Assembly (NCBI GenBank): GCA_964497535.1
Contig: CAZCCG010000001.1
Span: 2,688-66,687, forward strand
Direction: 5' to 3'
DNA: 64,000 nt
DNA from: an uncultured Gammaproteobacteria bacterium
GTDB lineage: Bacteria; Patescibacteriota; Microgenomatia; Levybacterales; UBA12049
Part shown: piece after piece, positions 1 through 64,000 of the stretch
Numbering within the stretch: the stretch's first letter is position 1
How the letters are laid out: every line of letters begins with the position of its first letter
Position numbers and translations under genes: made by a program
Notes under the pieces: model-generated
What the model saw: only the letters and a program-made list of their open reading frames with translations
Databases searched by the model: none
What the model was told of the DNA's origin: nothing

Positions 1-279
1 ATGTGTGAAGGGGTTACTTTTGCAATCCTTGGGATTATCCTATACGGCGTGGTCAGCACCTTAGCTGGGATAACCGTACAGAAATGTGGCTGGGAGGATT
101 ACCCATGGATCGGCTTTCTCATCTGGCCCATGATGGGCCTGGTAGGAAGCGGTATCGGTCTCTGGGGATGGGAATTCTGCGGATTCAATTTACTAGAGGC
201 TCTGAGCAAAGGAACGGGCTACGCACTATTAGGTATGTTGTTGGCGACCCTCGTAGGCCTATTCTTAGTAGATCGCTAG
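1..279 (+). CDS. membrane protein, 5'-truncated by the window edge (C-terminal part only)
   Basis: ORF is open from base 1. Hydrophobic TM-like segments with G/W-rich loops. Higher GC than the genome background. Confidence 0.35.
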   Translation: MCEGVTFAILGIILYGVVSTLAGITVQKCGWEDYPWIGFLIWPMMGLVGSGIGLWGWEFCGFNLLEALSKGTGYALLGMLLATLVGLFLVDR

Positions 280-299
280 TTGAGAAAGGAGCATATATC

Positions 300-653
300 A
301 TGTCTGCGATGAATCGTGTCGTGAGTTCGCAGAAGGTCTGCGAACGCTGTGGGATGCTTCTCATCTCGGGCCAGGTAAAACTGGTCCGCAACAGAGGCAT
401 CTTCTGCTTGTCCTGCGCTCCGGTGGAGCAACAGGAACAAATCAGCCAACGCTGGCACCAGTACTGGTTCAAGTGTAAAAAGCTGGGAATGACGCTCGTC
501 ATCCTCTACACTATCTTCTGGTTCGCCGTAGCCAATGCTACCATCCCTACTTGGATGGCTGCACTGGTAGCTTATCTAACCATCCTATATGCCATGGGCA
601 TGGCGCTCTTGATTCACGAAGACGTCAACGCCCAAAAAGCCGACGGGCTATAA
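300..653 (+). CDS. zinc-ribbon (CxxC...CxxC) protein with C-terminal transmembrane helices
   Basis: RBS GAAAGGAG lies 8 nt upstream of ATG at 300. CERCG...CLSC motif, followed by two hydrophobic helices. The track ORF 84-653 probably starts too early. Confidence 0.5.
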   Translation: MSAMNRVVSSQKVCERCGMLLISGQVKLVRNRGIFCLSCAPVEQQEQISQRWHQYWFKCKKLGMTLVILYTIFWFAVANATIPTWMAALVAYLTILYAMGMALLIHEDVNAQKADGL

Positions 654-661
654 CCGCACTG

Positions 662-690
662 GGGGGCCGAGTCTAACTCGGCTCCCTTTT
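662..690 (+). terminator. GC-rich hairpin plus T-run; member of the CGAGTCTNACTCG palindrome family
   Basis: ggggCCGAGTctaACTCGGctccc followed by tttt. Confidence 0.6.
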
Positions 691-770
691 CTTTTGGTAA
701 TCTATCAAACATGTGTTTAGTCTGAGCCCTCACTGCAATTCACCCTGGTTCGCAGTACAATGCGGCCAAC

Positions 771-992
771 ATGAAAACTATGAAAAACAAGTATTTCTTA
801 CATATCATTTTTACCTGGATATTTAGGCTGTTATTGGTAATGGGAGCCGTACAAATTATGGCTACCCACTCCCCTCAAGATTTATTTGGAGTAGCCGGAA
901 TTCTCTTGGGAGCAGCAGCTATGAAATTCGTCCTTCTCTGTTTTGATGAGACGATTTTCCCACCCAAACCTCTGGATGATTACCCTGCTTGA
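771..992 (+). CDS. small hydrophobic protein
   Basis: 73-aa ORF with two predicted TM helices; no recognisable family. Confidence 0.3.
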   Translation: MKTMKNKYFLHIIFTWIFRLLLVMGAVQIMATHSPQDLFGVAGILLGAAAMKFVLLCFDETIFPPKPLDDYPA

Positions 993-1083
993 AGCTACCT
1001 CCAAGCTTATACATCACATAAGGTTTGAGGCAGACCCCTGATGCCCTTTACTATTCTGATCCTTTTTGATATACTTATAGGCT

Positions 1084-1815
1084 ATGAGAAACAAGTATTT
1101 TGCTTTTGTACTATCCCTATTACTTCTGATAGGTGCGGCCCGCAACCCTATTGCTGCATTTGCAGAGCAGTCACCGCAGGAAGCCCAGCAGGAATATTAC
1201 AATCAATACATCCAGCAATATATCCAATCGATTACTACCTATTTAAATAATTACTATAGTGCTTATTATGCAGGACGCACTCCCGCGGCCGCTACTCCGC
1301 TGCTTCCTCCCACTCCAAATGCAAATCCAATTCCGTCTGTAAATCCCAATCCTAATCCGTATCCATTCCCAGCAAACCCTGGTCAAAATATCGTTGGTGG
1401 TATCTCCGCAGGACAAGTGACTGCAGGTGTCGTTATGGCTCCTACTCCCAGTCCTACCCCTACCCCCACTCCAACGCTTATGCCAACTCCCACACCAGGT
1501 ATTTCAAAACCAAGCGGCATCAAAGGCTTGGTAACAATTAGTCCGGTGTGTAACCCAAAGAAAGATCCTACCGAGCCTTGTGCCAAACCGTACCAGTCAC
1601 TCATTACAGTCAAAACTCAAGAAGGAGACTATACAGCCGGAACCGTATATTCTGACAAAAATGGTGTATTCAAACTCGACCTGGCTCCCGGAGTATACAA
1701 AGTAGTCCCGTATACGGTAAAACCCTATCCAACAACTGATGAACAAACAGTCATCGTATCAAATGGCCTCTATACAGATATCGTCGTTTCTTACGACTCC
1801 GGCAAAAAACTATAA
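1084..1815 (+). CDS. secreted protein with Pro/Thr-rich linker and C-terminal beta-rich domain
   Basis: Signal peptide MRNKYFAFVLSLLLLIGAA. Q/Y-rich region, PTPSPTPTPTPT linker, C-terminal domain with Cys pair. Confidence 0.6.
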   Translation: MRNKYFAFVLSLLLLIGAARNPIAAFAEQSPQEAQQEYYNQYIQQYIQSITTYLNNYYSAYYAGRTPAAATPLLPPTPNANPIPSVNPNPNPYPFPANPGQNIVGGISAGQVTAGVVMAPTPSPTPTPTPTLMPTPTPGISKPSGIKGLVTISPVCNPKKDPTEPCAKPYQSLITVKTQEGDYTAGTVYSDKNGVFKLDLAPGVYKVVPYTVKPYPTTDEQTVIVSNGLYTDIVVSYDSGKKL

Positions 1816-1863
1816 TCAAACACCATTGACTCTTTCCTCTTCCTTTATTAGAATGCTAACTAC

Positions 1864-2745
1864 ATGAGCTTTTTCAAAAATATCTTAGACAGTATCTATA
1901 ACCCTTCGTATTATCGACAAATCGCGCAAAAACCACTTACCTCTTCTATATCGTACTTTCTGTTATTGGCACTTCTTCTTACTGTTATCCAGACGATTAC
2001 ATTTATAAATCCTGTAAGCGCGGGTGTTACTGATCTGGTTTCAAAAGCAATCCCCAATCTCGTCAATAGCTATCCAAAGGAGTTATCAGTCACAATCAAA
2101 AATGGCTCTGTCTCCACCAATGTGAAAGAACCATATGTGATTCCTCTTCAGTCTCATAATTCTTCAGAACCAAAAAACCTTATTGTCATTACTACCAAAA
2201 AGACAGTTCCTCTTGAGCAATTTTATACCTATAATTCTCTTTTTGTACTCACTAAATATTCTCTTATCACAGTGAATAGTAGTACGAAAGCTGTCCAGGA
2301 ATTTCCCTTGCGGGATGTGAAAGATATGACCATCAACCGAACCACAATTAACCAGCAGATTACTCACATCCGTCCCTATTTCAAAACGATTGTACCGGTA
2401 CTTCTTGTCTGCATTGGTTTGGGAATATACATCGGTTATCTTCTTCGATTTGTGTATCTGCTTGCGTTGGCTCTTCTGATATTTGCTCTGATGAAATTTC
2501 TCAAACGTGATATGAAGTATGAAGATGCATACAAAATAGGCATTCATGCAATTACCGTGGGGCTTATCGTTGAAGCATTTCTTTTTCTCTTTCAATTCCA
2601 GATCCATACCGATGGCTTTCCGCTGATGACTACGCTTCTTTCTCTGATAGTGGTATATCTCAACCTGAAGGATCAACCAAAAACCAAAGTAGCAACCCCA
2701 AAACTAATAAAAAAGTCCTCCAGAAAAACCTCAAAAAAGAATTGA
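1864..2745 (+). CDS. integral membrane protein, hypothetical
   Basis: 293-aa ORF with several TM helices and a K/S-rich C-terminal tail. Confidence 0.55.
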   Translation: MSFFKNILDSIYNPSYYRQIAQKPLTSSISYFLLLALLLTVIQTITFINPVSAGVTDLVSKAIPNLVNSYPKELSVTIKNGSVSTNVKEPYVIPLQSHNSSEPKNLIVITTKKTVPLEQFYTYNSLFVLTKYSLITVNSSTKAVQEFPLRDVKDMTINRTTINQQITHIRPYFKTIVPVLLVCIGLGIYIGYLLRFVYLLALALLIFALMKFLKRDMKYEDAYKIGIHAITVGLIVEAFLFLFQFQIHTDGFPLMTTLLSLIVVYLNLKDQPKTKVATPKLIKKSSRKTSKKN

Positions 2746-2807
2746 ATCTATTTCTCTCTTACTGTCACTTGTTAGAAGTTAGAAGCTAAACAGTTTGGTC
2801 AGTTAAC

Positions 2808-2997
2808 CAATGTTCGGCCTCCAACGCAGCGGCGCACCCAAACCCTGCGGCGGCTTGCCGCGTAACCTCGACACCGTGATGCGTGGAGGGAGACCACGAG
2901 AACGGAGAGAGTGTTACAGCAGAGAAAACTAAGCTATTTGATCTGACAACCAATGTTCGGCCTCCAACGCAGCGGCGCACCCAAACCCTGCGGCGGT
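2808..2997. repeat. perfect 48-bp direct repeat (2808-2855 and 2950-2997) duplicating the 3' end of trxB
   Basis: accaatgttcggcctccaacgcagcggcgcacccaaaccctgcggcgg occurs twice, 94 bp apart. Both copies encode ...GFGCAAALEAEHWL. Confidence 0.85.
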
Positions 2998-3945
2998 GAT
3001 TGCTTGTTTATATTTTGTATCATGGACATCCCCTGCTACAAAAATTCCTTCTACATTGGTCTTGTAGTGATCGTGGATAACAATAAAACCCTCTGAATCA
3101 ACATCTATTCCTTTAAATACTTCTGTATTGGGTTTATGTCCAATTGCCACAAATACTCCATCAATAGGAAATTCCCAAATGGTTTGTTTATCATTTTTCT
3201 CAAGCGTCTTTCCTCCGGCTTGCTCGGGTGTTTGAGTTGCCATCTTATCTGCGGGCTTAATAATGATTGAGCCGTCAGAACAATGACTCACGAGCTTTAC
3301 TTTTTCAACCTTTTGCTCACCGAGTATCTCCTCTATTGTGGTATTGAAAATAACGGTAATTTTTTCATTGGCAAAGACTTTGTCTTGCATAATCTTGGAC
3401 GCCCGCAATGTATCTCCTCGATAGATAATCCATACATGACTTGCAAAGCGAGTCATAACCAATGCTTCTTCCATAGCACTGTCGCCGCCGCCGACAATAA
3501 TTACTTTTTTGTCTCTGAAAAATGGTGCATCACAAGGTGCACATGATGAAACACCCCGGCCTATTTTTTCCATTTCTCCCTTGGCACCCAACCATTTGGT
3601 ATCGGCACCGGTTGCAATAATTACACTGCGGCCTTCATAGGTTTTCTCAGCGGTTGCAACTTTAAAGGGTTTCCCGGAAAAATCTGCCGAGACAAAATCT
3701 TTTTCAATGATCTCTGCCCCATGATGCTCTGCTTGTTTACGCATATTCATCATCAAATCCGGACCTTGAATCCCTTCGGGGAAACCGGGGAAATTTTCAA
3801 CCAGAGTTGTTAATTGAAGCTGCCCGCCCCACTTGGTGCCGGCAATGATAAGTGTTTTGAGATTTGCACGGGTAGTATAAATTGCGGCTGTCAAACCGGC
3901 AGGCCCACTTCCAATGATAATAACGTCGTATAAACTTTCAGCCAT
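2929..3945 (-). CDS. trxB: thioredoxin-disulfide reductase
   Basis: MAESLYDVIIIGSGPAG FAD motif, CAPC redox-active disulfide, GGGDSA NADPH motif, C-terminal AAGFGCAAALEAE. Start ATG at 3943-3945 verified by hand. Confidence 0.9.
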   Translation of the reverse strand: MAESLYDVIIIGSGPAGLTAAIYTTRANLKTLIIAGTKWGGQLQLTTLVENFPGFPEGIQGPDLMMNMRKQAEHHGAEIIEKDFVSADFSGKPFKVATAEKTYEGRSVIIATGADTKWLGAKGEMEKIGRGVSSCAPCDAPFFRDKKVIIVGGGDSAMEEALVMTRFASHVWIIYRGDTLRASKIMQDKVFANEKITVIFNTTIEEILGEQKVEKVKLVSHCSDGSIIIKPADKMATQTPEQAGGKTLEKNDKQTIWEFPIDGVFVAIGHKPNTEVFKGIDVDSEGFIVIHDHYKTNVEGIFVAGDVHDTKYKQAITAAGFGCAAALEAEHWLSDQIA

Positions 3946-4014
3946 AGTAAAAACGAAAAACGTAAAGCGAAAAATGCAAAACAACCCATTATTTTACGCT
4001 TTGCGCTTTTAGCT

Positions 4015-4344
4015 TTACGCTTGATTCAGGACTTCTTCTACTCCCTTTTTAATATTCTCTTTGGGTTGGGCGCCAACCATAGTCTTAACCGGTTCTCCTT
4101 TTTTGAAGACCATAAGAGTTGGGATACTCATAACACTATATTGTGCAGATACCTGCTGGTTCTCATCGACATTGAGCTTGCCCACTTTTACTTTTCCTTC
4201 AAATTCTTTTGCCAATTCTTCAACAATCGGACCCACGATTTTGCAGGGTCCGCACCAGGGTGCCCAAAAATCTACCAAAACCGGCATCTCGGCTTTGAGT
4301 ACTTCTGTGTCAAAATTTGCGTCTGTTAATGTTAGTTCTGCCAT
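4015..4344 (-). CDS. trxA: thioredoxin
   Basis: WAPWCGPCK active site in a 109-aa protein. Confidence 0.9.
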
Positions 4345-4420
4345 ATCTGTAGTGTCTGTTTCCTACCCAAGACACTATTTATAGTAACAACTTACCAGGA
4401 AAGTGTCAATATCACAATTT

Positions 4421-4453
4421 AAAATAGTGGGGGGTACCAGACGATACCCCCCC
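4421..4453 (-). terminator. GC hairpin plus T-run downstream of the 4462-4836 gene on the minus strand
   Basis: GGGGGGTA-ccagacga-TACCCCCC; rc is followed by ACTATTTT. Confidence 0.55.
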
Positions 4454-4461
4454 GGTGAAAC

Positions 4462-4836
4462 TTAAGAGCATGATGCTCGTTGAACGTTTTGATCTTTGGC
4501 CATTATACGGTCGAGCTCTTGCCGACCCTTGTCAGTAAGCTCATACCGTATACTATGGTATGGACCGGCTGTAATACGGCTCACCATCTCCTCCTTCAGA
4601 AGAATCTGAAGTGCGCTATACGCGCTATCCTCAGGGATATTGGATGCAGGCACCGCCTCCCGAATTGCTCCAGAAAGATCGTTGGGGAAAAGAGGACCGG
4701 TTGCGACTGCTTTGAGGACACACTCCTGTATCCATTGGTTATTTTTGCGGGTTGCCTCCTCAGAGACTCGCCACAATCCAATACCACATATGATCAGTAA
4801 TGCAACGCATCCCACGATCACAAAACCCAAATCCAT
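4462..4836 (-). CDS. membrane-anchored winged-helix (PadR-like) protein
   Basis: Strong RBS AAGGAGCAGGAG before ATG at 4836. N-terminal TM helix, C-terminal wHTH-like segment YHSIRYELTDKGRQELDRI. Region is higher GC. Confidence 0.5.
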   Translation of the reverse strand: MDLGFVIVGCVALLIICGIGLWRVSEEATRKNNQWIQECVLKAVATGPLFPNDLSGAIREAVPASNIPEDSAYSALQILLKEEMVSRITAGPYHSIRYELTDKGRQELDRIMAKDQNVQRASCS

Positions 4837-4864
4837 CTCTCCTGCTCCTTTCTGGATTCTCTCG

Positions 4865-5227
4865 TTAGGTGTTTTGGCCGTGTTTCTTCTCCTTGCTGCG
4901 CGCAAGCTCGATTCGGCTCTCTGCAGTAAGGGTCCAACGGTTCCTACCATCTCCACCCTGTTCACGTCTGACTTTGTATGTACGCTGGAGTTGCCTCAAT
5001 GCATCCAACACTGCAGCAGCAGAAGGAGATGAGTGAGGTGATTTCGAAGCAATCACTCTTCGAATTTCACCCGTATCCAAAGGTCCAGGCTCCAGTGCTT
5101 TAAAAGCTTCTCGCTGCAGATAACGCTGGTAAGACCTCCTCCGTATTTTCAGTACTAATAACCCGATGAAAATTATTAGCACCACTCCACTGCTTACAGC
5201 CAAAGTACCAACCCATGGATGGTCCAT
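4865..5227 (-). CDS. membrane-anchored winged-helix protein, paralog-like to the 4462-4836 gene
   Basis: RBS GAAAGGAAT. N-terminal TM helix, basic stretch, C-terminal wHTH-like RWTLTAESRIELAR. Confidence 0.5.
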   Translation of the reverse strand: MDHPWVGTLAVSSGVVLIIFIGLLVLKIRRRSYQRYLQREAFKALEPGPLDTGEIRRVIASKSPHSSPSAAAVLDALRQLQRTYKVRREQGGDGRNRWTLTAESRIELARSKEKKHGQNT

Positions 5228-5394
5228 CTTGTACTATTCCTTTCAACGTACACCAATTTCCTGAGGCCACTATACTCCACCACCACCCCCTTCGCAAGCC
5301 CAACCCTTTGGATAAATATATTTTCATTTGACAGTAATTGTTCCCTGTTTTATACTTCCCCAGGCTAACCACCACACCCATGAAAGGAAGATAA

Positions 5395-5673
5395 ATGGAT
5401 CTAATGGGCTATGTGGCACAGCTTGATGTGATAGATCTCATCGGTTACGTAGCAACGGGAAGTGGTATGTGTATCTTTAGCCCTGAAGTCTTCGAGACAA
5501 TCAGGACGAAAAAGGTAGGCATGAAATGGGCAACATTGGTACTCTTGGCTGTCAACACAGTCTCCTGGGGAATTGTGGGAAACGCCAGAGGTGTAACTCC
5601 CTTAGTCGTTAGTCAAGTCATCTTAGGCCTGCATGTGCTTATCTTGTTTAGGTACAAGCTACGCTATGGATAA
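5395..5673 (+). CDS. SemiSWEET-like (PQ-loop/MtN3) three-TM sugar transporter
   Basis: 92 aa. LIGYVATGSGMCIFSPEVFETIRTKK...W...G...N...LFRYKL matches the bacterial semiSWEET pattern (PQ replaced by PE). RBS GAAAGGAAG. Confidence 0.65.
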   Translation: MDLMGYVAQLDVIDLIGYVATGSGMCIFSPEVFETIRTKKVGMKWATLVLLAVNTVSWGIVGNARGVTPLVVSQVILGLHVLILFRYKLRYG

Positions 5674-5676
5674 ATT

Positions 5677-5707
5677 GCCGGGGGGAGCAATCTCCCCGGC
5701 TCCATTT
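5677..5707 (+). terminator. hairpin GCCGGGG/CCCCGGC plus T-rich tail
   Basis: gccggggggagcaatctccccggc followed by tccatttt. Confidence 0.5.
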
Positions 5708-5776
5708 TAAATTGAAGAATTGAAGCTTGATTGAAAATTTAAAATTAGTTCGCCAACTGGCGAATTGTAAATTGAA

Positions 5777-7351
5777 TTACCCTAGGTCTTCCCGTTTGGC
5801 GTGAAGGAACAGAAACCACTGATCAAAGAAAGCAAAGAGTCCTTTAAATGGTGCTTCAATGAGAAAATCAAAAACCAAAAGGATCACATTAATCTGGGAA
5901 ATCCCCTCGGTAAGCCGCCGCCCGACTCGAATAACCGGCAGGAAAAGAAAATCGACAATAGGAGTCAAAAATCCCTGGGCATCCTCAACCGTATAGGTTT
6001 GAGGAATCAATGCAATGCGATATGCCAGAAAGGAAATAATTGCCAGGAAGAACAAAAATACTACCTGACTGACCCATTGGAATCCAATCTTGGTCAAAAT
6101 AAAGATCAACAGGCCAAAGGAGATGAAAAATGCCAAGAACCACAGCCCAGTAAAAATATTTTCCATGAGAGAATATTCTTTATCTTTTTTGATACTCAAA
6201 TTGAGTGCATTCCCCATACGCGGCTTTTCATCAAAAAGAACCGACTTCATATATTGGAATATCCGATCGGTATTTGTTTGACCCGGAGCTCGAATAAAAA
6301 ATCCGACAATCAAAAGCAGGATCGGCGGAATACCAGTATTGAGAAGTAGTGTTCCCCACTGGACTTCTCCATATAACACCCTTTCATATGTTCCTTCTAT
6401 CAAATAAGCAAACAGTGCCTTGGTAACCAAAACAAAGACGACAGAACGGATAATTGCGGTAGTTACTTTTGATCTAATTCCCGCATAGCGATTATTACAT
6501 GCATCTACAACCGCTTGCTTAAATTCTTCTTCCTTTGTAACCAGTTCTTTAAATCCGGCTCCCCGAGAACGAAGTAAATCGTCCATGATGAAAAATACTG
6601 CGGTGCGTCTGCGCACATAGGAATAGATTTTATTTCGGAATGGATAATTAAGCTGTTTATTCATTTCCATATACCCCTCTTTGAAATGTTCTACAACATG
6701 AGCGAGCGTGTGAGGCGTTAACTCCCCTAAAATCTGAGTGAATAAATAGTATTGTAAAAATGCGAGATCATTTTTGGCAAAACTACTACGGACTGCAATA
6801 TACACCTGCGCATCCCGGGTCTGTTCCTGTTCATCCGTGATTGTAATATTCTCTTTCATAATCCGGAAGATATAATTAACCATGAGTTCCTTTTGATGAT
6901 TCGGATTAATTAAATGTTCTATGTCTGAGGATAGGAGATGATAAAATAAGTCGGTGAGCACAGATTCGGATACTACTTTTTGAACCTGTATCTGTTGCTT
7001 AAATTGTTTGTATACTTCAATCTTTTCAGCAATTTTTGGGATGAGTGATTCCGGCAAACTATTATTGGGGAAATACCGCGCCCACAATAGTTCCCGTACC
7101 ATGGGCTCTGCAATCTTTTTATCCCCAAACATGGAACGCCTTCGTAAAATCCGCTCAATTGCCGCACGAAGAATCACTTCCTCTTCTTTATAATCCATGG
7201 CGTTACGCAACTTTTCATACCATGCGGCAATACGTGATACGACAGGATTGACAATAATCTTTTTCTCATGATGCTCCGTTGAAGGCTGGGTAAAGGCGGT
7301 AATTAATGCTTTGGATAAGTGAGAGACGTTTTTTTCAGGTGATTGTTCCAT
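5777..7351 (-). CDS. large membrane protein: ~300-aa cytoplasmic N-domain plus C-terminal multi-TM domain; hypothetical
   Basis: 524-aa ORF with clear hydrophobic helices in its C-terminal third. No family recognised. Confidence 0.55.
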   Translation of the reverse strand: MEQSPEKNVSHLSKALITAFTQPSTEHHEKKIIVNPVVSRIAAWYEKLRNAMDYKEEEVILRAAIERILRRRSMFGDKKIAEPMVRELLWARYFPNNSLPESLIPKIAEKIEVYKQFKQQIQVQKVVSESVLTDLFYHLLSSDIEHLINPNHQKELMVNYIFRIMKENITITDEQEQTRDAQVYIAVRSSFAKNDLAFLQYYLFTQILGELTPHTLAHVVEHFKEGYMEMNKQLNYPFRNKIYSYVRRRTAVFFIMDDLLRSRGAGFKELVTKEEEFKQAVVDACNNRYAGIRSKVTTAIIRSVVFVLVTKALFAYLIEGTYERVLYGEVQWGTLLLNTGIPPILLLIVGFFIRAPGQTNTDRIFQYMKSVLFDEKPRMGNALNLSIKKDKEYSLMENIFTGLWFLAFFISFGLLIFILTKIGFQWVSQVVFLFFLAIISFLAYRIALIPQTYTVEDAQGFLTPIVDFLFLPVIRVGRRLTEGISQINVILLVFDFLIEAPFKGLFAFFDQWFLFLHAKREDLG

Positions 7352-7427
7352 ATAAAACTGTCATTTTGAAGCAGATGCGGTATCTTTTTCAAGATGAGAT
7401 TCTATTATATATCAAATTTCAGAGGAT

Positions 7428-8141
7428 TCAAACACTCCCCAGAAGGGATTCTTGTTCCAAGGCTGATAAATCATTGATGATAATTCTCAAATGGTTATGG
7501 GTATTGATGAGCCCTTTTCGCTCCAGTTTCTCTATTTCAAGACTCACTGTCTCTCGAGTGAGACCTACCAACGATCCTATATCTTTATGAGTAAAAGGAA
7601 TTGGTATTACCAATCTATTCTCTTCCTGCTGTCCGTACCGGCGTGCATATGCAGCCAATACAGAAGCAACCTTTTCGTATGCATTGCCAAAAGCTAAATA
7701 TTCCATCCTTCTATATAGACTCCCCATCCGTTTGACTATTTTTGATGTCACTGCCAAAAGGATTTGGGGATTTGACATAATAAATTGCAAAAAAACCTCT
7801 TTGGGAGCATACACTGCGGAAACATCACACATCGGCTCTGCATAATAATCGATTGGATCATGTGCAATTGCCCACCTCAAGGGAAATAGTTCCGAAGGAC
7901 CCATAATCAACCGTGTTATTTCTTCTCCATGCCGTGATACCGAATATAATCTTACATATCCTTTCTGGATAAAATAAACACCCGTTGGCACATCATCTTC
8001 ATGGATAATAATATCGTGCTTACGATAGTTACGGACTTTATACTGGCTAAAAAACTCCTCAAGCTGACGCAATGCATCCTCACTCATACTGGAGCTATTA
8101 TACACCGTAAGAAAAAAATTGTAACCTCCTACCCGATACAA
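7428..8141 (-). CDS. Crp/Fnr-family transcriptional regulator
   Basis: cNMP-binding beta-roll (IHEDDVPTGVYFIQKGYVRLY) plus C-terminal HTH (SLVGLTRETVSLEIEKLERKGLI). Start is ambiguous: TTG at 8141 or ATG at 8087. Confidence 0.8.
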   Translation of the reverse strand: MYRVGGYNFFLTVYNSSSMSEDALRQLEEFFSQYKVRNYRKHDIIIHEDDVPTGVYFIQKGYVRLYSVSRHGEEITRLIMGPSELFPLRWAIAHDPIDYYAEPMCDVSAVYAPKEVFLQFIMSNPQILLAVTSKIVKRMGSLYRRMEYLAFGNAYEKVASVLAAYARRYGQQEENRLVIPIPFTHKDIGSLVGLTRETVSLEIEKLERKGLINTHNHLRIIINDLSALEQESLLGSV

Positions 8142-8159
8142 ATATACTAATAAATACGA

Positions 8160-8262
8160 ATTATACTAATCCTGCTATGTGGGTGATATTTATTAAAACG
8201 AAGTAATTATTCGTATCATTAGTATTGATTCGTATATTAGCATCGATTGAAGAATCTTTCTC
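8160..8262. promoter_or_regulatory. three copies of a ~16-bp motif (ATTCGTAT..ATTAGTAT and its rc) in the divergent crp-family/dsbA intergenic region
   Basis: atacgaattatactaat / attcgtatcattagtat / attcgtatattagcat. Confidence 0.4.
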
Positions 8263-8302
8263 TTGACAAATAGCCAATAGTACAATTACAATAGCGTTTA
8301 CT

Positions 8303-9115
8303 ATGGCAGTGAGAACTACACGGAAAAAAGAAGAACCTTTTACAGAAGATAGTGTATCTCACACGCCGGTAACGGTAGCAGCTCCACAAAATCCATTTGT
8401 CCCCTTTCTAGTAATTCTTTTGATTGTTGTTGCTTATTTATTGGGCATGTTAACTACCAAAGTCCAATATCTTGAACAGCAGAAGAATGGAGGAACCCAG
8501 GCAGTCGCACAGAACCAACCGGGTAGCCCTTCTGGGACGCAACCACAAGGCCCTACCCCAACACCCGGAAAAGTAAATGTTGAAGCCGGACACTTTCCTG
8601 TCAAAGGAAATAAAGACGCGAAAGTAAGCATTATTGAATTCGCGGATTTCCGCTGCCCCTTCTGTGAGAAGCTCTATACAGATGTCGAACCACAACTGAT
8701 GAAAGAGTATGTTGACAGTGGAAAAGCAAAATTCAGTTTTCGACATTATGCATTCTTAGGCCCGGCTTCAACACTTGCCTCAAATGCGGCAGAGTGTGCC
8801 AATGAACAAGGCAAATTCTGGGATTACTATGACTATTTGTACAAAAATCAACCTTCTGAAAGTGATACTTCCATGTATACCGTAGATAGCCTAACCAATA
8901 TCGCAGGTACGTTAGGGTTGGATACAACTCAATTTAACGAATGTCTCAGTGCCAACAAATATGACAAAAATGTCAGTGACGACCTGGCAGCCGGACAAAA
9001 AGCAGGAGTCAGCGGAACACCAACCGTATTTATCAATGGCACACCTGTCGTTGGGGCACAACCCTACAGTGCATTTAAAACCCTCATTGATCAAGAACTT
9101 GCGAAAAATAAATAA
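8303..9115 (+). CDS. DsbA-family thiol:disulfide oxidoreductase, membrane-anchored
   Basis: N-terminal TM helix plus thioredoxin fold with FRCPFCEKLY CxxC motif. Confidence 0.8.
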   Translation: MAVRTTRKKEEPFTEDSVSHTPVTVAAPQNPFVPFLVILLIVVAYLLGMLTTKVQYLEQQKNGGTQAVAQNQPGSPSGTQPQGPTPTPGKVNVEAGHFPVKGNKDAKVSIIEFADFRCPFCEKLYTDVEPQLMKEYVDSGKAKFSFRHYAFLGPASTLASNAAECANEQGKFWDYYDYLYKNQPSESDTSMYTVDSLTNIAGTLGLDTTQFNECLSANKYDKNVSDDLAAGQKAGVSGTPTVFINGTPVVGAQPYSAFKTLIDQELAKNK

Positions 9116-9649
9116 GTGGCTCTGCCTACCTCACATCAACACTATACGCATCTGTTTTCTGCGCCTTTTATAATTGGCAGTCTGGTTATTGCATTTCTCT
9201 ATGGCCTGCTCTCCCTCTATCTGGTCAATTATCGCCTGGTCATCGAAGAACTTGGTACCAATGCCCCTCTATGGAATAAACTACAGCTTCTGGGCAGCCT
9301 TATTCAAGGCCTGACTACTGCCTATACCAGTATCGATGTCGTGCTGCTTCTTCTGACTTCTCTATTGGTAGGAGTCAATGTCATGCTGATTATTACTGTT
9401 GTTCGCAATCTCAAAAATACGGGAGGTATTACCCTATCGGTTGGAGGAGGAAGCGTGGCAGGACTCGTCTCGACCGGTTGCGGCGCCTGCGGTTTAACGT
9501 TTCTCTCAGTAATTGGATTAACCTCTGCAACCGCCGTTCTTCCGTTCCACGGGAAAGAACTACAACTGGGAGGAGTGACTTTGCTCATTTTTTCCCTTAT
9601 TTATATGGGGAGAAAACTTACTCTCTCACGTATCTGCAAGACAAAATAA
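9116..9649 (+). CDS. polytopic membrane protein with TM-embedded CGAC (CxxC) motif; possible redox partner of DsbA (VKOR/DsbB-analog-like)
   Basis: GTG start abuts the dsbA stop. Four to five TM helices and GCGACGLTF. Confidence 0.45.
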   Translation: MALPTSHQHYTHLFSAPFIIGSLVIAFLYGLLSLYLVNYRLVIEELGTNAPLWNKLQLLGSLIQGLTTAYTSIDVVLLLLTSLLVGVNVMLIITVVRNLKNTGGITLSVGGGSVAGLVSTGCGACGLTFLSVIGLTSATAVLPFHGKELQLGGVTLLIFSLIYMGRKLTLSRICKTK

Positions 9650-9668
9650 AAAGGTACACAAAGAAAAG

Positions 9669-10394
9669 TTAGGTAAAGCGGGTTACGAGGAATATAAATG
9701 CAACTCCCAACACAGTTAACCCAATCATGGAGAAACTGCTATGTTTGCTATGCGCTTCTGGGAGCAAATCTGAGGCCCCAATATAGAGCAAAAAGCCGGC
9801 AAAAAACCCTAAGTAAAGCTGCAATACTGATGTGGGAATAACGAAAAGAAAGGTTGATAATGCCCCCAAAATTGGAGCTGCAGCATCCAAAATAAGAAGA
9901 AACAATGATTTTCTGATAGTATTTTTATGAGTCAACATAAGCGTTACCGTATTGAGTCCATCTGAAAAATCATGAGCGATAACAGCAATAGCAATCAAAA
10001 AACCTACATGAGGATTAATATGAAACCCAAGCCCTATCCCTACTCCATCCAAAAAGCTATGAAATGAAAGTCCTGAAGCACTAATAACACCAACGGTAGG
10101 ATGTTTATGTTCTTCATATTCCGTTTCATGATGAGAATGAATCAGGGCAAACTTTTCCAGCGTATGAATCACCAGAAATCCTACCACCAATGCGATCAAT
10201 CCATTTGTGATGTCTAAATTATGCTCTTGAGTTATTGCAAAAAGTTCAGGAACAATATCAAAAAAACAAACAGCCAAAAGGACACCTGCAGTAAAGCTCA
10301 TGATATAGTGAAGACGATTTTTATTTTTAATTGCAAAAAAACCTCCCAGCAAAGTTGATAAAAAAGCTCCAAATGATAACAAAATTACATTCAT
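9669..10394 (-). CDS. zupT: ZIP-family zinc transporter
   Basis: HSHHETEYEEHKH His-rich loop and HSFLDGVGIG ZIP signature. Confidence 0.85.
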   Translation of the reverse strand: MNVILLSFGAFLSTLLGGFFAIKNKNRLHYIMSFTAGVLLAVCFFDIVPELFAITQEHNLDITNGLIALVVGFLVIHTLEKFALIHSHHETEYEEHKHPTVGVISASGLSFHSFLDGVGIGLGFHINPHVGFLIAIAVIAHDFSDGLNTVTLMLTHKNTIRKSLFLLILDAAAPILGALSTFLFVIPTSVLQLYLGFFAGFLLYIGASDLLPEAHSKHSSFSMIGLTVLGVAFIFLVTRFT

Positions 10395-10396
10395 AT

Positions 10397-10828
10397 TTAT
10401 TTCTGACAGTTACTACAAAGACCGAAAAACTCAAGAGCATGGCTTTTGACTTTAAATTGCTTTTTCTTCTCAATATCTTTTTCCAAATCACTGATATTGC
10501 AATCAGAAATATCTTCAATCGAGCCGCAATTCTCACAAATTAAGTGATGGTGCTCTCCTTTTGAAACCAGCTCATACCGGAATTTTCCTTCATGAAACTG
10601 TAATTGTTTGGTCAACCCTTTTTTGGTAAAGGCATTGATAATACGAAATACGGTTGCCTGATCAGCCTCCATATCATGAGCTTTGAGGTAATCAATAATT
10701 GAAGATACATCAATCGGTTTATCTGTTTGTTCCAAAAGCTGCAAAATAGCAACACGTGCTGGAGTAGCTTTAAGCTCTGCTTCCCGCAGTTCATCTTTAC
10801 AATCATGTTTGATTCGTGCTTGTACCAT
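10397..10828 (-). CDS. zur: Fur-family metalloregulator, probably Zur
   Basis: ARVAILQLL..., HHH, CENCG...CSNC motifs. Co-transcribed upstream of the ZIP gene. Confidence 0.8.
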   Translation of the reverse strand: MVQARIKHDCKDELREAELKATPARVAILQLLEQTDKPIDVSSIIDYLKAHDMEADQATVFRIINAFTKKGLTKQLQFHEGKFRYELVSKGEHHHLICENCGSIEDISDCNISDLEKDIEKKKQFKVKSHALEFFGLCSNCQK

Positions 10829-10936
10829 ATAGTGTGATAACCTGGTGAGTTAAATCTTACAGAATCCTGCTATCTGCTTGAAAAGCAGGACTCTTTAAAA
10901 TAGAAACTTCAAGATCAAACAATGTTACTTTTGCAA

Positions 10937-10975
10937 GTAACTTGCATTAGTATATGCGATTGACTTGCATCTGTC
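10937..10975. promoter_or_regulatory. candidate Zur/Fur-type operator palindrome in the zur/yibE divergent region
   Basis: GTTACTT-ttgc-AAGTAAC palindrome (aatgttacttttgcaagtaacttgcat). Confidence 0.3.
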
Positions 10976-11052
10976 AATAGGTAAATTCCCCACATGATAC
11001 TTCTGATACCCCTGATACTCTTGATACCCTTCTTCGTGCTACAATATACCTC

Positions 11053-12162
11053 ATGAACAAGCTCTTTTTAGCATTTTTTGTGATGGTTACGACTCTATTC
11101 TTCCCTATTACGGCATGTGCGCAAGACAAAGCTCCTACGACCAGCAGTCACTATTACAAAGCAGAAGTCACGTGGATCGTATCGGAGGGAGAAAAAAAGG
11201 TTTTGGACAAGACAGTTCCCTACCAGACAGTCAAGGTAAAACTTCTGGATGGCCCCAACAAAAATAAAGAAGTAACGGTTGAGCAAGGAACTCAAACTAC
11301 TATGACCCGCGATCAACGAGTCAATGTAGGTGATACGGTCATTGTCATGCAGCTTGTAACCGACAATAAATCAAATTACTTTATTACCGATACCTACCGT
11401 CTTCCATCACTGATTATTCTGACACTCCTGTTCTTCGTTCTCGTTATCGTATTAAGCCGACTCAAGGGACTGGGATCAATTATTGGTCTTGTCGTGAGTA
11501 TCCTTATCATTAGTCAATTTATTGTTCCTGCTATTTTGGCCGGCCAAGACCCACTCCTCGTCAGCGCTCTGGGAGCAAGCGTTATTATTTGTATAACTAT
11601 TTATCTTGCTCACGGATTTTCACTCAAAACAACGCTTGCTTTGGCTTCTACGCTGATTACATTGGTCGTTGTGTGTATTCTATCAGTAGTATTTGTCAAT
11701 GTGGCGCATATTACGGGACTGGGTAATGACGATGCATATCTACTGCAATTTGGCCCAACCGGCAGCATCAATGTAAAGGGGCTGCTTCTGGGAGGCATTA
11801 TTATTGGTGCAATTGGCGTTTTGGATGATGTCACGACTGGTCTGACTGCGGCGCTATTTGAACTCAAGAGTGTCCATCCCGCTGCCAAACTGCATCATTA
11901 TCTTAAAAGTGGTATGAATATTGGCAACGAACACATCGCTTCCCTGGTAAATACGCTCGTCTTGGCATATGCAGGTGCATCGCTTCCCCTCTTTTTATTT
12001 TTAGTTATAAATCCATCCCATCAGCCGCTCTGGATGGTTATCAATAATGAATTTATTGCAGAAGAAATTGTACGAACATTAGCCGGAAGTTTCGGTCTGG
12101 TACTTGCGGTCCCTATTACTGTCCTCATCACCGCCTTTTATATATCCCGCTACGAACGCTAG
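11053..12162 (+). CDS. YibE/F-family membrane protein
   Basis: Signal peptide, a ~100-aa soluble N-domain typical of YibE/F, then a multi-TM region. Confidence 0.55.
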   Translation: MNKLFLAFFVMVTTLFFPITACAQDKAPTTSSHYYKAEVTWIVSEGEKKVLDKTVPYQTVKVKLLDGPNKNKEVTVEQGTQTTMTRDQRVNVGDTVIVMQLVTDNKSNYFITDTYRLPSLIILTLLFFVLVIVLSRLKGLGSIIGLVVSILIISQFIVPAILAGQDPLLVSALGASVIICITIYLAHGFSLKTTLALASTLITLVVVCILSVVFVNVAHITGLGNDDAYLLQFGPTGSINVKGLLLGGIIIGAIGVLDDVTTGLTAALFELKSVHPAAKLHHYLKSGMNIGNEHIASLVNTLVLAYAGASLPLFLFLVINPSHQPLWMVINNEFIAEEIVRTLAGSFGLVLAVPITVLITAFYISRYER

Positions 12163-12728
12163 GAGTGAGTAGTTTCCTGCTTTGTTTTTTGCCATTGTTT
12201 TTTCTTGAATCGTCTGACAAAGAAAATAATAAAGGTTATAGAAATAATCAAGATAGCACCACTATATATACCGGAAATCCATATACTTTGAGAAGAACCA
12301 GGAGTTTTTGCAGCTTGCTGATCAACATCAATATCATAGGTTAACGAAAATGGTTTGAAGGTTCCTGCAGTATAGGGCTTACCACTTACCTTGAGAGTAT
12401 ATTCTCCACGAGTAGGAAAAGTATAGACAACCGCCACACTGGTAAGGGTTGGACTATTTGTATTTTCGAACAAATCCTGAGAGTAGATTTCCTTTCCATT
12501 TTGGAAAATTGACAACGTACAATCACACTGTTCTGGTTTGAAACGATTTGTAGTATCTTTAAAATCTAAATAGAATGTACTTTTTGATCCAGCAATGGGA
12601 TCATCGTCAGGATCTACATGCATTACTGCCCCAATCGTCCCACCAGTTTTTAAAACATGGGCCTCAACAGGTCGAGGAAGTAGGAAACTTATTACTAGCA
12701 AAACTATAGCGTATTGTAATCTCCTCAT
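12159..12728 (-). CDS. secreted, C-terminally TM-anchored protein; hypothetical (possible metal-binding beta-sandwich)
   Basis: Signal peptide ending VEAH, C-terminal TM helix plus KKKQWQK. Confidence 0.45.
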   Translation of the reverse strand: MRRLQYAIVLLVISFLLPRPVEAHVLKTGGTIGAVMHVDPDDDPIAGSKSTFYLDFKDTTNRFKPEQCDCTLSIFQNGKEIYSQDLFENTNSPTLTSVAVVYTFPTRGEYTLKVSGKPYTAGTFKPFSLTYDIDVDQQAAKTPGSSQSIWISGIYSGAILIISITFIIFFVRRFKKKQWQKTKQETTHS

Positions 12729-12833
12729 AAAGCATCACTAGTAAATATTAAATAGCAAATATGAAATATATACACTCGGGAATAACTATTTTTTATATTT
12801 GATATGTATTTTTAATATTTAATCTTTACGATT

Positions 12834-13115
12834 TTATATCGTCGGTACTACATCAAATGACTCAAACTGCTGGTTCGGATTTTCTTCCCATTTCACCACG
12901 ACATTGCTTACTTTTGCCAGAGGTGGACCTTTCTTACAAATAGCAATAATTGTTCCCAAATCCTTTTTCTCACCTACAACTACAGCCTCAACTGATCCAT
13001 CTGTCCTATTGCGGATCCATCCCTTGAGACCAAGCTTGCGTGCTTTTCGTTTTATAAATTGCCGAAATCCAATCCCTTGTACAAAGCCGGTGATAATAAG
13101 ATGAACTTGTTTCAT
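12834..13115 (-). CDS. acyP: acylphosphatase
   Basis: VQGIGFR and GWIRNRTDGSVE signatures. Confidence 0.85.
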   Translation of the reverse strand: MKQVHLIITGFVQGIGFRQFIKRKARKLGLKGWIRNRTDGSVEAVVVGEKKDLGTIIAICKKGPPLAKVSNVVVKWEENPNQQFESFDVVPTI

Positions 13116-13116
13116 A

Positions 13117-13638
13117 CTAGAAGAAGCGTGCGCCTAACCCGGCAAGAATAATATCGCGGAAAAATCTTCCGGCAAACAGTAATATAAAAAATCGAAGCGG
13201 TGAATAGGAAGATACTCCCGCAATGATACCGACGACATCAAACAATGGGTTTGGAATAAATGCAAAAATCAAAATTACAATACCTCCATATTTTTCAAAA
13301 AGTACATGCAGTCGGGTATACCACTCATGTTTTTGCGCATTTACCAATACGCTGGTTCCTGATTTTCCCAACAGATACCCGATCATATCCCCTCCTGCTG
13401 CACCCAGGGCCGATACCAACGCCACCCATAAGATTGGATACACATGTCCCCCTGCTACAACGGTTGCAATTGCCGGAGCCGGTAAGAAAAGTGTTGCCGA
13501 ACCAATGAAATTTATTATAAATATTCCCAATAGTCCCCATGCCCTGAAATGCGCAAGATTTTGCTGAAAATAAAACGCGACAAATACAATCACCAGAGAA
13601 AGAACGAGCATGAGAATGTGAGACAATTTAATCTTCAT
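13117..13638 (-). CDS. DedA/VTT-domain membrane protein
   Basis: GSATLFLPAPA...GG...GDMIGYLLGK pattern. Confidence 0.7.
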   Translation of the reverse strand: MKIKLSHILMLVLSLVIVFVAFYFQQNLAHFRAWGLLGIFIINFIGSATLFLPAPAIATVVAGGHVYPILWVALVSALGAAGGDMIGYLLGKSGTSVLVNAQKHEWYTRLHVLFEKYGGIVILIFAFIPNPLFDVVGIIAGVSSYSPLRFFILLFAGRFFRDIILAGLGARFF

Positions 13639-13644
13639 AATAAT

Positions 13645-13775
13645 TCGGTTATCGGTTCTCAGTCTTCAGTTTTCGGATCCGAGTTTGCCAGTTTTCTGTT
13701 GATCAGTCAGAACCAATAGACTGAACCCCGATTAACCTACATCTGACAACAGATAACCGAGAACTGATAACTGGT
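13645..13775. repeat. MITE-like intergenic repeat family A, copy 1
   Basis: ttcggttatcggttctcagtcttcagttttc...gacaacagataaccgagaactgataactgg. Near-identical copies at 48585 and 56630. Confidence 0.8.
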
Positions 13776-13782
13776 TAGAGTT

Positions 13783-14055
13783 CTATTGAGTCTTTGTTGC
13801 ATTTTGCGCTTTAAGTTCCTTCAATTTCCACATAAACAGAGCTCCTTTTCGGTCTGCCTTACTATCCACACAAAACTGCAATGCCTTCTCAAGAATTGAC
13901 CGATGGGTTGTCTTTGCAAGCTTAATATAGAGACTTTTATGTTTATAGTCATCCAGTTGTTCAGCCAAATACATGCCGTATTTTTGGAATTCACGGGAAA
14001 TATATTTGTCCTGGACAGGGTTAAATGTATTGAGGATTGAAGACAGCTTTTGCAC
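13783..14055 (-). CDS. hypothetical small protein
   Basis: 90-aa ORF co-oriented with and immediately downstream of the 14064-14831 gene. Confidence 0.4.
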   Translation of the reverse strand: MQKLSSILNTFNPVQDKYISREFQKYGMYLAEQLDDYKHKSLYIKLAKTTHRSILEKALQFCVDSKADRKGALFMWKLKELKAQNATKTQ

Positions 14056-14063
14056 GAGTTTTA

Positions 14064-14831
14064 TTATACACTACTACCCCGTGGTGCTTTTAAATGAATC
14101 GTAGTGCGGGTTCCCACAATAGGACTTTTTTTTTGCGGCGGTAGTCCAAACTTCATAGAGAATTTTCCATTGATATCATAAGACACAATAGCACCTACAT
14201 CGTATGCTGGCTGCTGCTCTCTTCTAATATGAATTCTACATCCTCCTCCTGTACCTTCCCCCTTTACCATATCCGGATACCTGCCTGTTAAGTCACACAA
14301 CGCTTCGGCCGCAACAATATAATGCCCAAACCCCATAATCTGCCGGGGAGATCTCTGTAACCGGCTGGTAATTTGTGGTTCCGAAACATCCAGGTAAGGA
14401 GTAGACACGCTTGCTTGAGTTAAATACCATCCTGATTCCATATCTGGAGGATCTTGCGCCCTAAAAAAAGGTTGTCTCTTGATATACCCAAATATATCTT
14501 GCAGTTTCTCATGGTCCAAATCCTCCGGTATATAAATCATACGATACAGATGCCGCATTCGTCCTTCCAGCAGCTGTTGAGTTACCGGATCTGGATAGAC
14601 AACAGGAGCTACCGTAGGGATCCATCCGATCCTGCTTCCCCATTTATTCCATGTAGCGCTCCACCATGCATGAGTCACTTCAGGACTTACAATGCCATTT
14701 CTATATTCGGAGGCTAAATTGGAAACAAAAGTTTCGGGAGGATCTTGTGCAGATTCTTCTTGATGAGGATAGTTTCTATTGATACCATTGATGCCAGGGT
14801 AATTCCCCGGCGCATGTGCTTCGGGTCCCAT
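14064..14831 (-). CDS. hypothetical protein, higher-GC block
   Basis: 255-aa ORF with balanced composition, W/P/Y-rich. No motif recognised. Confidence 0.5.
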   Translation of the reverse strand: MGPEAHAPGNYPGINGINRNYPHQEESAQDPPETFVSNLASEYRNGIVSPEVTHAWWSATWNKWGSRIGWIPTVAPVVYPDPVTQQLLEGRMRHLYRMIYIPEDLDHEKLQDIFGYIKRQPFFRAQDPPDMESGWYLTQASVSTPYLDVSEPQITSRLQRSPRQIMGFGHYIVAAEALCDLTGRYPDMVKGEGTGGGCRIHIRREQQPAYDVGAIVSYDINGKFSMKFGLPPQKKSPIVGTRTTIHLKAPRGSSV

Positions 14832-14908
14832 AGCCTATCTTGTGTGGTTATACCACTCAACCAGGTAAATGTCAAAGCTACAAGCAGTAAATTTTGAAAG
14901 GCAAGATA

Positions 14909-15526
14909 TTATTTTGTATTGTAGCGGTTCATTGCAGCTTCAAGCCCTTGTTCCAATGCCATTGTAATAGCGTCTGCTCCCCGTTTTACCAATTCTTTTG
15001 CACGCTTACTATCTCCACCGGTAAATTTTCCCAAAACATAATCCCGGGCATCATGAATAATGTGTTTACTCATCTCGTCATGATTGTGCGAGATACCAAT
15101 TCCCATACGGAACCGCCAGAATTTGTCGGTTTTGAGTACTGTAAGAATTGACTCTACTCCCTTTTGCCCGGCAGAAGAACCTCCGAGCCTGATTTTCATG
15201 CTGCCCAATGGTAAATCTAACTCGTCTTGGATGATCCATATATCGTCCGGTTTTACTTTGTAGAAATGAGCCAAAAGACCTACTGCCATACCTGAATTAT
15301 TCATATGAGTCTTGGGCTTTGCGAGAATCACTTTTTCAAGTTTTCCATTTTTTGGTTGCCAATTGATTTCTGCTATATCGCTTTTGAACTTTGGGTCATC
15401 AGTCCATACTGTCTGCTCGACCGGTTCGAAGTCTTTGAAGAATTGCTCAACCACCATAAATCCCATATTATGGCGCGTTTTTTCATATTGTATGCCAGGA
15501 TTACCCAATCCAATAATTAATTTCAT
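14909..15526 (-). CDS. pth: peptidyl-tRNA hydrolase
   Basis: MKLIIGLGNPGIQYEKTRHNMGF, the Pth N-terminal signature. Confidence 0.9.
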   Translation of the reverse strand: MKLIIGLGNPGIQYEKTRHNMGFMVVEQFFKDFEPVEQTVWTDDPKFKSDIAEINWQPKNGKLEKVILAKPKTHMNNSGMAVGLLAHFYKVKPDDIWIIQDELDLPLGSMKIRLGGSSAGQKGVESILTVLKTDKFWRFRMGIGISHNHDEMSKHIIHDARDYVLGKFTGGDSKRAKELVKRGADAITMALEQGLEAAMNRYNTK

Positions 15527-15637
15527 TACCTCTATTCTACTCCGTTTTGTTAAAAAGTCTATGCCTTAAATCACAAAAAAGAACAGCATCAGAATTGTAA
15601 CATCCTTAAACTGTTCTTTTTATAAATAATTTCAGAA

Positions 15638-16138
15638 TTATTTATAGTAGGATTTAATTTGGAACAAGAGGTAGAACTCTACCGCTATCCAAAAGATATT
15701 CCATACTAAGCTCGCAATAGGCATGCCTCCATTTACCAGGGAAGATACTGCTGCAACTATTACATATACAACATTGAGTAATGTTACATATGTCAATAAT
15801 TTCCAACCGGACATTTTCTTATCTTTTGTTTTGGAAAAAGCCAATACTAACAGTATTCCTTCAAGAAGTGACAACAATGCCAGTACTACGAGAAAAACTG
15901 CAGTTGATACTCCTCCACCGACTGCAACTACTGGACTTGCCACAATGCTAAATAACGTTGCCAATCCTCCAAAGACAACTGAGAGTACTCCACCAATAAG
16001 AGCAAGCCATGGGGTTATGGTAACCAAAAATTCTCGTCCACCCTTTGGAAGTGGTGGAAGTGATTTATAGGTACTTTCCAGTGATACTACCCACGCGTCT
16101 GCTTGTTTGAATTCAATTGTTTTTTCTGTCATTTTCAC
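15638..16138 (-). CDS. membrane protein, hypothetical
   Basis: 166 aa with four TM helices. Confidence 0.5.
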   Translation of the reverse strand: MKMTEKTIEFKQADAWVVSLESTYKSLPPLPKGGREFLVTITPWLALIGGVLSVVFGGLATLFSIVASPVVAVGGGVSTAVFLVVLALLSLLEGILLVLAFSKTKDKKMSGWKLLTYVTLLNVVYVIVAAVSSLVNGGMPIASLVWNIFWIAVEFYLLFQIKSYYK

Positions 16139-16231
16139 TCACCTCCATTCTTGATAATCTGCCTCTAGCATCTATCATATTCACTGTACCGAAAACCAGA
16201 TGAGAAGGCAAGCCCCATTTATACGCTTATG

Positions 16232-16385
16232 GACTACAGTCTACGGTCTACAGCCAATCATGAATTAAGAATAAAGAATTATCCTTCGGCTGTGCTCAGG
16301 ACAAGTGAATCAAGGCGATACCATAACTCATAATTCATACTTCATAATTCCCAACTGTTAATTCTGAGAGGTAGTCAGTAGACTT
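16232..16385. repeat. MITE-like intergenic repeat family B, copy 1
   Basis: ...ccttcggctgtgctcaggacaagtgaatcaagg...cataactcataattcatacttcataattcccaactgttaattc, with inverted ctacagtctac / gtagac termini. Confidence 0.8.
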
Positions 16386-16388
16386 CGT

Positions 16389-17747
16389 TCAAAACAGGCC
16401 TTTCTGCTCTATTGCCATTTCCTGTTTTTGAGGTTCTTTACTCCAGATCTCTACCTTGCCATATTCCCCATCATATCCGGGGTCAATTGAGATATCTCCA
16501 TGGCGGACTTTTGCTATTCCCTCTGCTACTTTTTCCCCCCCTATTTTTTGGATTTCTGTAATATCCGATTTCAAAAGAATCTCAAGCTCTGAACCAAATG
16601 CGTTAACCAATGTATCATAGAGTCCTATTGTTTTTTGGGAAAATACAGTTGAATGCTGGCTTTCTGCCACAATTTCAAGCAACGGAACTAATTTTACATA
16701 AGGAGGTTGATGACGAGTTGAGTCCGTATACCATTTCAACCCACCCTGATTATATTTTTCCTCAAGGGTTGTAGTAGGATAAGAATCAGCAAGCTGCTGG
16801 ACCCGATATAAAACTCCTTCTGTCAAGACTTTCCCACAAACAGGACATTTATTCCCTTTTTCCTGCAGCTGTTTGGGATCTCTGACCACTTTGCAGTTGC
16901 GATGACCTGAAAAATGATATTTGCCCTCTTCCGGATAAAACTCGATTGTATAAATAACCTTGTTTTTGCCTTTTCGCATAATGGCACTTTTGAGCATTTC
17001 AAATGAAAGTTCTTCCAAATCCATAACCGTCGCTTCCCGGCCCATCTTTGCAGGACTATGTGCATCCGAAAATGAGAGAATAGACCGGTCTTTCAATTCA
17101 TCAATTGCCCAATTCATCTCAGGGTCGCTTGAAAGTCCTGTTTCAATACCATAAATATATTTCGCATAGTCCCCAAATGCTTCTTCCAGGCTGTCATATC
17201 CGCTTGCTGATCCATATATACCAAAATGCGGCGTCCAGATGTGGCATGGGATGAGAAAACTTCTCTCATCAATTTCCAGAATCAACTCCAACAGTTCTCT
17301 CGATTTCAATCCAATAATAGGTCTCCCATCAGCACTCAAATTACAACCGCGTTTTAAAAGTGCCTCATTGATCTTCTCTGCTGTCTCAAGGTTAGGAGAA
17401 AACACAAGGTTATGAATACGTCTTAGTTTGTCCTTATCTTTACAAATACTCGATATTTCCGTAGAAAGAAGAAAATATGGTTCTTTCCCTTGAGTATTTA
17501 TTTGATCTTTACTATTTGATGTTTGATTTTTTAGTCTATAAACCCCCTCATGTACCTCTTCCAGTTGTGACTTGATCTCTTTAAACCATACCGGATGGGT
17601 AAAATCAGAAGCAGTCAAAATATCCAGACCTTTTCTCCGCCCATACAAAGCCATCGTAGGCAATATCATATTCTGGCTTACCGCTCGGGAGAATCGTGAG
17701 TGTAAATGCAGATCGGTTACGTAATTCATCTGGCCATATTGTAGCAA
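16389..17747 (-). CDS. PHP-domain metal-dependent phosphoesterase with C-terminal zinc finger; Endonuclease Q-like
   Basis: DLHLHSRFS PHP HxH motif at the N-terminus. Cys cluster HRNC...KCPVCGK near the C-terminus. Confidence 0.5.
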   Translation of the reverse strand: MLQYGQMNYVTDLHLHSRFSRAVSQNMILPTMALYGRRKGLDILTASDFTHPVWFKEIKSQLEEVHEGVYRLKNQTSNSKDQINTQGKEPYFLLSTEISSICKDKDKLRRIHNLVFSPNLETAEKINEALLKRGCNLSADGRPIIGLKSRELLELILEIDERSFLIPCHIWTPHFGIYGSASGYDSLEEAFGDYAKYIYGIETGLSSDPEMNWAIDELKDRSILSFSDAHSPAKMGREATVMDLEELSFEMLKSAIMRKGKNKVIYTIEFYPEEGKYHFSGHRNCKVVRDPKQLQEKGNKCPVCGKVLTEGVLYRVQQLADSYPTTTLEEKYNQGGLKWYTDSTRHQPPYVKLVPLLEIVAESQHSTVFSQKTIGLYDTLVNAFGSELEILLKSDITEIQKIGGEKVAEGIAKVRHGDISIDPGYDGEYGKVEIWSKEPQKQEMAIEQKGLF

Positions 17748-17858
17748 AAAATTTCCCAGCTAGACACACCCGGTGTGTGGTAGGTAGACACATCAGGAAC
17801 TCTGGCTATTTCTCGTTATTGACAAATAGATTAGTTTGGGTCTACGCTAAAGCTTGTC

Positions 17859-18323
17859 ATGGGAATATCTTCTGCCGAAGCACTCTCACGGATCCATCGA
17901 CCAAATGTACATATCCCAAACCCATTGGCTTCTCTAGGGACAGGCATTGAGACACTCGCCAGGAAACTGGAACCTCCACCGCTAACAGCTGAAGAACGAG
18001 CAGAAGAAGAAATTCACAAAGCATGGGATGAATCTGCACACGACCCGCTGGTTCAACAAGCAGTGGATGTACTCAAAGGACACGCGCCGGGAACGCATAC
18101 AACGCTCCCCCATGGAACAGTATATGCAATGCGAATGGTTGAATTTCGAGATGAACAATATGAATTACAAACCAGAGTAGAATTAGGACCAGAAAACGAA
18201 AAACCTTTTGCCGAAGATCATCCGGCCAGACATTCCGAAACACCGGCATCAGAACACCCTGCTCCTCTTCCAAAACCATGGCTCCCCGTCCAATATGGAT
18301 ATGTGGGAACGCCATTTGATTGA
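17859..18323 (+). CDS. hypothetical protein; high-GC ORF overlapping the start of the downstream glycosidase gene (possible frameshifted N-terminal part)
   Basis: 154-aa ORF in a different frame from the 18208 ORF, with ~115 bp of dual coding. Confidence 0.3.
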   Translation: MGISSAEALSRIHRPNVHIPNPLASLGTGIETLARKLEPPPLTAEERAEEEIHKAWDESAHDPLVQQAVDVLKGHAPGTHTTLPHGTVYAMRMVEFRDEQYELQTRVELGPENEKPFAEDHPARHSETPASEHPAPLPKPWLPVQYGYVGTPFD

Positions 18324-19254
18324 AAAATCAGCCTCTTACGAGTATAGTAATTCCATGCCTAAACCAGCATTTGGATTAAATATTCATCTTGGCGGAATAC
18401 GATGGTTTGGGTTGGATGAAAAAGAGACAATTAAAAAATTGTTTTCTCTCCCTATTACCCGTGTCCGTATCCCTATTCCGTTTAATGAAGTAAACCCACA
18501 GAAAAATACCTGGGATTTTAGCAAACGGGACTTTTTGATTGAAGAAGCGGTTAAGCATAATTTAACCATTGATCTACAAATGGGGATTAAAACAATTGGC
18601 TGGCCAGAGGTGAATGCTCCCAATTGGTTAGCCACACAATTTCCCTATCTCAATACAAAAGGCATACAGATTGATAAAGATCCAGAGCTACAACAGTATA
18701 TTCTTACCTATCTTCAAAAGACTTCAGAACGGTATTTAAAAAACAAAGCAATAAAAACAATACAAGTAGAAAATGAACCGTTTTCCAAGCATTTGTCAGT
18801 TACAAACTATCGATATATTTCCAAGTATTTTAATGCACAAGAAATAGCTCTGGTTAAAAAACTGGATCCCTATCATCGACCATTTGTTCAAAATATCCCC
18901 TTTGATACCCCACTTGCTATACCCTCGGTGGTTAAAACTGCCGATATCATAGGTCTTAATATCTACAATCAGTACTATCTACCCCTCCCGGAAATACTGT
19001 ATTGGATGTCACTCCAAGCATGTACTGCTATTGTCAAAATGCTCGGCAAACACGTTTTTGTTACGGAATACCAATCAGCTGCATGGCTTGATGACAACAC
19101 ACCAGCTATTCCCTTTTCAACTAAGAAATTTGAACAAGGCCTTATTCACATAGCACAGTTCAAACCACAAGCAATATTTCTGTGGGATGTTGAACAGGTC
19201 CTAGCTCGTGGGACAGAGGAACACAGAGCAATCCTGGAAGACCTCCCTGTCTAA
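18208..19254 (+). CDS. glycoside hydrolase, clan GH-A TIM-barrel (GH5-like)
   Basis: QVENEP (acid/base NEP) and FVTEY (nucleophile TE) motifs in register for clan A. Start uncertain; candidate ATGs at 18286 and 18355. Confidence 0.6.
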   Translation: MPKIIRPDIPKHRHQNTLLLFQNHGSPSNMDMWERHLIEKSASYEYSNSMPKPAFGLNIHLGGIRWFGLDEKETIKKLFSLPITRVRIPIPFNEVNPQKNTWDFSKRDFLIEEAVKHNLTIDLQMGIKTIGWPEVNAPNWLATQFPYLNTKGIQIDKDPELQQYILTYLQKTSERYLKNKAIKTIQVENEPFSKHLSVTNYRYISKYFNAQEIALVKKLDPYHRPFVQNIPFDTPLAIPSVVKTADIIGLNIYNQYYLPLPEILYWMSLQACTAIVKMLGKHVFVTEYQSAAWLDDNTPAIPFSTKKFEQGLIHIAQFKPQAIFLWDVEQVLARGTEEHRAILEDLPV

Positions 19255-20087
19255 TGTTGACTCACCTATTAAATCATGACACACTACAAATGGTGAAAAA
19301 ACTTCCTAAAACTCTCACAACAGTCACCCGATTCTCCAAAACCCTTGCTTTCATTCTCTTTTTCACATTCCCCCTTGCCGGATTCTTGCTCGGCATGCAG
19401 TACCAACAAGCAGTTACTATGCAAAGCATGTTATCTGAACCGCAAAATAGCAAACGCATCCCTACCCCAAAAAATAATCCTGCAAATTGGAGAACATTTA
19501 TCAATAAAAAAATAGGATTCAGCTTTTCATATCCAGATAAATATAAATACTTACAAGAATATTTTGATAACTTTAAGTTGTCAAAATCAGGTTCTATAGC
19601 AGTACAAGATTATGATGGGTACAAACCTGTTCCGGATTCTTTTTTCCAGTTCTATATTAATATCTACGAAAATCCTAATCTATCCTTAGATCAATATGTG
19701 AATAATCTGAGAACTACCATAAAAGGACTCTCACCAAACCATACACTCGCTGAAACATCATCTGAAGTGATCAATGGAGTTACGGCAATACGAGGGCAGG
19801 AAATGGTTCATTATCAGCTTGTACCAGCTGTTTGGTTTAAATATAAAACATACTTATTTACTGTACAAATGTCTACTTCCGATCCAAATAATATAAAGAT
19901 ATTTAACCAAATTCTTTCAACTTTCAAATTCGCCGATCAACCCCAATCAAATACAATTTATTCTTGTCCAAAGACAGCTTATGTAAATTGTATGCCGGGA
20001 CCAGGAGTACAAAAACCAGAATGTTCCGGGGATTATTTGAAGTGGGCCAAGACCAACTGTCCTGGCTTCCAGGGCGGAGCCCTCTAA
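19254..20087 (+). CDS. secreted/TM-anchored hypothetical protein with Cys-rich C-terminus
   Basis: Start overlaps the glycosidase stop (taATG). N-terminal TM helix. Confidence 0.5.
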   Translation: MLTHLLNHDTLQMVKKLPKTLTTVTRFSKTLAFILFFTFPLAGFLLGMQYQQAVTMQSMLSEPQNSKRIPTPKNNPANWRTFINKKIGFSFSYPDKYKYLQEYFDNFKLSKSGSIAVQDYDGYKPVPDSFFQFYINIYENPNLSLDQYVNNLRTTIKGLSPNHTLAETSSEVINGVTAIRGQEMVHYQLVPAVWFKYKTYLFTVQMSTSDPNNIKIFNQILSTFKFADQPQSNTIYSCPKTAYVNCMPGPGVQKPECSGDYLKWAKTNCPGFQGGAL

Positions 20088-20121
20088 CTTATACAAAATA
20101 CCATATACTGTATACCATATA

Positions 20122-21945
20122 CTATTTCTTTCCCTGATCTTTATACATTGCGCTCAGTTCTTTTACTGTTGTTATATCTTCTGCTTTTTTATCATCTCGA
20201 AACTTCACAAGTCGTGGAAATCTAAGGGCATACCCTACTCCTTTTGCTCCATCTATAAGCTCCATACCTGCTGTGTGAATAGGACTTCTGGTTATTTCAT
20301 CAGCCAGTACCTCAATGACGATTTGGGGACGGATCCAGACAGAAGGAGTAATGAATGAATTTACCCGTGCTGGTTTGTGATCCACTTTTATCTTATCGGC
20401 ACGTCTGTGGATTTCAGTCCATTCTTCATCGGTAAGCCCCGTACCGATACGAGTTACTGTTACAAACTCATCTTTCTTGTCATCATAGACTCCGACAAGC
20501 AGTGATCCGGCACCAAATGATGTGCGCTTCCCCTTTCCATAGATGTATCCTAGAATCACAACGTCGATGGTGTCATGCAGTTCCCCGGCACTATGGCGCT
20601 TGAGTTTTACCCAATTAAAATTTCTTCCTCCTGCTACGTATCCAGAATCAGGCCGCTTCACTACAACCCCTTCAAGACCTTTGGAGATAGAATCATCAAG
20701 CATCAACTGTAATTCTTCAGGTTTATGTAATATTTTCCCCGGTGCCGGGATTAGCGTGTCATCACCCTGAATTGATTCCTTAAGCAATTTCATACGCTGA
20801 GTCAGGGGTGTATCAAGGAGAGATTTCCCATCAACATACAGAATGTCAAAGACAAACGCTTTGAGGGGAAGTTGTTTTGCTGTTTCTTCAATGTTGTGTT
20901 TGCGGCGTCTTTTGGTTGTTTCCTGAAACGGTAAAAATTCTTCTGATTCAGCATTGTAAGCTAATGCTTCTGAATCAAGTATTACCGTTTTTGCTTTTAC
21001 TTGTTTGAGTGTTCCTTCGATGAGTTCCGGGAACATATGGGTCATTGTTTCTAAGTTTCTGGAATACATCTCAACCTTAGTACCATTCTTGTGTATTTGC
21101 ACTCTGAACCCATCGTATTTTGGAGTTGCATGAACTCCCTGTCCAACTTGCCCTGAGCCTGCCGAAGGAGCTTGCCCTGAGCCTGCCGAAGGAGCTTGCC
21201 CTGAGCCTGCCGAAGGGTCCATCTTCTCAAATACTTTGGTGGGATTTGGGAGCCGTTCACAGAGTTCTGATCGAATGGGACGGCCAACCGTTACTTTTAA
21301 CTTCTCCACTGCCTTGAGACCATCTTCACAAAGCGTCTTACCAATAAGCCCCAGATCTGATGTTTCATTGTATGCTTTTTCAAGCAGTTTACGATTACTC
21401 TTATCTCCCAATATTGCCGTAGCCAACCCATCCAACACGGTCGGGTCTCCAATCCCAAGCCGATTGTTTCCAAGCGGTATCCGAACCAGATGTTTTGCAG
21501 CTACAGCATCCATATGCTCCAGAAGTTGCCTGAGTGCGGTTATTTTTTTCTCAACAGACCCTGCACCACCAAACTGCGCAATCTTGGTCAGCTCGTTAAA
21601 CACAGTTGTTACTGACAGTTCTTCTTTTTTTCCTTTGTGTCGTTTATGTTGTGCTAATTCAAAAGCAACAAGACCCAAATCTCCTTTTTTGTTGTAATCT
21701 GTAAGTACTTCATCTTTGGAAAGTCCAAACGCTTCTCCAATACTTTGTGCAACCATCTTGTCAGCCATGCCAATCTCAACCGGTGAGAAAAATGGCCCTA
21801 CTCTGCCTTGTGTGAGATAAATAATTTTATCAATCTCCTCTTTTTGAGCAGCTTTAAATAGATCAGACAAAATCTCGATGAGCTTCAACCGGGATGGCGT
21901 CTGCTCAAGTTTTTCAAAATATTCACTGAGAGTAGTAAATTTCAT
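20122..21945 (-). CDS. lig: ATP-dependent DNA ligase
   Basis: KYDGFRVQIH adenylation motif I (KxDG) and an OB-fold-like C-terminal domain. Confidence 0.85.
   Translation of the reverse strand: MKFTTLSEYFEKLEQTPSRLKLIEILSDLFKAAQKEEIDKIIYLTQGRVGPFFSPVEIGMADKMVAQSIGEAFGLSKDEVLTDYNKKGDLGLVAFELAQHKRHKGKKEELSVTTVFNELTKIAQFGGAGSVEKKITALRQLLEHMDAVAAKHLVRIPLGNNRLGIGDPTVLDGLATAILGDKSNRKLLEKAYNETSDLGLIGKTLCEDGLKAVEKLKVTVGRPIRSELCERLPNPTKVFEKMDPSAGSGQAPSAGSGQAPSAGSGQVGQGVHATPKYDGFRVQIHKNGTKVEMYSRNLETMTHMFPELIEGTLKQVKAKTVILDSEALAYNAESEEFLPFQETTKRRRKHNIEETAKQLPLKAFVFDILYVDGKSLLDTPLTQRMKLLKESIQGDDTLIPAPGKILHKPEELQLMLDDSISKGLEGVVVKRPDSGYVAGGRNFNWVKLKRHSAGELHDTIDVVILGYIYGKGKRTSFGAGSLLVGVYDDKKDEFVTVTRIGTGLTDEEWTEIHRRADKIKVDHKPARVNSFITPSVWIRPQIVIEVLADEITRSPIHTAGMELIDGAKGVGYALRFPRLVKFRDDKKAEDITTVKELSAMYKDQGKK
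21148..21219. repeat. in-frame 24-bp tandem repeat x3 inside the ligase gene (encodes PSAGSGQA x3)
   Basis: cttgccctgagcctgccgaaggag repeated three times. Confidence 0.85.
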
Positions 21946-21948
21946 AGA

Positions 21949-22530
21949 TTATTTTTTTGCAATAATAATAGTATCTTCTGCAAGATAAGGGGCAACCTGA
22001 GCTTGTTTTGGATAGACGAGTTCCTGCTCGATTGAGACTCTTCCGGGAATAAGCTGTTTGATAAAATCCGAAGCATTGGAACTATTGGTAGTAATAAAAA
22101 AGATTCCTCCAATCTTTAGCTGGGCAAAACATTTACGTAACGTCATCGGCCACATATTTGGTTCATTTTCAGCCTCAAAGTGCCGTAAGACTATGATGTC
22201 ATAATCACGCTCCGGAAGCATATTTTGATATACCAAATCGCCGATGCGATACGTCATGTCTACGACACTTCCATCCAGTACTTTTTGGGTAACTTCCTTG
22301 TCTTCCGGCCGAAGAAATACTCCCACAAAGCGAGGATGGACCCCGCGAGAAGAGAAATACTGCTGAAACGGCCAGATTTCAATCCCCGGTCCGTTACTGA
22401 TAACGGCGATATCTACTTCTTTTTGATCAGGAGAAAGATACCGGACAATTCCTGAGGCGCTGAGGATGCTTTGAAATGATTGCTCTGCACGCTCCCATAC
22501 AGACGGCTGTGGATTTTTTTGGTTATCCAT
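21949..22530 (-). CDS. hypothetical protein, possibly a Rossmann-fold methyltransferase
   Basis: DYDIIVLRHF...LKIGGIFF resembles SAM-MTase motifs. Lies between fic and lig. Confidence 0.4.
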   Translation of the reverse strand: MDNQKNPQPSVWERAEQSFQSILSASGIVRYLSPDQKEVDIAVISNGPGIEIWPFQQYFSSRGVHPRFVGVFLRPEDKEVTQKVLDGSVVDMTYRIGDLVYQNMLPERDYDIIVLRHFEAENEPNMWPMTLRKCFAQLKIGGIFFITTNSSNASDFIKQLIPGRVSIEQELVYPKQAQVAPYLAEDTIIIAKK

Positions 22531-22531
22531 A

Positions 22532-23581
22532 TTAGTTCATGATATATCTGGCGCCTTTCGTACTTCCATGCTTTTTGATTATACCACTCATAACCAGACC
22601 TTTTATCTCATTTAATACTGTATCTTCAGATACCATGGGAAAGAGCGTTTTAAACCCCTGGTTTTGTAAATATCCTGTTTTTTGAATATACTCAATAATG
22701 GTCAATTGCCGCTGTGTGAGCATTACCGGTTTGCCGCCAAGCTTTTCCCGCATTTTTGCGTCTACTGAAATCGTTTCTACCTTCTCTTTGATTTTTGACA
22801 GTTCAATACTCAATCCTTGCGTAAAATACTCAAGCCAAACAGTCAGATCACCATTCGTACGGCCCACCGATTGCAAAGCTTCGTAGTACTGATTCGCATC
22901 ATTATCAAAATATTCTTCTAAAGAGAAGAATTTCCGAATATCATACCCTTGCGTAAAAAGAATGAATGTCGATAACGCCCTTCCAACTCTCCCGTTACCT
23001 TCAACAAAGGGATGGATTCGTACAAATTCATAATGTACTGCCCCACTTCGAAGTACCGGATGGATATCTCCTGAGTCAGGACTATTAATAAACTCAATCA
23101 AAGCATCAATAGTTGGTTCTACTTCAGAGGGTGGTGGTGGACGAAACGTTACTTCTCCGGTAATGCTGCTTTTAATAACAACTGATGTCTTTCGATATAC
23201 TCCCTGCAGCTCATCCGGAATAATCCGATCGAGTGTTAGTTTGTGGAGGTAAAGGATCAACTCTGTGTTCAGTTTCGCTGAATTAGACTGATGAGCTTGA
23301 CCAATATACTCTATGACTTTTCTGTAATTGATGACTTCCTGGATGTCCCGCTGTCTGGCAACTACTTCTTGACCAAGCATTACTTTCTCAGCTTGTGTAA
23401 GGTTGAGAGCATTTCCTTCAATATGAGTACCATGGTATGCAGTACGTACCAATGCATCCTTTTGAAACTCTTTCTCATAGTATGGCAAGAGAGGCGCATG
23501 GTCAATCACTTCTCTGCATGCTTCAATCAGTCCGATGTTTTTGAGAATTGCGTTGGTAATACGAAAGTGAGGAGTATACAT
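22532..23581 (-). CDS. Fic/Doc-family protein (AMPylator-type)
   Basis: HPFVEGNGRVGRAL canonical Fic motif, plus a C-terminal wHTH-like segment. Confidence 0.85.
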   Translation of the reverse strand: MYTPHFRITNAILKNIGLIEACREVIDHAPLLPYYEKEFQKDALVRTAYHGTHIEGNALNLTQAEKVMLGQEVVARQRDIQEVINYRKVIEYIGQAHQSNSAKLNTELILYLHKLTLDRIIPDELQGVYRKTSVVIKSSITGEVTFRPPPPSEVEPTIDALIEFINSPDSGDIHPVLRSGAVHYEFVRIHPFVEGNGRVGRALSTFILFTQGYDIRKFFSLEEYFDNDANQYYEALQSVGRTNGDLTVWLEYFTQGLSIELSKIKEKVETISVDAKMREKLGGKPVMLTQRQLTIIEYIQKTGYLQNQGFKTLFPMVSEDTVLNEIKGLVMSGIIKKHGSTKGARYIMN

Positions 23582-23696
23582 TTGTATGAATCATGAAATA
23601 ACCTTTATTCATAATTCGTTATTCCTAATTCGGATTTAATTACCGCATATTTCCCGAATAAAGTCAACAGGAGAGGTAGTATGATATACTATTCCT

Positions 23697-23963
23697 ATGG
23701 CTGAACAAACACAGAAAGAAAAAAAGCAGCTCCATATTGAGGTAGTGCGCCAAATGATTACGCTCTCAACCGCGGGATTTGGCCTCGTAGCAGCCCTGGC
23801 GTGGAATAGCTTTATCCAAGAGTTCGTAAATAGTTATATTAAAAAATGGCTTCCGGGAGGAGGACTCATTTCCCTGCTCATCTATGCTATTATCATTACA
23901 GCCTTGGCAGTCTTTGTAACGCTCCAGCTCACGCATCTCCTAGACAGATTATCAAAGAAGTAA
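23697..23963 (+). CDS. small two-TM protein, hypothetical
   Basis: 88-aa ORF with two hydrophobic helices and a K-rich N-terminus. Confidence 0.4.
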   Translation: MAEQTQKEKKQLHIEVVRQMITLSTAGFGLVAALAWNSFIQEFVNSYIKKWLPGGGLISLLIYAIIITALAVFVTLQLTHLLDRLSKK

Positions 23964-24012
23964 TCGGCTCTCCTCAATATAATATTTATAACTTTTATAA
24001 CAATTATAAATT

Positions 24013-24687
24013 TTATAGCTCTCTTTTCTTCCAATACCGTATTCCCCACCAAATTATGATTCCGATTATCACGACAATTGTAAAGTATTTGACAAAGAAT
24101 TCCACAAGGATCACCCCAACTATATATGCCAGAGTTCCCCATATCAAACTCCAGAGAAGCTGAGACAGGAAGCTAATCAAAAGAAACTCAGGGAATGGTA
24201 TTTTGATAATCCCGGCAGCAGTTGAGAGAAATGACGCGCTTGCCGGGTGCAAATAGCCTAAAAACAGTGTTTTTTTTCTGTGGTGTCTCAACTTGTGCTC
24301 TGCTGATACAATCCCCTTCTCAAGTCCAAATCGTGCCAATAGATGATATAACCCAAAGCGTCCTAAGAAATAATTAATACATTGGGCACTGACAAATCCT
24401 ATTGTTGCCAGAATAATAACTAAGGGAAACTGAAGGGTTCCGGTTTTTGAAAGAGCAGCCCCCAACAAAATTGCTGTGGAACCGGGAACATATAATCCAA
24501 TAGGAAATGACCCTTCAAGAAGTGCTGATATAAATACGACTGGATAGCCATAGTGACGATAAAAGTCTTGTAACCAAAGGAGAATTCCGTCAGCATTGGG
24601 GATTTTGTCTCTGAACAAAAGAAAAAGAATACCATAGAAGAAAGTAAGAATAAGAATGGGGAGAAACTGTTTGAGGTGCTGCATCAC
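24013..24687 (-). CDS. DedA-family membrane protein
   Basis: YPVVFISALLEGSFPIGLYVPG... DedA core. Confidence 0.7.
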   Translation of the reverse strand: MMQHLKQFLPILILTFFYGILFLLFRDKIPNADGILLWLQDFYRHYGYPVVFISALLEGSFPIGLYVPGSTAILLGAALSKTGTLQFPLVIILATIGFVSAQCINYFLGRFGLYHLLARFGLEKGIVSAEHKLRHHRKKTLFLGYLHPASASFLSTAAGIIKIPFPEFLLISFLSQLLWSLIWGTLAYIVGVILVEFFVKYFTIVVIIGIIIWWGIRYWKKREL

Positions 24688-25535
24688 GATTGTTGTAAAA
24701 GATCCTTCATGGTATGAGGTATCTCAAGTGCCAAATCAGAAGCATTGAAGTACAGACCCATGGTAGAAAAGAGTGCTTCTCCAGCCTTTTTATTGATATA
24801 ACTACCGGCCTGCGCTGCCAAAAACGGTTCATTCTTTGTCGCAAGTGCTGCGACAAGCCCTGCCAATACATCACCTGTACCGCCTTTCGTCATCCCGGCA
24901 TTTCCTCCCAAAACTTCTACTGTCTCACTCCCATTGGAAACACTATCCTTCTCCCCCTTCAGCAAAACAATACACTTATATTCCTCCGCAAAAATCTGTG
25001 TTTGTTCTTGCAATTGATCTGTTGTTTTAAGCTTTTCGCTTTTCACTTTTCGCTTTATTATTTCGAATTCTTTCGGATGCGGTGTCAGGATTGCATTTCG
25101 GGGAATATACTCAGGTTCTATTGTCTGCAAACTTCCCCCATCAATTACCCACTTTTTATGGGGATATTTTTTGAGCAACCGCTCTGTTAATTCTTTTGTA
25201 TCATCATCCCCTGTTTCTTGACCATCAGCTCGTGGCAACCCGGGCCCAATAAGGATTGCATCTGCTTCTTCCATATAATCATCTACTTTCCCTCGAGGAA
25301 CAATAATACCGTTTCTAAATTCTTCCTTGAGTTTTTCAACAATCTGATTGTTCTCGTCCACTGATGAATAAAACACCATATCAACAATTCGAGATGCGAT
25401 TTGAAGAGCCCAGAGAGATGCGGCATGAAACAAACGGGATCCCCCAATAATCATAAGTTTCCCATTCATCCCCTTGTGAGAATCCGGTGCTGGAATATAA
25501 AGATTATGTAATATTTCAGGATCGAATGATTTCAT
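24684..25535 (-). CDS. nnrD: ADP-dependent NAD(P)H-hydrate dehydratase (YjeF C-terminal domain)
   Basis: IGGSRLFHAASLWALQIASR...GGNAGMTKGGTGDVLAG signature. 4-bp overlap with recF and dedA. Confidence 0.8.
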   Translation of the reverse strand: MKSFDPEILHNLYIPAPDSHKGMNGKLMIIGGSRLFHAASLWALQIASRIVDMVFYSSVDENNQIVEKLKEEFRNGIIVPRGKVDDYMEEADAILIGPGLPRADGQETGDDDTKELTERLLKKYPHKKWVIDGGSLQTIEPEYIPRNAILTPHPKEFEIIKRKVKSEKLKTTDQLQEQTQIFAEEYKCIVLLKGEKDSVSNGSETVEVLGGNAGMTKGGTGDVLAGLVAALATKNEPFLAAQAGSYINKKAGEALFSTMGLYFNASDLALEIPHTMKDLLQQS

Positions 25536-26581
25536 ATAGATAATTCTATCATCTTTGGCTTCTTTTTGAGTTGCTCAGTCACAAACTCCTTGTGAGTTGT
25601 AGTGAGAATTGTCTGCTGTTTTCCAATCGTATCCAAAACAAGCTGTATATGTCCTGCATCCAGTTCTGAGAAGATATCATCTAGGAGAAGCAGTGGCCGT
25701 TGACCCAAGCGGTCTTCCATGAAAGAGAGTTGCAATACTTTCAACTGTAATATTACTAACCGTTGTTGTCCCCTGGAACCGAATGACTTGACTTCATTCT
25801 GGTCACTTTTATTCATAAAGAGAAAAAAGTCGTCTCGGTGTGGACCCACTAAGGTCACTCCGGCTCCCATCTCAGCATCTTTGTACTGCAGTAGCCGTTC
25901 TTTGGAAATGATACTGCTGTCATACTCCATATGGAAAGGGAAAATGTCTTTTGGCATTTGGTTGAGAAAAGAAATGAATTCTTCCCGCTTACTGCTCACT
26001 TTCTGCCCATTTTCAATAACCATCTGATCCCAATACTCAAAACGGCTTGGATCACGACGCCCCTCTTCACGTGCTTGTTCCAAAAGTGCATTTCTCTGTC
26101 TGATCCCTTTTTCATAATTGGAAAGTGCTAATCTATACTCATGGTCGACCTGCTCCAATACCTCATTGAGAAACCGCCGCCGTTGTCCTGGAGAGCCAAT
26201 AACAACATCCAGATCAAGAGGAGTAAATAACACAAGCGGTAGTTTCCCCATAAAATCTACTCTCCGTCTGGCAATCCCATTGATTAAAAATTTCTTGAGC
26301 ATACTATGATGAGCAGAAATCTCAGGCGTTGCAACTATGATTTCAAGTTCTGTATCTCCTACTGTTCCCTGAATACGAGCCAATGATGATCCCTGATGGA
26401 TTAAGTCTTTTTCTTTTTCCGAACGAAAACTTTTACCAACTGAGAGCATATAGATAGCCTCAACACAATTGGATTTCCCCGCGGTATTGGGACCAACGAT
26501 AACAGTCAGCTTTGGATCAAATTGGAATTGGCTTTGGGAGTAACTTCTGAAATTTTGAAGAGATATATGAGATAAAAGCAT
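25532..26581 (-). CDS. recF: DNA replication and repair protein RecF
   Basis: LQNFRSY...VIVGPNTAGKSNCVEAIYMLSVGKSFR Walker A / RecF N-terminus. Confidence 0.9.
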   Translation of the reverse strand: MLLSHISLQNFRSYSQSQFQFDPKLTVIVGPNTAGKSNCVEAIYMLSVGKSFRSEKEKDLIHQGSSLARIQGTVGDTELEIIVATPEISAHHSMLKKFLINGIARRRVDFMGKLPLVLFTPLDLDVVIGSPGQRRRFLNEVLEQVDHEYRLALSNYEKGIRQRNALLEQAREEGRRDPSRFEYWDQMVIENGQKVSSKREEFISFLNQMPKDIFPFHMEYDSSIISKERLLQYKDAEMGAGVTLVGPHRDDFFLFMNKSDQNEVKSFGSRGQQRLVILQLKVLQLSFMEDRLGQRPLLLLDDIFSELDAGHIQLVLDTIGKQQTILTTTHKEFVTEQLKKKPKMIELSI

Positions 26582-26592
26582 TGTTGTGCGGA

Positions 26593-27327
26593 CTAGTCTA
26601 TCACGGTTCCGACAAAATCATTGCCTTCCAGATAGTTATTGATGTTCTCAAAATCCTCACCGCTTAAGACCACAACTCGCGCATTCAGTTCTTGAGCTTT
26701 ATGTGCAGCAACGGGGTCAAACGGCGCATTGAGGCCTGGTGTCCATTCCTCAGGAATTAATTTTCTAAACTCTTCCCATTTAATATGATCAATTGGTTTT
26801 GCGTCAGGATTTATTTTGGGATCTGCATCATAGACTTGTTTGATATTACTTAAATTCAGGATTGTTTTTACATTGTAGTCTTCAGACAGAAGCATTGCGC
26901 AGTAATCAGTAGACCATCCCGGTTTCCAACCTGAAGCAACAACAACTGGTTCTGTGGCTTTTCGAATGATTTCATAGTGTTCAATAATATGAGGATGGGC
27001 AATATCACGAAAGATAGTTCTCATGAGGTGTCCATTGAGACGGCTGGAGTGAATACCCAGCCAATCCAAATCATCACGGGTTAACTCTCCAATAACTGCT
27101 GACCCTGCTTCAATATAATGTCTGGCTGTTGCTCCTCCCCCTGTAACTAAAAAAAACTGGCGATTGCGGTTTTCTGCCAGTTTTCTGCGGATAAATTCAT
27201 TGAGTTTTTTGAGAAACTCTATATTAATTCCTCCATTGGGGACAATAAGTGACCCCCCAACGGAAATGATAATTCTATCTTCATACATGCTCCCCATACT
27301 TAAAAGTCTTAAAGGATATGGTACCAC
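26593..27327 (-). CDS. pyrH: uridylate (UMP) kinase, archaeal-like amino-acid-kinase fold
   Basis: IIISVGGSLIV...FLVTGGGATAR motifs. Confidence 0.65.
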   Translation of the reverse strand: MVPYPLRLLSMGSMYEDRIIISVGGSLIVPNGGINIEFLKKLNEFIRRKLAENRNRQFFLVTGGGATARHYIEAGSAVIGELTRDDLDWLGIHSSRLNGHLMRTIFRDIAHPHIIEHYEIIRKATEPVVVASGWKPGWSTDYCAMLLSEDYNVKTILNLSNIKQVYDADPKINPDAKPIDHIKWEEFRKLIPEEWTPGLNAPFDPVAAHKAQELNARVVVLSGEDFENINNYLEGNDFVGTVID

Positions 27328-27389
27328 GAATTAGATAAAAAAACAACCTAAATCCGCAAATATCTGCTATTAATCAGTGTAAATCTACA

Positions 27390-28280
27390 TTACTTCTGGC
27401 ACGCAAGACATACATACGTACCCCGGCCGGCAAGCATATACTTCTCAAGCAGAGTTCCACAAACTTTACATGGTTGTCCTTGCCGTCCGTATACCAAGAA
27501 ATGTTTTTGGTAGCTTCCTTCCTGCCCCAATGCATTTATATAACTGAGTTCACTTGCTCCTCCATATTTTAACCCTTTGCGTAATACTTCAAGAAGCGAC
27601 TCATACAGAATTTTTACTTCATTTTCTGTGAGTGAATTCGCCGGCCGTTTAGGATCAATTTTGGCAAGAAATAATCCGTCATTGGCATAGATATTGCCAA
27701 TTCCTCCAATCTTTTTCTGATCCATCAGAAGCACCTTGATAGCTGTTTTTGATTTAGAAAGTATTTCCTCAAATTTCTCAAGCGTTATTGTCCCCTTTTT
27801 ATCGGATGGATCCATTGGCAACTCCGGTCCCAGTTCTTTGAAAAAGACTAACTTTTGTAATTCACCAGGTGGCACGATTTTAATCCATCCAAATTGTCGA
27901 AAGTCATTGTAATACAAATAAGCTGCTTTACCTTTTTCGCTTTCAGCTTTTAGCTTGAATATCACATGAGTCCATTTGTTGGGTAACGTACTGTAGGTGC
28001 CTTTGATAACTTTTATTTCTTTCGGGGGATGATTACTTTCATCCATATAGACAAGCTGGCCAGTAAGCTTAATGTGAATTGCAATTGAGTATCCGTTATC
28101 CAGCTCAATCACCAATCCCTTTCCAAATCGTTCTACTTTAGTGACTTTTGCACCAATAATATGCTCTATCTCTCCCTGGACAATTTTTTCCAAACGGACT
28201 TCAACATCCTCAATCGTATGTCCCACAAGATATTTCTGTAGTCCCAATCTAATAGTTTCCACCTCAGGTAATTCTGGCAT
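27390..28280 (-). CDS. fpg: formamidopyrimidine-DNA glycosylase
   Basis: N-terminal MPELPEVE, C-terminal zinc finger CKVCGT...CLACQ. The track start at 28370 is too far upstream. Confidence 0.85.
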   Translation of the reverse strand: MPELPEVETIRLGLQKYLVGHTIEDVEVRLEKIVQGEIEHIIGAKVTKVERFGKGLVIELDNGYSIAIHIKLTGQLVYMDESNHPPKEIKVIKGTYSTLPNKWTHVIFKLKAESEKGKAAYLYYNDFRQFGWIKIVPPGELQKLVFFKELGPELPMDPSDKKGTITLEKFEEILSKSKTAIKVLLMDQKKIGGIGNIYANDGLFLAKIDPKRPANSLTENEVKILYESLLEVLRKGLKYGGASELSYINALGQEGSYQKHFLVYGRQGQPCKVCGTLLEKYMLAGRGTYVCLACQK

Positions 28281-28399
28281 ATTGCATATTGTAACACAGG
28301 TTATTGAATATAAAATAACGCTCTGGTATAGTGACTGCGCGCACTCAAATTGTTGAGAGGTGCAGCACATTAACTAGTGGTTGTGGAGAAAGTATAAAG

Positions 28400-28579
28400 A
28401 TGTTTGAAGAACTCGTAGGATTTCTGACTACGCGACCGATTGCTGCAGGTGCTTTAGTAACGGCAGGATTTGCCTATGTTTCCTGTGTCCTCGGCCAGAT
28501 AAAATTCTCTCGATATTGCCTGGGAATAGGATGTACACTTCTTTTGATTGAAGTGATACGCATGCGCTTGACATCCTAA
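28400..28579 (+). CDS. small membrane protein, hypothetical
   Basis: Starts MFEELVGFL, one to two TM helices. In a higher-GC block. Confidence 0.3.
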   Translation: MFEELVGFLTTRPIAAGALVTAGFAYVSCVLGQIKFSRYCLGIGCTLLLIEVIRMRLTS

Positions 28580-28586
28580 TAAGGAG

Positions 28587-28865
28587 ATGATCATGAACCG
28601 AGCCAAAAACCTCTTTACCCTGAATATGCTGGGTATGATTCTGTTAGCTGTTCTCAGCGCAGGATGTTTGCCGAATAGGCAAAACATGTATCCATCTCAA
28701 GGAGGATTTAATCCTCTGATAAAACCGACCTCGGTCATCGCGCAAGCAACCCCAACAGTAGCGCCAAGAATGTCCAACGGCATCTACCCGGATATAGAAA
28801 CCCAACGAGCCATGATGCTACTCATCATCAGACCCATAGGAGGACTCGATGTGGCAACGGATTAA
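28587..28865 (+). CDS. small lipoprotein, hypothetical
   Basis: Lipobox-like LLAVLSAGC. Confidence 0.45.
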   Translation: MIMNRAKNLFTLNMLGMILLAVLSAGCLPNRQNMYPSQGGFNPLIKPTSVIAQATPTVAPRMSNGIYPDIETQRAMMLLIIRPIGGLDVATD

Positions 28866-29043
28866 GCATCTTCTCGGATCCAAGTGGACCATGGGGTTTC
28901 TGGCATTTCTTGTAGCAGTGGGTTTCATTGCAGCCAAAAAACCGGAACTGGTGAAGGAGGTCAACGGCCCCTGGTGGGTTAGCGTCACGAGTGCCTTCTC
29001 TCTGCTCTGGAGTTGGCTACATCACCGAAACAAAGACGAGTAG
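28849..29043 (+). CDS. small membrane protein
   Basis: 64 aa with one TM helix. Confidence 0.3.
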   Translation: MWQRIKHLLGSKWTMGFLAFLVAVGFIAAKKPELVKEVNGPWWVSVTSAFSLLWSWLHHRNKDE

Positions 29044-29330
29044 GAGTGACTCTCATGCTTATACTTGCACTAGTGATTGCGGGCGTAGTCTTTGAGGGAC
29101 TTTGCCTGGTAGGACTCTACTCTATCGGAGGCCGCCACTTGGTCGAAAACGGCATCTTCTTCAGTTGCGAAGCAGTTCTGAGTGGATTTGTCCTGTGGCG
29201 CTCGGCTCTTTGGGCAGACACGATGAAGTCCTGGAGACAGCATCTGGCTGTTGGTCTCTGTATGATCGCAGCCTTCTTTACCATCCTCAGTGTAGTAGCC
29301 CTCACGCTACCCTTTATCTTGTTTGACTGA
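29013..29330 (+). CDS. membrane protein, hypothetical
   Basis: 105 aa with three TM helices. Confidence 0.4.
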   Translation: MATSPKQRRVGVTLMLILALVIAGVVFEGLCLVGLYSIGGRHLVENGIFFSCEAVLSGFVLWRSALWADTMKSWRQHLAVGLCMIAAFFTILSVVALTLPFILFD

Positions 29331-29346
29331 CCCTACAACCACCCAA

Positions 29347-29378
29347 AAGCCCCCCGCTTCGGGGGGCTTCACTTTTCT
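29347..29378. terminator. strong GC hairpin (aagccccccg-ctt-cggggggctt), bidirectional
   Basis: 10-bp stem, followed by cacttttct. Confidence 0.7.
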
Positions 29379-29381
29379 GCT

Positions 29382-30632
29382 TTAAAGGACCTTAAGTCGA
29401 TACAAATATCTAACACATACTGCTGCGATACTAATCACAACTCCAAAGCTAAAAAGAGTCAATAACAATCCCACCGAATTTGCAAAAAATCCCAAAAGAA
29501 GTACCGGAATAGGAGTCACTAATGCAATAAGAATATCAAGAAAAGAAAATACCCTTCCATGCATCTGGACAGGAGCAAACCGTTGCACCAAAGTCCTAGA
29601 TTGCACTGAAATAATAACAATACAAATACCTGCAACCATAGCTATGAGAGAAGAAAACCCCTGCAAGACAAAAGCATTCCCCTGTCCCGGCAGTATCAAC
29701 GGCAAAATACTTAATAGAATATACAAAATGGAAATCCCGATCATTGAACTAAAGATAGAAGTCTTATACCCCAACATGTTTCGTATTGAAGGCAATAGCA
29801 AAGCGCCTAACGCTAACCCTGCAATAAAAGGAATAATAAGGACATAGCTAATCATCGGAATCGGCAGAAAGAGATACCGTCTCACGTATTCCAAAAGAAT
29901 AACAGTCAATACCCCAATATTGAGCTCGACAAACGCTAATAAAAAAATTGGGATTGTTACTCTATAATTCGTCCGTAATTCCCCCAAGACATCCAGAAAT
30001 AACTGTGTTGTTTGTTTTACTACACTTTTTTCTGAAACTTCAAGCTCTACTTTTTGAATCTTTCTCAGTCCTACCAATGAAATCAAACCGACCAGAAGTA
30101 ATATACTTGCAACCACAAATGGGATACTCTGGCCGGAAGTTCCCAATCCCCCTCCCAACTGGATAATGGGTGCCGCAATAATATATCCTACAAGTACTGA
30201 TCCCAATAGAGTAAATAGAAAAAAAGTATTGGCCAACTCTAACTGATGCGGTTTGACAATTTGCGGTATTGCTGCGGCTTCTGCAGGAATAAAAAACCGA
30301 GCAACTGACGCGGTTAAAAAAGCAACGGCGATAATAGCCAGAAAATTTGTCCCTACCCATAAATACAATCCAAAAAATACAATTAAAGCAATGTCGCATA
30401 ACACCATCAACCGCTTTTTTTCGGAAAGCTCTACTAATGGACCGGCAATAATACCAAACAATAATGCGGGAATTGTGATACCAACATAAAACCATGCCTG
30501 CTTTAGCGGTGACTGTGTTGTATAAGCGATAATAAGAAGCGCTGTATAGTTACAGAGGTTAATACTTACTTGCAAAAGAACTTGATTTCCCCATACGCGT
30601 AAAAAATCAGAGTTCTTCAGAAGTGATTTCAT
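29382..30632 (-). CDS. MFS transporter
   Basis: 416 aa with 12 TM helices in a 6+6 arrangement. Confidence 0.7.
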   Translation of the reverse strand: MKSLLKNSDFLRVWGNQVLLQVSINLCNYTALLIIAYTTQSPLKQAWFYVGITIPALLFGIIAGPLVELSEKKRLMVLCDIALIVFFGLYLWVGTNFLAIIAVAFLTASVARFFIPAEAAAIPQIVKPHQLELANTFFLFTLLGSVLVGYIIAAPIIQLGGGLGTSGQSIPFVVASILLLVGLISLVGLRKIQKVELEVSEKSVVKQTTQLFLDVLGELRTNYRVTIPIFLLAFVELNIGVLTVILLEYVRRYLFLPIPMISYVLIIPFIAGLALGALLLPSIRNMLGYKTSIFSSMIGISILYILLSILPLILPGQGNAFVLQGFSSLIAMVAGICIVIISVQSRTLVQRFAPVQMHGRVFSFLDILIALVTPIPVLLLGFFANSVGLLLTLFSFGVVISIAAVCVRYLYRLKVL

Positions 30633-31249
30633 ATCGGCTGCTGCGGGATAAGATTATTAAATTTCACATTGACATAATCCAAATGAAGCAGAATGAAAAA
30701 CAACAGAATCCCCAGCGTCACAATGAATACTTCCTGTGCAATTCTTTTATGATTACGAGATAGCTTGATAGTAACAAGATAAAATAATGCTAAAAGGCTT
30801 GAAACTGAAAACATATAAATAGCATGCCACAGTCCCAATAAATTCCAGTGCCACGGTGTTGGCATGGCCCAATTTACTAAATTATTTACCGCCTGGCTGA
30901 TATGAAAATAAATCGTTATCAGTCCCCCAATAATCAAAGCTAAAGTCAAAAGTTTTTGGGTAATAACTTTTCTATTATTCAGCAAATAACTGGCGACAAT
31001 CATATTGATAATCGGCAATAAAATTCCATCACCTAGAATCGCTGATTTATAGGTCAAGCTGCTACGAAGACTTTCCACCAATGGAGAATGAATTGAATAG
31101 AGATAGATGTTGAGGATTGCGGCTGCACCGAATCCAAAAAAAAATGTTGCAATCCCAACAGAGAGAATAATATTTCTTTTACGTGCAAGGAAAGGATTTT
31201 CTTCAATTCTTTTGATAAGCAGTGCTGCTCTCATAGGCTTTTTTAACAA
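30629..31249 (-). CDS. membrane protein, hypothetical
   Basis: 206 aa with five to six TM helices. Overlaps the MFS start by 4 bp. Confidence 0.5.
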   Translation of the reverse strand: MLKKPMRAALLIKRIEENPFLARKRNIILSVGIATFFFGFGAAAILNIYLYSIHSPLVESLRSSLTYKSAILGDGILLPIINMIVASYLLNNRKVITQKLLTLALIIGGLITIYFHISQAVNNLVNWAMPTPWHWNLLGLWHAIYMFSVSSLLALFYLVTIKLSRNHKRIAQEVFIVTLGILLFFILLHLDYVNVKFNNLIPQQPI

Positions 31250-32429
31250 ATGTCTGTATTTCTTTTTGGAAACGTTCTTTTGAAAATAGAGCAGCTTGTT
31301 TGATACAAGCTTGACGTGACCATTTTATTGTATCAAATTTTTGGATTGTGGAAAGCAGAGCATTTACACTTAATTCATGAAAAAAGAGTCCTGTCTTTCC
31401 TTCAACGACAGACTCTTTGTATCCCCCGCCATAGAATGCAACAACCGGGGTACCACAGAGCATTGATTCAACCGGAGTAATCCCAAAATCTTCATCTGTT
31501 GCCAATGCCAAAAATGCTTTTGCTTGAGAATAAAGTTGTATCAATTCTTCATCAGTTACATGTCCTAAAAACTCTACATTCTTCTGTGCAAGTTTTTCAA
31601 GCTTTTTATGTTCTGTATAATACCCTGCCGCAACTCCTGCAATTTTGAGATTAAATCCCCCTTTGACTGCTGCCTCTACCGCCAAATCCAACCCCTTCCC
31701 CCCTACAATCCGCGCGAGAATAAAAAAGTACTCTTCCTTTTTATTGTCATTCTCAGCTTGACTGAGAATCGTGGATCCTCGCTTTCGCGAGGATGACTGG
31801 GAGGTATTACTCGATAACTGTTGGGGTAACGAAACCGGAGGATAAATCACTGTCGCATCACGACGATAAAACTTTTTGATCCGTGCTGCAGTTTCACGAG
31901 AGTTGGCAATAAAGTAATTTACTTTTTGTGCAGCAGTGAAATCATACATTCGCATGAAATGTCCGACAATCGCAGCATATACCCGTACCGGCCAGTATTT
32001 TTGAAACTCAATCGAAGTCTTATATCCATACAACCACCGTGGCGGCGTATGGCAGTAACAAACCTCGATAGGACTACTGCTAACTGCTAACTGATTACTA
32101 CTAACTCTTCGGGAGCCGAATCCTTTGGTTACATACCAAGAAGCTGATGAGATAACAACATCATACTGCATCAATTCCTTTTTGAATGAACCCCACACGA
32201 GCGGTGCCAAAAACCGCAGCGGACTATGCAGATAGCTTGAGAAAAATGGGATGAAGTGAACCCATGAAGGCTTAATAACTCTACTTTTGAGTTGTTGATA
32301 TGCGTATGAATCCTTTTTATAAAACGCCGTATAGATAGGCGCTTCAGGATAGAGCTCGGCCAGTGCTTCCAGCACACGCTCTGCTCCCCCATACTCTTTA
32401 ATATAGTCGTGTATTAATGCTACCTTCAT
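31203..32429 (-). CDS. glycosyltransferase family 1 (GT4-like)
   Basis: EYGGAERV N-terminus and a C-terminal E..GITPVES..CGTPVVA..GG..E motif. Internal S-rich low-complexity insert. Confidence 0.75.
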   Translation of the reverse strand: MKVALIHDYIKEYGGAERVLEALAELYPEAPIYTAFYKKDSYAYQQLKSRVIKPSWVHFIPFFSSYLHSPLRFLAPLVWGSFKKELMQYDVVISSASWYVTKGFGSRRVSSNQLAVSSSPIEVCYCHTPPRWLYGYKTSIEFQKYWPVRVYAAIVGHFMRMYDFTAAQKVNYFIANSRETAARIKKFYRRDATVIYPPVSLPQQLSSNTSQSSSRKRGSTILSQAENDNKKEEYFFILARIVGGKGLDLAVEAAVKGGFNLKIAGVAAGYYTEHKKLEKLAQKNVEFLGHVTDEELIQLYSQAKAFLALATDEDFGITPVESMLCGTPVVAFYGGGYKESVVEGKTGLFFHELSVNALLSTIQKFDTIKWSRQACIKQAALFSKERFQKEIQTFVKKAYESSTAYQKN

Positions 32430-32505
32430 AAATCCTTTCGTATTTCGGGACGCTCAGACATTCCTATATACAATATACGAAATACTAAATACAAACACGC
32501 CTTAC

Positions 32506-33423
32506 TCAAAGGAGTCCCAACTGCTCCTCCTTTTTTTCTTGTTTTTGCCGCTGAATAAATATAGGGATTCGTTTGGCCAGACTCTTAAATTCCAGCTTTT
32601 CAAACTCCGCTTCCACTCCACCCCGGTCCAATCGTGCCACTTCACATTTTTTGATGTCTATAGTCACGGGCGCGTCTGTAATAATGGTGGCTAGCTGCTT
32701 GGCCATACCAGCTGCTTCAGCACCACTCGCAAGCTTGAGAGCCAGCCCTTCATTTTTTATTTTAATCTCATCCAGGTGTTGATAAATATTCTCCAATGTC
32801 TGGTACTGCTTCAATAAATTCGCCGCACCTTTGGGACCAATTCCTGCTACCCCTGGATAATTATCAGACGCGTCTCCCACCAATGCTTTATAGTCGATCA
32901 TTTGGGTCGGATGAATACCAAACTTCTCCTCTACTTTTTGCTCATCATAGAGTTCTGTCTTGGTAACCCCAACAAGCGGCATCAGTACTTTTACCCCAGG
33001 CGTAACCAATTGCATCATATCGCGATCTCCGGTGACAATAATGACTTCATATCCATTCTTATCAAAGTGACTTGCAATCGTCCCGATCAAATCATCTGCT
33101 TCATACCCGTCAACTTCAAAAATTTGCACATGCATCTGATTAAGAACATCATGGATCAATGCTATCTGGGAAGATAGTTCGTCTGCCATTTGCGGCCGTG
33201 TAGCCTGGTATCCTGCATAGAGTTGCTTACGAAATGTTGGCTTCGGCCGATCAAAACACACAATAATATAGTCAGGCTTTTGGTCTTCCAAAATCTTGAG
33301 AAACATTGCGGAAAATCCATAGACAGCATTGGTTAACTGCCCTGAAGAATTTGAAAGCGGCGGATAGGCATGATATGCCCGATGTAAAATTGCATTTCCG
33401 TCTATAAGTACCAGCTTTTCCAT
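32506..33423 (-). CDS. 5'-3' exonuclease (Pol I N-terminal-like flap endonuclease)
   Basis: LVLIDGNAILHRAYHA..., GDRDMMQL, H3TH region. Confidence 0.85.
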   Translation of the reverse strand: MEKLVLIDGNAILHRAYHAYPPLSNSSGQLTNAVYGFSAMFLKILEDQKPDYIIVCFDRPKPTFRKQLYAGYQATRPQMADELSSQIALIHDVLNQMHVQIFEVDGYEADDLIGTIASHFDKNGYEVIIVTGDRDMMQLVTPGVKVLMPLVGVTKTELYDEQKVEEKFGIHPTQMIDYKALVGDASDNYPGVAGIGPKGAANLLKQYQTLENIYQHLDEIKIKNEGLALKLASGAEAAGMAKQLATIITDAPVTIDIKKCEVARLDRGGVEAEFEKLEFKSLAKRIPIFIQRQKQEKKEEQLGLL

Positions 33424-33485
33424 ATCCCTGATTCTAACAGAAAAGAGATACCAAAGAAACCGAGTTTCCCTGCTATAATACAGCT

Positions 33486-34091
33486 ATGATTAAAGCAATC
33501 CTTTTTGATGCCGACGGCGTTATCATCAATACTGAAATGTTTAGCGTTCAATTGGCCAAAGACTATCATATTGATCCGCAGAAATTGCTTCCTTTTTTCA
33601 AAAATGAATTCCAAAAATGTCTTACCGGCAAAGCTGACCTCAAAGTCGAATTGCAACCATACCTCAAGCAATGGGGTTGGACGAAATCTGCTGATGATTT
33701 CCTCACCTATTGGTTTGCGTCAGAACACAAAATTGATGAGTCCCTTATTGCCTACATCCAGACTCTTCGCAGAAGAGGTATACCCTGCTATATGGCAACC
33801 AACCAGGAAAAATATCGTACAGAATATTTTCTCACTCGCATGGGTTTTGCGGAAAGTTTTGATGCTATTTTTTCTTCATCCCAGTTGGGGGAGAAAAAAC
33901 CAGACACTGCATTTTTTAAAAAAATCCTCACCAATCTCAAACCGTTACAAGCAGAAGAAATTCTCTTTTGGGATAATAGCCCAAGCCACATCAACGGAGC
34001 AAAACAAGTAGGGATCCATGCGCAGCTCTATACAAACTTTGAGGATCTCAAAAAGAAAACAGACCAACTCCTAACTGTAACAACTGATTGA
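33486..34091 (+). CDS. HAD-superfamily hydrolase
   Basis: IKAILFDADGVII motif I, MATNQ, FWDNSPSHINGA. Confidence 0.75.
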   Translation: MIKAILFDADGVIINTEMFSVQLAKDYHIDPQKLLPFFKNEFQKCLTGKADLKVELQPYLKQWGWTKSADDFLTYWFASEHKIDESLIAYIQTLRRRGIPCYMATNQEKYRTEYFLTRMGFAESFDAIFSSSQLGEKKPDTAFFKKILTNLKPLQAEEILFWDNSPSHINGAKQVGIHAQLYTNFEDLKKKTDQLLTVTTD

Positions 34092-34094
34092 TAC

Positions 34095-34240
34095 CTTGAC
34101 TACAGTCTAATCATGAATTAAGAATAAAGAATTATCCTTCGGCTGTGCTCAGGACGAGTGAATCAAGGTAATACCATAACTCATAATTCATACTTCATAA
34201 TTCCCAATTGTTAACTACTGACTGCTAACTCCTCCTATAT
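34095..34240. repeat. repeat family B, copy 2
   Basis: Near-identical to 16232-16385. Confidence 0.8.
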
Positions 34241-34270
34241 ACTAAATACAAAATACTCTATACTTACCCT

Positions 34271-34510
34271 ATGTCCTGGCAGAATTTACTCTTTACCGGT
34301 GGAACGCTGATTTTTATTATTGCCTTGCTTCCCAGTGTTTTGGGCAAGAATGACAAACCAGCTATAACGACAAGTCTAGTTACGGGCATAACCCTTCTTG
34401 CTTATACGATTGCCTATATGAGTCTGCAATTTTGGAGCGCTGGAGCAATGGCATTTGCATTATCAATACTCTGGTTTATTCTTTTAATTCAGAAAATGAG
34501 AAAACAGTAA
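34271..34510 (+). CDS. small two-TM protein
   Basis: 79 aa. Confidence 0.35.
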   Translation: MSWQNLLFTGGTLIFIIALLPSVLGKNDKPAITTSLVTGITLLAYTIAYMSLQFWSAGAMAFALSILWFILLIQKMRKQ

Positions 34511-34554
34511 TACCAAAAAAAATGGCACTGTAAGATCTTTACAGTGCCCGGTAC

Positions 34555-34857
34555 CTAACGAGTAGACTCCTCTGCTAAGAAACTCCTTACCTGATCCATG
34601 AGTTTCTCAACTAACGGCAGCTTTTCATGACTCCCATCAAAATCTTCGTAAGCTTCAGCAAGCATCAGAGCAATAGTTATATTCAGTACTCCATCCTCCC
34701 TGGCCAATTGTGTAATCTGATCTCGAAGATTGCTGACGCTCGTACAGCATGCAGGAAGACCGTCCCGTTCTTTACTGATCAAACTCATCCACTCGGTGTC
34801 GGTAAGCGCAACCCTTTGCTCTTCCACAGGATCCTCCTTTTGAAGTTTTGCTCGCAA
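34555..34857 (-). CDS. hypothetical protein
   Basis: 100-aa acidic protein; no motif recognised. Confidence 0.35.
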   Translation of the reverse strand: MRAKLQKEDPVEEQRVALTDTEWMSLISKERDGLPACCTSVSNLRDQITQLAREDGVLNITIALMLAEAYEDFDGSHEKLPLVEKLMDQVRSFLAEESTR

Positions 34858-34873
34858 ACCAGTACGTAGTATA

Positions 34874-35797
34874 TCACAAAACTATAGAAGCTAAGAAAAA
34901 TATAACGGCCAAAACAACCAGCTGTATATACATCCCCGGTACCATCCCCACCCAGTGTGTATGCCAATGGGCATCTATTTTATTAAGCTTTCTAAATCCA
35001 TACCCAGGATTAAATACAAACCAAAAGAAATCCTCAAGTAATATTGCCAAACACAACACCCCAAGCATCTGCAATTCCAAAGACCAGGAAAAAGTAATCC
35101 CAAAGAAAAATCCTGCCTGCATCAGTACCACGACAAAAATAGTCAACCATGTGTGGTAGCCAGTGACTGGTCGTTGCCCAACAAAGAAATGGGAAATCTT
35201 GGTGACCATTCGCCAGGTCGGTAACTTCTGTGCCCATCCATCCACTCCCTCTACTTGTATCTCAAGCTGTGCTACAAAAAAAGAGGCTACTATTCCAAAA
35301 AGACAAATCATCATAATTGATGGGTTTGCAAGAGGAGTATCCTGAGCAATAAAACTCAACAAAAAAAAGATTACTCCACCGGTAAAAAACTTGAGATATG
35401 AAAGTGGAATTGATCCAAACCACTCGTGATGCCAGGTAATATCTTTTTGTGTGAACTTTTTCAAGCCATAATGAGGGTTGAGTACAAACCACAAGAAATC
35501 CTCAACAAGCCAAATGAAGCAAAATGCCGAAAGGATATGCAGTTCCAATGTAAGATCCCACGAAAGAGTAAGAACAAATACCCCATGCAGAAACCAAAGA
35601 ATAGTTGTAATAAGCCAAAAGTGATACCCTGTTAACGGCGCTTTTCCATAGATGATTTTCGTAAACTTATTGCGTAGTCTCCACGTGGGAAGTTTTGCTG
35701 CCCACCCATCTTTACCCTCAATTTCGATTTCAAGCTTTGCCAATGCAAAAGATACCAGAAGAATAAAGAGGATAAATGGAATAATCAGGCTACTCAT
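34874..35797 (-). CDS. membrane protein with internal tandem duplication (two ~150-aa repeats)
   Basis: KLEIEIEGKDGWAAKLPTWR...PLTGYHFWL repeated as QLEIQVEGVDGWAQKLPTWR...PVTGYHTWL. Start overlaps the ftsH stop (TAATG). Confidence 0.6.
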   Translation of the reverse strand: MSSLIIPFILFILLVSFALAKLEIEIEGKDGWAAKLPTWRLRNKFTKIIYGKAPLTGYHFWLITTILWFLHGVFVLTLSWDLTLELHILSAFCFIWLVEDFLWFVLNPHYGLKKFTQKDITWHHEWFGSIPLSYLKFFTGGVIFFLLSFIAQDTPLANPSIMMICLFGIVASFFVAQLEIQVEGVDGWAQKLPTWRMVTKISHFFVGQRPVTGYHTWLTIFVVVLMQAGFFFGITFSWSLELQMLGVLCLAILLEDFFWFVFNPGYGFRKLNKIDAHWHTHWVGMVPGMYIQLVVLAVIFFLASIVL

Positions 35798-37674
35798 TAG
35801 GATTTTACTTTGGTGGGGATAACAGTCGGTACCGTAGCTGTGGCAATTCCGATTTTGGGGCCAAGCAATGCTTTAAATTCATCAGCATCCAGTGTTTCTT
35901 TTTTCATCAGTTCTTCTGCCAAAACATCCAACTTATCATGCAGTTTTTTCAGTACCGCAATGGCTGTTTTATATCCTGCATCTGTCAATTTCTTAACTTC
36001 CATATCGATTTTTGATGCCATCTCAGGAGAAAGTTTGCTATCTTCATAGGGTGATTCTTTTTCCAGATCCAGACTCATTGGCCCCAACTCACTCATACCA
36101 TAGTCAGTTACCATAAGCCGTGCAACACGAGTTGCTTTGGCAATATCATCTGATGCTCCTGTTGTCATTTCTTTAAATATCAGATCCTCTGCCGCACGAC
36201 CTCCAAGCATCATCGCAATCATTTCAATCAAATAGGTTCTGGTCTGATGCACCATATCTTTGGGTTCGATCATGGTATGTCCTAGTGACATCCCGCGAGA
36301 AACAATAGAAATTCTATGGACCGGCTCGATGTGTGGCATCTCCCATGATACAAGCGCATGTCCTGCCTCATGGTATGCGGTCATTTTGCGGTCTTCTTCA
36401 GACTGGAGACGTCGTTTCTCAGGACCCAGCTTTACCTTTGTCGCCGCCTCTTCAATATCTTTCATGTCAATGGCTTTTTTCCCAAGACGCGCTGCCAGGA
36501 TTGCTGCTTCATTGAGCATGTTTTCCAAATCAGCACCGGAAAAACCAACAGTTCGTTTGGCCACACGTTCCCAATCAACAGCTGGCTCAAAGGGTTTGCC
36601 TTTGGCATGTATTGATAAAATTGCTTTTCGCCCAACAACATCCGGCATATCCAACGCAACACGCCGGTCAAACCGTCCAGGCCGAACCAGTGCAGGATCC
36701 AAAACATCAGGACGGTTGGTTGCTGCCATAACTACCAGTTTTTCAGTCGGTGCAAATCCATCCATTTCGACCAGAATCTGGTTGAGGGTTTGTTCGCGTT
36801 CATCGTGTCCACCCATCAGACCCATTCCCCGTTGCCGTCCAATCGCATCAACCTCATCGATAAAGATAATTGCCGGCTGGGCCTTTTTCGCAGTATTGAA
36901 TAAATCGCGTACCCGGCTTGCACCTACACCGACAAGCATTTCCATAAATTCAGATCCTGCCATTGAAAAGAATGGAACACCCGCTTCTCCTGCTGTTGCC
37001 CGTGCCAACAACGTTTTACCGGTTCCGGCCGGACCAATCATCAGTACCCCTTTGGGAGTACGAGCTCCCATTGCCTTATACTTTTCAGGATGCTTGAGAA
37101 AATCAACAATTTCTGTAAGCTCTTGCTTGGCTTCATCAACTCCCGCGACATCTTTGAAAGTAATCTGGGGCTGGTCTTTGTTGAATAATTTTGCTTTGGA
37201 CTGTCCAAATGAGAAAATATTATCTTGTGCTCCCCTTGCCTGGCGGAATATAAAGAAGAAAAAACCAATCATAAGCACAAGCGGCAATAAATTGGTAAGA
37301 AGATTCAGCCAATTGGTAACGCCTGTTTCATCTTTTACCGTAACATTGGTATTTTGCAAGGATGCTCCCGCATCTTTAAAAAGACTATAGACATTGGAAC
37401 CAGGCTCTTTCAAACTCTCTACCGAGTTACCATTTTTCAACTTTGCGGTAATTTTATTATCAGAGACGGTAATTTGTTTTACCTGACCCTTTTTTACATT
37501 TTGAATAATTTGAGAAATCGGTACAATGTTTTTATCTTCAAAGGGTGTGGCAAGCCCTGCCAAGAGAAACAGTGTAACGAGAATAAGAACTCCATACAAG
37601 ACCAGATTCTTCCAGGATAAATCAATTTTTACTTTTAGAGGTTTTTTGGAATGTCTTTTCCCATTAGAAGCCAT
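35797..37674 (-). CDS. ftsH: ATP-dependent zinc metalloprotease FtsH
   Basis: [13 protein letters not shown] Walker A, SRF, HEAGHAL zinc motif. Confidence 0.95.
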
Positions 37675-37779
37675 ATAGTAGCTTGGAGTATAGCATAAGA
37701 ATAACCCTTTGCCAACCTGAACAATTCAATAGAAAAGACCTTTTTTTTCTGAATTAATAATCTGATCCCCTTTTGAAGT

Positions 37780-38118
37780 TTGCTAATCAAAATATGTATA
37801 ATAGTTCATATGAAGCCTGAACAAGACAACCAACAATATGAAGAACTCATTGTAACATTTATAGAAAAGGGGTTAGAAAACGGGACGCTCAACATAGATC
37901 AGGCAAGAAAAATAGCAGAGAGCGCATTAACACATATTGACCCTGCTCCGACTTCACCGGAAGAATATGACCAACAAACACTAACCACCATTACTACATT
38001 TCCAGAGCTTAAACCACTTACTCCCAAAGTTGGGCAAACAGAAGATCCACAGCAATCAGATAAAGCTATTGGCGATATACATAAAGCACTACAAGACGAA
38101 CAAATCAATGATAGATAA
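37780..38118 (+). CDS. hypothetical acidic protein
   Basis: 112-aa ORF. Confidence 0.3.
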   Translation: MLIKICIIVHMKPEQDNQQYEELIVTFIEKGLENGTLNIDQARKIAESALTHIDPAPTSPEEYDQQTLTTITTFPELKPLTPKVGQTEDPQQSDKAIGDIHKALQDEQINDR

Positions 38119-39412
38119 CAACGCAGGACTGGATCAGCAATCAGCGAAACAGAACCAGCCAGAGCTTTCAGTAGTACACCCAAAAGAGCCTCCTCCCCCC
38201 CCAGAATCAGAAAAAAATGAAGGAAAGAAACTTGCTGCATTTGCACAAAGGGTGAAAAACATTGGGGGGACCGCACGAGACCGCTTAGCAGCAATAGCCT
38301 ATGAATCAGATTATAGTCCTGGAAGAGAATTCCTGCTTACACGCTTCAATCAATTTGTTGAAAGACTGCAAAGGGCTGAGAAAGAACCGCAAAAACTTGA
38401 AATGGAAACATATGGCAATATGGATGTCCTTGCCCTCTTGAGAGGAGAGTTATCAAAAGAAGATCCGACAATTCCGGAAACACAGAAACGCAAATTAATG
38501 GTTCTGCTACTCGGTGGTGGACAATCTGGCATTATTGGAGCCGGCGTTGTTCGAGCAATGGAAAAAGCTGGCGTTTTGGATACGGTAGATGGCTTCATTG
38601 GAGGATCAGCTGGATCATGTGCAATTCCCTGTATTGCAACCAGAACAACAGAACAAGGAGCGCAGATTTATCTCAAAAATGCAGAAAATAACAACTTTGT
38701 AAAATTACCAAAAGGGATACGCAACAGAGTGAAAGCACTGTGGGATTTATATCGTCATGGGTCAAAAAAAGCAGTTATCGATACAGAATTTGTTTGTAAT
38801 GAAATAAGCCAACTGGTTGATCCTAGAATTGATATGATTAAAAACTGTCATCAAGAACTCAAAGTAATTGTTATGGATACTGCTACAGGAAGACCAATGG
38901 TTGTTGATTTAAAGACACTAGAAAATCCTATGCAGGCAATACGGGGATCAACATGCGTACCAGGAGCATCAACTCTTTCTTCTGTTGAGTTGAATGGAAA
39001 ACAAGTTGCTGATGGTGCCTATGCAAAACAGATTCCTCTCCAAGAAGCTTTCCTAGAAGGAGCTACGGATGTACTGATTATTGCCAACTCACCCTTGGGA
39101 CAAGCAGGAGGAGTCTTAAGTGATTTACAAGCAATAGTAATGGCTCAAGCAGCACGAGGGTATGGATATAATAACCATGTGCGTCAAACCATTAGTGACT
39201 ATGACCAACGATGGAACGAACAATCTCGATTCGTTAATCATATTATACAAATGAATAACCCTAACCGTCGCGTTGCAGTTATGGCTCCAAAAAAAAGTGT
39301 TATTTCCCCTATCGAAGACCGAAAAGTAGTATTAGAAGATGCATTTAGTCGTGCAGAATCCTTTGGACAAGAAGTAGTAAAACCACAAAGAGCTATGGCT
39401 CAAGCAGCATAA
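38108..39412 (+). CDS. patatin-like phospholipase with ~150-aa N-terminal extension
   Basis: LLGGGQSGIIGAG (GGGxxG oxyanion loop) and GGSAGS (GxSxG). Confidence 0.6.
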   Translation: MIDNNAGLDQQSAKQNQPELSVVHPKEPPPPPESEKNEGKKLAAFAQRVKNIGGTARDRLAAIAYESDYSPGREFLLTRFNQFVERLQRAEKEPQKLEMETYGNMDVLALLRGELSKEDPTIPETQKRKLMVLLLGGGQSGIIGAGVVRAMEKAGVLDTVDGFIGGSAGSCAIPCIATRTTEQGAQIYLKNAENNNFVKLPKGIRNRVKALWDLYRHGSKKAVIDTEFVCNEISQLVDPRIDMIKNCHQELKVIVMDTATGRPMVVDLKTLENPMQAIRGSTCVPGASTLSSVELNGKQVADGAYAKQIPLQEAFLEGATDVLIIANSPLGQAGGVLSDLQAIVMAQAARGYGYNNHVRQTISDYDQRWNEQSRFVNHIIQMNNPNRRVAVMAPKKSVISPIEDRKVVLEDAFSRAESFGQEVVKPQRAMAQAA

Positions 39413-39413
39413 A

Positions 39414-40439
39414 TTACAACAGGCCCATTTTTTCTCGGACTTCTCTGACTGTTTGTTCTGCGACTGCTCGTGCTTTTTCTGCCCCCTCTGCAATAATCTG
39501 GTCTACTCTCTTTGGATCTGCTTCCAATTCTTTTCTTATCATCTGAATTGGTCGTAGATCTGTATGTATTGCTTCTGAGAGCTCTTTTTTAACATCACCA
39601 TAGCGAATACCCGTTGATTGATATTGCTTATGGAGTTCTTTCTCTTTTTCTAGTCCTTCAAATAACCGCACAAATGTCATAAGCGTTGCAATACCAGGAG
39701 CTTCTTGCCCACTTTCATTGATAAATGTAAACCTGCTATCTGTATGATGAATACTCCCCCTCCCTGAATCTGTTGGGATTTTTGCAATTTTCTCTGCAAT
39801 CGTTTTGAGTTCATCGGTCAAGTTAATATAACTTCCCTCCACACTTTTACTCATCTTCCCAACTCCGATCAGTGATGGAATATATTCTCCTTCTGTCGCA
39901 AACCGCTTGGGTTCTGGGAAGTCTGTTCCATAATCTTGATTCATCCGTCTGGCAATTTCGCGGGCAACTTCAAGATGCGGCTCCTGGTCAATACCTACCG
40001 GAACCAGTCCTGCTTTGTATACCAGAATATCTGCTGCCATCAGGACCGGATAATTGAGAAGCGCGAGCGTCGCATGATCCGGATATTGTTTGACTTTTTC
40101 TTTGAATGTCGGCAAATGCTGCATCTTGGCTATAGTAACGACTGATGACAAATAAAATGCCAATTCTATATGTTCTGGCACATCTGATTGGAGAAATAAT
40201 ACTGACTTTTGCGGATCAAGACCTGCTGCAAGATAATCAATAATTACTTCTCGTCTATTCCGGCGAAGTTCATCAATATTATAAGGAGTAGTCACCGCAT
40301 GAACATCTGCAACCATATAAAAGGTTTCATATGTTGGATCATCTTGTAACGCAAGCATGCCTTTGAGAGCACCAAGATAATTACCAAGATGTAATCTCCC
40401 GGTTGCTCGAATACCCGATAATACTCTTTTTTTATTCAT
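39414..40439 (-). CDS. trpS: tryptophan--tRNA ligase
   Basis: GIRATGRLHLGNYLG (HIGH-like) and KMSKS motifs. Confidence 0.9.
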   Translation of the reverse strand: MNKKRVLSGIRATGRLHLGNYLGALKGMLALQDDPTYETFYMVADVHAVTTPYNIDELRRNRREVIIDYLAAGLDPQKSVLFLQSDVPEHIELAFYLSSVVTIAKMQHLPTFKEKVKQYPDHATLALLNYPVLMAADILVYKAGLVPVGIDQEPHLEVAREIARRMNQDYGTDFPEPKRFATEGEYIPSLIGVGKMSKSVEGSYINLTDELKTIAEKIAKIPTDSGRGSIHHTDSRFTFINESGQEAPGIATLMTFVRLFEGLEKEKELHKQYQSTGIRYGDVKKELSEAIHTDLRPIQMIRKELEADPKRVDQIIAEGAEKARAVAEQTVREVREKMGLL

Positions 40440-40540
40440 AATTTTTGACCCCTGAGCAGATTCGAAGGACTCCTTTAGTGTAACACAAGCATTATAACTC
40501 TAGATGAGAATAGATGCTATATAAGATAGCCAAATTATAT

Positions 40541-40876
40541 TTAGCCTTGATTTTTTATGGTTTGAGGAGCAATAAATACTACTTTACGGAGTGGCATTTC
40601 ACAAATTCCTTCTTGTACGAGCTGCCCTACCACCTCGGCTTCTGGCTCATTTCCGCGTCTGCAAATCCCACGCAGTTCTACCCCAGGTACATTATGATAG
40701 ATTCCCTGTTCATCTTTACTAACATGATTTCGTGCATCAAAGGTAATTGGTCCAACGTAGACATTATCTACTGCTCTAAGCACCTCACGGGCGCGAGCTT
40801 CGTCTTCATCCCGGCAAACGAATTTAAACAACGTTATATCTGTAATCTCTCCTTCTTTCATATGGTTCACCATCAA
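40541..40876 (-). CDS. hypothetical protein
   Basis: 111-aa ORF; no family recognised. Confidence 0.4.
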   Translation of the reverse strand: MMVNHMKEGEITDITLFKFVCRDEDEARAREVLRAVDNVYVGPITFDARNHVSKDEQGIYHNVPGVELRGICRRGNEPEAEVVGQLVQEGICEMPLRKVVFIAPQTIKNQG

Positions 40877-40904
40877 TCTTTCCCAAAATTCAGGTGAGAT
40901 TCTA

Positions 40905-40930
40905 CAAAAAAACCTCTCAGCAGAGAGGTC
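40905..40930 (-). terminator. intrinsic terminator downstream of tgt
   Basis: ACCTCTC-agcag-GAGAGGT, with a T7 run on the minus strand. Confidence 0.65.
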
Positions 40931-41055
40931 TATGTATTATTCTAGCAAATCCTTCCCTGACGGGTTGGGTGTAGCACCGTGCCCTTGGCCGGTTGCTGGA
41001 TGGATCATCGAGCCAATACTCTCCCCATCTCTCACGATTTATTTAATTAATCCTA

Positions 41056-42324
41056 TTATACAAAAATCCATTGATTTTTCAAGTCGTTAAAGTTTCCCTC
41101 ACCAATTGCAGTTCTTATTTGTTCCATCAGATGGGTTAGGAAATATACATTGTGGTATGTTGCCAACCGATATGCCAATAGTTCCTGCGCTTTAAACAAA
41201 TGAGAAATATATGCGCGAGTAAAATGCTGGCAGGTATAACATTGACAACCAGGATCAATTGGCTCATTGCTTGTAGTATAAGGCGCATTGGTAATTTGCA
41301 TCGTAAAACCCTGCTTAAGAGAACCACCATTTTTTGGAGAGATATACATGTTTCCATGTCGGGCACGGCGTGTTGCTGCTACGCAATCAAATAAGTCTAT
41401 TCCCCGCTCTACTGCTTCAAACATATCGACAATTTCCCCTATACCCAGCAGATGCCGTGGTTTATCCTCTGAGAAATAGGGAACAGTCCATTCCAAAACC
41501 TGGTATAACCGTTCTTTTGTACTATATGAACCGCCAATTGAGATAGCATCAAAATGCTTGTCGGTGAATTGCGCTGATTCCTTTCTAAGATCTTCAAACA
41601 ACCCTCCATGAACTACTCCGTACATTAATTGATCCCTCCGTTTATGAACTTTCAAACTTTCAAGCCCCCACCGATTGGATCGTTCTAAAGAAAATTGTGT
41701 TTGCTCATGACCCCACAGCGGCGATTCATGGTCATCAAAAGCAACGATTAAATCTGCTCCTAATTTCTCCTGCATTTCTATTGAAGACTTTGGATCAAGA
41801 CGATGTTTGCTCCCATCCAGATGAGAATAAAATGTTACCCCATCGTGATCTATAACTGCCGGATTAATCCGCTGTGTTTTATGCATCCTAACTTCTTCAA
41901 TAGAATGCTCACTCTCGTCATTCTTTTTTCTACTTTTTTCTACTTCTTTTACTATTTCTACTTTTGTATTTACCTCTGTGAACTTCGTCAATTTCTCAGT
42001 TCCTTCTTGCGCAACTCCGAGTGAAAAGACCTGGTAGCCACCGCTATCTGTCATGATTGGTCCTTGCCAATTCATAAATGTGTGGAGACCCCCCATCTTG
42101 GCAACAGTGTCAACACCCGGACGAAGCATCAGATGATACGTATTTGCTAGTACCATCTGAACCCCGATATCCGTAAGTTCATGCGGAGAAAGGGTTTTAA
42201 CAGTTGCTTGTGTGCCAACAGGGTTAAACGTCGGAGTCAATACATCCCCATGTGGAGTTGTCAGTTTTCCAACACGAGCTTTACTCTGAGAATCTTTTTG
42301 AAGAACGTGGAACCATTTTTGCAT
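41056..42324 (-). CDS. tgt: queuine tRNA-ribosyltransferase with K/E-rich insertion
   Basis: Tgt N-terminus, catalytic Asp region, zinc site CQCYTCQHF...H. Confidence 0.9.
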   Translation of the reverse strand: MQKWFHVLQKDSQSKARVGKLTTPHGDVLTPTFNPVGTQATVKTLSPHELTDIGVQMVLANTYHLMLRPGVDTVAKMGGLHTFMNWQGPIMTDSGGYQVFSLGVAQEGTEKLTKFTEVNTKVEIVKEVEKSRKKNDESEHSIEEVRMHKTQRINPAVIDHDGVTFYSHLDGSKHRLDPKSSIEMQEKLGADLIVAFDDHESPLWGHEQTQFSLERSNRWGLESLKVHKRRDQLMYGVVHGGLFEDLRKESAQFTDKHFDAISIGGSYSTKERLYQVLEWTVPYFSEDKPRHLLGIGEIVDMFEAVERGIDLFDCVAATRRARHGNMYISPKNGGSLKQGFTMQITNAPYTTSNEPIDPGCQCYTCQHFTRAYISHLFKAQELLAYRLATYHNVYFLTHLMEQIRTAIGEGNFNDLKNQWIFV

Positions 42325-42403
42325 TTGGCAATTATATCAAACTATGCCTGTGAGGATTTTAGGGAGCTGGGGAGGAGTTTTCTCCCCAGCCGGTAATGTG
42401 ATG

Positions 42404-42919
42404 CTACGTAGAAGCTCTGGATGCGCTGTTGGCTTCCATGATCGTGCGAATTTCTTGATCATAGAACGCCTTCAAGACTACCGGAGCCTCGGAAAGATAG
42501 TATGTACGCGGTGTCGAAACAGCCAAAGCTCCGGACTCCTGCTGAAGAATCGGGAGCATATAGACAGGCTCCTTCAACAACACCCTTACTATTGGTATAT
42601 TTGCCAGTTGGCAAATAATCTCTCCAATACCAGGGTACGTTCTCCTCCCATGGATATAGATGGTCAGCTCAGGCGTATAAACGAGTGTCTGTCCCTCTAT
42701 GCTCAGATTCCAGGTAACCTTCACCCCACTTTGTGGATTGATCCAAATCGATTGATCCTTTCCGGATATGCATACGTGCACTTGCTCGGATTTACTTCCC
42801 CTAATAAGAACCAACCTATCAGTTGCAGCAACGAGCTCCTCGATTTGCCTCATGCCCAGCTGTATATCTGCAGGCATATGCTTGTGTACAAACTCCTCGA
42901 GTGCACCACCACAAAGCAT
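42404..42919 (-). CDS. hypothetical protein, higher-GC block
   Basis: 171 aa with balanced composition. The opposite-strand ORF 42344-42937 looks antisense-like. Confidence 0.4.
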   Translation of the reverse strand: MLCGGALEEFVHKHMPADIQLGMRQIEELVAATDRLVLIRGSKSEQVHVCISGKDQSIWINPQSGVKVTWNLSIEGQTLVYTPELTIYIHGRRTYPGIGEIICQLANIPIVRVLLKEPVYMLPILQQESGALAVSTPRTYYLSEAPVVLKAFYDQEIRTIMEANSASRAST

Positions 42920-43005
42920 GACTTATACTCCTTGTAGCTATTGTGTTGTACTCCGCCGTCTGCGAAGTTACGCTGAAGTATAATGATAAGAAATTATATT
43001 GTCAA

Positions 43006-44406
43006 TTATTCCTGAGGTGAATACTGAAGATTGAGGACTTCTTTTTTGAATTCAACTCCGCGCTCTTTGTAGTTTTTGAACATATCAAAGCTGGTACAGG
43101 CAGGACTGAGGAGCACCACATCGCCTGATTCTGCTATATCATAAGCATCCAATACAATCTCTTTCATGCTTTTGGCACCTTCTATTACCTGGATTCGGGA
43201 GGGAATATAGCCGATTGCTTCTTTAATTGTTGGCCACTCCAATCCTACTCCGATGATGGCTTTGATATTGAGTTGGGAATGAATCAGCTCTGCCAGACCC
43301 CTAAAGTCGCTTTTCTTGCTTGCCCCCCCTAAAATCAAAATCTCAGGCTCTGTGAAGGCCTCTATTGCTGCCATTGCCGTCTCAGGAGTTGTCGAGAAGG
43401 AATCATCATAATATCTCGCACCATTGACTTGGGCGACCAGTTCCAGCCGATGTTCAAGCCCTTTAAAGGAACGCAGGACCGAAACAATGGTGTTTTTGGA
43501 AACACCTACCAGTGTTGCAGCCATAGTTGCTGCGCAAACATTTTCCAGATTATGCCCTCCCGGAAGCAAAATTTCTTCAATTGGAAGAATGGAATCCTGT
43601 TTGCCATCTCTATTGACTACCACTGTCTTATCTTTTATAAAACAGCCTTGCTCTAGTTCCCTCTCCCGGCTGACATAGTAAACTTGACCTTGGGTGTAAA
43701 TATCCGATTCGTTTGCAGCGGGATAATCGCGATTAATAACAGCAAAATCGTCGGGAGTTTGGAACCGCAAGATGTTACGCTTGGCATCGATATACTCTTC
43801 TACTGTTTCGTGGTAGTTGCCTTTGTGGAAATCTTCCAGGTGTTCTTGGGTCACCATCAGCATTACGGCAATCTGGGGACTGAGAGTGACATCTTGGAGC
43901 TGAAAACTGGAGAGTTCCAAAACAACAATTGATCGATCATCTAATGTGTCCAAAAACTCGAAAGGAGGCCGTCCAATATTGCCACCCAAATAGGCTTTTT
44001 TTGCGTCAAGCTTGAGCATTTCGTAGATTAACGATGACGTTGTTCCCTTTCCTTTTGTGCCCGTAACACCAATAATTGGGCACGGACAAAGCTCGAAAAA
44101 AAGCTGAGTCTGGGAAGTTATCTCCACTCCCTGCTTTTTAGCCTCAACAAATTCGTTACCAAGCTTCACTCCGGGGCTTCGCAGAACTAGATCAAACTCT
44201 GTCAGATGCTCCAAATAGTCTTCCCCACCCACTAGCTTAATAGCTGTATATCCTAATCTCTTTACATCTTCTTCTAGTTCCTCGGGTGATCGTCTATCCA
44301 GTACAGTAACATCGGCTCCCTGCTTCAAAAGATAGTCAACCGAAGCTTTTCCTTCCACCCCAAATCCAACTATTGCTACTTTTTTCCCTTTAAAATCTCG
44401 TTTCAT
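43006..44406 (-). CDS. murD: UDP-N-acetylmuramoylalanine--D-glutamate ligase
   Basis: KVAIVGFGVEGKA N-terminus and GVTGTKGKGTT P-loop. Confidence 0.9.
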   Translation of the reverse strand: MKRDFKGKKVAIVGFGVEGKASVDYLLKQGADVTVLDRRSPEELEEDVKRLGYTAIKLVGGEDYLEHLTEFDLVLRSPGVKLGNEFVEAKKQGVEITSQTQLFFELCPCPIIGVTGTKGKGTTSSLIYEMLKLDAKKAYLGGNIGRPPFEFLDTLDDRSIVVLELSSFQLQDVTLSPQIAVMLMVTQEHLEDFHKGNYHETVEEYIDAKRNILRFQTPDDFAVINRDYPAANESDIYTQGQVYYVSRERELEQGCFIKDKTVVVNRDGKQDSILPIEEILLPGGHNLENVCAATMAATLVGVSKNTIVSVLRSFKGLEHRLELVAQVNGARYYDDSFSTTPETAMAAIEAFTEPEILILGGASKKSDFRGLAELIHSQLNIKAIIGVGLEWPTIKEAIGYIPSRIQVIEGAKSMKEIVLDAYDIAESGDVVLLSPACTSFDMFKNYKERGVEFKKEVLNLQYSPQE

Positions 44407-45206
44407 AGTTCTATAGAAGAAACTTCTTGTATCTTACTATCCAAGAGCTTTGGAAGCAACTGATGGATACGCTTCTCAAAGACATCTTTGTCTCCTGTAG
44501 TATAAAAAGTATAGTGAGGGTGTTCTTCCGTTCTAAGCTCATTTCGTGTTTCTAGTATGCGCTTCACCTGCCTGCCAATTGCAGCACCTGAATCAAGAAT
44601 CTGAACATCTGAACCCAAAACACGCTGAATACTGTCTCGCAGAAACGGGAAATGAGTGCAGCCTAAGGCAATAACATCTACATTTTTTCTAATCAAGGGT
44701 GCTAAGACGCCTACAAGAGTCGCTTCAAGTACCGCACCGTTGAGTTCTCCCCGCTCTACAAACGGCACGAGTTCATCAGTCCCTACTGTTATGACCTCAG
44801 AACCCTTGGCAAATTGCTCAATAAGACGCTGTTGATACTTGCTTTTGGCAGTGCCTACGGTTGAAAGAATACCGATCTTTTTGTTGTGAGTCACTCTTGC
44901 TGCTGTTTTAACAACCGGAACTGTACCAACGAGTGGAATATCTGGAAAGTCACGACGCAACCTTTCAAGGGAAGTAGTACTTGCAGTATTACATGCTATG
45001 ACAATGAGTTTCACCTGTTTTGTACGCAAAAAGGAAATAATACCTTTGGATAAGGCATAAATCTGCTCATCTGTCTTATTGCCATAGGGAGCATGTGCCC
45101 AATCGCCTACATAGATTATTGATTCCTGCGGTAATAGATTTTTGATTTCTTCCAAAACTGATAGTCCTCCCACGCCTGAATCAAATATACCAATTTGGTG
45201 CTGCAT
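44403..45206 (-). CDS. murI: glutamate racemase
   Basis: IGIFDSGVGGLSV and IACNTAST motifs. Confidence 0.9.
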   Translation of the reverse strand: MQHQIGIFDSGVGGLSVLEEIKNLLPQESIIYVGDWAHAPYGNKTDEQIYALSKGIISFLRTKQVKLIVIACNTASTTSLERLRRDFPDIPLVGTVPVVKTAARVTHNKKIGILSTVGTAKSKYQQRLIEQFAKGSEVITVGTDELVPFVERGELNGAVLEATLVGVLAPLIRKNVDVIALGCTHFPFLRDSIQRVLGSDVQILDSGAAIGRQVKRILETRNELRTEEHPHYTFYTTGDKDVFEKRIHQLLPKLLDSKIQEVSSIEL

Positions 45207-45302
45207 ACTCTTATTCTACCCTATCCATGCCACAACAGACTCCTGTTGAGTTTGACCAAAGCTAATTCAGTTGGTATAATGGCTTTCTAACATGCGGGGA
45301 AG

Positions 45303-45372
45303 TGTAGTGGTGCACAAAGGGCTCATAATCCTTTAGGCTAGGTTCGACTCTTAGCCCCGCAACTCAGGTCAT
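45303..45372 (+). tRNA. tRNA-Met (anticodon CAT); elongator, initiator or tRNA-Ile2 cannot be distinguished
   Basis: Hand-folded cloverleaf. 7-bp acceptor TGCGGGG/CCCCGCA, anticodon loop CTCATAA, T-loop TTCGACT, no encoded CCA. Confidence 0.7.
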
Positions 45373-45390
45373 TAAAGAAAAAAACCACTT

Positions 45391-45418
45391 TAGGTGGTTT
45401 TTTGTTGGAAAAATATCT
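45391..45418 (+). terminator. intrinsic terminator after tRNA-Met
   Basis: aaaaccactttaggtggtttttt. Confidence 0.65.
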
Positions 45419-45610
45419 ACCCAACCACAAAATAAAGCTACTTATAATAAACAAGTAGCTTTATTGCAAATAATAGACCATATTTTATTTCTACTCTCTT
45501 TTTTTTAACATTGGGTAAGAATCCTTGTATGCTTGCGTAAGAAAATACCCAAGTAGCCCCATATGGCTTGACAAATATAGGCCTAGAGTGATACACTTAT
45601 CTTTTCTGAT

Positions 45611-46393
45611 ATGCAAAACCCCCGAATAGTTGTTATTGCCGACTATGGTACCGGTGACCCGGCTTTTACCGAAGTAGTACTGCAGCTTGGCAAGCTTATT
45701 CCGCAGGCTACCATTCTTCCCCAATCCACTCCCCCTTTTAGTACGGTAAATACCGGTTTCTGGATCTATCAACTGGCCTTAACCAAAGACCTTAAAAATA
45801 CCTATATTTTTTCCAATACCGCTCCCCGCAAAGACGATACGAATGCACAAACCAACAACAAGGGAGAAAAACTCATGTATGCCAAGCTTACGAACGGATT
45901 TGAAATAATGGCAGTAAATGCCGGTTTTGTATTTTCTTTTGTAAAACCGTATATTGCGGAGTTTAAACAGGTTGAAGTAGCCAATGAAGGGTCACAATTC
46001 CGATCCCGGGATTTCTACCCTACCGCTGTTGCCCAAATGGTAGCACAAAACCCCGTATACCAGGGTCAAACGTGCAATCTAGGGGATATTCCTCATGTTC
46101 CCCAAAGTGTTATTGCTTCTATAGATGGATATGGCAATATAAAGACCACGATCCGAAGCTCAACAATAGCTCTTACTCCAGGACAGCATGTCCAAGTTGC
46201 TATCGGCTCACATATCCAAGAGGCAATCTACACAGATGGAGTCTTTAATATTGCAGCCGGACAATTGGCTTTTGCTCCCGGCTCCTCAGGACATGATGAT
46301 AAATTTATGGAGTTATTTGTACGGGGAAAAAGCGCTTACAAGCTATTTGAAGGGCCTTCTGTCGAACAGGAAATCAAGATAACTCCCCGTTAA
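45611..46393 (+). CDS. hypothetical protein; weak resemblance to SAM hydroxide adenosyltransferase (DUF62) N-domain
   Basis: IVVIADYGTGDPAF..EV..L pattern resembles the TDFG..DPYV start of DUF62. The rest was not checked. Confidence 0.35.
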   Translation: MQNPRIVVIADYGTGDPAFTEVVLQLGKLIPQATILPQSTPPFSTVNTGFWIYQLALTKDLKNTYIFSNTAPRKDDTNAQTNNKGEKLMYAKLTNGFEIMAVNAGFVFSFVKPYIAEFKQVEVANEGSQFRSRDFYPTAVAQMVAQNPVYQGQTCNLGDIPHVPQSVIASIDGYGNIKTTIRSSTIALTPGQHVQVAIGSHIQEAIYTDGVFNIAAGQLAFAPGSSGHDDKFMELFVRGKSAYKLFEGPSVEQEIKITPR

Positions 46394-46740
46394 TTACCGA
46401 AAAAAAGCGTCGCCCACTGTTGCCAGACCGGCACATTGGGATCAGATCCCTTCAGATCAATGCTATCCCCCGACGGTGTTGCCACCGGCAGTAAAATTTC
46501 TTCCTCATTAGGTTTGATCAAAAGAAGCTTATTACGCGCCTGTTCTTCGATAAAATGAGGAGTTTGTGCATAAGAAATCTGTGCTTTGAGCCTCATGTTG
46601 TCTTGTTTTTGGAAATCAAGCTGCTTTTGGGCCTCAATAACTAAATTCTTCTTTTGCCAGAGGGTTATAATAGAACTAATTAGACTATTGCTGATAATAA
46701 GTGCCGCAATTAGGAGAAGAAAAAACAGTACTTTTTTCAT
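46390..46740 (-). CDS. FtsB/DivIC-like septum formation initiator
   Basis: N-terminal TM helix, coiled coil, EEQARNKLLLIKPNE motif. Confidence 0.6.
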   Translation of the reverse strand: MKKVLFFLLLIAALIISNSLISSIITLWQKKNLVIEAQKQLDFQKQDNMRLKAQISYAQTPHFIEEQARNKLLLIKPNEEEILLPVATPSGDSIDLKGSDPNVPVWQQWATLFFGN

Positions 46741-46825
46741 AGGATTTTCACATTCAGCTATTTAGCCTCTAGATATTTCCAAAAACATATGTTACAATAC
46801 ATTCTATTATAGGACTAGAGCTACT

Positions 46826-47686
46826 ATGAAGCAAATCGGATTACGGGATGCCCACCATGCATTTAAAGATTTTTTAAAGGAAAAAAAGCACTCAACATCT
46901 ACCATTGTAGCATATGGCAAAGACATCGAGCAGCTTGTTTCTTTTTTGGGTGAACTTGAAAAACATCAGGTTCATGAAGTGTCCAGAGAAGACCTGGAAG
47001 CTTTTTTGGGCAAACTTTCTGGAGAAGGCTATACTCCAAAGTCACTTTCCCGCAAAATTAACTCAACTCGAACCTTTTATCGATTCCTCAAGGTAAACGA
47101 ATACCTTACCGACGACCCGTCACTTCTGATCGAACATCCTAAATATGAACTTACTCCCCCACGAATTCTGACCCCAACCGAATATAGAGCACTCCGAGAC
47201 GCAGCCCGCAATGATCCCAGAATGTTTGCTATTATTGAGCTGTTACTCCAAACCGGAATCAGAATTGGAGAATTGGCTAATTTAAGAATGTCAGATATCC
47301 AAAAAGATATGCTGCGCATCCGACCCTACGAAAAACATGAAGAAAGAACAGTTCCTCTCAACAGATCAGCCAAAGAAGCCCTCACTAGATACCTCTCTAT
47401 CCGCCCGGAAGTCAAAGAAGAAAGAATTTTTGTCACCAAATCAGGCAAACCGTTTTTGGTCAGAAACATCAGAACCGCAGTAGAACGATATTTCCGACTT
47501 GCTGAGATCAAAACAGCCAAGGTAAATGATCTACGACACACCTTTGTCGCCCATCACTTGAAACATGGAGTATCCCTTATCCTTCTCTCAAAGATACTCG
47601 GACACAAGAGACTTTCTACCACTGAACGATATCTCGAATACGTGAAAGATAGGGCTAAAGAAACCGCTACATTAACAGAATTATAA
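46826..47686 (+). CDS. tyrosine recombinase (XerC/XerD-like phage-integrase family)
   Basis: N-terminal SAM-like core-binding domain. C-terminal R...HxxR...Y: LRHTFVAHHL...LGHKRLSTTERY. Confidence 0.8.
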   Translation: MKQIGLRDAHHAFKDFLKEKKHSTSTIVAYGKDIEQLVSFLGELEKHQVHEVSREDLEAFLGKLSGEGYTPKSLSRKINSTRTFYRFLKVNEYLTDDPSLLIEHPKYELTPPRILTPTEYRALRDAARNDPRMFAIIELLLQTGIRIGELANLRMSDIQKDMLRIRPYEKHEERTVPLNRSAKEALTRYLSIRPEVKEERIFVTKSGKPFLVRNIRTAVERYFRLAEIKTAKVNDLRHTFVAHHLKHGVSLILLSKILGHKRLSTTERYLEYVKDRAKETATLTEL

Positions 47687-47729
47687 TTTTTATAATAGTT
47701 ATAAAGATTATAACTATTATATCCTTCCC

Positions 47730-48443
47730 CTACGGCAATAAAATCCTGATGAAGTTCTCAGCGTAGGTATACCCTTTTTGCTTGCCAATATCCATTGCTC
47801 GATTCCTTACTCGCTCTTCTATTTTTTTAAAGTCCTCAAACTGGCTTTTGTGTCGACGTAGTGTTTCAATTTTCTTCTCCATAGTATGGGTAATATCCAC
47901 AACCGTATCTATCTTTTCAAAGCTGGTGAGCCATAATTCTTTTACTTTGTGCGGCTTAAGGCCTTCTTTCTCATGTTCCAAGAAAGTGAGTCGGTCTCGA
48001 GCCAGTGGAAATACCGCATCGAGTGTTGCCAAGGCAGCTGCCCGATGGTCAGTGTGATTCACCATACCGCTGCCTGAAAGCAGTGAATTTGTCGAATAAT
48101 AGTAGGTCGGATCCATAGTCATGACGATATCTGGTTTCAAGGTTCGGATCAGCCGTACGATTTCTTCTTTGAGTACCTGATCAGCAACCAGTTCTGTATC
48201 AGGATGGGTCAGAAAAAAACACTGTTTGACGCCTAATACTTTATTTGCATCTTTCTGTTCTTGTTGCCGTAGCGTAATCAGCTTCTGATGAGTCATATGA
48301 GGATCTGAAGAACCCTTGGAACCGTTTGTACATAAAAGATAATATGCAGTTGCTCCCTCCCCGATCCATTTGGCAATCGTCCCTGACGCGCCAAAATCAG
48401 TATCATCCGGATGCGCACCAACCGCCAAAATTACTTTATTCAT
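47730..48443 (-). CDS. PIG-L/LmbE-family N-acetylglucosaminyl deacetylase
   Basis: ILAVGAHPDDTDFGASGT motif. Confidence 0.8.
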   Translation of the reverse strand: MNKVILAVGAHPDDTDFGASGTIAKWIGEGATAYYLLCTNGSKGSSDPHMTHQKLITLRQQEQKDANKVLGVKQCFFLTHPDTELVADQVLKEEIVRLIRTLKPDIVMTMDPTYYYSTNSLLSGSGMVNHTDHRAAALATLDAVFPLARDRLTFLEHEKEGLKPHKVKELWLTSFEKIDTVVDITHTMEKKIETLRRHKSQFEDFKKIEERVRNRAMDIGKQKGYTYAENFIRILLP

Positions 48444-48463
48444 AGTATCTCTTCTCTCAACTG

Positions 48464-48534
48464 TAGGCCCAGAGGGAATCGGACCCCCGTCAAGTGTGTA
48501 TAAGACACCCGCTCTACCATTGAGCTATGGGCCT
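48464..48534 (-). tRNA. tRNA with anticodon TAT (tRNA-Ile-UAU, AUA-decoding)
   Basis: Hand-folded. Perfect 7-bp acceptor AGGCCCA/TGGGCCT, D-arm GCTC-AATGGTA-GAGC, anticodon loop CTTATAC, T-arm GGGGG-TCCGATT-CCCTC. Confidence 0.65.
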
Positions 48535-48584
48535 GGGAACTACGTAATTTTACCAGAGAGAGCTCAAGGAGACAAGCCAGGACT

Positions 48585-48715
48585 CGGTTACCAGTTCTCT
48601 GTTTTCTGTCATCAGATAGAAGTTCGTCAGTTTTCGGTACTTCAGTTTTAACAGATTAACTGAGAACAGATAAACCCGCATCTGATAACTGACAACCAAA
48701 AACCGATAACTGAAG
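48585..48715. repeat. repeat family A, copy 2
   Basis: Diverged copy of the 13645 element. Confidence 0.7.
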
Positions 48716-48724
48716 TTTCTATTC

Positions 48725-51091
48725 TTATAATCGAGCACGTTGTCCTATTTCTGCTTCGACCACGTGTACATCGCGGCCGTATTTGAGGCGGGAAAGCTCT
48801 TTGACGAGCTCGGAGACTCTCAAGTTCATCATAGATTTCTCAACAGCAACATCTTTGGTAGTATCCAGAGAAAAGGGAGGTACCGGTTCTCCCCCCACAA
48901 TAGTACGCACATAACAATTATACTTATCGACATTAATCAAATCTGCTTCGGTAAATACTGGCGTGAATTCATGCTGCAAATAGTTGGCATCAGTCACACC
49001 TACACGGAATGACGCAATCGTACCAACGTTTCCAAAAATAGCGTTTTTGACCTCTTCATCCATTTGTCCGATAAATTGGTTGGCAACAATCAACGACAAA
49101 CGGTATTTTCGGGCTTCAGATAGTATTTGGGCAAAATCAGGAGTCGCAAAGTTTTGAAACTCATCAACATAGAGAAAGAAATCACGCCGCAGCTCTTTGG
49201 CCATTGTCTGCCGGCTCATAGCAGCCACCAAAATCTGCGGTACGATAATAAGACCCAGGAAGTTGGAGTTCTCTTCCCCGATTTTACCTTTTGATAAATC
49301 AATGAGAAGAATTTTTCCCTCATCCATAGCTTTTCGCGCGTTAAACGCGCTTTCCGATTGTCCAATAATATTTCGAATCATTTTGTTGGTAACAAAGCGG
49401 CCGAATTTGGAGACGATATAATCCAACACTTCGGATTTATGAAAATCAGAGGTTTGGGCAATCTGATCTGTCCAGTACCTTCGAATAACCGGATCTTCTA
49501 CTTTTGGCAATAACTCTTGCACAAAGTTTTGATCTGTTAATGCCCGCACTACTTCCATAAATGTCGCGCCCGGTTCATACATACAGGTAAGCATGGCATT
49601 TCGCACTGCGTGTTCAAAACGGGGTCCAATAATACCGGTCTTATTTGGATCAAAGAGCTTGTACATAAGCCCAATGACTGAAGACACTACCAAATGTTTC
49701 TGTTGCTCAGTCTCGCCATAGAGCATGTTCATACCCAATGGCCGCTGTGTATCTGAAGGATCAAAAAGAATGACGTCTTCTGCCCGATTTGGCGGCATCA
49801 GCCGCAATATATCTTCAATCAAATCACCATGAGGATCAATAACAGCCAATCCCTCGCCTGCTTTGATGTCTTGCATAATCATTGATTTCAAAAGCTCTGA
49901 TTTCCCCGTACCGGTCTTTCCAATGATATACATATGCCGCATACGATCCTCTCGTTCAATATATACGGGTTTTGAAACACCTCGAAAGACACTATTTCCC
50001 AAAAAAGTACCGCTTGTTGGCAATTTTGCAGGAGCGGGAGCCCGTTTGGAGTCGACCCAATGAATCCCGGGGGTAGTAACGCTTTTATTGGGTAAGTGGA
50101 ACAATGTTGCTAATTCTTCTGAAGATAAGATACTTTTGCCACCAAACAGGGGCATATACCGATATAAAAAGTCCTGCATAAACATATTTCTGGTAAAAAA
50201 GTATGATTTATGCTTGGTAAATGAATTGAGTCCTTCAAATTGAGCAAATGCACTTCGAATATTATGCAAATGTGCTTCCGCTGCCTCAGTACTGCTGGAG
50301 GAGACAACAATACGAATAACCGATTTAAATCCTGGTTTTGAAGTTTTGTTGTCAACCCCTTCTAATTCTTTTTGGTCTGTCGAGTAACTTGCTTTTTCAG
50401 GATTTGATTCATTCTTTTTAGTCTTGGCGAGATATTTTTTCCCAATTTTTTTCCAGGATGAATCTGCAGGCTCCAACATAATCTGAATTGCAGCCCCCTC
50501 CCCCGGAGACATTTTTGCCAATACTGAAGTTATAGAAGCCAAAGGATCAGTTGGTAAGTCTTTAAAAACCTTGATTGGCAAATAGTTGGATGATTTCAGT
50601 GTTAACGTAATAAAAGCAACCTTCCCTGTTTCAGAAAAAATATTGTATTCATTACCTACAATATTTTCTATTTTTTGCCGGGAATGTTTGGGGTCGACAA
50701 TAGTAATATCTGCCTCAGGATATGCTCCGTTGATTTGTTTTTCTACCAAATCACGATATTTATTGGGAGTATGAACATAGAAGCGGATATCCCCCGGCAT
50801 ACCGACAATTTCAAAAGAAAGTGTCGGCTGAGAACGAAAAAAATCAAGATTACCGGTCCTACGAAGAGATGAAAGGCTGGCAAACATCTGTTCGGCCGCA
50901 TCAATTTTGATCTCGTTATTGCGAGGAACAGCAATCTGCAGAAGTGTTGAGTTAAGCGCGTCTGATTCTCGTCCCCGATTTCTATACCATAACAGCAATA
51001 GACGCCCCAACAGGAACAAGAATCCTGCACCGAATAGAAGTCCCACAAGACTTACTAACAGTACCAAAAGTGATGATGTAATATCTGTCAT
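48725..51091 (-). CDS. membrane-anchored P-loop ATPase, TraG/VirD4/TraD (type-IV coupling protein) or HerA/DUF87-like
   Basis: N-terminal TM helix. MYIIGKTGTGKSELL Walker A, IDPHGDL, Walker-B-like FLYVDEFQNF, RKYRLSLIVANQ. Confidence 0.55.
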   Translation of the reverse strand: MTDITSSLLVLLVSLVGLLFGAGFLFLLGRLLLLWYRNRGRESDALNSTLLQIAVPRNNEIKIDAAEQMFASLSSLRRTGNLDFFRSQPTLSFEIVGMPGDIRFYVHTPNKYRDLVEKQINGAYPEADITIVDPKHSRQKIENIVGNEYNIFSETGKVAFITLTLKSSNYLPIKVFKDLPTDPLASITSVLAKMSPGEGAAIQIMLEPADSSWKKIGKKYLAKTKKNESNPEKASYSTDQKELEGVDNKTSKPGFKSVIRIVVSSSSTEAAEAHLHNIRSAFAQFEGLNSFTKHKSYFFTRNMFMQDFLYRYMPLFGGKSILSSEELATLFHLPNKSVTTPGIHWVDSKRAPAPAKLPTSGTFLGNSVFRGVSKPVYIEREDRMRHMYIIGKTGTGKSELLKSMIMQDIKAGEGLAVIDPHGDLIEDILRLMPPNRAEDVILFDPSDTQRPLGMNMLYGETEQQKHLVVSSVIGLMYKLFDPNKTGIIGPRFEHAVRNAMLTCMYEPGATFMEVVRALTDQNFVQELLPKVEDPVIRRYWTDQIAQTSDFHKSEVLDYIVSKFGRFVTNKMIRNIIGQSESAFNARKAMDEGKILLIDLSKGKIGEENSNFLGLIIVPQILVAAMSRQTMAKELRRDFFLYVDEFQNFATPDFAQILSEARKYRLSLIVANQFIGQMDEEVKNAIFGNVGTIASFRVGVTDANYLQHEFTPVFTEADLINVDKYNCYVRTIVGGEPVPPFSLDTTKDVAVEKSMMNLRVSELVKELSRLKYGRDVHVVEAEIGQRARL

Positions 51092-51097
51092 AGGCAG

Positions 51098-51619
51098 TTA
51101 TGCGGCTTTTTTTTGGGATATATCAAATTGCCGAAATAATTTCCGAATGAGGGTACCCAACCACAATTTAGAATCGGCTGTGTTTCTATCCGTTTTAATC
51201 ACTGTCTCAGCCTGTTGAAGTGTCATGGGAGTAGGAAACGGCATATTCACCAACCCACTTGGCTCTGTGGCAACCGGCGTTACTTCTTTGGCATGGGTTA
51301 ACCCTGCTTGTTTATCATCATAGGTAAGGCTGGGAACTTCATGATTTGGGCTCACCTCTACTCCGGCTTCTTTTACCTCAGGGTGCAATTGAGGCTCTGC
51401 TTCAGATGGCCGAATCAATGACTCCGAAGGTTTGCTGATATCGATAGAAATTGGTGCAGCTTCTTTATTGGAACCCCCTGCTACCCCAACAGGAGCACTT
51501 GGCGCTTGAGGCGTAGCTACCGGCTCTGCCACAGACGCCCCCTGACCAGATGAAGCATTTTGCTGGCTGAGTGGAGCAGTTTGTGATGGTTGCATAGCGG
51601 CTTGGTCAGAAGCATCCAT
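51098..51619 (-). CDS. hypothetical protein with long disordered A/P/S/Q-rich N-terminus and a small C-terminal domain
   Basis: 173 aa, directly upstream of and co-oriented with the ATPase. Confidence 0.45.
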   Translation of the reverse strand: MDASDQAAMQPSQTAPLSQQNASSGQGASVAEPVATPQAPSAPVGVAGGSNKEAAPISIDISKPSESLIRPSEAEPQLHPEVKEAGVEVSPNHEVPSLTYDDKQAGLTHAKEVTPVATEPSGLVNMPFPTPMTLQQAETVIKTDRNTADSKLWLGTLIRKLFRQFDISQKKAA

Positions 51620-51683
51620 ATAGGTTAATCATAGCATGAAAGAAGAATTACAACAAACAAACTGATCGGGTAACAACAAGAGT

Positions 51684-52562
51684 TTATGCAGCTTTCTTTT
51701 CTTCTTTTTTATCTTTTTTCCCTTTGCAGATACACTTATATTCTTTTTTATTCCCTCCACAAACATCACATTTTTCAATCTTTCTTTCCACATTACCAAA
51801 AAGAGCAGGCCCAACAACCAACCGCTGATAGGGTTCTAAAGAAGGAAGACTATGTGATATCTGAGCAGCTTCTGCTTCTTTCAGCTCAAAAAATCGTGCA
51901 CAACTTGCAGCACAATCTGCAACAGTTGGACCCTGATCAACAATAACCATTGTCACATCTACATTTTCTCTACATTGCCGAACAATTTCTCCTACCTGCT
52001 CTTTATGAGCTTCGTCCTTTGGTAACTCTAACAGATTAAATTTGCGGGTCTTTCCCATATCCCATCCTAACACTTCCCCATCTTGATATTCATATGCACC
52101 TTGATAAATATGCCCTCCATCTGCAACTTTTGCTCTGGGCGTATCTGCAAAAAGACTTTCAAAATGATTGTTCTGAATTGTGGGCGCTTCTTCAAACAAT
52201 GATGGCAGTGTATTATAATATTTAACCATTGATTGACTCTCATGATCAGGATGGTCGGATGTTAGAACATTGCGAGGAACACTAATCAGCCTATCAAGTA
52301 CATCCATATTAAGCCCCGGTTGTGCTAAAACTTTTAAATCTCCATTTGCAAATGATGTAGGTTGTGCATAAGGATCTTCAGGGTTTAAGATTCCGGTCAT
52401 CATCTTATCTGTCATTTCATGTGATATATCCCGTGGAAGAGGATAAGAAATATAGGAAATATTATTCCCTTGCTTTTGAATGATCTGAATAAATGCTCCA
52501 TAATCCGGACTCATCGGTTCGGCTTCTTTTATTGGGTTTGGTGCGAATTCTAGTCTTGGCAT
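51684..52562 (-). CDS. hypothetical protein with Cys/Lys-rich C-terminal tail
   Basis: 292 aa ending ...CDVCGGNKKEYKCICKGKKDKKEEKKAA. First gene of the minus-strand operon. Confidence 0.5.
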   Translation of the reverse strand: MPRLEFAPNPIKEAEPMSPDYGAFIQIIQKQGNNISYISYPLPRDISHEMTDKMMTGILNPEDPYAQPTSFANGDLKVLAQPGLNMDVLDRLISVPRNVLTSDHPDHESQSMVKYYNTLPSLFEEAPTIQNNHFESLFADTPRAKVADGGHIYQGAYEYQDGEVLGWDMGKTRKFNLLELPKDEAHKEQVGEIVRQCRENVDVTMVIVDQGPTVADCAASCARFFELKEAEAAQISHSLPSLEPYQRLVVGPALFGNVERKIEKCDVCGGNKKEYKCICKGKKDKKEEKKAA

Positions 52563-52765
52563 AATTAGTTTATGGCGCGTGGCTCGTAGCGTATGGAAAT
52601 TTCTATGTGCTATATCCTATAACCTATGCGCTCCTCTCCTCCTGTTTTTCTGTATATGGACAATTGCGACAATTATTATTACAGCAAAATCCTCTTTTTT
52701 GCAAGAATAATTTAGTAAATACTACCATCCCATTCTCATCGATAGTATACTCTTGTTCATCTCCA

Positions 52766-53365
52766 TTATTCATGGGTTCTCCATTCTATTTCTTTTTTCT
52801 TTTCTCTCATATTTACATAGCGAGCCATGGTAAATAGTACATCTGCCAAACGGTTCAGATATGCGACAATCTGCTCTTCTACCGCTTCTCCTTCAAATAA
52901 ATTAATTACTCTTCGTTCTGCCCTGCGGCAAATAGAGCGGGCCAGATGCACCGACGAACCCGCAACCGAACCGCTGGGCAAAATAAAAGAATGCATTGGC
53001 TTGAGTTTTTCAGTAAGTTCATCAATCGTCTGTTCCAATTCTTTGACACGCTTTTTTAAATATGATGGCAAGGTTTTGTGGATCTCCATTCCCTTGGTCA
53101 CATGAGTATCATGAGGGGTTGCCAACACTGCACCGATTTCAAATAAATCCTTTTGTATCTGATCCAATTCATTTTTGAAGTTCTTCTTATATTTTTGGTT
53201 TTTAACTCTCGAGTTTTGGATTTGTGCACTGGCAAAACCCAATGCGCTATTGAGTTCATCAACAGTCCCAACAGCGTCAATTCGCCCGGAGCTTTTTGAG
53301 ATTCTCTTGCCTCCAAACAGTGATGTTTCTCCCCTGTCTCCAGTACGTGTATAGATTTTACTCAT
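52766..53365 (-). CDS. pduO: PduO-type ATP:cob(I)alamin adenosyltransferase
   Basis: MSKIYTRTGDRGETSL...GRIDAVGTVDELNSALG signature. Confidence 0.85.
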   Translation of the reverse strand: MSKIYTRTGDRGETSLFGGKRISKSSGRIDAVGTVDELNSALGFASAQIQNSRVKNQKYKKNFKNELDQIQKDLFEIGAVLATPHDTHVTKGMEIHKTLPSYLKKRVKELEQTIDELTEKLKPMHSFILPSGSVAGSSVHLARSICRRAERRVINLFEGEAVEEQIVAYLNRLADVLFTMARYVNMREKKKEIEWRTHE

Positions 53366-53864
53366 AAAAAATCCTCCTTGTTTCAGAACCCAAGAAGGAT
53401 GTGCGCACAAAAAAAATCCTGCTCGGGAACATCCACCAGCTGGCGGAAAAAGTATAGTTTTCTGGCTTTCCCTTCAATTCACTCAGGTAAAGGAAAATTT
53501 ATCCTGAGCTTGTCGAAGGACAGTAGCGGCACTGCCATGGATTTGCACCATGATTGCCTATACTTCCAATTTTTTATACTACGCTCTTTCTTTTTTGCAA
53601 TCAATACCCTATAACAAATTGCCTCTGTGAAGTAACTGGAGTATAATAGCTAGATTCAAAGTTGATCAAATCACTATTTGCGATCTGATTTTCTTTGAAA
53701 TCAGTACCTTAACATGTATGGAATAAATACCCTTTTTTCTCGGCAGAGACCACAGGAATGACAGTATCACCGATACTCTTTCTTTGGTCTTTGCTAAGAG
53801 GAGGGCAAAGGAAGAAACGGTAGACAATGCATCCATTACGCAACTCTCATAAGAGAAGGAGCTA

Positions 53865-54023
53865 TGGGTCAACAAGAAATCATCCACTGTGGCCAGTGCG
53901 GGACACCCATTCACATAACTAACCTTAAGCAAGTTCCACGAGCTGAAGGGATAGAGCTGAAATGCCCCGTCTGCCACGGTACACCCATAGTCAAACCCTA
54001 CTGTGAGTCTCGCGACAATTAGG
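53865..54023 (+). CDS. small zinc-ribbon protein (52 aa), absent from the ORF track
   Basis: Strong RBS AGAAGGAG 5 nt before the ATG. MGQQEIIHCGQCGT...CPVCHG, i.e. CxxC...CxxC. Confidence 0.45.
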
Positions 54024-54032
54024 GGAGTCCTG

Positions 54033-54317
54033 ATGGATCAGATTCCACCTCTCTGTGGCATCGAACGATGCAAACCTAGGGGTAGAAAGTTCAAAGTGGT
54101 CGTTATCAACCAGCACGCGCTGGGTGATGAAGCCATCACGAGGGCACTCTCACATCAACAGGGAAACTACAACCATCCTTTGGATATTACATCTCTGCGG
54201 GAACTCAGCAAAGAGAACGCAGAAGCATGGTGCGCCATGATAAATGACGTGCATCAGAAACTGGTAGCCTTCATCACACCGCCCGAGAACAAGAAGACAG
54301 TTGCACAGGAGGCATGA
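54033..54317 (+). CDS. hypothetical protein (high-GC island)
   Basis: MDQIPPLCGIERC..., with RBS GGGGAG. Confidence 0.4.
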   Translation: MDQIPPLCGIERCKPRGRKFKVVVINQHALGDEAITRALSHQQGNYNHPLDITSLRELSKENAEAWCAMINDVHQKLVAFITPPENKKTVAQEA

Positions 54318-54318
54318 T

Positions 54319-55128
54319 ATGCAACTTCTCGATGGGAAAACTGCTCTGATCTTTGGCGTTGCCAACGAGCGTAGTTTGGCCTGGGGCATCGCACAGGCGC
54401 TTGCCGCCCAGGGTGCAATGTTGGCGTTTACTTACGCAGCAGACGCGCTGGAGAAGCGGGTTCGCCCGCTAGCTGCTCAGGTCGGTTCCCACTTCGTCGA
54501 GCGCTGCGACGTTCAAGATGACACCGAGCTGGATACGGTATTCCGTCGCTTCGGCGAAGAATATTATCCACGGCTCGATATCCTTGTTCATGCAGTTGCG
54601 TTTGCAAAGCGAGAAGAACTCGCTGGACGCTACGTAGATACCTCCCGTGAGGGATTCCAATTGGCCCTCGACGTAAGTGCCTACTCCCTGGTGGCACTTG
54701 CTAAACGAGCTGCGCCGCTGATGGCAGGCACCAACCCGAGCATCCTGACGCTGACCTACGACGGCTCGCAACGCACGTATCCCAACTATAACGTGATGGG
54801 AGTGGCAAAAGCCGCTCTTGAGGCGAGTGTGCGATACCTCGCCCGAGATTTGAGCCCGGATGGTATTCGGATCAACGCAATCTCCGCTGGTCCAGTTCGG
54901 ACACTTGCATCATCTGGAATCCGTGGATTCCACTGGATTCTGGATCATGGTGCAGAACGAGCACCGCTACGTCGTAACATCGGACAAAGTGATGTCGGGG
55001 ATGCCGCTGTCTACCTCAGCTCTGACCTGGCCCGTAATGTCACAGGTCACGTGTTGTATGTTGATGCCGGTTCTCACATTGTTGGCGCAGAGCTAGGTGC
55101 CAGCGAGCGGGAAACTGCTGGCGACTAA
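54319..55128 (+). CDS. fabI: enoyl-[acyl-carrier-protein] reductase (NADH), FabI
   Basis: LDGKTALIFGVANERSLAWGIA N-terminus and the Y-x6-K region (YNVMGVAKAALE). ~57% GC. Confidence 0.9.
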   Translation: MQLLDGKTALIFGVANERSLAWGIAQALAAQGAMLAFTYAADALEKRVRPLAAQVGSHFVERCDVQDDTELDTVFRRFGEEYYPRLDILVHAVAFAKREELAGRYVDTSREGFQLALDVSAYSLVALAKRAAPLMAGTNPSILTLTYDGSQRTYPNYNVMGVAKAALEASVRYLARDLSPDGIRINAISAGPVRTLASSGIRGFHWILDHGAERAPLRRNIGQSDVGDAAVYLSSDLARNVTGHVLYVDAGSHIVGAELGASERETAGD

Positions 55129-55462
55129 TCCATTCCACACATCCTATCAGGGCGAGAGGGTGCAATCTTGTACTCTCCGCCCTGTAATTTTTACTTTTCA
55201 GCATTGGTTCGCGTAACGATCCGCGTAGTTCAGCGGTATTTTTGCGTTCTCTCTTCTTTTCCTCTATAATTCCAAACGAAGAATAATTCAGTTCCTTGTA
55301 GACTGTTGTTTTTCGCACATTTACATGTCTGCGCAAAAAAATCTTTGTTACAGAAGCAACGGCTATGGGAAGATAACTCCTTATCTTTCTGTAGGCTTTG
55401 CTTCTTCCTTCTTGGGTGCAACCCAAGAAAAATAACAGAGAAGCACGTCAGAAAGGGAACCC

Positions 55463-55915
55463 ATGAAATACAAAAGGCTTGTGAGTATTGTAGGAAACGG
55501 GATGCTGATGGTGGCGGGTCTTGGGCTTATGACAATCCCCACCAACATGCTGGTAATCATTCTGGGGATATCAGTCTATTCTATCGGAGTACTACAGTTC
55601 ATACAAGCACTTCGGCCCAGACCCCTGGTGAGACACTATGTCACCGACTTTGGTTATCGACTCGAGTTCTACCGACAAGCAGAGCTCTGGATATTTCGAC
55701 TTCAAAGGAAAAGGGGGAACAGACGTTTTAACCAATGGTATACCATCAGTCAATCCAGCTATTCTCCCCCCTTGACTCCCACGGGACTACACAGTCTGTA
55801 CGAACAGATATATAGAGGAGTGGATGCGGGATATGACCTGGAAGCAGGACGCCTCTGGAACCATATGCTGACATACCTGCACGGGCATCAACTCTTGGTA
55901 GGAGAATCTGCGTAA
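55463..55915 (+). CDS. membrane protein, hypothetical (high-GC island)
   Basis: Two N-terminal TM helices. Confidence 0.45.
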   Translation: MKYKRLVSIVGNGMLMVAGLGLMTIPTNMLVIILGISVYSIGVLQFIQALRPRPLVRHYVTDFGYRLEFYRQAELWIFRLQRKRGNRRFNQWYTISQSSYSPPLTPTGLHSLYEQIYRGVDAGYDLEAGRLWNHMLTYLHGHQLLVGESA

Positions 55916-55928
55916 GAAAGGACTGACT

Positions 55929-56531
55929 ATGCGTATCGCAGTCTTGTCTGAGGAACCCATCACTGAGTTCCCCCAGGAGGAGGGATTCGAGTGGACACGC
56001 GTCGGTCTCGACCCAGCAACCTGGTCACCCGGAAAATTCGATTGCTTCGTAGTGAAAAGCCCATACAGGAAACTCTTTATCCAGGAAGTAACCAAGAGGT
56101 GGAAATCCCGGAGCGATTTCCCTGCAGCTCCTTACCTTATGGTGTCACGCCGAGGACGGGTTCCCAAGGATTACCGCGACGGGTTCGACGGGTATGTGGT
56201 AAAACTACAGGAACTTGTAGAGTTTGCAGGAGCCATCAGCGACCGCAAGAGAGACTACGCCAACCGTAACAGAGTAGACACCCGACCTCCGTTGGAGCCT
56301 CCCCCTGTAGGTGAGAATCTATCCTGTTCCGAGTGCGGCCTGCTTCTGCGTACGACCGATCACGAAAAAGAGGGAGAGGACTATACCCCGTTCGTAGAAG
56401 AACGAACCCGGGGATGGGAAATCCCTTGTCCGGGATGCCACAACCCCCTGCGTATCTACGAATCGGTTACTGGACCCATACCCGAGTGGCAACCCCTCGT
56501 GGATGAGGCAGACTTGGGACGAGGCGTCTAG
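55929..56531 (+). CDS. hypothetical protein with C-terminal zinc ribbon
   Basis: CSECG...CPGCHNP. Confidence 0.5.
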   Translation: MRIAVLSEEPITEFPQEEGFEWTRVGLDPATWSPGKFDCFVVKSPYRKLFIQEVTKRWKSRSDFPAAPYLMVSRRGRVPKDYRDGFDGYVVKLQELVEFAGAISDRKRDYANRNRVDTRPPLEPPPVGENLSCSECGLLLRTTDHEKEGEDYTPFVEERTRGWEIPCPGCHNPLRIYESVTGPIPEWQPLVDEADLGRGV

Positions 56532-56556
56532 TACCACGCGCAGACACACCACACCA

Positions 56557-56583
56557 GGGCGGTCGAGTCTGACTCGACCGCCC
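56557..56583. repeat. GC-rich palindromic hairpin GGTCGAGTCTGACTCGACC (family shared with 662-686 and 63894-63917)
   Basis: gggcggtcgagtctgactcgaccgccc. Confidence 0.8.
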
Positions 56584-56629
56584 CCAAACATCCTCTACTA
56601 AATGCACCCATTGAAAGCTAAAATATGAA

Positions 56630-56762
56630 GTTCGGTTATCGGTTCTCAGTCTTCGGTTTTCAGATAAAGGTTCTTCAGTTTTCTGTTTATCAGTTAGAAC
56701 CGAAAGACCGATCACTGGTAAACTTCGCTCCGACAACTGACAACAGAGAACTGATAAGTGGA
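56630..56762. repeat. repeat family A, copy 3
   Basis: ttcggttatcggttctcagtcttcggttttc...gacaacagagaactgataagtgg. Confidence 0.8.
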
Positions 56763-56827
56763 ATAGATCCGCGTAAATCCGCTCTAAATCCGTGAAAATC
56801 AATTGAGGTATTGAAGAAATTGAACTA

Positions 56828-56869
56828 TACGCCACCAGCCTCGCCAGACGCGAGTCTAGGCGGGAACGC
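56828..56869. repeat. 42-bp inverted repeat, left copy (partner at 59806-59851) flanking nrdJ-nrdR
   Basis: tacgccaccagcctcgccagacgcgagtctaggcgggaacgc. Confidence 0.9.
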
Positions 56870-56888
56870 TTCTAACTAAACACTCCGG

Positions 56889-59267
56889 TTAGCAGGCGGA
56901 ATATCCGCAGGAGAAACATTTCTTGCAGCCTTCCTGATATGCCAGGGTCCCTGATCCACAATCAGGACAAATATCAAATAAATCAGTGTTGGGTAATCCT
57001 GTCGCTCCGCCTTCCAGGGTCAATTGCTGCATCATTGAAGATTTTTCTTCTGGTTCTGCCGCAACTGTATCCGCAGCAACCGGTGCATGATTATTTAGAC
57101 TCATCTTATCCTCTACGTGCCCATTCACTACAAATCCTGAATACTTTGCCATCACTTTTGCTACGGCGTCAGGCAATGATCTCACTCGATTGGGACCAAA
57201 CCCGACACTGCCTGAACCCCCAATACCTGCTAATTCTCCAACCAACGTTCTCATACGTTCTCTCCCCGGCACCGGGCTTGAGAGCCGCAAGAACTGAGAA
57301 ATAATGCGACCCAATGCATCTGCCATTGCCATGACATCTGATCCGGATTTTCCATGGTTGATAAAGACTTCAAACGGTTCATTTCCCCCATCATGATTAA
57401 TGGTAATATACACTTTTCCGGTTGGGGTCTCAGTCGCATATGTTACTCCCTGCACAACCATGGGACGAGGCAAAATCGGCTGTTCTTTTGCTTGCTCTAC
57501 AATCTCTTTTTTGACTTCTTCTTTTTTCTGATCCTCAACACGGGAGAGTACTCCTTCGCGGGATCCATCGCGCATATAGGTTACTCCTTTGAGTCCCAGA
57601 TCATACGCTGCCATGTAGAGTATCTTTACATCCTCAACAGTGTGGGAGTTAGGAGCATTCACAGTCTTTGAAATAGATGAATCAATATATTCCTGCGCAA
57701 CTGCTTGTACCTGAGCATGCTCCATGGGGTTTAAATCGTTTGCGCCGACATAATACCCCGGCTTTTCTGCATCTGGATGGTCTTTTTTCCATTCTTCAAA
57801 GAGCGGATGATACATGATGTGTTCTCCGGTTCGATCCCGTCGGATAAAGGTGAATTCATATACCGGTTCGACCCCTGATGAGACACCGGACAGAAGACTT
57901 GTCGTACCGGTTGGGGCAATCGTCAATAGCACTGCATTACGAATCCCCTGTTTTTTAATTTTGTCCCTGATTTTCTTTGGCAATGCTTTGATGTGATAGC
58001 CTTTCATATACTTTTTATTATCAAATTTGGGGAAGGCTCCTTTTTCTTTGGCAATATCAGAAGATGCATCATAGGCATTGTCACGAAGAACCTGGAACAT
58101 CTTTCGAATCGTCGGCATTGCTTCCTCTGATCCATAGCGCAGTTTCATTTTTATCAATGCGTCAGCAAGTCCCATGATCCCCAGTCCCGTTCGTCTGATC
58201 TCTTTGGCAATCTGCTCATTCTCAGGGAAGAAATAATAAGTCTGATCAATAACATTGTCCAAAAACCGCATGGCAACACGAACATCTTTACCAAACTGGT
58301 CAAAATCAAATTTCTCATCTTTCACATACGCTGCCAGATTCATGGCACCCAGATTGCATACTGCCCATGGCCCAAGCGGTTGCTCTCCACAGGGATTGGT
58401 TGCAACCAGTCTTTCAAAATACCAGGTGTTTGACCGCTTGTTGGATCGCTCCAGAAAATGAAGTCCCGGTTCTGCACTTCTCCATGCAGCAGTACAGATC
58501 AAATCCCACAAATATTTTGCTTTGATAGTCTTGTAGACTTTGACTTTCCCACCCATTTTCTTCCATTCATCCAGTTCCCCTCTCCAATGGGTATCATAAC
58601 GGGGATCATCCAGATCAGCGTATACCAGATCCCAATCTGAATCTTTTTTGACTGCTTCCATGAAAGCATCCGATACACAAACCGACAAATTGGCACCATT
58701 GATCTTTGAGAGGTCTTGTTTGACTGTAATAAATTCTTCAACATCCGGATGCCAATCCCACAGCATAAGCATTGTGGCCCCACGACGAGTACCGCCTTGT
58801 TGCACGACATCATGAGTTGCGTAGGAGAAAAGCCCTGCCCACGTGACTGGACCCGATGAAGTTCCATTGACCTTTTTGACACGCGCGCCACGCGGTCGAA
58901 GAGATGAAAGATTAAGCCCTACTCCGCCTGAGCGGGATTGAATTTCAACCAATTGTTTGAGTGAGTCCAAAATTCCTTCTCGTGAATCTTTGGGAGATGG
59001 GATAACGAAACAATTAAAATACGTAACCTGGTATCCTGTTCCGGCACCGGATAAGATGCGCCCACCGGGAACAAATTTAAAATCGGACATGACATTATAA
59101 AATGCCTCTTCCCACTGTGCCCGTTTTGGAGCTTTTTCAATTTCTGCGATACCCCGAGCAACCCGTCTCCACATGTCTTCTGGTGTTGGTTCTGTGGGAT
59201 TCCCCTCTTTATCTTTCAAAGAGTATCGATCCAAAAATACTTTTTCGCGAATTCCGTCAAGTTTCAT
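56889..59267 (-). CDS. nrdJ: adenosylcobalamin-dependent ribonucleotide reductase (class II, monomeric type)
   Basis: NPCGEQPL active-site motif, B12-binding region, C-terminal zinc ribbon CPDCGSG...CKKCFSCG. Confidence 0.9.
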   Translation of the reverse strand: MKLDGIREKVFLDRYSLKDKEGNPTEPTPEDMWRRVARGIAEIEKAPKRAQWEEAFYNVMSDFKFVPGGRILSGAGTGYQVTYFNCFVIPSPKDSREGILDSLKQLVEIQSRSGGVGLNLSSLRPRGARVKKVNGTSSGPVTWAGLFSYATHDVVQQGGTRRGATMLMLWDWHPDVEEFITVKQDLSKINGANLSVCVSDAFMEAVKKDSDWDLVYADLDDPRYDTHWRGELDEWKKMGGKVKVYKTIKAKYLWDLICTAAWRSAEPGLHFLERSNKRSNTWYFERLVATNPCGEQPLGPWAVCNLGAMNLAAYVKDEKFDFDQFGKDVRVAMRFLDNVIDQTYYFFPENEQIAKEIRRTGLGIMGLADALIKMKLRYGSEEAMPTIRKMFQVLRDNAYDASSDIAKEKGAFPKFDNKKYMKGYHIKALPKKIRDKIKKQGIRNAVLLTIAPTGTTSLLSGVSSGVEPVYEFTFIRRDRTGEHIMYHPLFEEWKKDHPDAEKPGYYVGANDLNPMEHAQVQAVAQEYIDSSISKTVNAPNSHTVEDVKILYMAAYDLGLKGVTYMRDGSREGVLSRVEDQKKEEVKKEIVEQAKEQPILPRPMVVQGVTYATETPTGKVYITINHDGGNEPFEVFINHGKSGSDVMAMADALGRIISQFLRLSSPVPGRERMRTLVGELAGIGGSGSVGFGPNRVRSLPDAVAKVMAKYSGFVVNGHVEDKMSLNNHAPVAADTVAAEPEEKSSMMQQLTLEGGATGLPNTDLFDICPDCGSGTLAYQEGCKKCFSCGYSAC

Positions 59268-59335
59268 AATAGTCTCTGTATTGTAATACTGTTTTGTAAA
59301 GATTGAAACAAGTATTTTGCGCTAAATCTGTAATA

Positions 59336-59785
59336 CTACTGTAATAGCCTTTTTACTTCTTTTTCAAAATCTTCTACGTCGACAAAGCGCTTAAATACAC
59401 TTGAAAACCGGATATATGCTACCTTGTCAATTTTTTTCAATCGGTTTGCTGCTAAGTGTCCAATCCGTTTACTCTCTACTTCAACCGAATCGGCACTCAA
59501 AAGCTCTTTTTCTACTTCATCAACAATTCTGTCGATCTGTTCCAAAGAAACGGTCGTCTTTTCTGTTGATTTTAACAGTCCCTGTTTTAATTTTTCCCGT
59601 TTGAACTGCTCTCTCTTCCCATCCTTTTTGGTAACGAATAAGTTGACCGATTCAACCCGTTCGTATGTGGTAAACCGCTTACCGCAGTCAAGACACGAGC
59701 GACGCCTGCGAATCGTTTCCAAATCTTCACTGTCTCGCGTCTCTACTACTTCTGTTTCTCTTCCTCTGCAATACGGACACCTCAT
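59336..59785 (-). CDS. nrdR: transcriptional repressor NrdR
   Basis: MRCPYCRG...CLDCGKRFTTYERVE zinc ribbon plus ATP-cone. Confidence 0.9.
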   Translation of the reverse strand: MRCPYCRGRETEVVETRDSEDLETIRRRRSCLDCGKRFTTYERVESVNLFVTKKDGKREQFKREKLKQGLLKSTEKTTVSLEQIDRIVDEVEKELLSADSVEVESKRIGHLAANRLKKIDKVAYIRFSSVFKRFVDVEDFEKEVKRLLQ

Positions 59786-59805
59786 AACTAAGCGTTTAGT
59801 TCAAT

Positions 59806-59851
59806 AGCGTTCCCGCCTAGACTCGCGTCTGGCGAGGCTGGTAGCGTATAG
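59806..59851. repeat. 42-bp inverted repeat, right copy (one mismatch vs 56828-56869)
   Basis: rc = tacgctaccagcctcgccagacgcgagtctaggcgggaacgc. Confidence 0.9.
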
Positions 59852-60098
59852 TTGATTTCTATCGTTCAGTTATCTGCCTATAACTAAATGTTCAAAAAAT
59901 TAGCCGCTCAACGCTCACTACAACTAGTGGTAATAACTAGAATAGGACACTATATATGCGGTGTCAACTGGAAATTTCTGTATCAAAACCCAGCAGTGGT
60001 GTTTTCTAGCTTCATTCTTTGTTTTTTCAGGATTTGCTGAATTGGAGGTGAATTATTGCTGAGAAAAATTGAGTATAAAAAGATGACAACTGAAGAAT

Positions 60099-60710
60099 TT
60101 ATTGTTGGCTCTTGGGTACAAGCGGTTTTACCTGATTCTCATATTGATCTGTTCTTTTGATCAAATTCGTGAGTCGAGACACATATTTCTTGGGTGCTTT
60201 TTTGAGTAGGTCTTTATAGACTGCCTCATGCTTTTGCGCTGAAATATATACTTTTAGAATGATCTCTCCGTTGCCGATCCCCTGTTGTTTTGCTGCTTTA
60301 ATCTTTGCAATTGATTGCTCAAAATAATTTTCTCCTTTATCAAAGGTTGTAAAGGCCAATTCCTCTTTTCCCTTATGTTGTTGGTAGAGATAGAGCCCCG
60401 CTTGTAATCTTTTATCTGCTTGCAGAAGATTAAACTCTGCCTGCTTGGTAGGATCTGATATCAATAATCCAATCATACGATCTCGAAATGTTTTGAGAAT
60501 GTAGAGCGGATTATCCGGTAACAGCCCCGGATATGGCAGGACATAACTTTGGACCGGGTCGTTCTGTTGAGTAGCAGCCATCGAAGAAGAAAGCTCATGG
60601 GTTGGCAATATAATCTCCTCTTGGGCAAAAGCCACGGGAGATAGAGAAAGGATTACAAGTAGTACTATACTGAACAAAAACAATTTTTTCATAGCTATTA
60701 TCTTCTGCAT
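60099..60710 (-). CDS. secreted hypothetical protein
   Basis: Signal peptide MKKLFLFSIVLLVILSLSPVAFAQ. Confidence 0.5.
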   Translation of the reverse strand: MQKIIAMKKLFLFSIVLLVILSLSPVAFAQEEIILPTHELSSSMAATQQNDPVQSYVLPYPGLLPDNPLYILKTFRDRMIGLLISDPTKQAEFNLLQADKRLQAGLYLYQQHKGKEELAFTTFDKGENYFEQSIAKIKAAKQQGIGNGEIILKVYISAQKHEAVYKDLLKKAPKKYVSRLTNLIKRTDQYENQVKPLVPKSQQ

Positions 60711-60801
60711 TACACCCTATAACTGCTGAGATGTCAAGTAGGTAACCAAGGGAATTTACATGGATTATTGCGGATCAGTTCGAAATCGGTGGCAATCAAT
60801 G

Positions 60802-61392
60802 CTATTGAGATGTGTATCCCAGGGCTTCTAATGCAAGGCGGAGGGACTCATCCTGGTTGTGTGAATAGGTATTAATAACCAGGTCATAGTATTTAGGGTC
60901 AAAGTAATTCCAGTTGGGGTCCCCATTGGCATAGAGTCTACTCCATTTCTCCAGATTTTGGCGATCTCGTTCATGCGCTTGATGTTTTGCTTCATCAATG
61001 GTGATCCCATCCCGATTCATAAGCCGGTCTATTCGTACATCAACCTTATCCAATCCATGAGAATCCTCACACACAACAAAAATTTTAAATACTCCTTCTA
61101 TTCCCTGCGCGTCAAATCCCGCCAAATGACTCTGGATAACATGATTCGATTCTTCACGTAAAATCTTTTTCACTTTCTCTTCATATTCCAGATCGAAATT
61201 ATCAGGCCGTTTGCTCGTCTCCTCTACCGCTGCTCCAATTTCTGCCTGGACTCGGCGTAAAATTTTGCCACCTTCCAGTACTTCCCACCCAAGGATATGC
61301 CCCAACCGTTCTGCCAAAGTTGTAGCACCGGATGCAATTCTTCCTGAAACAGTTATGTTTCGAATGTTTTTGAGCTGTGCGGGTGTATCCAT
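60802..61392 (-). CDS. P-loop kinase, cytidylate-kinase-like family
   Basis: ITVSGRIASGATTLAERL P-loop-like motif in a 196-aa protein. Confidence 0.45.
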   Translation of the reverse strand: MDTPAQLKNIRNITVSGRIASGATTLAERLGHILGWEVLEGGKILRRVQAEIGAAVEETSKRPDNFDLEYEEKVKKILREESNHVIQSHLAGFDAQGIEGVFKIFVVCEDSHGLDKVDVRIDRLMNRDGITIDEAKHQAHERDRQNLEKWSRLYANGDPNWNYFDPKYYDLVINTYSHNQDESLRLALEALGYTSQ

Positions 61393-61394
61393 AG

Positions 61395-62480
61395 TTAGTT
61401 TTTTCGAAGCAGTAAAATCTCTTCTACCAGACGGTTGGCATAACCATATTCATTGTCATACCAGGCAATGACTTTGACCATATTTCCCCCTACAACTTGT
61501 GTGAGAGACAAATCGACAATTGCAGAGTGAGGATTACCAATAATATCACTTGAAACTAATGGATCTTCTGTAACTTCCAGAATACCGCGGAACGCTGAAT
61601 TTTGAGCTGCCTGATCTTTGATAACTGTATTTACTTCCTCTGTTGTAGTTTCTCTCTTCAAAAGAAAAGTGAAATCAGAAAGTGAACCAGTAATGGTTGG
61701 AACCCGCACCGAGAGTCCGCTAAAATTATTTGCCAATGCCGGAATTGCTTTTGCTGCTGCTTTTGTTGCACCGGTTGAGGTAGGAATCATATTTTGTGCT
61801 GCAGCTCGAGCCCTTCTGTAATCCTTGTGTCCCCCATCTTGTAGTCGTTGGTCCGAGGTATAACTATGAATTGTCGTCATCATAGCTTTTTCAATACCAA
61901 AATGGTCTTGCATGATTTTTGCCACCGGCGCGATACAGTTGGTTGTACAGGAAGCATTACTCACAACAGTCTCTCCCTGATAGTTTTCTGCATTTACTGA
62001 TAATACATAGGTCGGAATTGAATCTTCCTTGGCAGGTGCTGATAAGAGTACTGCCTTGGCTCCGGCCTGCATATGTAATTTAGCTTTGTCTTGTGTCAGA
62101 AAATGTCCTGTGGACTCAATTACAACATCAACATCCAAATCTTTCCACGGCAAAAGCGTTGGATCCTTTTGGGAGAAAACAGGAACCTCTTTATTATCAA
62201 TAACCAAAGACCCCAGTAAACTTGTTTTGGTATCAGGTGCCGAAGGAGCGGCTGGAGTAGCTTGTTTGATTCCCAATTCATGTCCCTGAAGCGGTCCGTA
62301 TGCACTGTCATATTTAAGAAGATACATCCACCCTTTCAAGTCTGTAGAAGAACCGGCATTAATAGCAATAACTTCCATTTCGGAATTGTGCTTTTCTAGA
62401 ATAATCCTATGGGCAACGCGTCCAATGCGTCCATAGCCATTAATAGCAACTCGTATCATAGGATGAGTATATACCGCCAT
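61395..62480 (-). CDS. gap: glyceraldehyde-3-phosphate dehydrogenase, type I, with ~30-aa insertion
   Basis: MIRVAINGYGRIGR and SNASCTTNCIAP. Start is ATG at 62480 or 62459. Confidence 0.9.
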   Translation of the reverse strand: MAVYTHPMIRVAINGYGRIGRVAHRIILEKHNSEMEVIAINAGSSTDLKGWMYLLKYDSAYGPLQGHELGIKQATPAAPSAPDTKTSLLGSLVIDNKEVPVFSQKDPTLLPWKDLDVDVVIESTGHFLTQDKAKLHMQAGAKAVLLSAPAKEDSIPTYVLSVNAENYQGETVVSNASCTTNCIAPVAKIMQDHFGIEKAMMTTIHSYTSDQRLQDGGHKDYRRARAAAQNMIPTSTGATKAAAKAIPALANNFSGLSVRVPTITGSLSDFTFLLKRETTTEEVNTVIKDQAAQNSAFRGILEVTEDPLVSSDIIGNPHSAIVDLSLTQVVGGNMVKVIAWYDNEYGYANRLVEEILLLRKN

Positions 62481-62544
62481 GATAAAACCGGCAAGTGGAT
62501 AAATCCAATGCTACTACAAAATTTTCAATTTGAAATTTTCATTG

Positions 62545-62662
62545 AATCCTTCGACTCCGCTCAGAACAAGTGAATCAAAGCAATACCATAACTCATAATT
62601 CATACTTCATGATTCCCAACTGTTAATTCTTAGCGGTAGACTGTAGTCTGTAGACCACCGTT
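62545..62662. repeat. repeat family B, copy 3
   Basis: ...gaacaagtgaatcaaagcaataccataactcataattcatacttcatgattcccaactgttaattc...gtagactgtagtctgtagacc. Confidence 0.8.
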
Positions 62663-62668
62663 ACCCTA

Positions 62669-62893
62669 TTGCATTTTGTCTTTTTCTGTGTACATACTAT
62701 ATATATGGCTAAGAAAAAAACCAAGTCATCCCCCTCTTCCCGTCGAGTCCATCCGCTTCATCGAAGTCATTCGATCTCAGGAAGTTTTAAAAAACATCCG
62801 GTGTTAACCCTATCTCTGATTGCCATGATACTGTTGTTTGTCGGAATTATTTATATTTCCCTCCTCTCTCCCTTTGTAGCAGTCCCCGCATAA
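62669..62893 (+). CDS. small membrane protein
   Basis: 74 aa, K/S-rich N-terminus plus one TM helix. Confidence 0.35.
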   Translation: MHFVFFCVHTIYMAKKKTKSSPSSRRVHPLHRSHSISGSFKKHPVLTLSLIAMILLFVGIIYISLLSPFVAVPA

Positions 62894-63061
62894 TCCTTAA
62901 AGCACAAATGAATGGTACTGCGTATTTCGTACATCGTATTTTGTATTTCGCTCTCTCTGGAATTTCCTATATACGATATACCATATACTAAATACGAACT
63001 GTAAGAAAAATTGAAGACTATGAAACAAGTAGATTTTTAGGATACGATACCCTACCCAAAC

Positions 63062-63826
63062 CTACTTGGAGGAATCCACTTTGAGAGTCTTTATTGCTTC
63101 TTGTACGGTTGTCATAAATTGAGCAGGGAAAATAATAGTTGAATTTTTTTCGGTGGAAATCTCAGCCATTGTTTGTAGTGTCCGCAGCTGGAGAGCGACG
63201 GGATGTTTTGAAATCAAATCAGCTGCTTCTCCTAATTTCTGGGCTGCTTGAAACTCTCCATCTGCCGCAATAATTTTTGCCCGTCGTTCGCGGTCTGCTT
63301 CTGCTTCTTTGGCCATTGCCCGCTGCATATTGTCCGGGAGTTGGATATCTTTGATTTCAACTGCCGTTACTTGTACTCCCCAGGGCTCAGTGTGGTTGTC
63401 TATGACATTTTTGATTTGAGTATTGATGTCTGAGGTTTTCGATAGCAACTGGTCCAACATAAACTGCCCGACGACATTGCGAACCGTTGTTTGAGATATT
63501 TGGTTAACTGCTTCATAGACATCTTCTATAGCAATCACTGACTTTTGCGGATCACTTACCAGATAATAAGCTACTGCTGCAATATCAATAGAAACATTAT
63601 CTTTTGTGATAATTTTTTGGGAAGGAATTCCCATAGTTACAGTGCGAAGGCTTACCCGCTGCATACGCTCTACAATCGGGATAAGAATAATGAGCCCCGG
63701 ACCCCTGACTCCGGTAACTCGTCCTAGGAAAAAAACAACTCCCCGCTCATACTCCTGCACCACACGAAGTGACGCAAAAAGAAAAAATAGAACAATTACG
63801 ATAAGAATCGGGATTACAAATTCCAT
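63062..63826 (-). CDS. SPFH/band-7 (stomatin/slipin-like) protein
   Basis: TM anchor plus SPFH core: [26 protein letters not shown]...[30 protein letters not shown]. Confidence 0.85.
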
Positions 63827-63893
63827 ACTTTCACTATATGAAGAAGCCAAAAGGAAGTCAATAGGAAACACAGTATTTTTTGTGGAATAAATG

Positions 63894-63917
63894 GGGGTCG
63901 AGTCAGACTCGACCCCC
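63894..63917. repeat. GC-rich palindromic hairpin GGTCGAGTCAGACTCGACC (inverted orientation of the 56557 copy) at the onset of a high-GC segment
   Basis: gggggtcgagtcagactcgacccccc; the sequence after it is visibly GC-rich. Confidence 0.8.
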
Positions 63918-64000
63918 CGACTTGGTGACTAGCGGCTCGTCGTTGGTGCCGGACAGCTTAACTGCCATGCATCCAATGGGTGCGTCCGGCACCACTGCCG

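Follow-up and report, generated by a model that had tools for sequence, protein, structure and literature searches.

The described systems closest to the ATPase studied here are the VirB4 proteins and the type IV coupling proteins (T4CPs). VirB4 proteins (TrwK of R388; VirB4 of Thermoanaerobacter pseudethanolicus) are two-domain, membrane-associated enzymes with a VirB4 N-terminal domain followed by a C-terminal RecA-like ATPase. In T4CPs (TrwB, TraD, VirD4, DotL, Cagbeta), the TM segment leads directly to the NBD with no large N-terminal domain, and the motor domain contains an all-alpha insertion. For Cagbeta, a small regulatory partner is known, CagZ (PDB 8dol title). Within the Patescibacteria, VirD4-type homologues were reported in 2,918 of 3,035 genomes, exceeding the number of genomes with VirB4 (2,417), and only 148 out of 5,713 homologues are found near virB4 (PMC12102498). 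The authors of that study suggest exaptation, and the literature files the gene as an orphan "coupling protein". Since T4CP-type homologues are more widespread than VirB4, some genomes may carry the ATPase without a type IV secretion system (T4SS).

We analyzed a window of 64,000 nucleotides that derives from a CPR/Patescibacteria genome, as the initial annotation had assumed. All features listed there are present, with coordinates that were exact or off by one base (Table 1), and the ORFs of 292, 173 and 788 aa lie on one strand as claimed. The tRNA with a TAT anticodon was confirmed by both ARAGORN and Rfam, but its placement had to be revised: it is encoded downstream of and co-directionally with the ATPase, and its 3' end faces the PIG-L and Xer genes and thus points away from the ATPase operon. 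No other Rfam family was detected in the region, and promoter-like matches were not above chance in a promoter and terminator scan against shuffled sequence (16 vs. 12.5 expected).

Table 1. Features of the ATPase locus and its surroundings, in window coordinates.
Feature	Position	Strand	Evidence or remark
DivIC/FtsB septum-formation initiator	46390-46740	-	Pfam DivIC, 9e-13
Xer-like tyrosine recombinase	46826-47686	+	Pfam Phage_integrase + SAM-like N-domain (SAM_1)
PIG-L family deacetylase	47730-48443	-	Pfam PIG-L, 1e-28
tRNA-Ile(UAU), anticodon TAT	48463-48534	-	ARAGORN; Rfam 67.8 bits
Palindromic repeat, ~130 nt	48584-48713	no strand	between ATPase and tRNA-Ile(UAU)
Membrane-anchored ATPase, 788 aa, DUF8128 family, VirB4-type architecture	48725-51091	-	
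ATPase, RecA-like domain with all-alpha insertion (residues ~360-745)	48857-50014	-	
ATPase, Walker B (DE)	49148-49171	-	
ATPase, Walker A	49898-49921	-	
ATPase, DUF8128 N-terminal domain (residues 38-345), VirB4 N-terminal domain fold	50057-50980	-	
ATPase, N-terminal TM helix (residues 2-37), then basic YRNRGRE stretch	50981-51088	-	
Partner protein, 173 aa	51098-51619	-	stop 6 nt before ATPase start
Lineage-specific protein, 292 aa	51684-52562	-	variable slot

The description of the 788-aa protein as a TM-anchored P-loop ATPase of the type IV secretion ATPase clade was borne out, including its motifs GKTGTGKS (residues 391-398) and YVDEFQNF (residues 641-648). Precomputed Pfam matches comprise PF26449 (DUF8128), TrwB_AAD_bind, DUF87 and TraG-D_C. 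The protein has the layout of the DUF8128 family, i.e., an N-terminal TM helix, the PF26449 domain and a DUF87/TrwB-like ATPase, a length within the range of about 780-860 aa that delimits the family, and a full-length alignment to 80 genomic loci. A search yielded more than 5,900 homologues (5,977 clusters at 50% identity, E<=1e-30), and the best 120 of them are all 71-77% identical and all carry PF26449. Full-length homologues with 37-77% identity occur, among others, in Levy-, Woese-, Davies-, Dojka-, Uhr-, Magasanik-, Peregrini- and Berkelbacteria, in WWE3 and in Saccharibacteria; tandem paralogues are present in three loci (L046, L059 and L078). The ATPase is an ordinary member of a known, uncharacterized family, and we found no literature under the name "DUF8128". 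Another large ORF of the window (792 aa, 56889-59267) was considered as a paralogue and rejected, as it encodes a class II ribonucleotide reductase (RNR).

Analysis of the predicted tertiary structure (AF2; pLDDT 86) showed a single long helix at the N-terminus, in agreement with hydropathy (Kyte-Doolittle mean of at least 1.6 for windows starting at residues 1-18). The RecA-like motor belongs to the VirB4/VirD4/HerA clade and has intact Walker A and B motifs. Unlike HerA, the ATPase has neither a HAS-barrel nor a NurA partner. TrwK gave the best full-length Foldseek E-value (2.6e-17) with an alignment spanning both domains, and the ATPase has the VirB4 architecture, a VirB4-type N-terminal domain plus a C-terminal RecA-like ATPase. 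However, sequence identity to VirB4 is only 8-15%, the VirB4 model NF045975 reached only 17 of the 590 bits required, and none of the reported Pfam matches was to a VirB4-family model. Unlike VirB4, the protein has its own N-terminal TM helix in place of a separate VirB3, and genes for VirB3, VirB6 or pilins accompany it neither in the scanned window nor in related loci. It is also distinct from the canonical virB4 of Patescibacteria, which is often located near dnaA/dnaN. With T4CPs, the ATPase shares the all-alpha insertion seen in its AF2 model, and sequence-level matches to TrwB_AAD_bind, TraG-D_C and SXT_TraD lie around Walker A and after Walker B. The first of these matches exceeds its cut-off (33.8 vs. 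20.5 bits) while covering only profile positions 11-73 of 387, TraG-D_C reaches 25.6 bits (cut-off 22), and NCBIfam equivalogs for TraD/VirD4 stay at 20-50 bits against cut-offs of 250-650 (one at 49.7 vs. 366). In comparisons with solved T4CP structures, the matched part of the model is restricted to its last ~410 residues; these structures lack an equivalent of the ~300-residue VirB4-type domain that separates the TM helix from the motor. Also in contrast to T4CPs, this is a core chromosomal gene that is neither plasmid- nor ICE-borne, and no relaxase or T4SS genes are encoded with it in the scanned window or in related loci.

Directly upstream of the ATPase lies the gene of a 173-aa protein, separated from it by 6 nt. 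This protein combines a disordered A/P/S/Q-rich N-terminus with a conserved "EPxLxPEVKExGVE" motif and a C-terminal amphipathic "...DSKxWL..." helix; no TM segment was found by hydropathy. Its identity is 65% to P0122 and 34% to a 168-aa protein that L002 encodes at the equivalent position, and it represents a small-ORF family (type A) present in 13 Microgenomates loci. Across the related loci, a small same-strand ORF adjoins the ATPase start in 38 of 71 cases, compared to 46 of 308 control genes (15%). These partner ORFs evolve fast and fall into at least four sequence types. A common ancestry of the four types was not supported by hhalign (probabilities <1%), except for a weak link between A and A2 (E = 0.0018). 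We assume that the partner ORFs share a function across sequence types. The functional unit is a two-gene module of small partner and ATPase that occurs across CPR.

The proposed three-gene operon consists of this conserved module and the 292-aa gene, which lies 64 nt upstream of the partner gene, is lineage-specific and does not belong to the pan-CPR module. Its product has a Lys-rich tail with a CxxC...CxC pattern, and only two homologues were found among 5.8 billion proteins, one of them in the same position in L084. In L002, L006 and L008, this slot is filled by Cys-tail proteins of 460-480 aa; a common family with the 292-aa protein was tested by BLASTP and hhalign with negative results. 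The statement that the two accessory proteins have no recognizable family was correct.

The locus as a whole is embedded in a conserved gene block. Its order is GAPDH, a kinase, DUF5667, NrdR, RNR, CobAT, a variable slot, the small ORF and the ATPase, followed by tRNA-Ile, Xer and DivIC and, further on, MurD, TGT and TrpRS. This order is common to the window, a 1.08-Mb contig of GCA_026004395.1, and L084. The order of ATPase and tRNA-Ile(UAU), an opposing Xer gene and DivIC recurs in Levy-, Woese-, Davies- and Dojkabacteria. Of 85 related loci, 26, distributed over several candidate phyla, have a tRNA-Ile(UAU) 3' of the ATPase stop, usually no more than about 100 nt and at most 1.2 kb away. 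Xer follows just downstream in convergent orientation in 19 loci, down to 45% ATPase identity, and is itself 74-82% identical among Levybacteria-type loci; DivIC comes after Xer in 12 related loci. We conclude that the tRNA, Xer and DivIC are long-standing syntenic neighbors of the ATPase. The gap between tRNA and Xer varies, containing PIG-L in the window, an HTH_23 gene plus a 267-aa gene in L084, and no cargo in L002. Between ATPase and tRNA, most relatives have only 16-100 nt where the window has the repeat. This "family-A repeat" of the initial annotation is real, with further copies at 13644-13773 and 56622-56760 (70-73% identical); because each copy matches in both orientations, the unit is palindromic, and the copy next to the ATPase is predicted to form a hairpin of -45.7 kcal/mol (z = -3.8). 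Like the 292-aa and PIG-L genes, this repeat was inserted into the conserved block in a lineage-specific manner.

A tyrosine recombinase next to a tRNA and a T4CP-like ATPase had originally been read as an integrative or conjugative element (ICE), or what is left of one, in which Xer would serve as integrase and the ATPase would be the coupling protein. The differing cargo between tRNA and Xer among relatives would fit such an element, as would the match of the ATPase to phrog_5156 (3.9e-86). A phage origin was nevertheless rejected, as the IMG/VR contigs contain nothing but C-domain-only relatives and one fragment, which also speaks against an ICE. A repeat of the tRNA end, expected as an att site, is absent from the window (blastn-short, nothing >10 nt), and 46.0-53.5 kb contains only short repeats at chance level. 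The GC content (0.40-0.45) equals that of the flanks. Among the neighboring genes (about 44-64 kb) and the largest ORFs scanned elsewhere, no relaxase, VirB6, pilin or second T4SS gene was detected, and Pfam assigned housekeeping functions only. Further, the tRNA 3' end is directed away from the ATPase operon, and the ATPase is better conserved than housekeeping enzymes (77% identity to L002, compared to 68% for RNR, 68% for GAPDH and 57% for MurD). The gene order is kept over several candidate phyla and is the same in L002, L084 and many Microgenomates loci, without ICE-type variability. Because of this conserved synteny, with the ATPase in the same context and no att repeats, an outcome that the initial annotation itself had named as refuting, we consider the ICE reading refuted and leave it next to no probability. 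The region is conserved core chromosome of a Levybacteria-like Patescibacterium and not a mobile element.

Genetic data are available from a Saccharibacterium. Tn-seq in Ca. Southlakia epibionticum ML1 identified both SEML1_0141 (139 aa) and SEML1_0142 (1,019 aa) as essential (Wang et al. 2023, PMC10633639, supplementary tables), and the function of SEML1_0142 is not discussed in that paper. Their neighborhood, YifB(-), 117 aa, 139 aa, ATPase, 193 aa(-), ~535 aa(-) and gyrB, corresponds gene for gene to that of the Saccharibacterial full-length homologues (L054, L066 and L080). By this synteny and by best hits within the Saccharibacterial loci, the pair appears to be the counterpart of the pair in the window. 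As in the window, a small hypothetical ORF precedes a large P-loop ATPase, there with a gap of 12 nt. SEML1_0142 is a "TraM recognition domain" ATPase with its motor domain from about residue 380. It differs from the window ATPase by its greater length and a C-terminal extension, and SEML1_0141 is a type C small ORF, in contrast to type A in the window. A second paralogue, SEML1_0293, is non-essential.

With moderate confidence, we propose a core function for the ATPase as a hexameric translocation motor, probably of the type IV secretion apparatus encoded on CPR chromosomes. The connection to the T4SS is drawn from shared essentiality and a missing coupling protein, as the essential T4SS genes SEML1_0006-0019 form a cluster that "lacks recognizable coupling" proteins; the vicinity of the ATPase gene contains no T4SS component. 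By analogy to its structural relatives, the ATPase would assemble as a hexamer on the cytoplasmic face of the membrane, and ATP hydrolysis would power the movement of a macromolecular substrate into an apparatus spanning the envelope, or through it. This apparatus would most likely be the chromosomal Patescibacterial type IV secretion/pilus machine, whose genes lie elsewhere in their own cluster without a recognizable coupling ATPase. The fast-evolving partner could act as a lineage-specific adaptor or regulator, possibly analogous to CagZ for Cagbeta.

A serious, though less likely, alternative is a role of the ATPase in some other core process of the envelope that does not involve the T4SS, with the small partner as substrate adaptor, for instance to extract or export surface proteins or pilins or to import host-derived nucleic acid. 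The wider distribution of T4CP-type homologues relative to VirB4 and their near-complete absence from virB4 neighborhoods would agree with this, as would a C-domain equally close to the HerA DNA translocase and to VirB4/TrwB, and weak NCBIfam matches to CedD and CedB, ATPases of archaeal DNA import. How a cultivated Patescibacterium takes up host RNA has also been described as unresolved. On the other hand, other known occurrences of the VirB4-type N-domain are in inner-membrane complexes of T4SSs, and comEC-dependent competence is dispensable for viability of S. epibionticum (review PMC12857230). More speculatively, and in our view improbable, the DUF8128 ATPase and its partner could form a near-universal, VirB4-derived motor importing host-derived macromolecules (RNA/DNA) during epibiotic feeding, analogous to archaeal Ced/Ted and acting with the T4SS pilus or, where VirB4 is absent, independently of it.

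A role like that of FtsK, in which the ATPase would translocate DNA together with Xer and the divisome (DivIC) to segregate chromosomes or resolve their dimers, is suggested by the gene neighborhood, which includes dnaX or gyrB in other lineages, and by a motor within the FtsK-HerA superfamily. The Xer gene has the correct domain architecture for XerC/XerD, and its scores lie below the equivalog cut-offs, at about 167 bits for TIGR02224/TIGR02225 (cut-offs 335/330) and 156 for XerA (cut-off 220). We regard the FtsK-like role as unlikely. The ATPase has no 4TM, alpha or gamma domains, its match to Pfam FtsK_SpoIIIE stays below threshold (22.2 vs. 24 bits, 35 residues), and S. epibionticum has, besides this family, an FtsK (SEML1_0096) that is canonical, comprising alpha, beta and gamma domains, and essential. 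Xer is convergent with a tRNA in between, and the adjacency is absent outside Microgenomates and Dojkabacteria. Neither a conserved dif-like palindrome beside xer nor a GC-skew switch in the window was found. The perfect 14-3-14 palindrome after the xer stop (47691-47721), considered as dif, is not conserved downstream of xer in 22 relatives and is therefore probably a terminator. Finally, the PADLOC match to mad8 (66 bits) and weak HerA and DndH matches on the C-domain could indicate the motor of an anti-phage defence system of the HerA/DndH/mad8 type. The ATPase has no nuclease or Sir2 partner, its partner being a small disordered protein. Near-universal occurrence, fixed synteny, very high conservation and an essential Saccharibacterial counterpart are the opposite of what characterizes defence islands, making a defence function very unlikely.

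For the window, the result is the correction of an apparent integrative/conjugative island: the locus is fixed core chromosome and should therefore not be counted as a mobile element. Among the protein families specific to Patescibacteria, that of its ATPase is one of the most widespread. What is sharpened here is that the DUF8128 domain has the fold of the VirB4 N-domain, that a small fast-evolving ORF is tightly coupled upstream of the ATPase across the radiation, and that the Saccharibacterial pair assigned by synteny as its counterpart is Tn-seq-essential while a paralogue is dispensable. SEML1_0141/0142 thereby represent a concrete, genetically tractable candidate for a core translocation motor of the epibiotic lifestyle.

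All features named in the initial annotation exist in the sequence, and their positions are collected in the table together with those of neighboring features. The 788-aa protein carries the motifs GKTGTGKS (residues 391-398) and YVDEFQNF (residues 641-648), and its hydrophobic N-terminus was modeled as a single long helix. The tRNA-Ile(UAU) is real, but its orientation had to be mended: it lies on the minus strand, downstream of the ATPase gene and in the same direction, so that its 3' end, the point at which integrative elements insert, faces PIG-L/Xer and away from the ATPase operon. The family-A repeat is genuine as well and recurs at 13644-13773 and 56622-56760 with 70-73% identity. The copies each match in either orientation, and folding of the element gives a long imperfect hairpin (-45.7 kcal/mol, z = -3.8 for the copy beside the ATPase gene). 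These palindromic intergenic repeats of about 130 nt are made of 7-nt-periodic CAGTTNT-like units.

Features of the ATPase region and side observations elsewhere in the window (window positions)
Feature	Position	Strand	Source or remark
ATP-dependent DNA ligase	20122-21945		
Fic/DOC protein	22532-23581		
Patatin-like phospholipase	38030-39412		
SAM riboswitch	40944-41043	-	Rfam RF00162, 48.3 bits (gathering score 44.4); between TGT gene and small downstream ORF
Xer-like tyrosine recombinase	46826-47686	+	six-frame ORF list
PIG-L deacetylase	47730-48443	-	six-frame ORF list
tRNA-Ile(UAU)	48463-48534	-	ARAGORN and Rfam
Palindromic family-A repeat	48584-48713		intergenic, between ATPase and tRNA
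ATPase, 788 aa	48725-51091	-	six-frame ORF list
Partner, 173 aa	51098-51619	-	six-frame ORF list
ORF, 292 aa		-	six-frame ORF list
Cys-rich ORF, 49 aa (DUF5522)	52624-52773	-	between CobAT and 292-aa gene; called in Logan annotation
High-GC segment, 3.35 kb	53513-56863		GC 0.48-0.55 (about 0.41 elsewhere)
FabI-like enoyl-ACP reductase/SDR	54301-55128		in high-GC segment

The region had been read as a tRNA-linked integrative or conjugative element. A protein identical to the window ATPase is encoded on an NCBI contig of 393 kb and on a contig of the Logan assembly of SRR9179560. The window shares its gene order with L002, a 1.08-Mb contig of GCA_026004395.1 (GAPDH - kinase - DUF5667 - NrdR - RNR - CobAT - variable gene - small ORF - ATPase - tRNA-Ile(UAU) - Xer - DivIC - ... 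- MurD - TGT - TrpRS), and the JGI contig L084 has the same order. Compared with L002, ATPase (77% identity) and Xer (79%) are better conserved than RNR (68%), GAPDH (68%), TGT (61%) or MurD (57%). In a wider scan with one genome per GTDB species, from which the best 80 loci were retained, a convergent Xer gene lay directly downstream of the ATPase gene in 19 loci, with DivIC behind Xer in 12. The ATPase-Xer loci belong to Levy-, Woese-, Davies-, Shapiro- and Dojkabacteria, with ATPase identities down to 45%. The tRNA-Ile(UAU) follows the ATPase stop codon in 26 of 85 loci, mostly at a distance of 16-100 nt and on the same strand. A repeat search detected no att-like repeat bracketing the region, and nowhere in the window does more than 10 nt of the tRNA recur. 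The GC content of the region (0.40-0.45) is that of its flanks, and the neighboring genes scanned are housekeeping genes. Variable parts are small, namely the repeat inserted between ATPase and tRNA and the cargo of the tRNA/Xer gap (PIG-L in the window, an HTH_23 gene and a 267-aa gene in L084, nothing in L002). With the ATPase context conserved across relatives, no att repeat and no GC anomaly, the mobile-element interpretation is refuted; an ATPase conserved in the same context, without att repeats, is exactly the outcome that the initial annotation had itself set against its reading.

The most mobile-looking piece near the ATPase region is the high-GC segment, which also carries several ORFs without family and has a family-A copy on its right edge (56622-56760). 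Where the window has this segment, between CobAT and RNR, L002 and L084 carry nothing. In Logan assemblies the segment makes up a separate contig (L086, 100% identical) and a further contig, L001, stops at 53542, indicating that the assembly graph branches at both segment ends. The segment probably arose by horizontal transfer or is an insertion that varies among strains. The interval between the stop codons of the convergent xer and PIG-L genes contains a perfect inverted repeat (47691-47721) of 14 nt with a loop of 3 nt (TATAATAGTTATAA AGA TTATAACTATTATA). This repeat is not kept downstream of xer in relatives; we therefore dropped it as a dif site, and it is probably a bidirectional terminator. 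The tRNA-Ile(UAU) next to the ATPase gene is kept across Microgenomates and Dojkabacteria (about two dozen related loci) and is inverted relative to the ATPase in four of the related loci (L002, L008, L012 and L022). In most bacteria, AUA is read by a lysidine-modified CAU tRNA, and the routine use of UAU in these lineages may be worth a look.

The proposed three-gene operon held for two of its genes. The 173-aa gene ends 6 nt ahead of the ATPase start, and this pair is conserved; the 292-aa gene lies a further 64 nt upstream. Only two homologs of the 292-aa protein were found anywhere, one of them in the same slot of L084, and it has no relationship to the Cys-tailed proteins of 460-480 aa occupying this slot in three related loci (L002, L006 and L008). 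CobAT or a putative cysteinyl-tRNA-synthetase-like gene (read from the N-terminal sequence) takes this position in other lineages. With so few homologs and so variable a slot, the 292-aa gene is lineage-specific and outside the conserved module. The DUF5522 ORF is also present in L084, at a slightly different position.

For the 173-aa protein, a word-indexed search gave one non-self match only. It is 34% identical to the 168-aa protein that takes its place in L002 and belongs to a family (type A) found in 13 Microgenomates loci. Members of this family are disordered at the N-terminus, share an EPxLxPEVKExGVE-like motif and carry a C-terminal amphipathic helix in which a Trp is conserved. Across the radiation, 38 of 71 loci have an ORF of 85-200 aa on the same strand that ends no more than 30 nt from the ATPase start, compared to 46 of 308 control genes; under a more permissive criterion, a small upstream ORF was found in 71 of 79 loci. 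These ORFs comprise at least four sequence types that could not be connected by hhalign. The slot is kept and the sequence is not, which is the behavior of a fast-evolving adaptor or regulator.

The ATPase itself belongs to a known but uncharacterized family, Pfam DUF8128, of which it is an ordinary and well-conserved representative. Precomputed Pfam matches place PF26449 (DUF8128) on the N-terminal third of the window ATPase and of all of its best 120 homologs (71-77% identical, 782-798 aa), taken from more than 5,900 matches in the word-indexed search. An exhaustive search (E<=1e-30) yielded 5,977 clusters at 50% identity, and full-length relatives (37-77% identical) occur throughout essentially the whole radiation. 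At identities of 34-76%, neither Walker A nor Walker B varies, and several polar residues downstream are likewise unchanged. NCBI annotates the family as T4SS DNA-binding-domain protein. Sequence models place the window ATPase near coupling proteins only partly: TrwB_AAD_bind scored 33.8 bits yet covered just 63 of 387 profile positions, DUF87 scored 32.8 and TraG-D_C 25.6 bits, and the NCBIfam TraD and VirD4 equivalogs reached 20-50 bits (cut-offs 250-650).

An Alphafold2 model from an 18-sequence alignment (pLDDT 86) shows VirB4 architecture: the membrane anchor is followed by an N-domain of VirB4 type and the motor. The best full-length Foldseek match was TrwK/VirB4 of R388 (E = 2.6e-17, both domains aligned), whereas the likeness to TrwB is confined to the C-terminal ~410 residues. 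The sequence of the motor appears closest to coupling proteins. The ATPase fits the fold definition of VirB4, but neither the sequence nor the genomic-context definition of this family; of T4CP, it fits the sequence definition at best in part and the genomic context not at all.

The same motor (50% identical to residues 321-786 of the window ATPase) was also observed in ~1,450-aa proteins (P0178, P0183 and similar), joined to ~1,000 residues of TPR repeats and without the DUF8128 domain. Three loci (L046, L059 and L078) encode a second DUF8128-type paralog of 858-1,073 aa with the same N-terminus, one to five genes from the first, which agrees with a published value of roughly two copies in each genome. 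Additionally, phrog_5156 of PHROGs (824 positions, annotated as unknown function) matches residues 243-785 of the window ATPase (E = 3.9e-86), and IMG/VR contigs contained just C-domain-only relatives and one fragment; this profile may derive from misassigned CPR sequence or rare CPR phages.

Among 3,035 Patescibacteria genomes, Quinonero-Coronel et al. (2025) found VirB4 in 2,417 and VirD4-type T4CP homologs in 2,918, with only 148 of 5,713 T4CP copies near virB4; the t4cp homolog of S. epibionticum was dispensable, and the authors allow for exaptation (PMC12102498). For strain ML1 of S. epibionticum, the Tn-seq data tabulated by Wang et al. (2023) contain two ATPase genes of this type (PMC10633639). 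SEML1_0293 (921 aa, beside Cas9) is non-essential; SEML1_0142 (1,019 aa) is essential at 3/3 time points, and the 139-aa hypothetical SEML1_0141, which precedes it by a 12-nt gap, is essential too. The order in ML1, YifB(-, 506 aa) / 117 aa / 139 aa / ATPase / 193 aa(-) / 535 aa(-) / gyrB, is repeated gene for gene in three Saccharibacterial loci (L054, L066 and L080). Their ATPases align with the window ATPase at 39-40% identity, from about residue 6 (L054) or 60 (L066, L080) to about residue 785. We infer from this synteny that the 173-aa/788-aa pair has its putative counterpart in SEML1_0141/0142.

By sequence and predicted structure, the ATPase is a catalytically intact motor of the VirB4/VirD4/HerA type that is anchored in the membrane, and sequence comparisons show pan-CPR spread, fixed synteny and strong purifying selection; its gene is tightly coupled to that of the small partner. 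We propose that the ATPase would form a hexamer at the cytoplasmic membrane face, handle a macromolecular substrate at the expense of ATP and cooperate with a chromosomal T4SS/pilus apparatus encoded elsewhere. The partner may act as adaptor or regulator, by analogy with the partnered motor Cagbeta-CagZ (PDB 8dol title). The essential T4SS cluster of ML1, SEML1_0006-0019, is described as without recognizable coupling and relaxase proteins (PMC10633639). We consider the T4SS-linked version about an even prospect.

Half as probable, in our estimate, is a core translocase that works independently of a T4SS and could include import of host nucleic acid; host RNA uptake in a cultivated Patescibacterium has no settled mechanism in the literature, and the import idea is therefore kept open. 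An Xer/FtsK-like role is improbable: FtsK_SpoIIIE stayed under threshold on the window ATPase, and ML1 carries a canonical essential FtsK with gamma domain, SEML1_0096 (PMC10633639). Defense models gave nothing for the 292-, 173- and 788-aa proteins beyond generic motor matches to mad8 and HerA, and we give a role in defense, like an integrative or conjugative element, hardly any weight.

Three results may be useful beyond the window: DUF8128 is assigned by structure to the VirB4 N-domain, the slot for a small partner is conserved, and synteny links the module to a pair of essential genes in an organism that is tractable. The finding would be of high interest only if the substrate of the motor were host-derived material.

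Follow-up and report, generated by a model that had tools for sequence, protein, structure and literature searches.

Reading AUA as isoleucine without misreading AUG is a classic decoding problem, and the bacterial solution is said to be almost universally lysidine, which depends on the essential TilS; the documented exceptions amount to a handful of species, e.g. Mycoplasma mobile, Bifidobacterium, and Neorickettsia. We analyzed a 64-kb stretch of bacterial DNA (the window) in which the initial annotation had read a tRNA gene with the anticodon UAU, a gene that raises the question of how its host decodes AUA. We propose, with a probability of about 0.7, that this is a functional chromosomal tRNA-Ile(UAU) gene whose product would decode AUA directly, that it is the counterpart of tRNA-Ile2 in CPR bacteria, and that it is most likely the sole AUA decoder of its host.

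The tRNA-Ile(UAU) gene and its genomic setting

ARAGORN, applied to the 64-kb window, placed a tRNA-Ile(tat) on the minus strand at 48463-48534. In Rfam, RF00005 matches 48464-48534(-) over its full length, and its 67.8 bits stand well over the gathering score of 29 (E approximately 1e-12). Both programs agree with the initial annotation on position and anticodon, and the ARAGORN run that it had proposed as a check left the anticodon unchanged. The gene spans 71 nt from position 1 to the discriminator A73 (48464-48534, minus strand), an assignment supported by ARAGORN, RF00005, the MFE cloverleaf, and a covarying family. The anticodon, identified by both programs and by reading the sequence, occupies positions 34 to 36 (48500-48502, minus strand) in the loop C32-U33-U34-A35-U36-A37-C38. 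The RNA reads AGGCCCA UA GCUC AAUGGUA GAGC G GGUGU CUUAUAC ACACU in its 5' part and UGAC GGGGG UCCGAUU CCCUC UGGGCCU A in its 3' part. All four stems are fully paired (acceptor 7 bp, D 4 bp, anticodon 5 bp, and T 5 bp), 21 of 21 stem pairs are standard, and the MFE fold is the cloverleaf (-27.8 kcal/mol). The clean cloverleaf that had been folded by hand, with a 7-bp acceptor stem, a canonical D-arm, and the loop C-U-UAU-A-C, is borne out by Rfam and by this fold. The D-loop is 7 nt long; the variable loop, with its 4 nt, places C48 opposite A15 in a non-canonical A15/C48 combination. No CCA is encoded, so a CCA-adding enzyme would be required to add it after transcription. Position 34 of the gene is T, i.e. 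the gene is without the C34 that serves as TilS substrate in the canonical lysidine-dependent tRNA-Ile2(CAU). The initial annotation had allowed for a pseudogene or degenerate copy; with this score and intact stems, the gene is real and intact and not a degenerate copy.

On the 5' side of the gene, a consensus scan and reading of the sequence identified a sigma-70-like promoter match (48547-48575, minus strand), composed of TTGTCT, a 17-nt spacer, and a TG-extended TAAAAT that ends 12 nt from position 1. The tRNA would be transcribed from this promoter-like site of its own. No terminator-like site was found between the tRNA gene and the PIG-L gene that starts at 48443. Co-transcription of the tRNA and the PIG-L gene as a conserved feature is disfavoured because the orthologue in locus L075 lies on the strand opposite to its neighbours: at 792-864 of that locus, the tRNA sits between the same ATPase and PIG-L genes but, unlike in the window, on the strand opposite to both. 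In the window, a spacer of 190 nt (48535-48724) separates the ATPase gene from the tRNA and contains short, imperfect two-copy direct repeats (..GATAACTGA) and a pair of complementary arms at 48627-48647 and 48702-48716.

The gene neighbourhood identifies the kind of host. The window, with a G+C content of 41%, has small housekeeping genes, namely those for TrpRS, Tgt, MurD, MurI, FtsH, a DivIC-like protein, a XerC/D-like recombinase, a PIG-L deacetylase, and a 788-aa DUF87/TraG-like ATPase. Synteny was analyzed by tblastn of the window proteins against the loci fetched by the tRNA pattern scan. The order 788-aa ATPase, tRNA(tat), PIG-L is repeated in L075, a locus of Candidatus Levyibacteriota, at 72% and 63% amino acid identity, respectively, and the ATPase gene adjoins tRNA(tat) also in L003, L038, L124, L139, L136, and L149 (60-64% identity). 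The tRNA copy of L075 is 72% identical to that of the window, and the copy in metagenome contig L121 is 90% identical. Because of this conserved order and linkage in relatives, we assign the host, on sequence grounds, to the Microgenomates group of CPR/Patescibacteria, as a Levyibacteria-like bacterium. The earlier suggestion of a reduced or AT-rich lineage holds in its first part, the host being of a reduced-genome group, and not in its second, as the G+C content shows. Two of the syntenic contigs carry other labels: in L003 (labelled Bathyarchaeia) and L038 (labelled Gammaproteobacteria) the ATPase and XerC homologues are 48-64% identical to the CPR proteins of the window, and both contigs have a CPR-type UAU tRNA. 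These MAG contigs have probably been mis-binned or mislabelled.

Some other features of the window and of related loci were recorded. In about 20 CPR loci, from Saccharibacteria, Paceibacteria, Kaiser-, Taylor-, and Nomurabacteria and others, tRNA-Ile(UAU) lies directly downstream of ftsH (e.g. L079 5629-7653, L016 3775-5800, and L090 70-2060); the ftsH gene of the window (35797-37674) is 11 kb from the tRNA. A 110-aa ORF at 40541-40876 on the minus strand, for which Pfam lists no family, has a SAM riboswitch (RF00162, 48.3 bits) immediately upstream, at 40944-41043(-). Between 54000 and 58000 the G+C content is 0.49-0.51, against approximately 0.41 elsewhere, a rise that could reflect foreign origin or a different constraint on this segment.

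A tyrosine recombinase gene (46826-47686) and the TraG/DUF87-like ATPase gene flank the region of the tRNA, as might be expected if the tRNA were an accessory gene brought by a phage or mobile element, or the marker of an integration site, outside the core translation set. Viral relatives of the tRNA also exist: 11 IMG/VR contigs carry UAU tRNAs with the same D-arm (L152-L161 among them); the acceptor stem begins with AGGCC in some, and in several the variable loop is 4 nt long. Two of them, both in phage tRNA arrays, begin with AGGCC (L152 1518-1590 and L157 3749-3822), and L157 has the 4-nt variable loop as well. However, the phage copies belong to arrays of several tRNAs, have CCA encoded in most cases, and show A38 in a CUUAUAA loop, unlike the CPR chromosomal type, whereas the window gene stands alone in a housekeeping context. 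The flanking genes look housekeeping-like and their linkage to the tRNA is kept in relatives at 50-72% amino acid identity, the window proteins have no homologues in any of the viral loci, and the G+C content around the tRNA matches that of the rest of the window. We therefore consider a phage or mobile origin very unlikely for this gene, while UAU tRNAs may have been exchanged between phages and CPR bacteria.

A family of UAU tRNAs in CPR genomes and its relation to tRNA-Ile2

The distribution of such tRNAs was analyzed in one genome per GTDB species with a pattern that combined the D-arm with an anticodon of either CAU or UAU and a T-loop in which position 55 could be U or C; it yielded at least 119 loci. 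Among the matches listed, the CPR-labelled genomes had 29 UAU and 2 CAU anticodons and the other genomes 7 UAU and 81 CAU (Fisher p = 8e-19), counts that depend on the imperfect taxon labels of MAG contigs. The 29 CPR genomes with UAU represent at least 11 named candidate phyla, their labels being Saccharibacteria, Kaiser-, Pacei-, Taylor-, Uhr-, Adler-, Nomura-, Levyi-, Veblen-, and Doudnabacteria, 'Parcubacteria', and 'Patescibacteria group'. Both CPR matches with CAU are Met-like, with C3:G70 and without C4/C5, and of the 7 UAU matches outside the CPR label, again among those listed, 3 are labelled only 'bacterium' and 2 are the probably mis-binned L003 and L038. Among the matches listed, no CPR member of the Ile2-like family with this D-arm has an anticodon other than UAU. 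A genomically encoded UAU tRNA-Ile, which had been described as uncommon, is so in cultured bacteria and not in CPR, where 29 of the 31 matches listed have UAU; there it looks like the rule within the clade.

The UAU matches of the genome scan and 30 metagenome contigs gave 56 distinct UAU sequences (alignment A1), a family defined by the D-arm UAGCUCAAUGGUAGAGC, the loop CUUAUAN, A73, and covarying stems, all of which the window tRNA has. Because the search pattern fixed the D-arm, positions 32 to 37, and most of the T-loop, invariance there is uninformative (C32, present in 56 of 56 sequences, is an example), and information comes from three stems (acceptor, anticodon, and T), from position 38, and from the variable loop. 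Across the 56 sequences, 99.3% of the stem cells are paired, 15 of 17 variable pairs show changes in both partners, and the covariation score reaches 0.746 compared with 0.179 in shuffled alignments and at most 0.145 when the partners are slid. The discriminator is A73 in all 56, and at position 38 there are 40 sequences with C, 12 with A, and 4 with U. This pattern of substitutions indicates that the UAU tRNA family is under structural selection across many CPR phyla.

To place the window tRNA among known types we used E. coli references (Ile2 of the ileX type, Ile1, elongator Met, and fMet) that had been verified against the RefSeq annotation. The window tRNA is 66% identical to tRNA-Ile2(CAU), 57% to tRNA-Ile1(GAU), 53% to elongator tRNA-Met, and 45% to tRNA-fMet, and reaches 74-75% identity with the GGGCC...CAU tRNAs of non-CPR bacteria that have the same D-arm. 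Throughout the family, C3:G70 is absent (0/56) and C4:G69 (40/56) and C5:G68 (32/56) are common, as in E. coli Ile2. The Ile-type features A73, C4-G69, and U12-A23 are present in the window tRNA, and some E. coli IleRS identity elements are missing, position 38 being C instead of A and pair 29-41 U-A instead of C-G. Given the nearest reference, the acceptor pairs, and the non-CPR CAU tRNAs with the same D-arm, the CPR UAU tRNA is most simply read as the orthologue or counterpart of tRNA-Ile2 in which U has replaced C34. The same C34-to-U route from tRNA-Ile2 has been proposed for Mycoplasma by Taniguchi et al. (PMC3575796). The window tRNA resembles E. coli ileX/ileY tRNA-Ile2(CAU) in A73, in C4-G69/C5-G68, and in the task of reading only AUA, and differs from it in having U34 in place of C34, a shorter D-loop and variable loop, C38, and C55.

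ARAGORN found only one other tRNA in the 64-kb window, a plus-strand tRNA(cat) at 45293-45363 (48.6 bits), 3.1 kb from tRNA-Ile(UAU). The initial annotation had named a CAU tRNA alongside the UAU one; this tRNA is neither Ile2 nor elongator Met. Its acceptor core, GCGGGG/CCCCGC, and its A73 are also those of E. coli fMet, to which it is 61% identical (compared with 50% to elongator tRNA-Met, 48% to tRNA-Ile2, and 39% to tRNA-Ile1), and the homologues in L038 and L149 match it at 76-81% identity. By these sequence features it is an initiator-type tRNA, and as such it has no part in AUA decoding. Its first pair is U1-A72 and not the bacterial C1xA72 mismatch, it has A8 in place of the near-invariant U8, and a terminator-like hairpin follows it on the 3' side at about 45370-45400. 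Matches to STnc540 and mir-103 near this tRNA were below the Rfam gathering scores and were taken as chance.

Meaning of AUA and its proposed decoding without lysidine

The 57 ORFs of the window use AUA 218 times in 17,018 codons (12.8 per 1000, 17% of Ile codons), and the codon is found in nearly every gene, so that AUA usage, which the initial annotation had asked to be checked, is substantial for this host. Some CPR lineages have altered genetic codes, and AUA might have been reassigned (e.g. to Met, as in many mitochondria), in which case the tRNA would carry an amino acid other than Ile. We scored the homologue residues opposite the window codons, leaving out positions at which the homologue itself has AUA. 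Opposite AUA, the residues are I 0.34, V 0.29, L 0.21, and M 0.03 (I, V, and L together 84%), which resembles AUU (I 0.43, V 0.20, L 0.18, M 0.04) and AUC (I 0.49, V 0.16, L 0.09, M 0.04) and not AUG (M 0.25, L 0.20, V 0.13, I 0.12). With M at only 3%, as for AUU and AUC, and with stop-codon usage that looks standard in the window, the probability of a reassignment is close to nil. The residue pattern indicates that AUA is an ordinary Ile codon in the host, and therefore that a decoder for it is needed.

In the decoding that we propose, U34 of tRNA-Ile(UAU) would pair directly with the A of AUA. Because U34 replaces C34, the lysidine site, TilS would have no substrate in this tRNA and lysidine would be unnecessary. 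Charging by IleRS is suggested by A73, C4-G69, U12-A23, and the overall Ile2-like sequence, and the IleRS of the host would have to accept UAU. E. coli IleRS accepts UAU poorly, M. mobile IleRS accepts it through Arg865, which aligns with W905 of the E. coli enzyme, and Bifidobacterium and Neorickettsia have a eukaryote-type IleRS (PMC3575796). No IleRS was found in the window or in the CPR loci, and the only one seen was in a single non-CPR locus. AUG would be avoided through competition with tRNA-Met and/or through properties of the loop or the ribosome. The 32-38 pair tunes codon affinity, and C38, in the C32/C38 loop that is conserved in CPR (C32/A38 in E. coli Ile2 and the phage copies), is for this reason a candidate, admittedly a speculative one, for weakening U-G reading. 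The model for such avoidance is M. mobile, in which the ribosome limits AUG misreading and tRNA-Met competition helps (PMC3575796).

The window represents about 6% of a roughly 1-Mb genome, and within it no PP-loop ORF was found. The SGGxDS motif of TilS had no match in the window or in CPR ORFs, and tblastn with E. coli TilS had none in the window and fetched loci (1.18 Mb in total, in which the expected number is low). In other bacteria tilS is often upstream of ftsH. The gene upstream of ftsH, as classified by Pfam, was tilS in none of 9 CPR loci. With so short a stretch of each genome covered, these negatives are weak. In our reading, tilS and a CAU-type tRNA-Ile2 are both probably absent from the host. 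The UAU tRNA could instead be a functional but redundant one, in a genome that also keeps tilS and a CAU-type tRNA-Ile2 and reads AUA with both. There is precedent for this, since Taniguchi et al. (PMC3575796) list bacteria that have both tilS and a TAT tRNA gene, and both decoders have been proposed for Lactobacillus casei and L. plantarum. We regard redundancy as unlikely here: none of the 31 CPR matches listed is an Ile2-like CAU tRNA, the two with CAU being of the Met-like type described above, and neither the TilS searches, for all their low expected number, nor the ftsH loci yielded tilS. Moreover, another wobble-modification system is apparently missing from CPR, in which the tRNA-Arg ACG gene, the partner of the TadA deaminase (wobble editing), is reported to be absent (PMC8629427). 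The reading that we prefer, a sole decoder with UAU, agrees with these results.

The closest known system is M. mobile, where an unmodified UAU tRNA-Ile2 decodes AUA without tilS (Taniguchi et al. 2013, PMC3575796). The window tRNA shares with it the genomic UAU anticodon, the Ile2 lineage, the meaning of AUA as Ile, and a reduced-genome host, and, judged on its sequence, has the structural and decoding features of a TilS-independent tRNA-Ile2(UAU) of the M. mobile type. The differences are that M. mobile is a single species of Tenericutes, whereas the window tRNA belongs to CPR, where the trait is apparently clade-wide across many candidate phyla, and that the window tRNA has C38 in place of the usual A38 and C55 where the M. 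mobile tRNA has pseudouridine 55. A suppressor of a tilS deletion in B. subtilis is a G34-to-U mutant of tRNA-Ile1 (Fabret 2011, cited in PMC11947777; Kohrer 2014, PMC3919564); it shows that a UAU tRNA-Ile can sustain AUA decoding in a bacterium without lysidine, and differs from the window tRNA, a natural and conserved gene of Ile2 descent, in being a laboratory-selected mutant of the major Ile1. Other domains likewise read AUA and not AUG, each with a dedicated modification: eukaryotes with a tRNA-Ile whose UAU becomes pseudouridine-A-pseudouridine, and archaea with a tRNA-Ile2 that carries agmatidine (TiaS).

The window gene itself is ordinary for its lineage, and the interest lies in the clade-wide distribution and in the oddities of C55 and the T-loop. 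Among the matches listed, the UAU family replaces the CAU form throughout the sampled CPR. Extended from this sample to the whole CPR/Patescibacteria radiation, the proposal that AUA is decoded with a genomic UAU tRNA-Ile with a C32/C38 loop and no lysidine system is a tentative one, to which we give somewhat less than even odds. If it is true, the textbook need of almost all bacteria for TilS would be wrong for an entire superphylum, and if tilS is absent from CPR, TilS-independent decoding would be a major lineage-level strategy and no oddity. Such a pattern without tilS would also bear on the proposal (Taniguchi et al. 2013, PMC3575796) that UAU came first as the decoder of AUA. The literature describes UAU tRNAs as limited to a few bacterial species, along with unexplained metagenomic TAT sequences (371 in 2013, 19 species in 2014). 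Our searches, which covered the literature incompletely, found no publication linking CPR to lysidine or UAU tRNAs, and nothing relevant on CPR, Patescibacteria, or Saccharibacteria in combination with tilS, TAT, or TruB; the clade-wide pattern may be under-reported, and it may be known to annotators.

C55 and the T-loop of CPR tRNAs

Position 55 is U (pseudouridine 55) in nearly all tRNAs. The T-loop of the window tRNA reads UCCGAUU, with C55 at 48482 (minus strand), as read in the sequence. The initial annotation had called this loop atypical, and it is so even within the family: in the genome scan, which allowed either base, 2 of 36 distinct UAU sequences among the matches listed have C55 and 34 have U55, i.e. 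C55 occurs in approximately 6% of the family. C55 is not a sequencing error because an identical T-arm, C55 included, is present in a separate metagenome contig, L121 (JGI). It is present also in the Logan assembly SRR9179560 (L001), which is 100% identical to the window over 15.8 kb including the tRNA and may share reads with it. A metagenome scan restricted to C55 returned 30 contigs, among which the acceptor stems take many different sequences and nevertheless remain paired; it follows that the variant has probably arisen or spread repeatedly, and persists. C55 is frequent in Microgenomates-like contigs syntenic with the window (L038, L124, L139, L142, L136, and L149), and U55 is found in L075, L003, and L105.

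The presence of C55 where U55 is almost invariant, together with the non-canonical A15/C48 and the unencoded CCA, could be taken as signs of a decaying or pseudogene copy. The Rfam score is nevertheless far over the threshold and the four stems are perfectly paired, and L121, with its identical T-arm, differs from the window tRNA by compensatory changes in the acceptor and anticodon stems. In addition, C55 occurs in the 30 metagenome contigs with varied, pairing acceptor stems and in CPR tRNA-Met, and no other AUA decoder is in view, yet AUA is used in nearly every gene. A decaying copy is thus highly improbable, and we read C55 in a functional tRNA-Ile(UAU) as a tolerated minority variant of the lineage, with no sign of decay.

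The variant extends to other tRNAs of these bacteria, ones for which the scans had not selected. In CPR elongator tRNA-Met, C55 (T-loop UCCGA) is found in L124 (8155-8227), L142 (2597-2669), and L149 (8364-8437); the set of such tRNA-Met loci and one tRNA-Gly also includes L046 (138-210) and L071 (1422-1495), and the tRNA-Gly(tcc) is in L020 (1887-1960). The other tRNAs in the C55-bearing CPR loci have U55, and C55 was found in 0 of approximately 135 tRNAs of non-CPR loci. As encoded, C55 rules out pseudouridine 55 in the window tRNA and should alter the G18-55 contact of the elbow; as C55 and A15/C48 are two non-canonical positions of the tertiary core, they could lower its stability.

The initiator homologues in L038 (2204-2274) and L149 (8184-8256) have the D-loop AGAGCU, which is without G18G19, and the T-loop CGCGACU, which suggests a remodelled D/T-loop elbow in these tRNAs. 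Taking the C55 of tRNA-Ile and tRNA-Met together with the CGCGACU T-loop and GG-less D-loop of these initiators, one possibility is that T-loop constraint is relaxed in the AUN-box tRNAs of CPR, with a remodelled elbow and with pseudouridine 55 lost at least there.

Follow-up and report, generated by a model that had tools for sequence, protein, structure and literature searches.

A compact GC-rich block of DNA with a fabI gene was found in the genome of a Patescibacteria/CPR bacterium, and we consider it to be, with a probability of about 0.75, a fixed and partly ameliorated island of horizontally transferred DNA, the fabI core of which comes from a high-GC Chloroflexota lineage and may serve in lipid salvage or remodelling. 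As an instance of horizontal gene transfer the island is clean, if fairly ordinary. The block lies in the 64-kb stretch of DNA analysed here (the window). Judged by its FtsH, which is 74-76% identical to the closest named relatives from Candidatus Levybacteria/Patescibacteria, the host is a Levybacteria-like member of Patescibacteria/CPR, in agreement with a preliminary description that had called it a CPR-like organism, and gene content is CPR-like across the window, DUF5667 included. The island is bracketed by the host genes pduO and nrdJ, both linked to B12 (Table 1).

The island differs from its host in base composition. The maximal-scoring GC-rich segment covers 53884-56585 (2702 nt) and has a GC content of 0.525, compared with 0.417 for the remaining window, and 1-kb windows outside the island average 0.416 (sd 0.026) with a maximum of 0.488. 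The interval first proposed for the island, 53740-56590, has a GC content of 0.520, which no other 2851-nt segment of the 64 kb exceeds. In tetranucleotide usage the island lies 13.5 sd (z = 13.5) from the remaining 2.7-kb windows; it correlates with the rest of the window at 0.06, whereas each of the others reaches at least 0.82. These values confirm the high-GC island of the preliminary description and correct it in three details. The rise in GC is real but begins at the first ORF (53864) rather than at 53740, since GC is only 0.381 at 53599-53863, and the 55-58% GC ascribed to the island holds for fabI (0.565) and the last ORF, zr200 (0.556), but not for the others (0.48-0.50). Third, a 334-nt trough at 55129-55462 (GC 0.425) divides the island in two. 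The five island ORFs have a GC3 of 0.52-0.59, whereas the other ORFs of the window average 0.386, with a few, plus-strand orphans for the most part, reaching 0.50-0.62. By GC, GC3 and tetranucleotides alike, the composition is atypical for the host, as in horizontally acquired islands.

Table 1 Features of the fabI island and its flanks (positions in the window)
Feature	Position	Strand	Description
pduO	52766-53410	-	TIGR00636 at 1.6e-54; host gene left of the island
Cobalamin-riboswitch-like leader of host pduO	53439..53598	-	Left flank, outside the island; marks the host side
Sigma-70-like promoter candidate	53619..53647	+	TTGCCT-17-TATAAT, 10/12 positions; in AT-rich DNA (0.381 GC)
zr52	53864..54022	+	52-aa CxxC...CPxC zinc ribbon; first gene of predicted unit 1
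p94	54033..54317	+	94-aa orphan; stop codon 1 nt ahead of the fabI start codon
fabI	54319..55128	+	Predicted 269-aa enoyl-[acyl-carrier-protein] reductase I
Intrinsic-terminator-like hairpin	55148..55198	+	Directly after fabI, with T-rich tail; predicted end of unit 1
tm150	55463..55915	+	150-aa orphan with two N-terminal hydrophobic helices; first gene of predicted unit 2
zr200	55929..56531	+	200 aa; orphan N-terminal alpha/beta domain (1-110) and C-terminal zinc ribbon (~112-181)
Perfect 13+13-nt GC-rich palindrome	56557..56583	.	25 nt past the zr200 stop; right edge of the GC-rich segment
MITE-like host repeat copy	56631..56761	.	Right flank, outside the island

All five co-oriented plus-strand ORFs listed in the preliminary description were recovered. 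From hairpins and Shine-Dalgarno motifs, two plus-strand transcription units are predicted, zr52-p94-fabI with its terminator and tm150-zr200 with a GC-rich hairpin. The ATG of zr52 is preceded by a GGAG Shine-Dalgarno motif, and the promoter candidate upstream of this gene does no more than match the consensus, sites of this kind being just as numerous in the region as expected from shuffled sequence. The hairpin after fabI (RNA fold -27.6 kcal/mol, z = -7.1) is followed by UAAUUUUUACUUUUC. The palindrome noticed earlier at the right end, GGGCGGTCGAGTC-T-GACTCGACCGCCC, is real (RNA fold -24.5 kcal/mol, z = -4.9) and has no T-run behind it; because a sister species carries a canonical hairpin and U-tract, that is, a terminator, at the equivalent position, it is probably an operon-end hairpin. 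The MITE said to follow it was also found, with further copies at 13644 and 48583 (three copies in the window, 70-79% identity). On the left flank, the pduO leader scores 25.9 bits (E = 0.0017) against Rfam RF00174, for which the gathering score is higher (31.5). Genes for a tyrosine recombinase and a VirD4/HerA-like ATPase lie 3-7 kb upstream of the island.

FabI is an NAD(P)H-dependent reductase; in type-II fatty-acid synthesis (FAS-II) it carries out the final reduction in every round of elongation. The window protein matches Pfam PF13561 (adh_short_C2) over profile positions 1-236 of 236 (5.6e-84; 281.8 bits, cut-off 27), and its 12 best NCBIfam matches are all FabI models. It falls below every NCBIfam FabI equivalog cut-off (best score 335.9 bits against 452 for PRK08159; nearest miss 301 against 337 for PRK07533), so NCBI rules would not name the protein automatically; because all top matches are FabI models, this reflects lineage-specific cut-offs and not another family. 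The protein aligns full-length and collinearly with the solved structures from Aquifex aeolicus (2p91) and E. coli (1qsg/1c14), at E = 1e-84 to 1e-74 with 2p91 the best (1.3e-84). The catalytic Tyr-x6-Lys is kept (YNVMGVAK in the window protein, aligned with YNVMGIAK in 2p91), and GVANERSLAWGIA, the nucleotide-binding motif near the N-terminus, is aligned to the cofactor motif of the same structure. The gene is intact and its product belongs to the FabI family as a predicted enoyl-ACP reductase.

The relatives of FabI support the horizontal acquisition proposed earlier. The closest are 91% (L085), 86% (L086), 85% (L087), 83% (L006/L091), 79% (L003), 78% (L005) and 77% (L007) identical, and the next tier falls to 62%. 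The closest high-GC relatives are encoded on contigs of 70-74% GC, with a flank GC of 0.68-0.75 and a fabI GC3 of 0.89-0.95, and the three named genomes among the nearest relatives (L005-L007) are Chloroflexota MAGs. A Glyoxalase-fabI-Rieske-UbiD neighbourhood recurs among other high-GC fabI contigs. In a neighbour-joining (NJ) tree, a FabI phylogeny having been named beforehand as a check, both low-GC CPR sequences (from the window and from the sister species) nest within a clade whose other members come from contigs of 70-74% GC, in conflict with the affiliation of their hosts. The GC3 of fabI is ~0.94 in the high-GC relatives and 0.54 in the window, and that of host genes is ~0.39. In the proposed course of events, a high-GC (70-74%) Chloroflexota lineage would have supplied fabI, the island would have been inserted between pduO and nrdJ of the host, and the GC3 of fabI would have decayed from the donor value towards that of the host while purifying selection kept the gene. 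Other candidates were discarded. Sequences P0018 and P0025, considered as further low-GC recipients in the FabI clade, proved to be high-GC, and the "Paceibacteria" contig L054, with 61% GC throughout, is probably mis-binned and uninformative as a recipient. A viral vector was also rejected, the sole viral FabI relative being 50% identical and zr200 having no viral relatives.

The sister CPR species (L004, L165), whose nrdJ, nrdR, GAPDH and FabI are 92%, 97%, 80% and 85% identical to those of the window, carries fabI at the equivalent site in the order Zn-ribbon - fabI - Zn-ribbon - terminator - nrdJ, with a GC content of 0.55-0.60 inside and 0.43 outside the locus, ~120 nt between the Zn-ribbon ORF and nrdJ, and no MITE. 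It is the one related genome retrieved, and its site is occupied by fabI rather than empty. The dN/dS of fabI is 0.025 between the window and L004 and 0.014 between the window and L085 (dS saturated), and purifying selection on the gene is strong in two or more CPR species. Between the window and the sister, dS is saturated for host genes as well as for fabI. A recent acquisition was rejected, the gene being common to two species with saturated synonymous sites.

The FabI sequences of the window and the sister do not pair in the tree, so a single ancestral acquisition is not demonstrated. If the two CPR species had acquired fabI independently at pduO-nrdJ, or if an allele had later been replaced, this locus would be a recurrent landing site for foreign DNA, a reading that we regard as unlikely. 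It is favoured by the 91% identity of the window FabI to the high-GC L085 as against only 85% to the sister FabI, by NJ bootstrap values of 76% for the window with L085/P0002/P0003 and 8% for the window with L004, by the absence of any unique residue common to the two CPR sequences, and by quartet-informative sites (4:0:0, 3:0:0 and 1:1:0) that join the window to the L085 group; the low-GC bias of both CPR sequences should, if anything, draw them together. However, the informative sites are very few, the tree is NJ only, and the clade holding both CPR sequences has 72% support. The common position and the homologous Zn-ribbon ORF downstream of fabI are also explained more simply by one insertion, and by a simple relaxation estimate an insertion near the species split would fit the observed GC3.

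The companion genes of fabI encode lineage-specific small zinc-ribbon and membrane proteins. The Zn-ribbon matches of zr52 (GC3 0.528) in Pfam are weak and below the cut-off, and the 58-aa CxxC..CPxC ORF at its position in the sister has no alignable similarity to it. The length of 94 aa for p94 (GC3 0.547) recurs on independent Logan contigs, a GTG at 54003 offering an alternative of 104 aa. Neither p94 nor tm150 (GC3 0.517; a singleton cluster in a 15-billion-protein collection) matches a Pfam, NCBIfam, PHROG or PADLOC family, and both are missing at the sister locus. The C-terminus of zr200 carries CxxC..CPxC and aligns with the 90-aa ORF after fabI in the sister (E = 6e-7); this Zn ribbon also occurs in the sister species, and another contig encodes it as a fusion with a TIR domain. 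A word-indexed search yielded no relatives of zr200, and full HMMER against 1.84 billion representatives yielded two distant relatives, each a small protein with a Zn ribbon (E = 2e-4 and 6e-4), whose contigs are low to intermediate in GC (L166, 0.47; L167, 0.42). Its single-sequence AF2 model has low confidence (pLDDT 51). For zr52, p94, tm150 and the N-domain of zr200, nothing significant was found in PHROGs, PADLOC, Pfam (E up to 1) or PDB sequences, the top PDB match of the companion ORFs, a CheY-like protein, having E = 0.59. No homologue of the companions lies beside fabI in ~160 fabI loci (tblastn with E up to 5, and motif regex), so direct co-transfer from the sampled donors is not shown, and the companions appear not to derive from the fabI neighbourhood of these donors.

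This leads to another explanation, a rather improbable one in our judgement, in which all five genes arrived together from an unsampled donor of ~55% GC, for example a small-genome bacterium with a Chloroflexota fabI, and the GC3 of 0.52-0.59 would largely be the composition of that donor rather than the amelioration of a gene with 94% GC3. The similar GC3 of all five ORFs, the lack of companion homologues beside fabI on high-GC contigs and the occurrence of zr200 zinc-ribbon relatives only on L166 and L167 are consistent with it. No such donor was found, however, among 5.8 billion clustered proteins or in genome and metagenome scans, and the remaining sampled sequences of the FabI clade all have 70-74% GC. 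The sister, moreover, has only fabI and the Zn ribbon and lacks p94 and tm150, so the five genes were not passed down as one unit.

The acquired island shows no sign of mobility of its own, contrary to the mobile cassette contemplated in the preliminary description. It contains no recombinase or transposase, no integrase or adjacent tRNA was found, no direct or inverted repeat pair brackets 53.6-56.6 kb and no target-site duplication was detected, all matches being of chance length only, and its ORFs have no PHROG, PADLOC or close viral match. A currently mobile element (integron-like, MITE-mobilised or phage-borne) ending in the palindrome and the MITE would suit the abrupt composition boundary, the repeat structures at the right end and the recombinase and ATPase upstream, but the MITE lies on one side only and is missing at the sister locus with the same fabI position, the one viral FabI relative is distant, and saturated dS between the two species implies long residence; we hold this to be very improbable. 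An assembly or binning chimera of Chloroflexota DNA with a CPR contig, to which the sharp change in composition and the high-GC contigs and Chloroflexota MAGs of the nearest relatives might point, is hardly credible, as had been anticipated: the island GC of 0.52 and fabI GC3 of 0.54 are far from the 0.72 and 0.94 of the relatives, two Logan assemblies from independent runs (L001, L002) are 100% identical to the window across the island boundaries, with L001 spanning 53513-56863 from the low-GC pduO leader through the host-specific MITE, and in the sister genome, which comes from a different sample, fabI lies beside nrdJ.

Consistent with the earlier statement that no other fatty-acid-synthesis gene is visible, Pfam found no further family of this pathway among ~58 window ORFs of at least 120 aa and tblastn found no ACP-like match in the 64 kb; none of acpP, fabD, fabH/F, fabG and fabZ was found in the window or in the examined parts of the sister contigs. 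To our knowledge, enoyl-ACPs are the only known substrates of FabI, and the strong conservation of such an enzyme suggests that the cell has, or receives, enoyl-ACP-type substrates. FabI would then act as an NAD(P)H-dependent enoyl-thioester reductase, most likely in a reduced pathway that elongates or remodels acyl chains scavenged from the host rather than in full de novo synthesis. Its substrate and its role in the cell are putative, as is a functional connection with the zinc-ribbon proteins. The general view is that CPR/Patescibacteria cannot synthesise lipids and rely on their hosts for them (PMC9938205, PMC7242380, PMC7304191). A bolder version, which strikes us as quite improbable, is that the CPR lineage lacks ACP and the rest of FAS-II and that a stand-alone Chloroflexota-derived FabI with zinc-ribbon partners remodels host acyl chains, the locus perhaps having captured the gene twice. 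If true, episymbiotic bacteria would have in stand-alone FabI a minimal strategy of lipid salvage that has not been described before. A genome without any other FAS-II gene would imply an unrecognised use of enoyl reductase in lipid salvage, and one with the remaining FAS-II genes would make fabI a xenologous gene acquisition of little further interest.

Compared with known FabI proteins, the window FabI has the same fold, full-length alignment and Tyr-x6-Lys but scores below the NCBIfam equivalog cut-offs, and in both CPR species fabI is sandwiched by small zinc-ribbon genes that are absent at the ~160 other loci. Compositionally atypical genomic islands undergo amelioration in the model of Lawrence and Ochman. 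The fabI island resembles such islands in its atypical GC, GC3 and tetranucleotides, its phylogenetic incongruence, its insertion between conserved host genes and its GC3 intermediate between donor and recipient, but it lacks an integrase, a neighbouring tRNA and flanking repeats, spans a mere 2.7 kb and already occurs in two species. Partial FAS-II sets are known from CPR bacteria, with FAS-II homologues lacking the ACP machinery in Nealsonbacteria (PMC7242380) and fabG/fabZ in groundwater CPR MAGs (PMC11608272); the present case is likewise one of incomplete, patchy fatty-acid genes in a CPR genome, but here fabI stands alone within 64 kb and its xenologous origin is demonstrable. A literature search for fabI in CPR/Patescibacteria found no relevant paper, and no account of a fabI transfer was found in the literature searched. 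Laterally acquired metabolic genes of CPR bacteria, including those for RuBisCO, NiFe hydrogenases and glycolytic enzymes, were reported by Jaffe et al. 2020 (PMC7304191), the transfers being inferred to be ancient and their sources obscured. Like these, fabI is a sparsely distributed non-CPR metabolic gene in a reduced genome of a kind that typically lacks lipid synthesis, but its donor clade is identifiable, amino-acid identity reaching 91%, and its foreign composition can still be recognised. Because the donor is traceable, the amelioration trajectory is visible (GC3 from 0.94 to 0.54, against 0.39 in the host) and the gene is conserved under selection in two species, the fabI island provides a dated, directional example of reduced genomes gaining single metabolic steps.

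Sliding-window analysis gave a per-kb background GC content of 0.36-0.46 across the 64-kb window, with 53.8-56.6 kb as the sole sustained excursion. Maximal-scoring-segment analysis delimited the GC-rich block to 53884-56585 (2702 nt; GC 0.525 versus 0.417 in the remainder), and the highest-GC 2851-nt window of the entire sequence begins at 53739, approximately matching the interval of the preliminary description. The abrupt GC jump reported there is real, but the left stretch included in it (53599-53863) has a GC content of just 0.381. Because the block is not uniform (0.543 at 53864-55128, 0.425 at 55129-55462 and 0.523 at 55463-56531), fabI (0.565) and the last ORF (0.556) alone reach the reported 55-58%. 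The proposed tetranucleotide check marks the block as a clear outlier, lying 13.5 standard deviations away from 42 other equally long windows and correlating with the rest of the sequence at 0.06, versus at least 0.82 for all other windows.

The gene content of the window, including MurD, TGT, an ATP-dependent DNA ligase, a DUF5667 protein, a VirD4/HerA-like ATPase, a patatin-like phospholipase and many ORFs without any family, fits a CPR (Patescibacteria) bacterium. FtsH of the window shares 74-76% identity with FtsH proteins named Candidatus Levybacteria, Microgenomates or Patescibacteria, and 91% with a protein from run SRR21359062. With pduO on its left and nrdJ on its right, the island parts two functionally linked host genes. 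With the cobalamin-riboswitch-like element before pduO, a B12-sensing leader would stand beside a B12-dependent ribonucleotide reductase.

Features of the fabI island and its flanks (positions in the window)
Feature	Position	Strand	Location	Remarks
PduO-type cob(I)alamin adenosyltransferase	52766-53410	minus	left of island	
Cobalamin-riboswitch-like leader of pduO	53439-53598	minus		25.9 bits, below the Rfam gathering score of 31.5
zr52	53864-54022	plus	unit 1	four-cysteine zinc ribbon
p94	54033-54317	plus	unit 1	
fabI	54319-55128	plus	unit 1	
Strong hairpin	55148-55184		after fabI	-27.6 kcal/mol, z = -7.1, T-rich tail
tm150	55463-55915	plus	unit 2	two hydrophobic helices at N-terminus
zr200	55929-56531	plus	unit 2	CxxC...CPxC ribbon at C-terminus
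Perfect 13+13-nt palindrome	56557-56583		25 nt past zr200 stop	-24.5 kcal/mol, z = -4.9
nrdJ, B12-dependent ribonucleotide reductase	56889-59267	minus	right of island	followed by nrdR

The analysis confirmed the elements first described, namely five plus-strand ORFs, the palindrome and the repeat (56631-56761). Each ORF has a Shine-Dalgarno-like purine-rich motif at normal spacing and a coding-like GC1 > GC3 > GC2 order. The ORFs form two units separated by an AT-rich spacer of 334 nt. In unit 1, the fabI start codon lies 1 nt past the p94 stop codon, and the hairpin after fabI, with its T-rich tail, is consistent with an intrinsic terminator. The palindrome behind unit 2, after which no T-run was found, is best read as a hairpin closing the operon.

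The encoded FabI covers PF13561 end to end (E = 5.6e-84), and its best 12 NCBIfam matches are all FabI models, none reaching the equivalog cut-off. Its alignment with solved FabI structures (2p91, 1.3e-84) is full-length and retains both the Tyr-x6-Lys catalytic pair and the cofactor motif. Between the window and a sister CPR species (contig L004, SRR21359062), fabI shows a dN of 0.111, saturated dS and a dN/dS of 0.025, and dN/dS is 0.014 against the fabI of the high-GC contig L085. For host genes, the comparison of these species gave dS of 1.4-3.3 and dN/dS of 0.009-0.042; fabI therefore behaves as a long-resident gene under strong constraint.

Among 5.8 billion clustered proteins, the relatives of this FabI form a tight clade at 72-91% identity, with the next tier falling to about 65%. 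Except for the window and one other contig, all clade members whose DNA was fetched lie on DNA of 68-75% GC, where fabI has a GC3 of 0.89-0.95. Identities on these contigs are 91% (L085), 87% (L102), 86% (L086), 85% (L087), 84% (L090), 83% (L006/L091), 80% (L093), 79% (L003/L089), 78% (L005/L088) and 77% (L007/L092); L169 and L170 are further high-GC members. L005, L006 and L007 are representative genomes in GTDB and bear the name Chloroflexota bacterium, and several other high-GC contigs have a Glyoxalase-fabI-Rieske-UbiD neighbourhood in common. The GC3 of the window fabI (0.537) is intermediate between these values and the host-gene mean (0.386), placing its third positions roughly 70% along toward host composition. 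Together, the high-GC clade, the Chloroflexota names and the intermediate GC3 indicate transfer from Chloroflexota to CPR, bearing out the horizontal acquisition initially proposed. In L169 (1-1975), a divergent fabI of this clade, which may be recombinant, adjoins an ORF that looks transposase-like by eye, hinting that fabI is mobile among high-GC lineages.

To the right of the island, L004 shows synteny with the window, with amino-acid identities of 92% for nrdJ, 97% for nrdR, 68% for the DUF5667 protein, 58% for a kinase-like protein and 80% for GAPDH. Its fabI, 85% identical to that of the window, lies directly beside nrdJ in a shorter GC-rich block (0.55-0.60 versus 0.43 outside) in the order 58-aa CxxC..CPxC ORF, fabI, 90-aa CxxC..CPxC ORF and canonical terminator. 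The 90-aa ORF and the C-terminus of zr200 are homologous (E = 6e-7), while no alignment was found between the upstream ribbons, zr52 and the 58-aa ORF. Of the two, only the window genome has p94, tm150, the zr200 N-domain, the MITE-like repeat and a 53-nt repeat.

The FabI phylogeny called for in the preliminary description was computed by neighbour joining, and it grouped the window sequence with the high-GC L085/P0002/P0003 (76% bootstrap) and with L004 in just 8% of replicates. Moreover, the two CPR FabIs have no unique residues in common (12 and 11 are private), and quartet-informative sites favour the window plus L085 group by 4:0:0, 3:0:0 or 1:1:0 depending on the outgroup. These data would fit two acquisitions, or a later replacement, at one locus in the two species, but the evidence for two events is thin, and the same genomic position and common downstream ribbon favour a single event near the species split. 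We infer from a simple two-state relaxation estimate that a split-time event is compatible with the leftover GC3 excess; separate events are kept as a less probable rival.

The companion ORFs have raised GC3 like fabI, which could point to an intermediate-GC donor for the island ORFs, a somewhat less likely explanation still. Near fabI on high-GC contigs, no match to them was found even at E up to 5, and the ribbon motif is absent from every other fabI locus examined. Both tm150 and zr200 are singleton clusters, and none of the companions matched PHROGs, PADLOC or PDB. For zr200, no word-sharing relatives were found, its AF2 model is unreliable (pLDDT 51), and a full HMMER search returned just two weak matches, both 73-76-aa zinc ribbons on short low- to mid-GC contigs. 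In L166 (1-1013) the ribbon is fused to a TIR_2 domain (1.7e-9) and followed by two tandem paralogues; in L167 (1051-1711) it comes straight after a small multi-TM protein, a pair that echoes tm150-zr200.

A chimeric join, already regarded as improbable, is excluded as far as assembled contigs allow, by Logan contig L001 (SRR9179563), identical (100%) to window 53513-56863 from the pduO leader to past the host MITE, by L002 (SRR9179562), identical to 54011-55335, and by the fabI beside nrdJ in the sister species. The suggestion of a mobile cassette is rejected, as the island has no internal recombinase, no bracketing repeats and no viral FabI relative above 50% identity.

Further repeats and candidate inserts were observed in the window. 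A 53-nt inverted repeat (56818-56870/59806-59858, 94% complementary) brackets nrdJ and nrdR and is missing from L004; L001 terminates within its left arm, which suggests that it breaks short-read assemblies. Two MITE-like families have three copies each, one of 131 nt and partly self-complementary (13644-13774, 48583-48713, 56631-56761) and one of 106 nt (16256-16361, 34109-34214, 62521-62626). A copy of the former adjoins a tRNA-Ile with anticodon TAT (48463-48534, minus), which is unusual in bacteria; nearby are a tyrosine recombinase (46826-47686) and the 788-aa VirD4/HerA-like ATPase (48725-51091; PADLOC mad8, 9e-19). Two more small GC-rich islets (28587-29330 and 84-653, both plus; GC 0.47-0.53, GC3 0.50-0.62) consist of plus-strand orphan ORFs, three of them small and membrane-like in the former, in a window whose genes are mostly minus-strand, and there may be several small foreign inserts in the genome. 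Downstream of tgt there is also a SAM riboswitch (40944-41043, minus; RF00162), whose 48.3 bits exceed the gathering score; the minus-strand region that it precedes has no annotation, the sole ORF listed there being a plus-strand one of 127 aa (40514-40897).

As previously noted, the 64-kb window holds no further fatty-acid-synthesis gene: in Pfam searches of about 58 ORFs, each 120 aa or longer, no FabD/H/F/G/Z, PlsX/Y/C or acyl-ACP synthetase turned up, and tblastn with E. coli ACP as query gave no match. This search covered 64 kb of a contig of at least 393 kb, and the examined parts of the sister contigs likewise showed no other FAS-II genes. The patatin-like phospholipase (38030-39412, plus; PF01734, 7.4e-12) is a candidate for freeing fatty acids from host lipids, which bears on a salvage reading of fabI.

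In summary, the island is real, foreign, fixed and functional-looking, and it is a clean case of a CPR bacterium laterally gaining one metabolic step from Chloroflexota. The literature searched yielded no account of fabI being transferred into CPR. The finding would gain much weight only if the genome truly lacked ACP and the other FAS-II enzymes. In general, CPR bacteria do not synthesize fatty acids and probably obtain lipids from their hosts (PMC9938205, PMC7304191), and partial FAS-II sets are present in some CPR lineages (PMC7242380, PMC11608272).

Follow-up and report, generated by a model that had tools for sequence, protein, structure and literature searches.

A 64-kb stretch of Levybacterium DNA (the window, meaning the whole 64,000 nucleotides analyzed) contains nrdR-nrdJ, the operon of a B12-dependent ribonucleotide reductase (RNR), enclosed between inverted copies of a short GC-rich sequence. 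The initial annotation had described these copies as 42-bp repeats that might bound an invertible or mobile cassette, mark a recently acquired RNR module, or form complementary 5′ and 3′ UTRs of the nrd transcript. The locus raises the question of whether the operon moves, flips, or has itself received something smaller. Our comparisons favor the last of these: the two arms are probably opposite copies of a small, nonautonomous, GC-rich hairpin repeat resembling REP sequences, recently inserted around an operon that is ancestral and has not moved.

Extent of the inverted repeat and layout of the operon

An inverted-repeat search resolved two arms of 53 nt each (56818-56870 and 59806-59858) that are spaced 2935 nt apart and complementary at 50/53 positions (94%), including an exact stretch of 35 nt (56835-56869 on the plus strand, equal to 59807-59841 on the minus strand). 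With one 1-nt indel, the alignment extended the similarity to ~64 nt, reaching the aactaaac motif that the initial annotation had seen to recur just inside each copy and that we located at 56874-56881 and 59794-59801. The repeat is real and larger than had been claimed, is GC-rich in AT-rich surroundings (73% in the arms versus 41% in the window), and brackets nrdJ and nrdR, both of which are supported by Pfam. The single C/T difference reported within the 42-mer was confirmed at position 56833, while the span assigned to the right arm, 59806-59851, did not hold, since it comprises 46 nt. Only one inverted repeat in the window is longer than the arm pair, and no third copy of an arm was found in these 64 kb at ≤3 mismatches, where shuffled sequences are expected to give 0 matches.

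Three sequencing runs supplied five independent short-read contigs, all 100% identical to the window and ending within the 35-nt exact repeat, indicating that the arms are not an assembly artefact. A vector origin was rejected as well, with no meaningful match among 72,556 plasmids and none in viral contigs. The operon and its surroundings are laid out as follows.

52766-53410, minus strand: pduO-type cobalamin adenosyltransferase, the ancestral downstream neighbor of nrdJ
53439-53598, minus strand: cobalamin riboswitch (sub-threshold match), preceding the pduO-type gene
53599-56817, no strand: lineage-specific block with orf103, a fabI-like gene, orf150, orf200, a GC hairpin, and a 131-nt repeat
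56767-56800, no strand: 10-nt tandem repeat (x3.3), just outside the left arm
56818-56881, plus strand: left arm, extended unit; element sense on the plus strand, antisense to nrdJ; begins 8 nt past the nrdJ stop codon
56835-56864, plus strand: core of the left arm; invariant 30 nt with a CCAGC tail, a 10-bp imperfect stem (one bulged A, a G·U pair), and a GCGA loop
56889-59267, minus strand: nrdJ-type class II (B12-dependent) ribonucleotide reductase (Pfam)
59336-59785, minus strand: nrdR, Zn-ribbon and ATP-cone repressor (Pfam)
59794-59858, minus strand: right arm, extended unit; element sense equals nrdR sense; within the nrdR 5′ leader, ending 8 nt before the ATG
59812-59841, minus strand: core of the right arm; invariant 30 nt
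59916-59929, minus strand: NrdR box 2 (CACTAGTTGTAGTG), just past the predicted start site and ahead of the right arm
59939-59967, minus strand: conserved nrdR promoter; -35 TTGACA at 59962-59967, 17-nt spacer, -10 TATTCT at 59939-59944
about 59947-64, minus strand: NrdR box 1, overlapping the nrdR promoter

The lineage-specific block sits between nrdJ and the riboswitch-pduO module, and the left arm abuts its edge; the gene neighbors of the arms are DUF5667, a cmk-like gene, orf200, and orf150. We also considered the arms as an NrdR operator (CACTA-N4-TAGTG type) and dropped this candidate, as the conserved boxes lie upstream of the right arm and the arms are unlike them.

The operon and its arms in related genomes

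The gene order gap–cmk-like–DUF5667–nrdR–nrdJ–pduO was kept in about 80 (78-81) Levybacteria loci, and the architecture of the promoter and NrdR boxes was likewise conserved in about 80 related Levybacteria loci. This conservation of order and promoter indicates that the operon is ancestral in these bacteria and not an acquisition. Repeats that bracket exactly two genes, together with the variable, higher-GC block that adjoins the region, might suggest a composite element with terminal inverted repeats that carries nrdRJ as a mobile or recently acquired cassette. The gene order, promoter, and NrdR boxes shared by essentially all 80 Levybacteria loci refute this proposal, no transposase lies in or beside the segment, and a close relative has the same operon in the same place without the repeats; we give the cassette next to no probability.

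That relative (L095) also revealed what was added here. Its nrdRJ genes are 82% identical to ours at the nucleotide level from ATG to stop, and it lacks both arms and any core-like sequence. The nrdR leader is 22 nt in L095 versus 128 nt here, and a ~90-nt block that follows the nrdJ stop codon in the window is missing from L095, in which the homologue of the 10-nt tandem repeat directly follows the nrdJ stop. The position of that tandem repeat marks the outer edge of the ~90-nt inserted block in our sequence.

The inverted arrangement of the arms invites a second reading, in which the 30-mers are core sites of a site-specific recombinase (11-8-11) and the 2.9-kb segment between them flips, uncoupling nrdRJ from its promoter. 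The core does possess an imperfect 11-8-11 symmetry, with 8/11 positions matching (9/11 in the variant described below), a level that just 0.4% of shuffles reach, and the right arm is placed between promoter and gene such that flipping would turn the operon off. The only recombinase gene in the window is nevertheless Xer-like, is located 9 kb from the arms, and is syntenic in relatives without the element; no invertase gene adjoins the arms. Furthermore, the core occurs singly elsewhere, the assembled orientation of the segment is the ancestral one, and silencing what is possibly the sole RNR would be lethal. An invertible cassette is not supported by these findings, and a switch of this kind is very unlikely. 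The B12-dependent RNR operon of this Levybacterium is better viewed as long established, under a conserved promoter that NrdR controls, than as a jumping or flipping cassette.

The 30-nt core hairpin and its occurrence at unrelated loci

The best predicted fold of the core in element sense is CUCGCC-AGAC-[GCGA]-GUCU-(A)-GGCGGG, and the element-sense strand, with its G·U pair and GNRA loop, is predicted to fold better than the opposite strand. The CUCGC/GCGAG hairpin of the initial annotation does exist, as a fold of the opposite strand and not as the best element-sense fold. The unpaired 5′ tail of the core was CCAGC in every instance, with neither GTAG nor CGTC at either end.

We found exact matches to the 25-nt core pattern in nine metagenome stretches representing six distinct loci with unrelated flanks. 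The sequence common to unrelated loci was precisely the 30-mer, with sharp edges, and the other core-bearing loci belong to Patescibacteria, in which the core was identical base for base. The initial annotation had allowed that the repeat might turn out to be a common element at many unrelated loci, and for the 30-nt core this proved to be so across other genomes. Observed copies numbered two in the 64-kb window and two on one contig of at least 287 kb. A core covariance model applied to 1.07 Mb of related loci yielded only one weak extra candidate (L060), and the 35-mer, which includes window-specific bases, had 0 matches in species-level genome contigs, a result uninformative on the spread of the core.

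Most exact-core loci (6/8) were extragenic, in 5′ leaders or 3′ flanks, and the other two carried the core in frame within ORFs, namely, pheT and a 1407-aa surface-protein ORF. Noncoding contexts included positions directly 5′ of rpsO, ~25 nt 5′ of tmRNA, in a 5′ UTR, and in a 3′ flank between convergent genes. In pheT, the insert was present in homologues at 98% and 87% identity and absent at 89% and 80%; empty-site DNA for pheT was not on record. Two further Levybacteria instances, likewise noncoding, are 32-nt variants of the core in which an additional base pair replaces the bulge, a structure-preserving change. These variants interrupt the conserved loop of an AdoCbl-II riboswitch at GUGA^AAUUC, antisense to the host riboswitch, and their deletion in silico restored gap-free alignments and intact riboswitches. 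At this loop, the one site with a known empty state, we detected no target-site duplication, with no base duplicated or lost, and no direct repeats flanked the other core instances. At one locus (L040), an AdoCbl-II match that overlaps the element is the host riboswitch, on the other strand.

Searches with the covariance models of Rfam 15, at both gathering and permissive (E ≤ 10) thresholds, returned no match overlapping the element in the window or in L085/87/88/90/91. We found neither an Rfam family nor, in the literature searched, a publication describing the core sequence, including by sequence strings. Several identities considered for the core were dropped. A self-cleaving ribozyme, group II domain 5, and a riboswitch had no model match, and the flanking bases needed for the domain 5 helix vary between instances. 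A CRISPR repeat would form an array, whereas we saw one match per contig. A covarying outer stem around the core was dropped for the window's arms, as flank helices were mostly no better than those of shuffles; such a stem holds only in the known-riboswitch instances and in L084 (11 bp).

These instances could also be understood as a functional RNA module instead of selfish DNA, with the 30-nt hairpin serving as a motif that binds a protein or an RNA and that transcripts, above all their 5′ leaders, have recruited. Seven of the 10 instances are sense to the local gene, including those in the leaders of nrdR, rpsO, and tmRNA, and this bias is joined by the better folding of one strand, the structure-preserving change in the variant, and the extreme conservation of sequence. 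A recruited RNA motif is harder to reconcile with units that are in frame in ORFs or antisense in a riboswitch loop, with presence/absence polymorphism among close relatives, and with gene contexts that are mutually unrelated. Considering also the lack of an Rfam match and flank pairing that is mostly at chance level, we regard a functional RNA module as unlikely.

Affinities of the element and the ends of the nrdRJ transcript

Among known repeats, the element most closely recalls REPs, tagged palindromic repeats with a 20- to 40-bp unit, a stem of 5 to 13 bp, a loop of 2 to 20 nt, and bulges allowed (PMC3733652). REPs are further defined by an unpaired GTAG or CGTC tag, by tens to thousands of copies per genome, and by an associated RAYT (Y1/HUH) transposase; they are mostly extragenic near gene ends and occasionally intragenic in frame, some are nested in lineage-specific “target palindromes,” and inverted pairs occur (PMC3733652). 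The 30-nt core falls within these limits of size and stem, with a 10-bp stem, a 4-nt loop, a bulged A, and a G·U pair, and the element resembles REPs further in lacking a target-site duplication, in being mostly extragenic with occasional in-frame units, and in having a variant nested in a riboswitch loop. Its tag, in contrast, is CCAGC instead of GTAG or CGTC, its two copies are 2.9 kb apart and not a tight dimer, and its observed copy number is low. REP families are also usually species or genus specific, whereas the CCAGC core is identical across several Patescibacteria lineages, a stronger identity than usual. A Pfam search of the approximately 60 ORFs of the window revealed no transposase or Y1/RAYT gene.

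Other small repeats share some of these properties. Rickettsia palindromic elements (RPEs) are palindromic repeats of a reduced genome that occur both in frame in genes and between them, and RPE-4 and RPE-6 have been equated with CGTC REPs (PMC3733652); however, classical RPE-1 is about 100 to 150 bp compared to the 30-nt core, occurs in another taxon, and has no sequence similarity to it. MITEs are likewise short, noncoding, dispersed, hairpin-forming insertions with presence/absence polymorphism, but the element is far shorter, lacks a target-site duplication, and is conserved at its center and not at its ends. No parent IS was found at any locus examined. GC clusters of yeast mitochondria resemble the CCAGC hairpin as GC-rich palindromic mini-insertions of ~30 to 50 nt scattered in an AT-rich genome, also within genes, but belong to eukaryotic organelles.

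We return to the REP-like repeat as the probable source of the arms. In this lineage, ~65 nt would have been copied, made up of the core with roughly 17 nt 5′ of it and 14 nt 3′ of it. One copy would have entered the 5′ leader of nrdR, downstream of NrdR box 2 and ahead of the start codon, and the other would have landed directly behind the nrdJ stop codon. Copying may have occurred in trans through an enzyme that recognizes the hairpin and its tag, probably in single-stranded DNA, in the way that RAYT/HUH enzymes handle REPs. That both copies flank a single operon is unlikely for random insertion and calls for local copying or selection, and the second copy may have arisen from the first by local copying. 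Counting against a REP-like repeat, the similarity of the arms extends past the 30-nt core, and neither a third copy nor an empty site turned up in the window; with no empty-site copies there, insertion of the arms into two copies of a preexisting repeat was rejected.

At the RNA level, the copies would amount at most to one hairpin at each end of the nrdRJ transcript; pairing with each other, they could form a ~53-bp duplex that RNase III would likely cut. At the DNA level, they might allow rare homologous inversion. The right arm, which falls within the nrdR leader and past the conserved promoter, is predicted to be transcribed, and no terminator was found from the nrdJ stop to the left arm. 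The predicted dimer of the arms reached -147 kcal/mol versus -72 for their separate folds, a gain of ~75 kcal/mol, with shuffles at about -53. We predict strong complementarity between the two ends of the nrdRJ mRNA, so that the complementary UTRs proposed by the initial annotation stand as a physical property. They do not look like a conserved device: no such 5′/3′ complementarity was found around nrdRJ in 69 other relatives, and its absence from these and from L095 suggests that it is a by-product.

Selection for the pairing itself would mean that a terminal duplex of ~53 bp is cut by RNase III or shields the mRNA ends and thereby sets RNR expression. Consistent with this idea, both arms are predicted to be transcribed, their predicted dimer is favorable, and they lie close to the coding ends, with 8 nt separating each from the ATG or the stop. 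The pairing is not conserved, though, the same core is found singly in unrelated contexts, and the ends would have to meet across 2.9 kb of translated RNA, and we consider such selection improbable. The processing stems of rRNA operons, with their RNase III sites, offer a partial parallel as long complementary flanks of a transcription unit with the potential for a duplex of >50 bp; the nrdRJ pairing differs in being predicted only, strain specific, arranged around an mRNA, and derived from two copies of a dispersed repeat.

A broader reading, which we put forward tentatively and as the less probable course, takes the 30-nt CCAGC hairpin for a mobile element of Patescibacteria, ultra-small and so far undescribed. 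Such an element would be held identical by its copying machinery while moving within and between lineages. Its insertion would be precise and would duplicate no target bases, whether in leaders, in hairpin loops (that of a B12 riboswitch among them), or, in frame, in essential genes like pheT; the two copies around nrdRJ would by chance have created self-complementary mRNA ends or an invertible operon. If a census tied the repeat family to one enzyme, it would provide a handle on DNA mobility in unculturable organisms. For annotation, a short GC-rich inverted repeat in an AT-rich genome of the candidate phyla can consist of copies of a very small hairpin repeat that is dispersed, and such repeats break short-read assemblies, as 5/5 contigs examined here stop inside one.

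Inverted repeat and ancestry of the nrdR-nrdJ operon

Our repeat search detected two 53-nt arms, 94% complementary and spaced 2935 nt apart, with a 35-nt stretch that was exact where none was expected by chance. Pfam confirmed both genes between the arms.

56818-56870, left arm of the inverted repeat
56889-59267, - strand, nrdJ, class II ribonucleotide reductase (792 aa)
59336-59785, - strand, nrdR (149 aa)
59806-59858, right arm of the inverted repeat

These results confirm the inverted repeat reported in the initial annotation and its bracketing of nrdJ and nrdR, and its interpretation of the repeat was partly supported. The 'aactaaac' motif described just inside each copy was also recovered, as arm similarity extended to it when a 1-nt indel was allowed. 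With up to three mismatches, no third arm copy was found in the 64-kb window. Five short-read contigs from three independent runs were identical to the window, indicating that the arms are genuine; every contig ended within the exact repeat and is hence mute on the direction of the inner segment.

One earlier proposal was that the operon is a mobile or recently acquired RNR module. NrdJ was 67-76% identical to proteins of 80 species-level genomes, almost all of them from Candidatus Levyibacteriota or elsewhere in the Patescibacteria, and the gene order gap, cmk-like, DUF5667, nrdR, nrdJ, pduO, ..., T4CP-like was kept almost without exception in their loci. All of these loci also share one promoter design upstream of nrdR, with a -35 TTGACA overlapping NrdR box 1, a 17-nt spacer, a -10, and then box 2 (CACTA-N4-TAGTG) just downstream. 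An independent promoter scan returned the same site in the window (TTGACA-17-TATTCT, 59967-59939). Because gene order and promoter design are conserved in relatives, the nrdR-nrdJ operon is a long-established resident and has a conserved control region of its own. The conserved synteny contradicts a mobile nrdRJ cassette and, together with the control region, rules out an acquired module or a cassette brought in between inverted repeats.

The suggested synteny comparison with a close relative lacking the repeats was informative. L095, a relative on a 40.9-kb contig from the NrdJ cluster, is 82% identical in nucleotide sequence exactly from the nrdR ATG to the nrdJ stop and keeps the operon without either arm; no core-like sequence was found in it with up to seven errors allowed. 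The promoter and both NrdR boxes align, but the leader after box 2 is 22 nt in L095 versus 128 nt in the window, the latter holding the right arm. In L095, three tandem repeats of ~10 nt start 7 nt past the nrdJ stop, and their window homologues (56767-56800) are displaced by ~90 nt by a block containing the left arm. The arms thus appear to be recent insertions. In 69 other relatives, leader-trailer complementarity was at or near shuffle level (scores of ≤45 versus 103 in the window), which makes the bracketing of nrdRJ specific to this lineage and weakens the idea of a selected 5'/3' pairing device. The tandem unit itself (ATCCGCGTAA / CGCTGATNTA, ~3 copies; L095 12393-12430) may represent a conserved protein-binding array downstream of nrdJ.

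To the left of the operon, the previously noted family-A repeat was recovered (a 131-nt copy 60 nt from the left arm). A higher-GC block (53599-56817; fabI-like, orf150, orf200, and orf103) is inserted between nrdJ and the riboswitch-pduO module, with a fabI-like enoyl-ACP reductase gene of 55% GC and zinc-ribbon motifs in orf200. The block was absent from all 80 species-level relatives; a fabI-like gene is present in L095 (12818-13612). Among 71 loci, the nrdJ-pduO spacer is shorter than 430 nt in 45 and measures 1-3.2 kb in 25; it reaches 3.48 kb in the window. This spacer is a hot spot for insertions in Levybacteria generally. Directly after the B12-dependent nrdJ, several Levybacteria have an AdoCbl-II riboswitch that controls a cobalamin adenosyltransferase of the pduO type. 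The window pduO is preceded by no more than a sub-threshold match to a cobalamin riboswitch (53439-53598; 25.9 bits against a gathering score of 31.5).

AdoCbl-II riboswitches in comparison loci from other genomes
L004, 3994-4073
L021, 8470-8541
L022, 8528-8608
L040, 8539-8618
L060, 8482-8579

The repeat core at unrelated loci

The concern that the repeat might recur at unrelated loci proved apt, as its 30-nt core was present at unrelated sites in other genomes. A 25-nt piece of the core had exact matches in nine metagenome stretches, which correspond to six distinct loci, and the sequence common to these loci and the window, also in pairwise comparisons, was exactly the 30-mer CCAGCCTCGCCAGACGCGAGTCTAGGCGGG and nothing beyond.

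In frame within a 1407-aa ORF
In frame within pheT of a Daviesbacteria-like organism
On one Patescibacteria MAG, immediately ahead of the rpsO start codon and also in a 3' flank where two genes converge
Upstream of a tmRNA gene, at a distance of about 25 nt
In a 5' UTR

Among pheT homologues, the insert was present at 98% and 87% identity and missing at 89% and 80%. The net insertion is eight codons rather than ten, with the core ends overlapping pre-existing Pro and Gly codons. In two Levybacteria, a 32-nt variant, whose extra T pairs the bulged A of the stem, sits on the opposite strand inside an AdoCbl-II riboswitch and splits the conserved loop GUGA^AAUUC.

L040, 9196-9306, AdoCbl-II riboswitch with the variant in its conserved GUGAAAUUC loop
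L042, 8552-8662, the same arrangement

Since deleting the variant in silico restored a gap-free alignment with intact riboswitches of relatives, the element at this one site with a known empty state is a precise insertion into an existing hairpin loop with no target duplication. The interrupted riboswitch of L042 is the only one found before pduO and scores below the reporting threshold. In-frame and antisense insertions, along with presence/absence polymorphism, weaken a reading of the element as a functional RNA module.

Tagged palindromic repeats of the REP type, as defined by Di Nocera et al., include families nested in lineage-specific target palindromes (PMC3733652). The element resembles them in its unpaired conserved tail (CCAGC), imperfect 10-bp hairpin with a bulge, 30-nt length, and lack of target duplication, and in lying for the most part close to gene ends, with a few copies in frame inside genes and with different longer flanks in different lineages. 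Given this matching anatomy, the arms are most likely two copies of a REP-like, non-autonomous repeat, although the tag CCAGC is unlike the REP tags GTAG and CGTC. As a pair of copies of a small repeat, the feature does not belong to the nrd operon as such, and the locus itself is ordinary. By analogy, an enzyme that recognizes hairpins and acts on single-stranded DNA would move the repeat; the ~60 window ORFs include no Y1/RAYT gene and no other transposase gene. Both arms share ~17 nt on the 5' side of the core and ~14 nt on its 3' side that are missing in other instances, and no empty-site copy was found in the window. Local copying of the first arm probably produced the second; a longer lineage-specific unit is also conceivable.

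No Rfam family covers the element, and it was not found on plasmids or viral contigs or in a literature search for its sequence. We thus found a small REP-like hairpin repeat undescribed in Rfam and the literature searched, moderately interesting for its tiny size, precise insertions, and identity across lineages. At two unrelated loci from different samples (L085 645-715 and L087 384-452), the core lies within a common 71-nt unit, 90% identical, with a flanking 5-bp helix showing compensatory changes (GCGGC/GCCGC versus GCCCC/GGGGC) and a second small hairpin with a GAAG loop; in L087, this unit is immediately upstream of tmRNA. Covarying outer stems around the core were mostly no better than shuffled flanks, except for the riboswitch stem and L084.

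Predicted consequences for transcription and inversion

Within the nrdR leader, the right arm occupies approximately +75 to +127, and the region from the nrdJ stop to the left arm has no predicted intrinsic terminator. With the promoter upstream of the right arm, the primary transcript is thus predicted to contain a sense copy of the element at the 5' end and an antisense copy at the 3' end. Co-folding of the arms gave a predicted duplex ~75 kcal/mol more stable than the separate folds, and such a leader-trailer duplex could form an RNase III site or a protective panhandle; each arm alone could instead protect a transcript end as a hairpin, in the manner of REPs. The earlier reading of the arms as complementary 5'/3' UTRs thus stands for predicted pairing and transcription of both arms but not for conservation, as the complementarity is absent in L095 and the 69 relatives.

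With 53 bp of inverted homology, RecA could on rare occasions invert the segment. Since the right arm sits between promoter and gene, inversion would cut nrdRJ off from its own promoter. The invertible cassette proposed earlier, taken as a switch driven by a recombinase, draws slight support from the core's 11-8-11 symmetry. Against it, no dedicated recombinase was found, solitary cores occur elsewhere, and the Xer-like gene, 9 kb distant, keeps its synteny in relatives without the element. Bearing on end pairing and inversion alike, the arrangement of the arms is not conserved among relatives. Within the nrdR leader, AUAACUGAA pairs with the upstream UUUAGUUAU, and an alternative partner, UUAGUUAUG, covers the start codon (59785-59793, 59863-59871, and 59878-59886); possible explanations are an alternative-pairing arrangement and a coincidental match within AT-rich DNA.

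Other features of the window

Three further dispersed repeat families and a riboswitch were recorded.

13644-13774, 48583-48713, and 56631-56761, 131-nt dispersed repeat (family A)
16256-16361, 34109-34214, and 62521-62626, 106-nt dispersed repeat
2783-2853 and 2926-2996, GC-rich 71-nt dispersed repeat, two copies 143 nt apart
40944-41043, - strand, SAM riboswitch (S-box), 48.3 bits

A Xer-like tyrosine recombinase, a tRNA gene (48464-48534), a 131-nt repeat copy, and a TrwB/HerA-like ATPase are grouped at 46826-51091. Because the recombinase and ATPase are syntenic in relatives, a recent integrative element is an unlikely explanation for this group. This genome has a further in-frame GC-rich insertion, a 24-nt unit, CTTGCCCTGAGCCTGCCGAAGGAG, repeated 2.9 times at 100% identity (21147-21216) in an ATP-dependent DNA ligase ORF (20122-21945, - strand), within the linker that joins the Pfam N-terminal domain to the adenylation domain. 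A second family comprises perfect GC hairpins at 662-686, 56557-56582, and 63893-63918, which have the top CGAGTCWRACTCG in common and bases that covary beneath it. Two of them lie 9 and 26 nt past + strand ORF stops, none of the three is followed by a T-run, and the family may represent terminators or another mini-repeat family.
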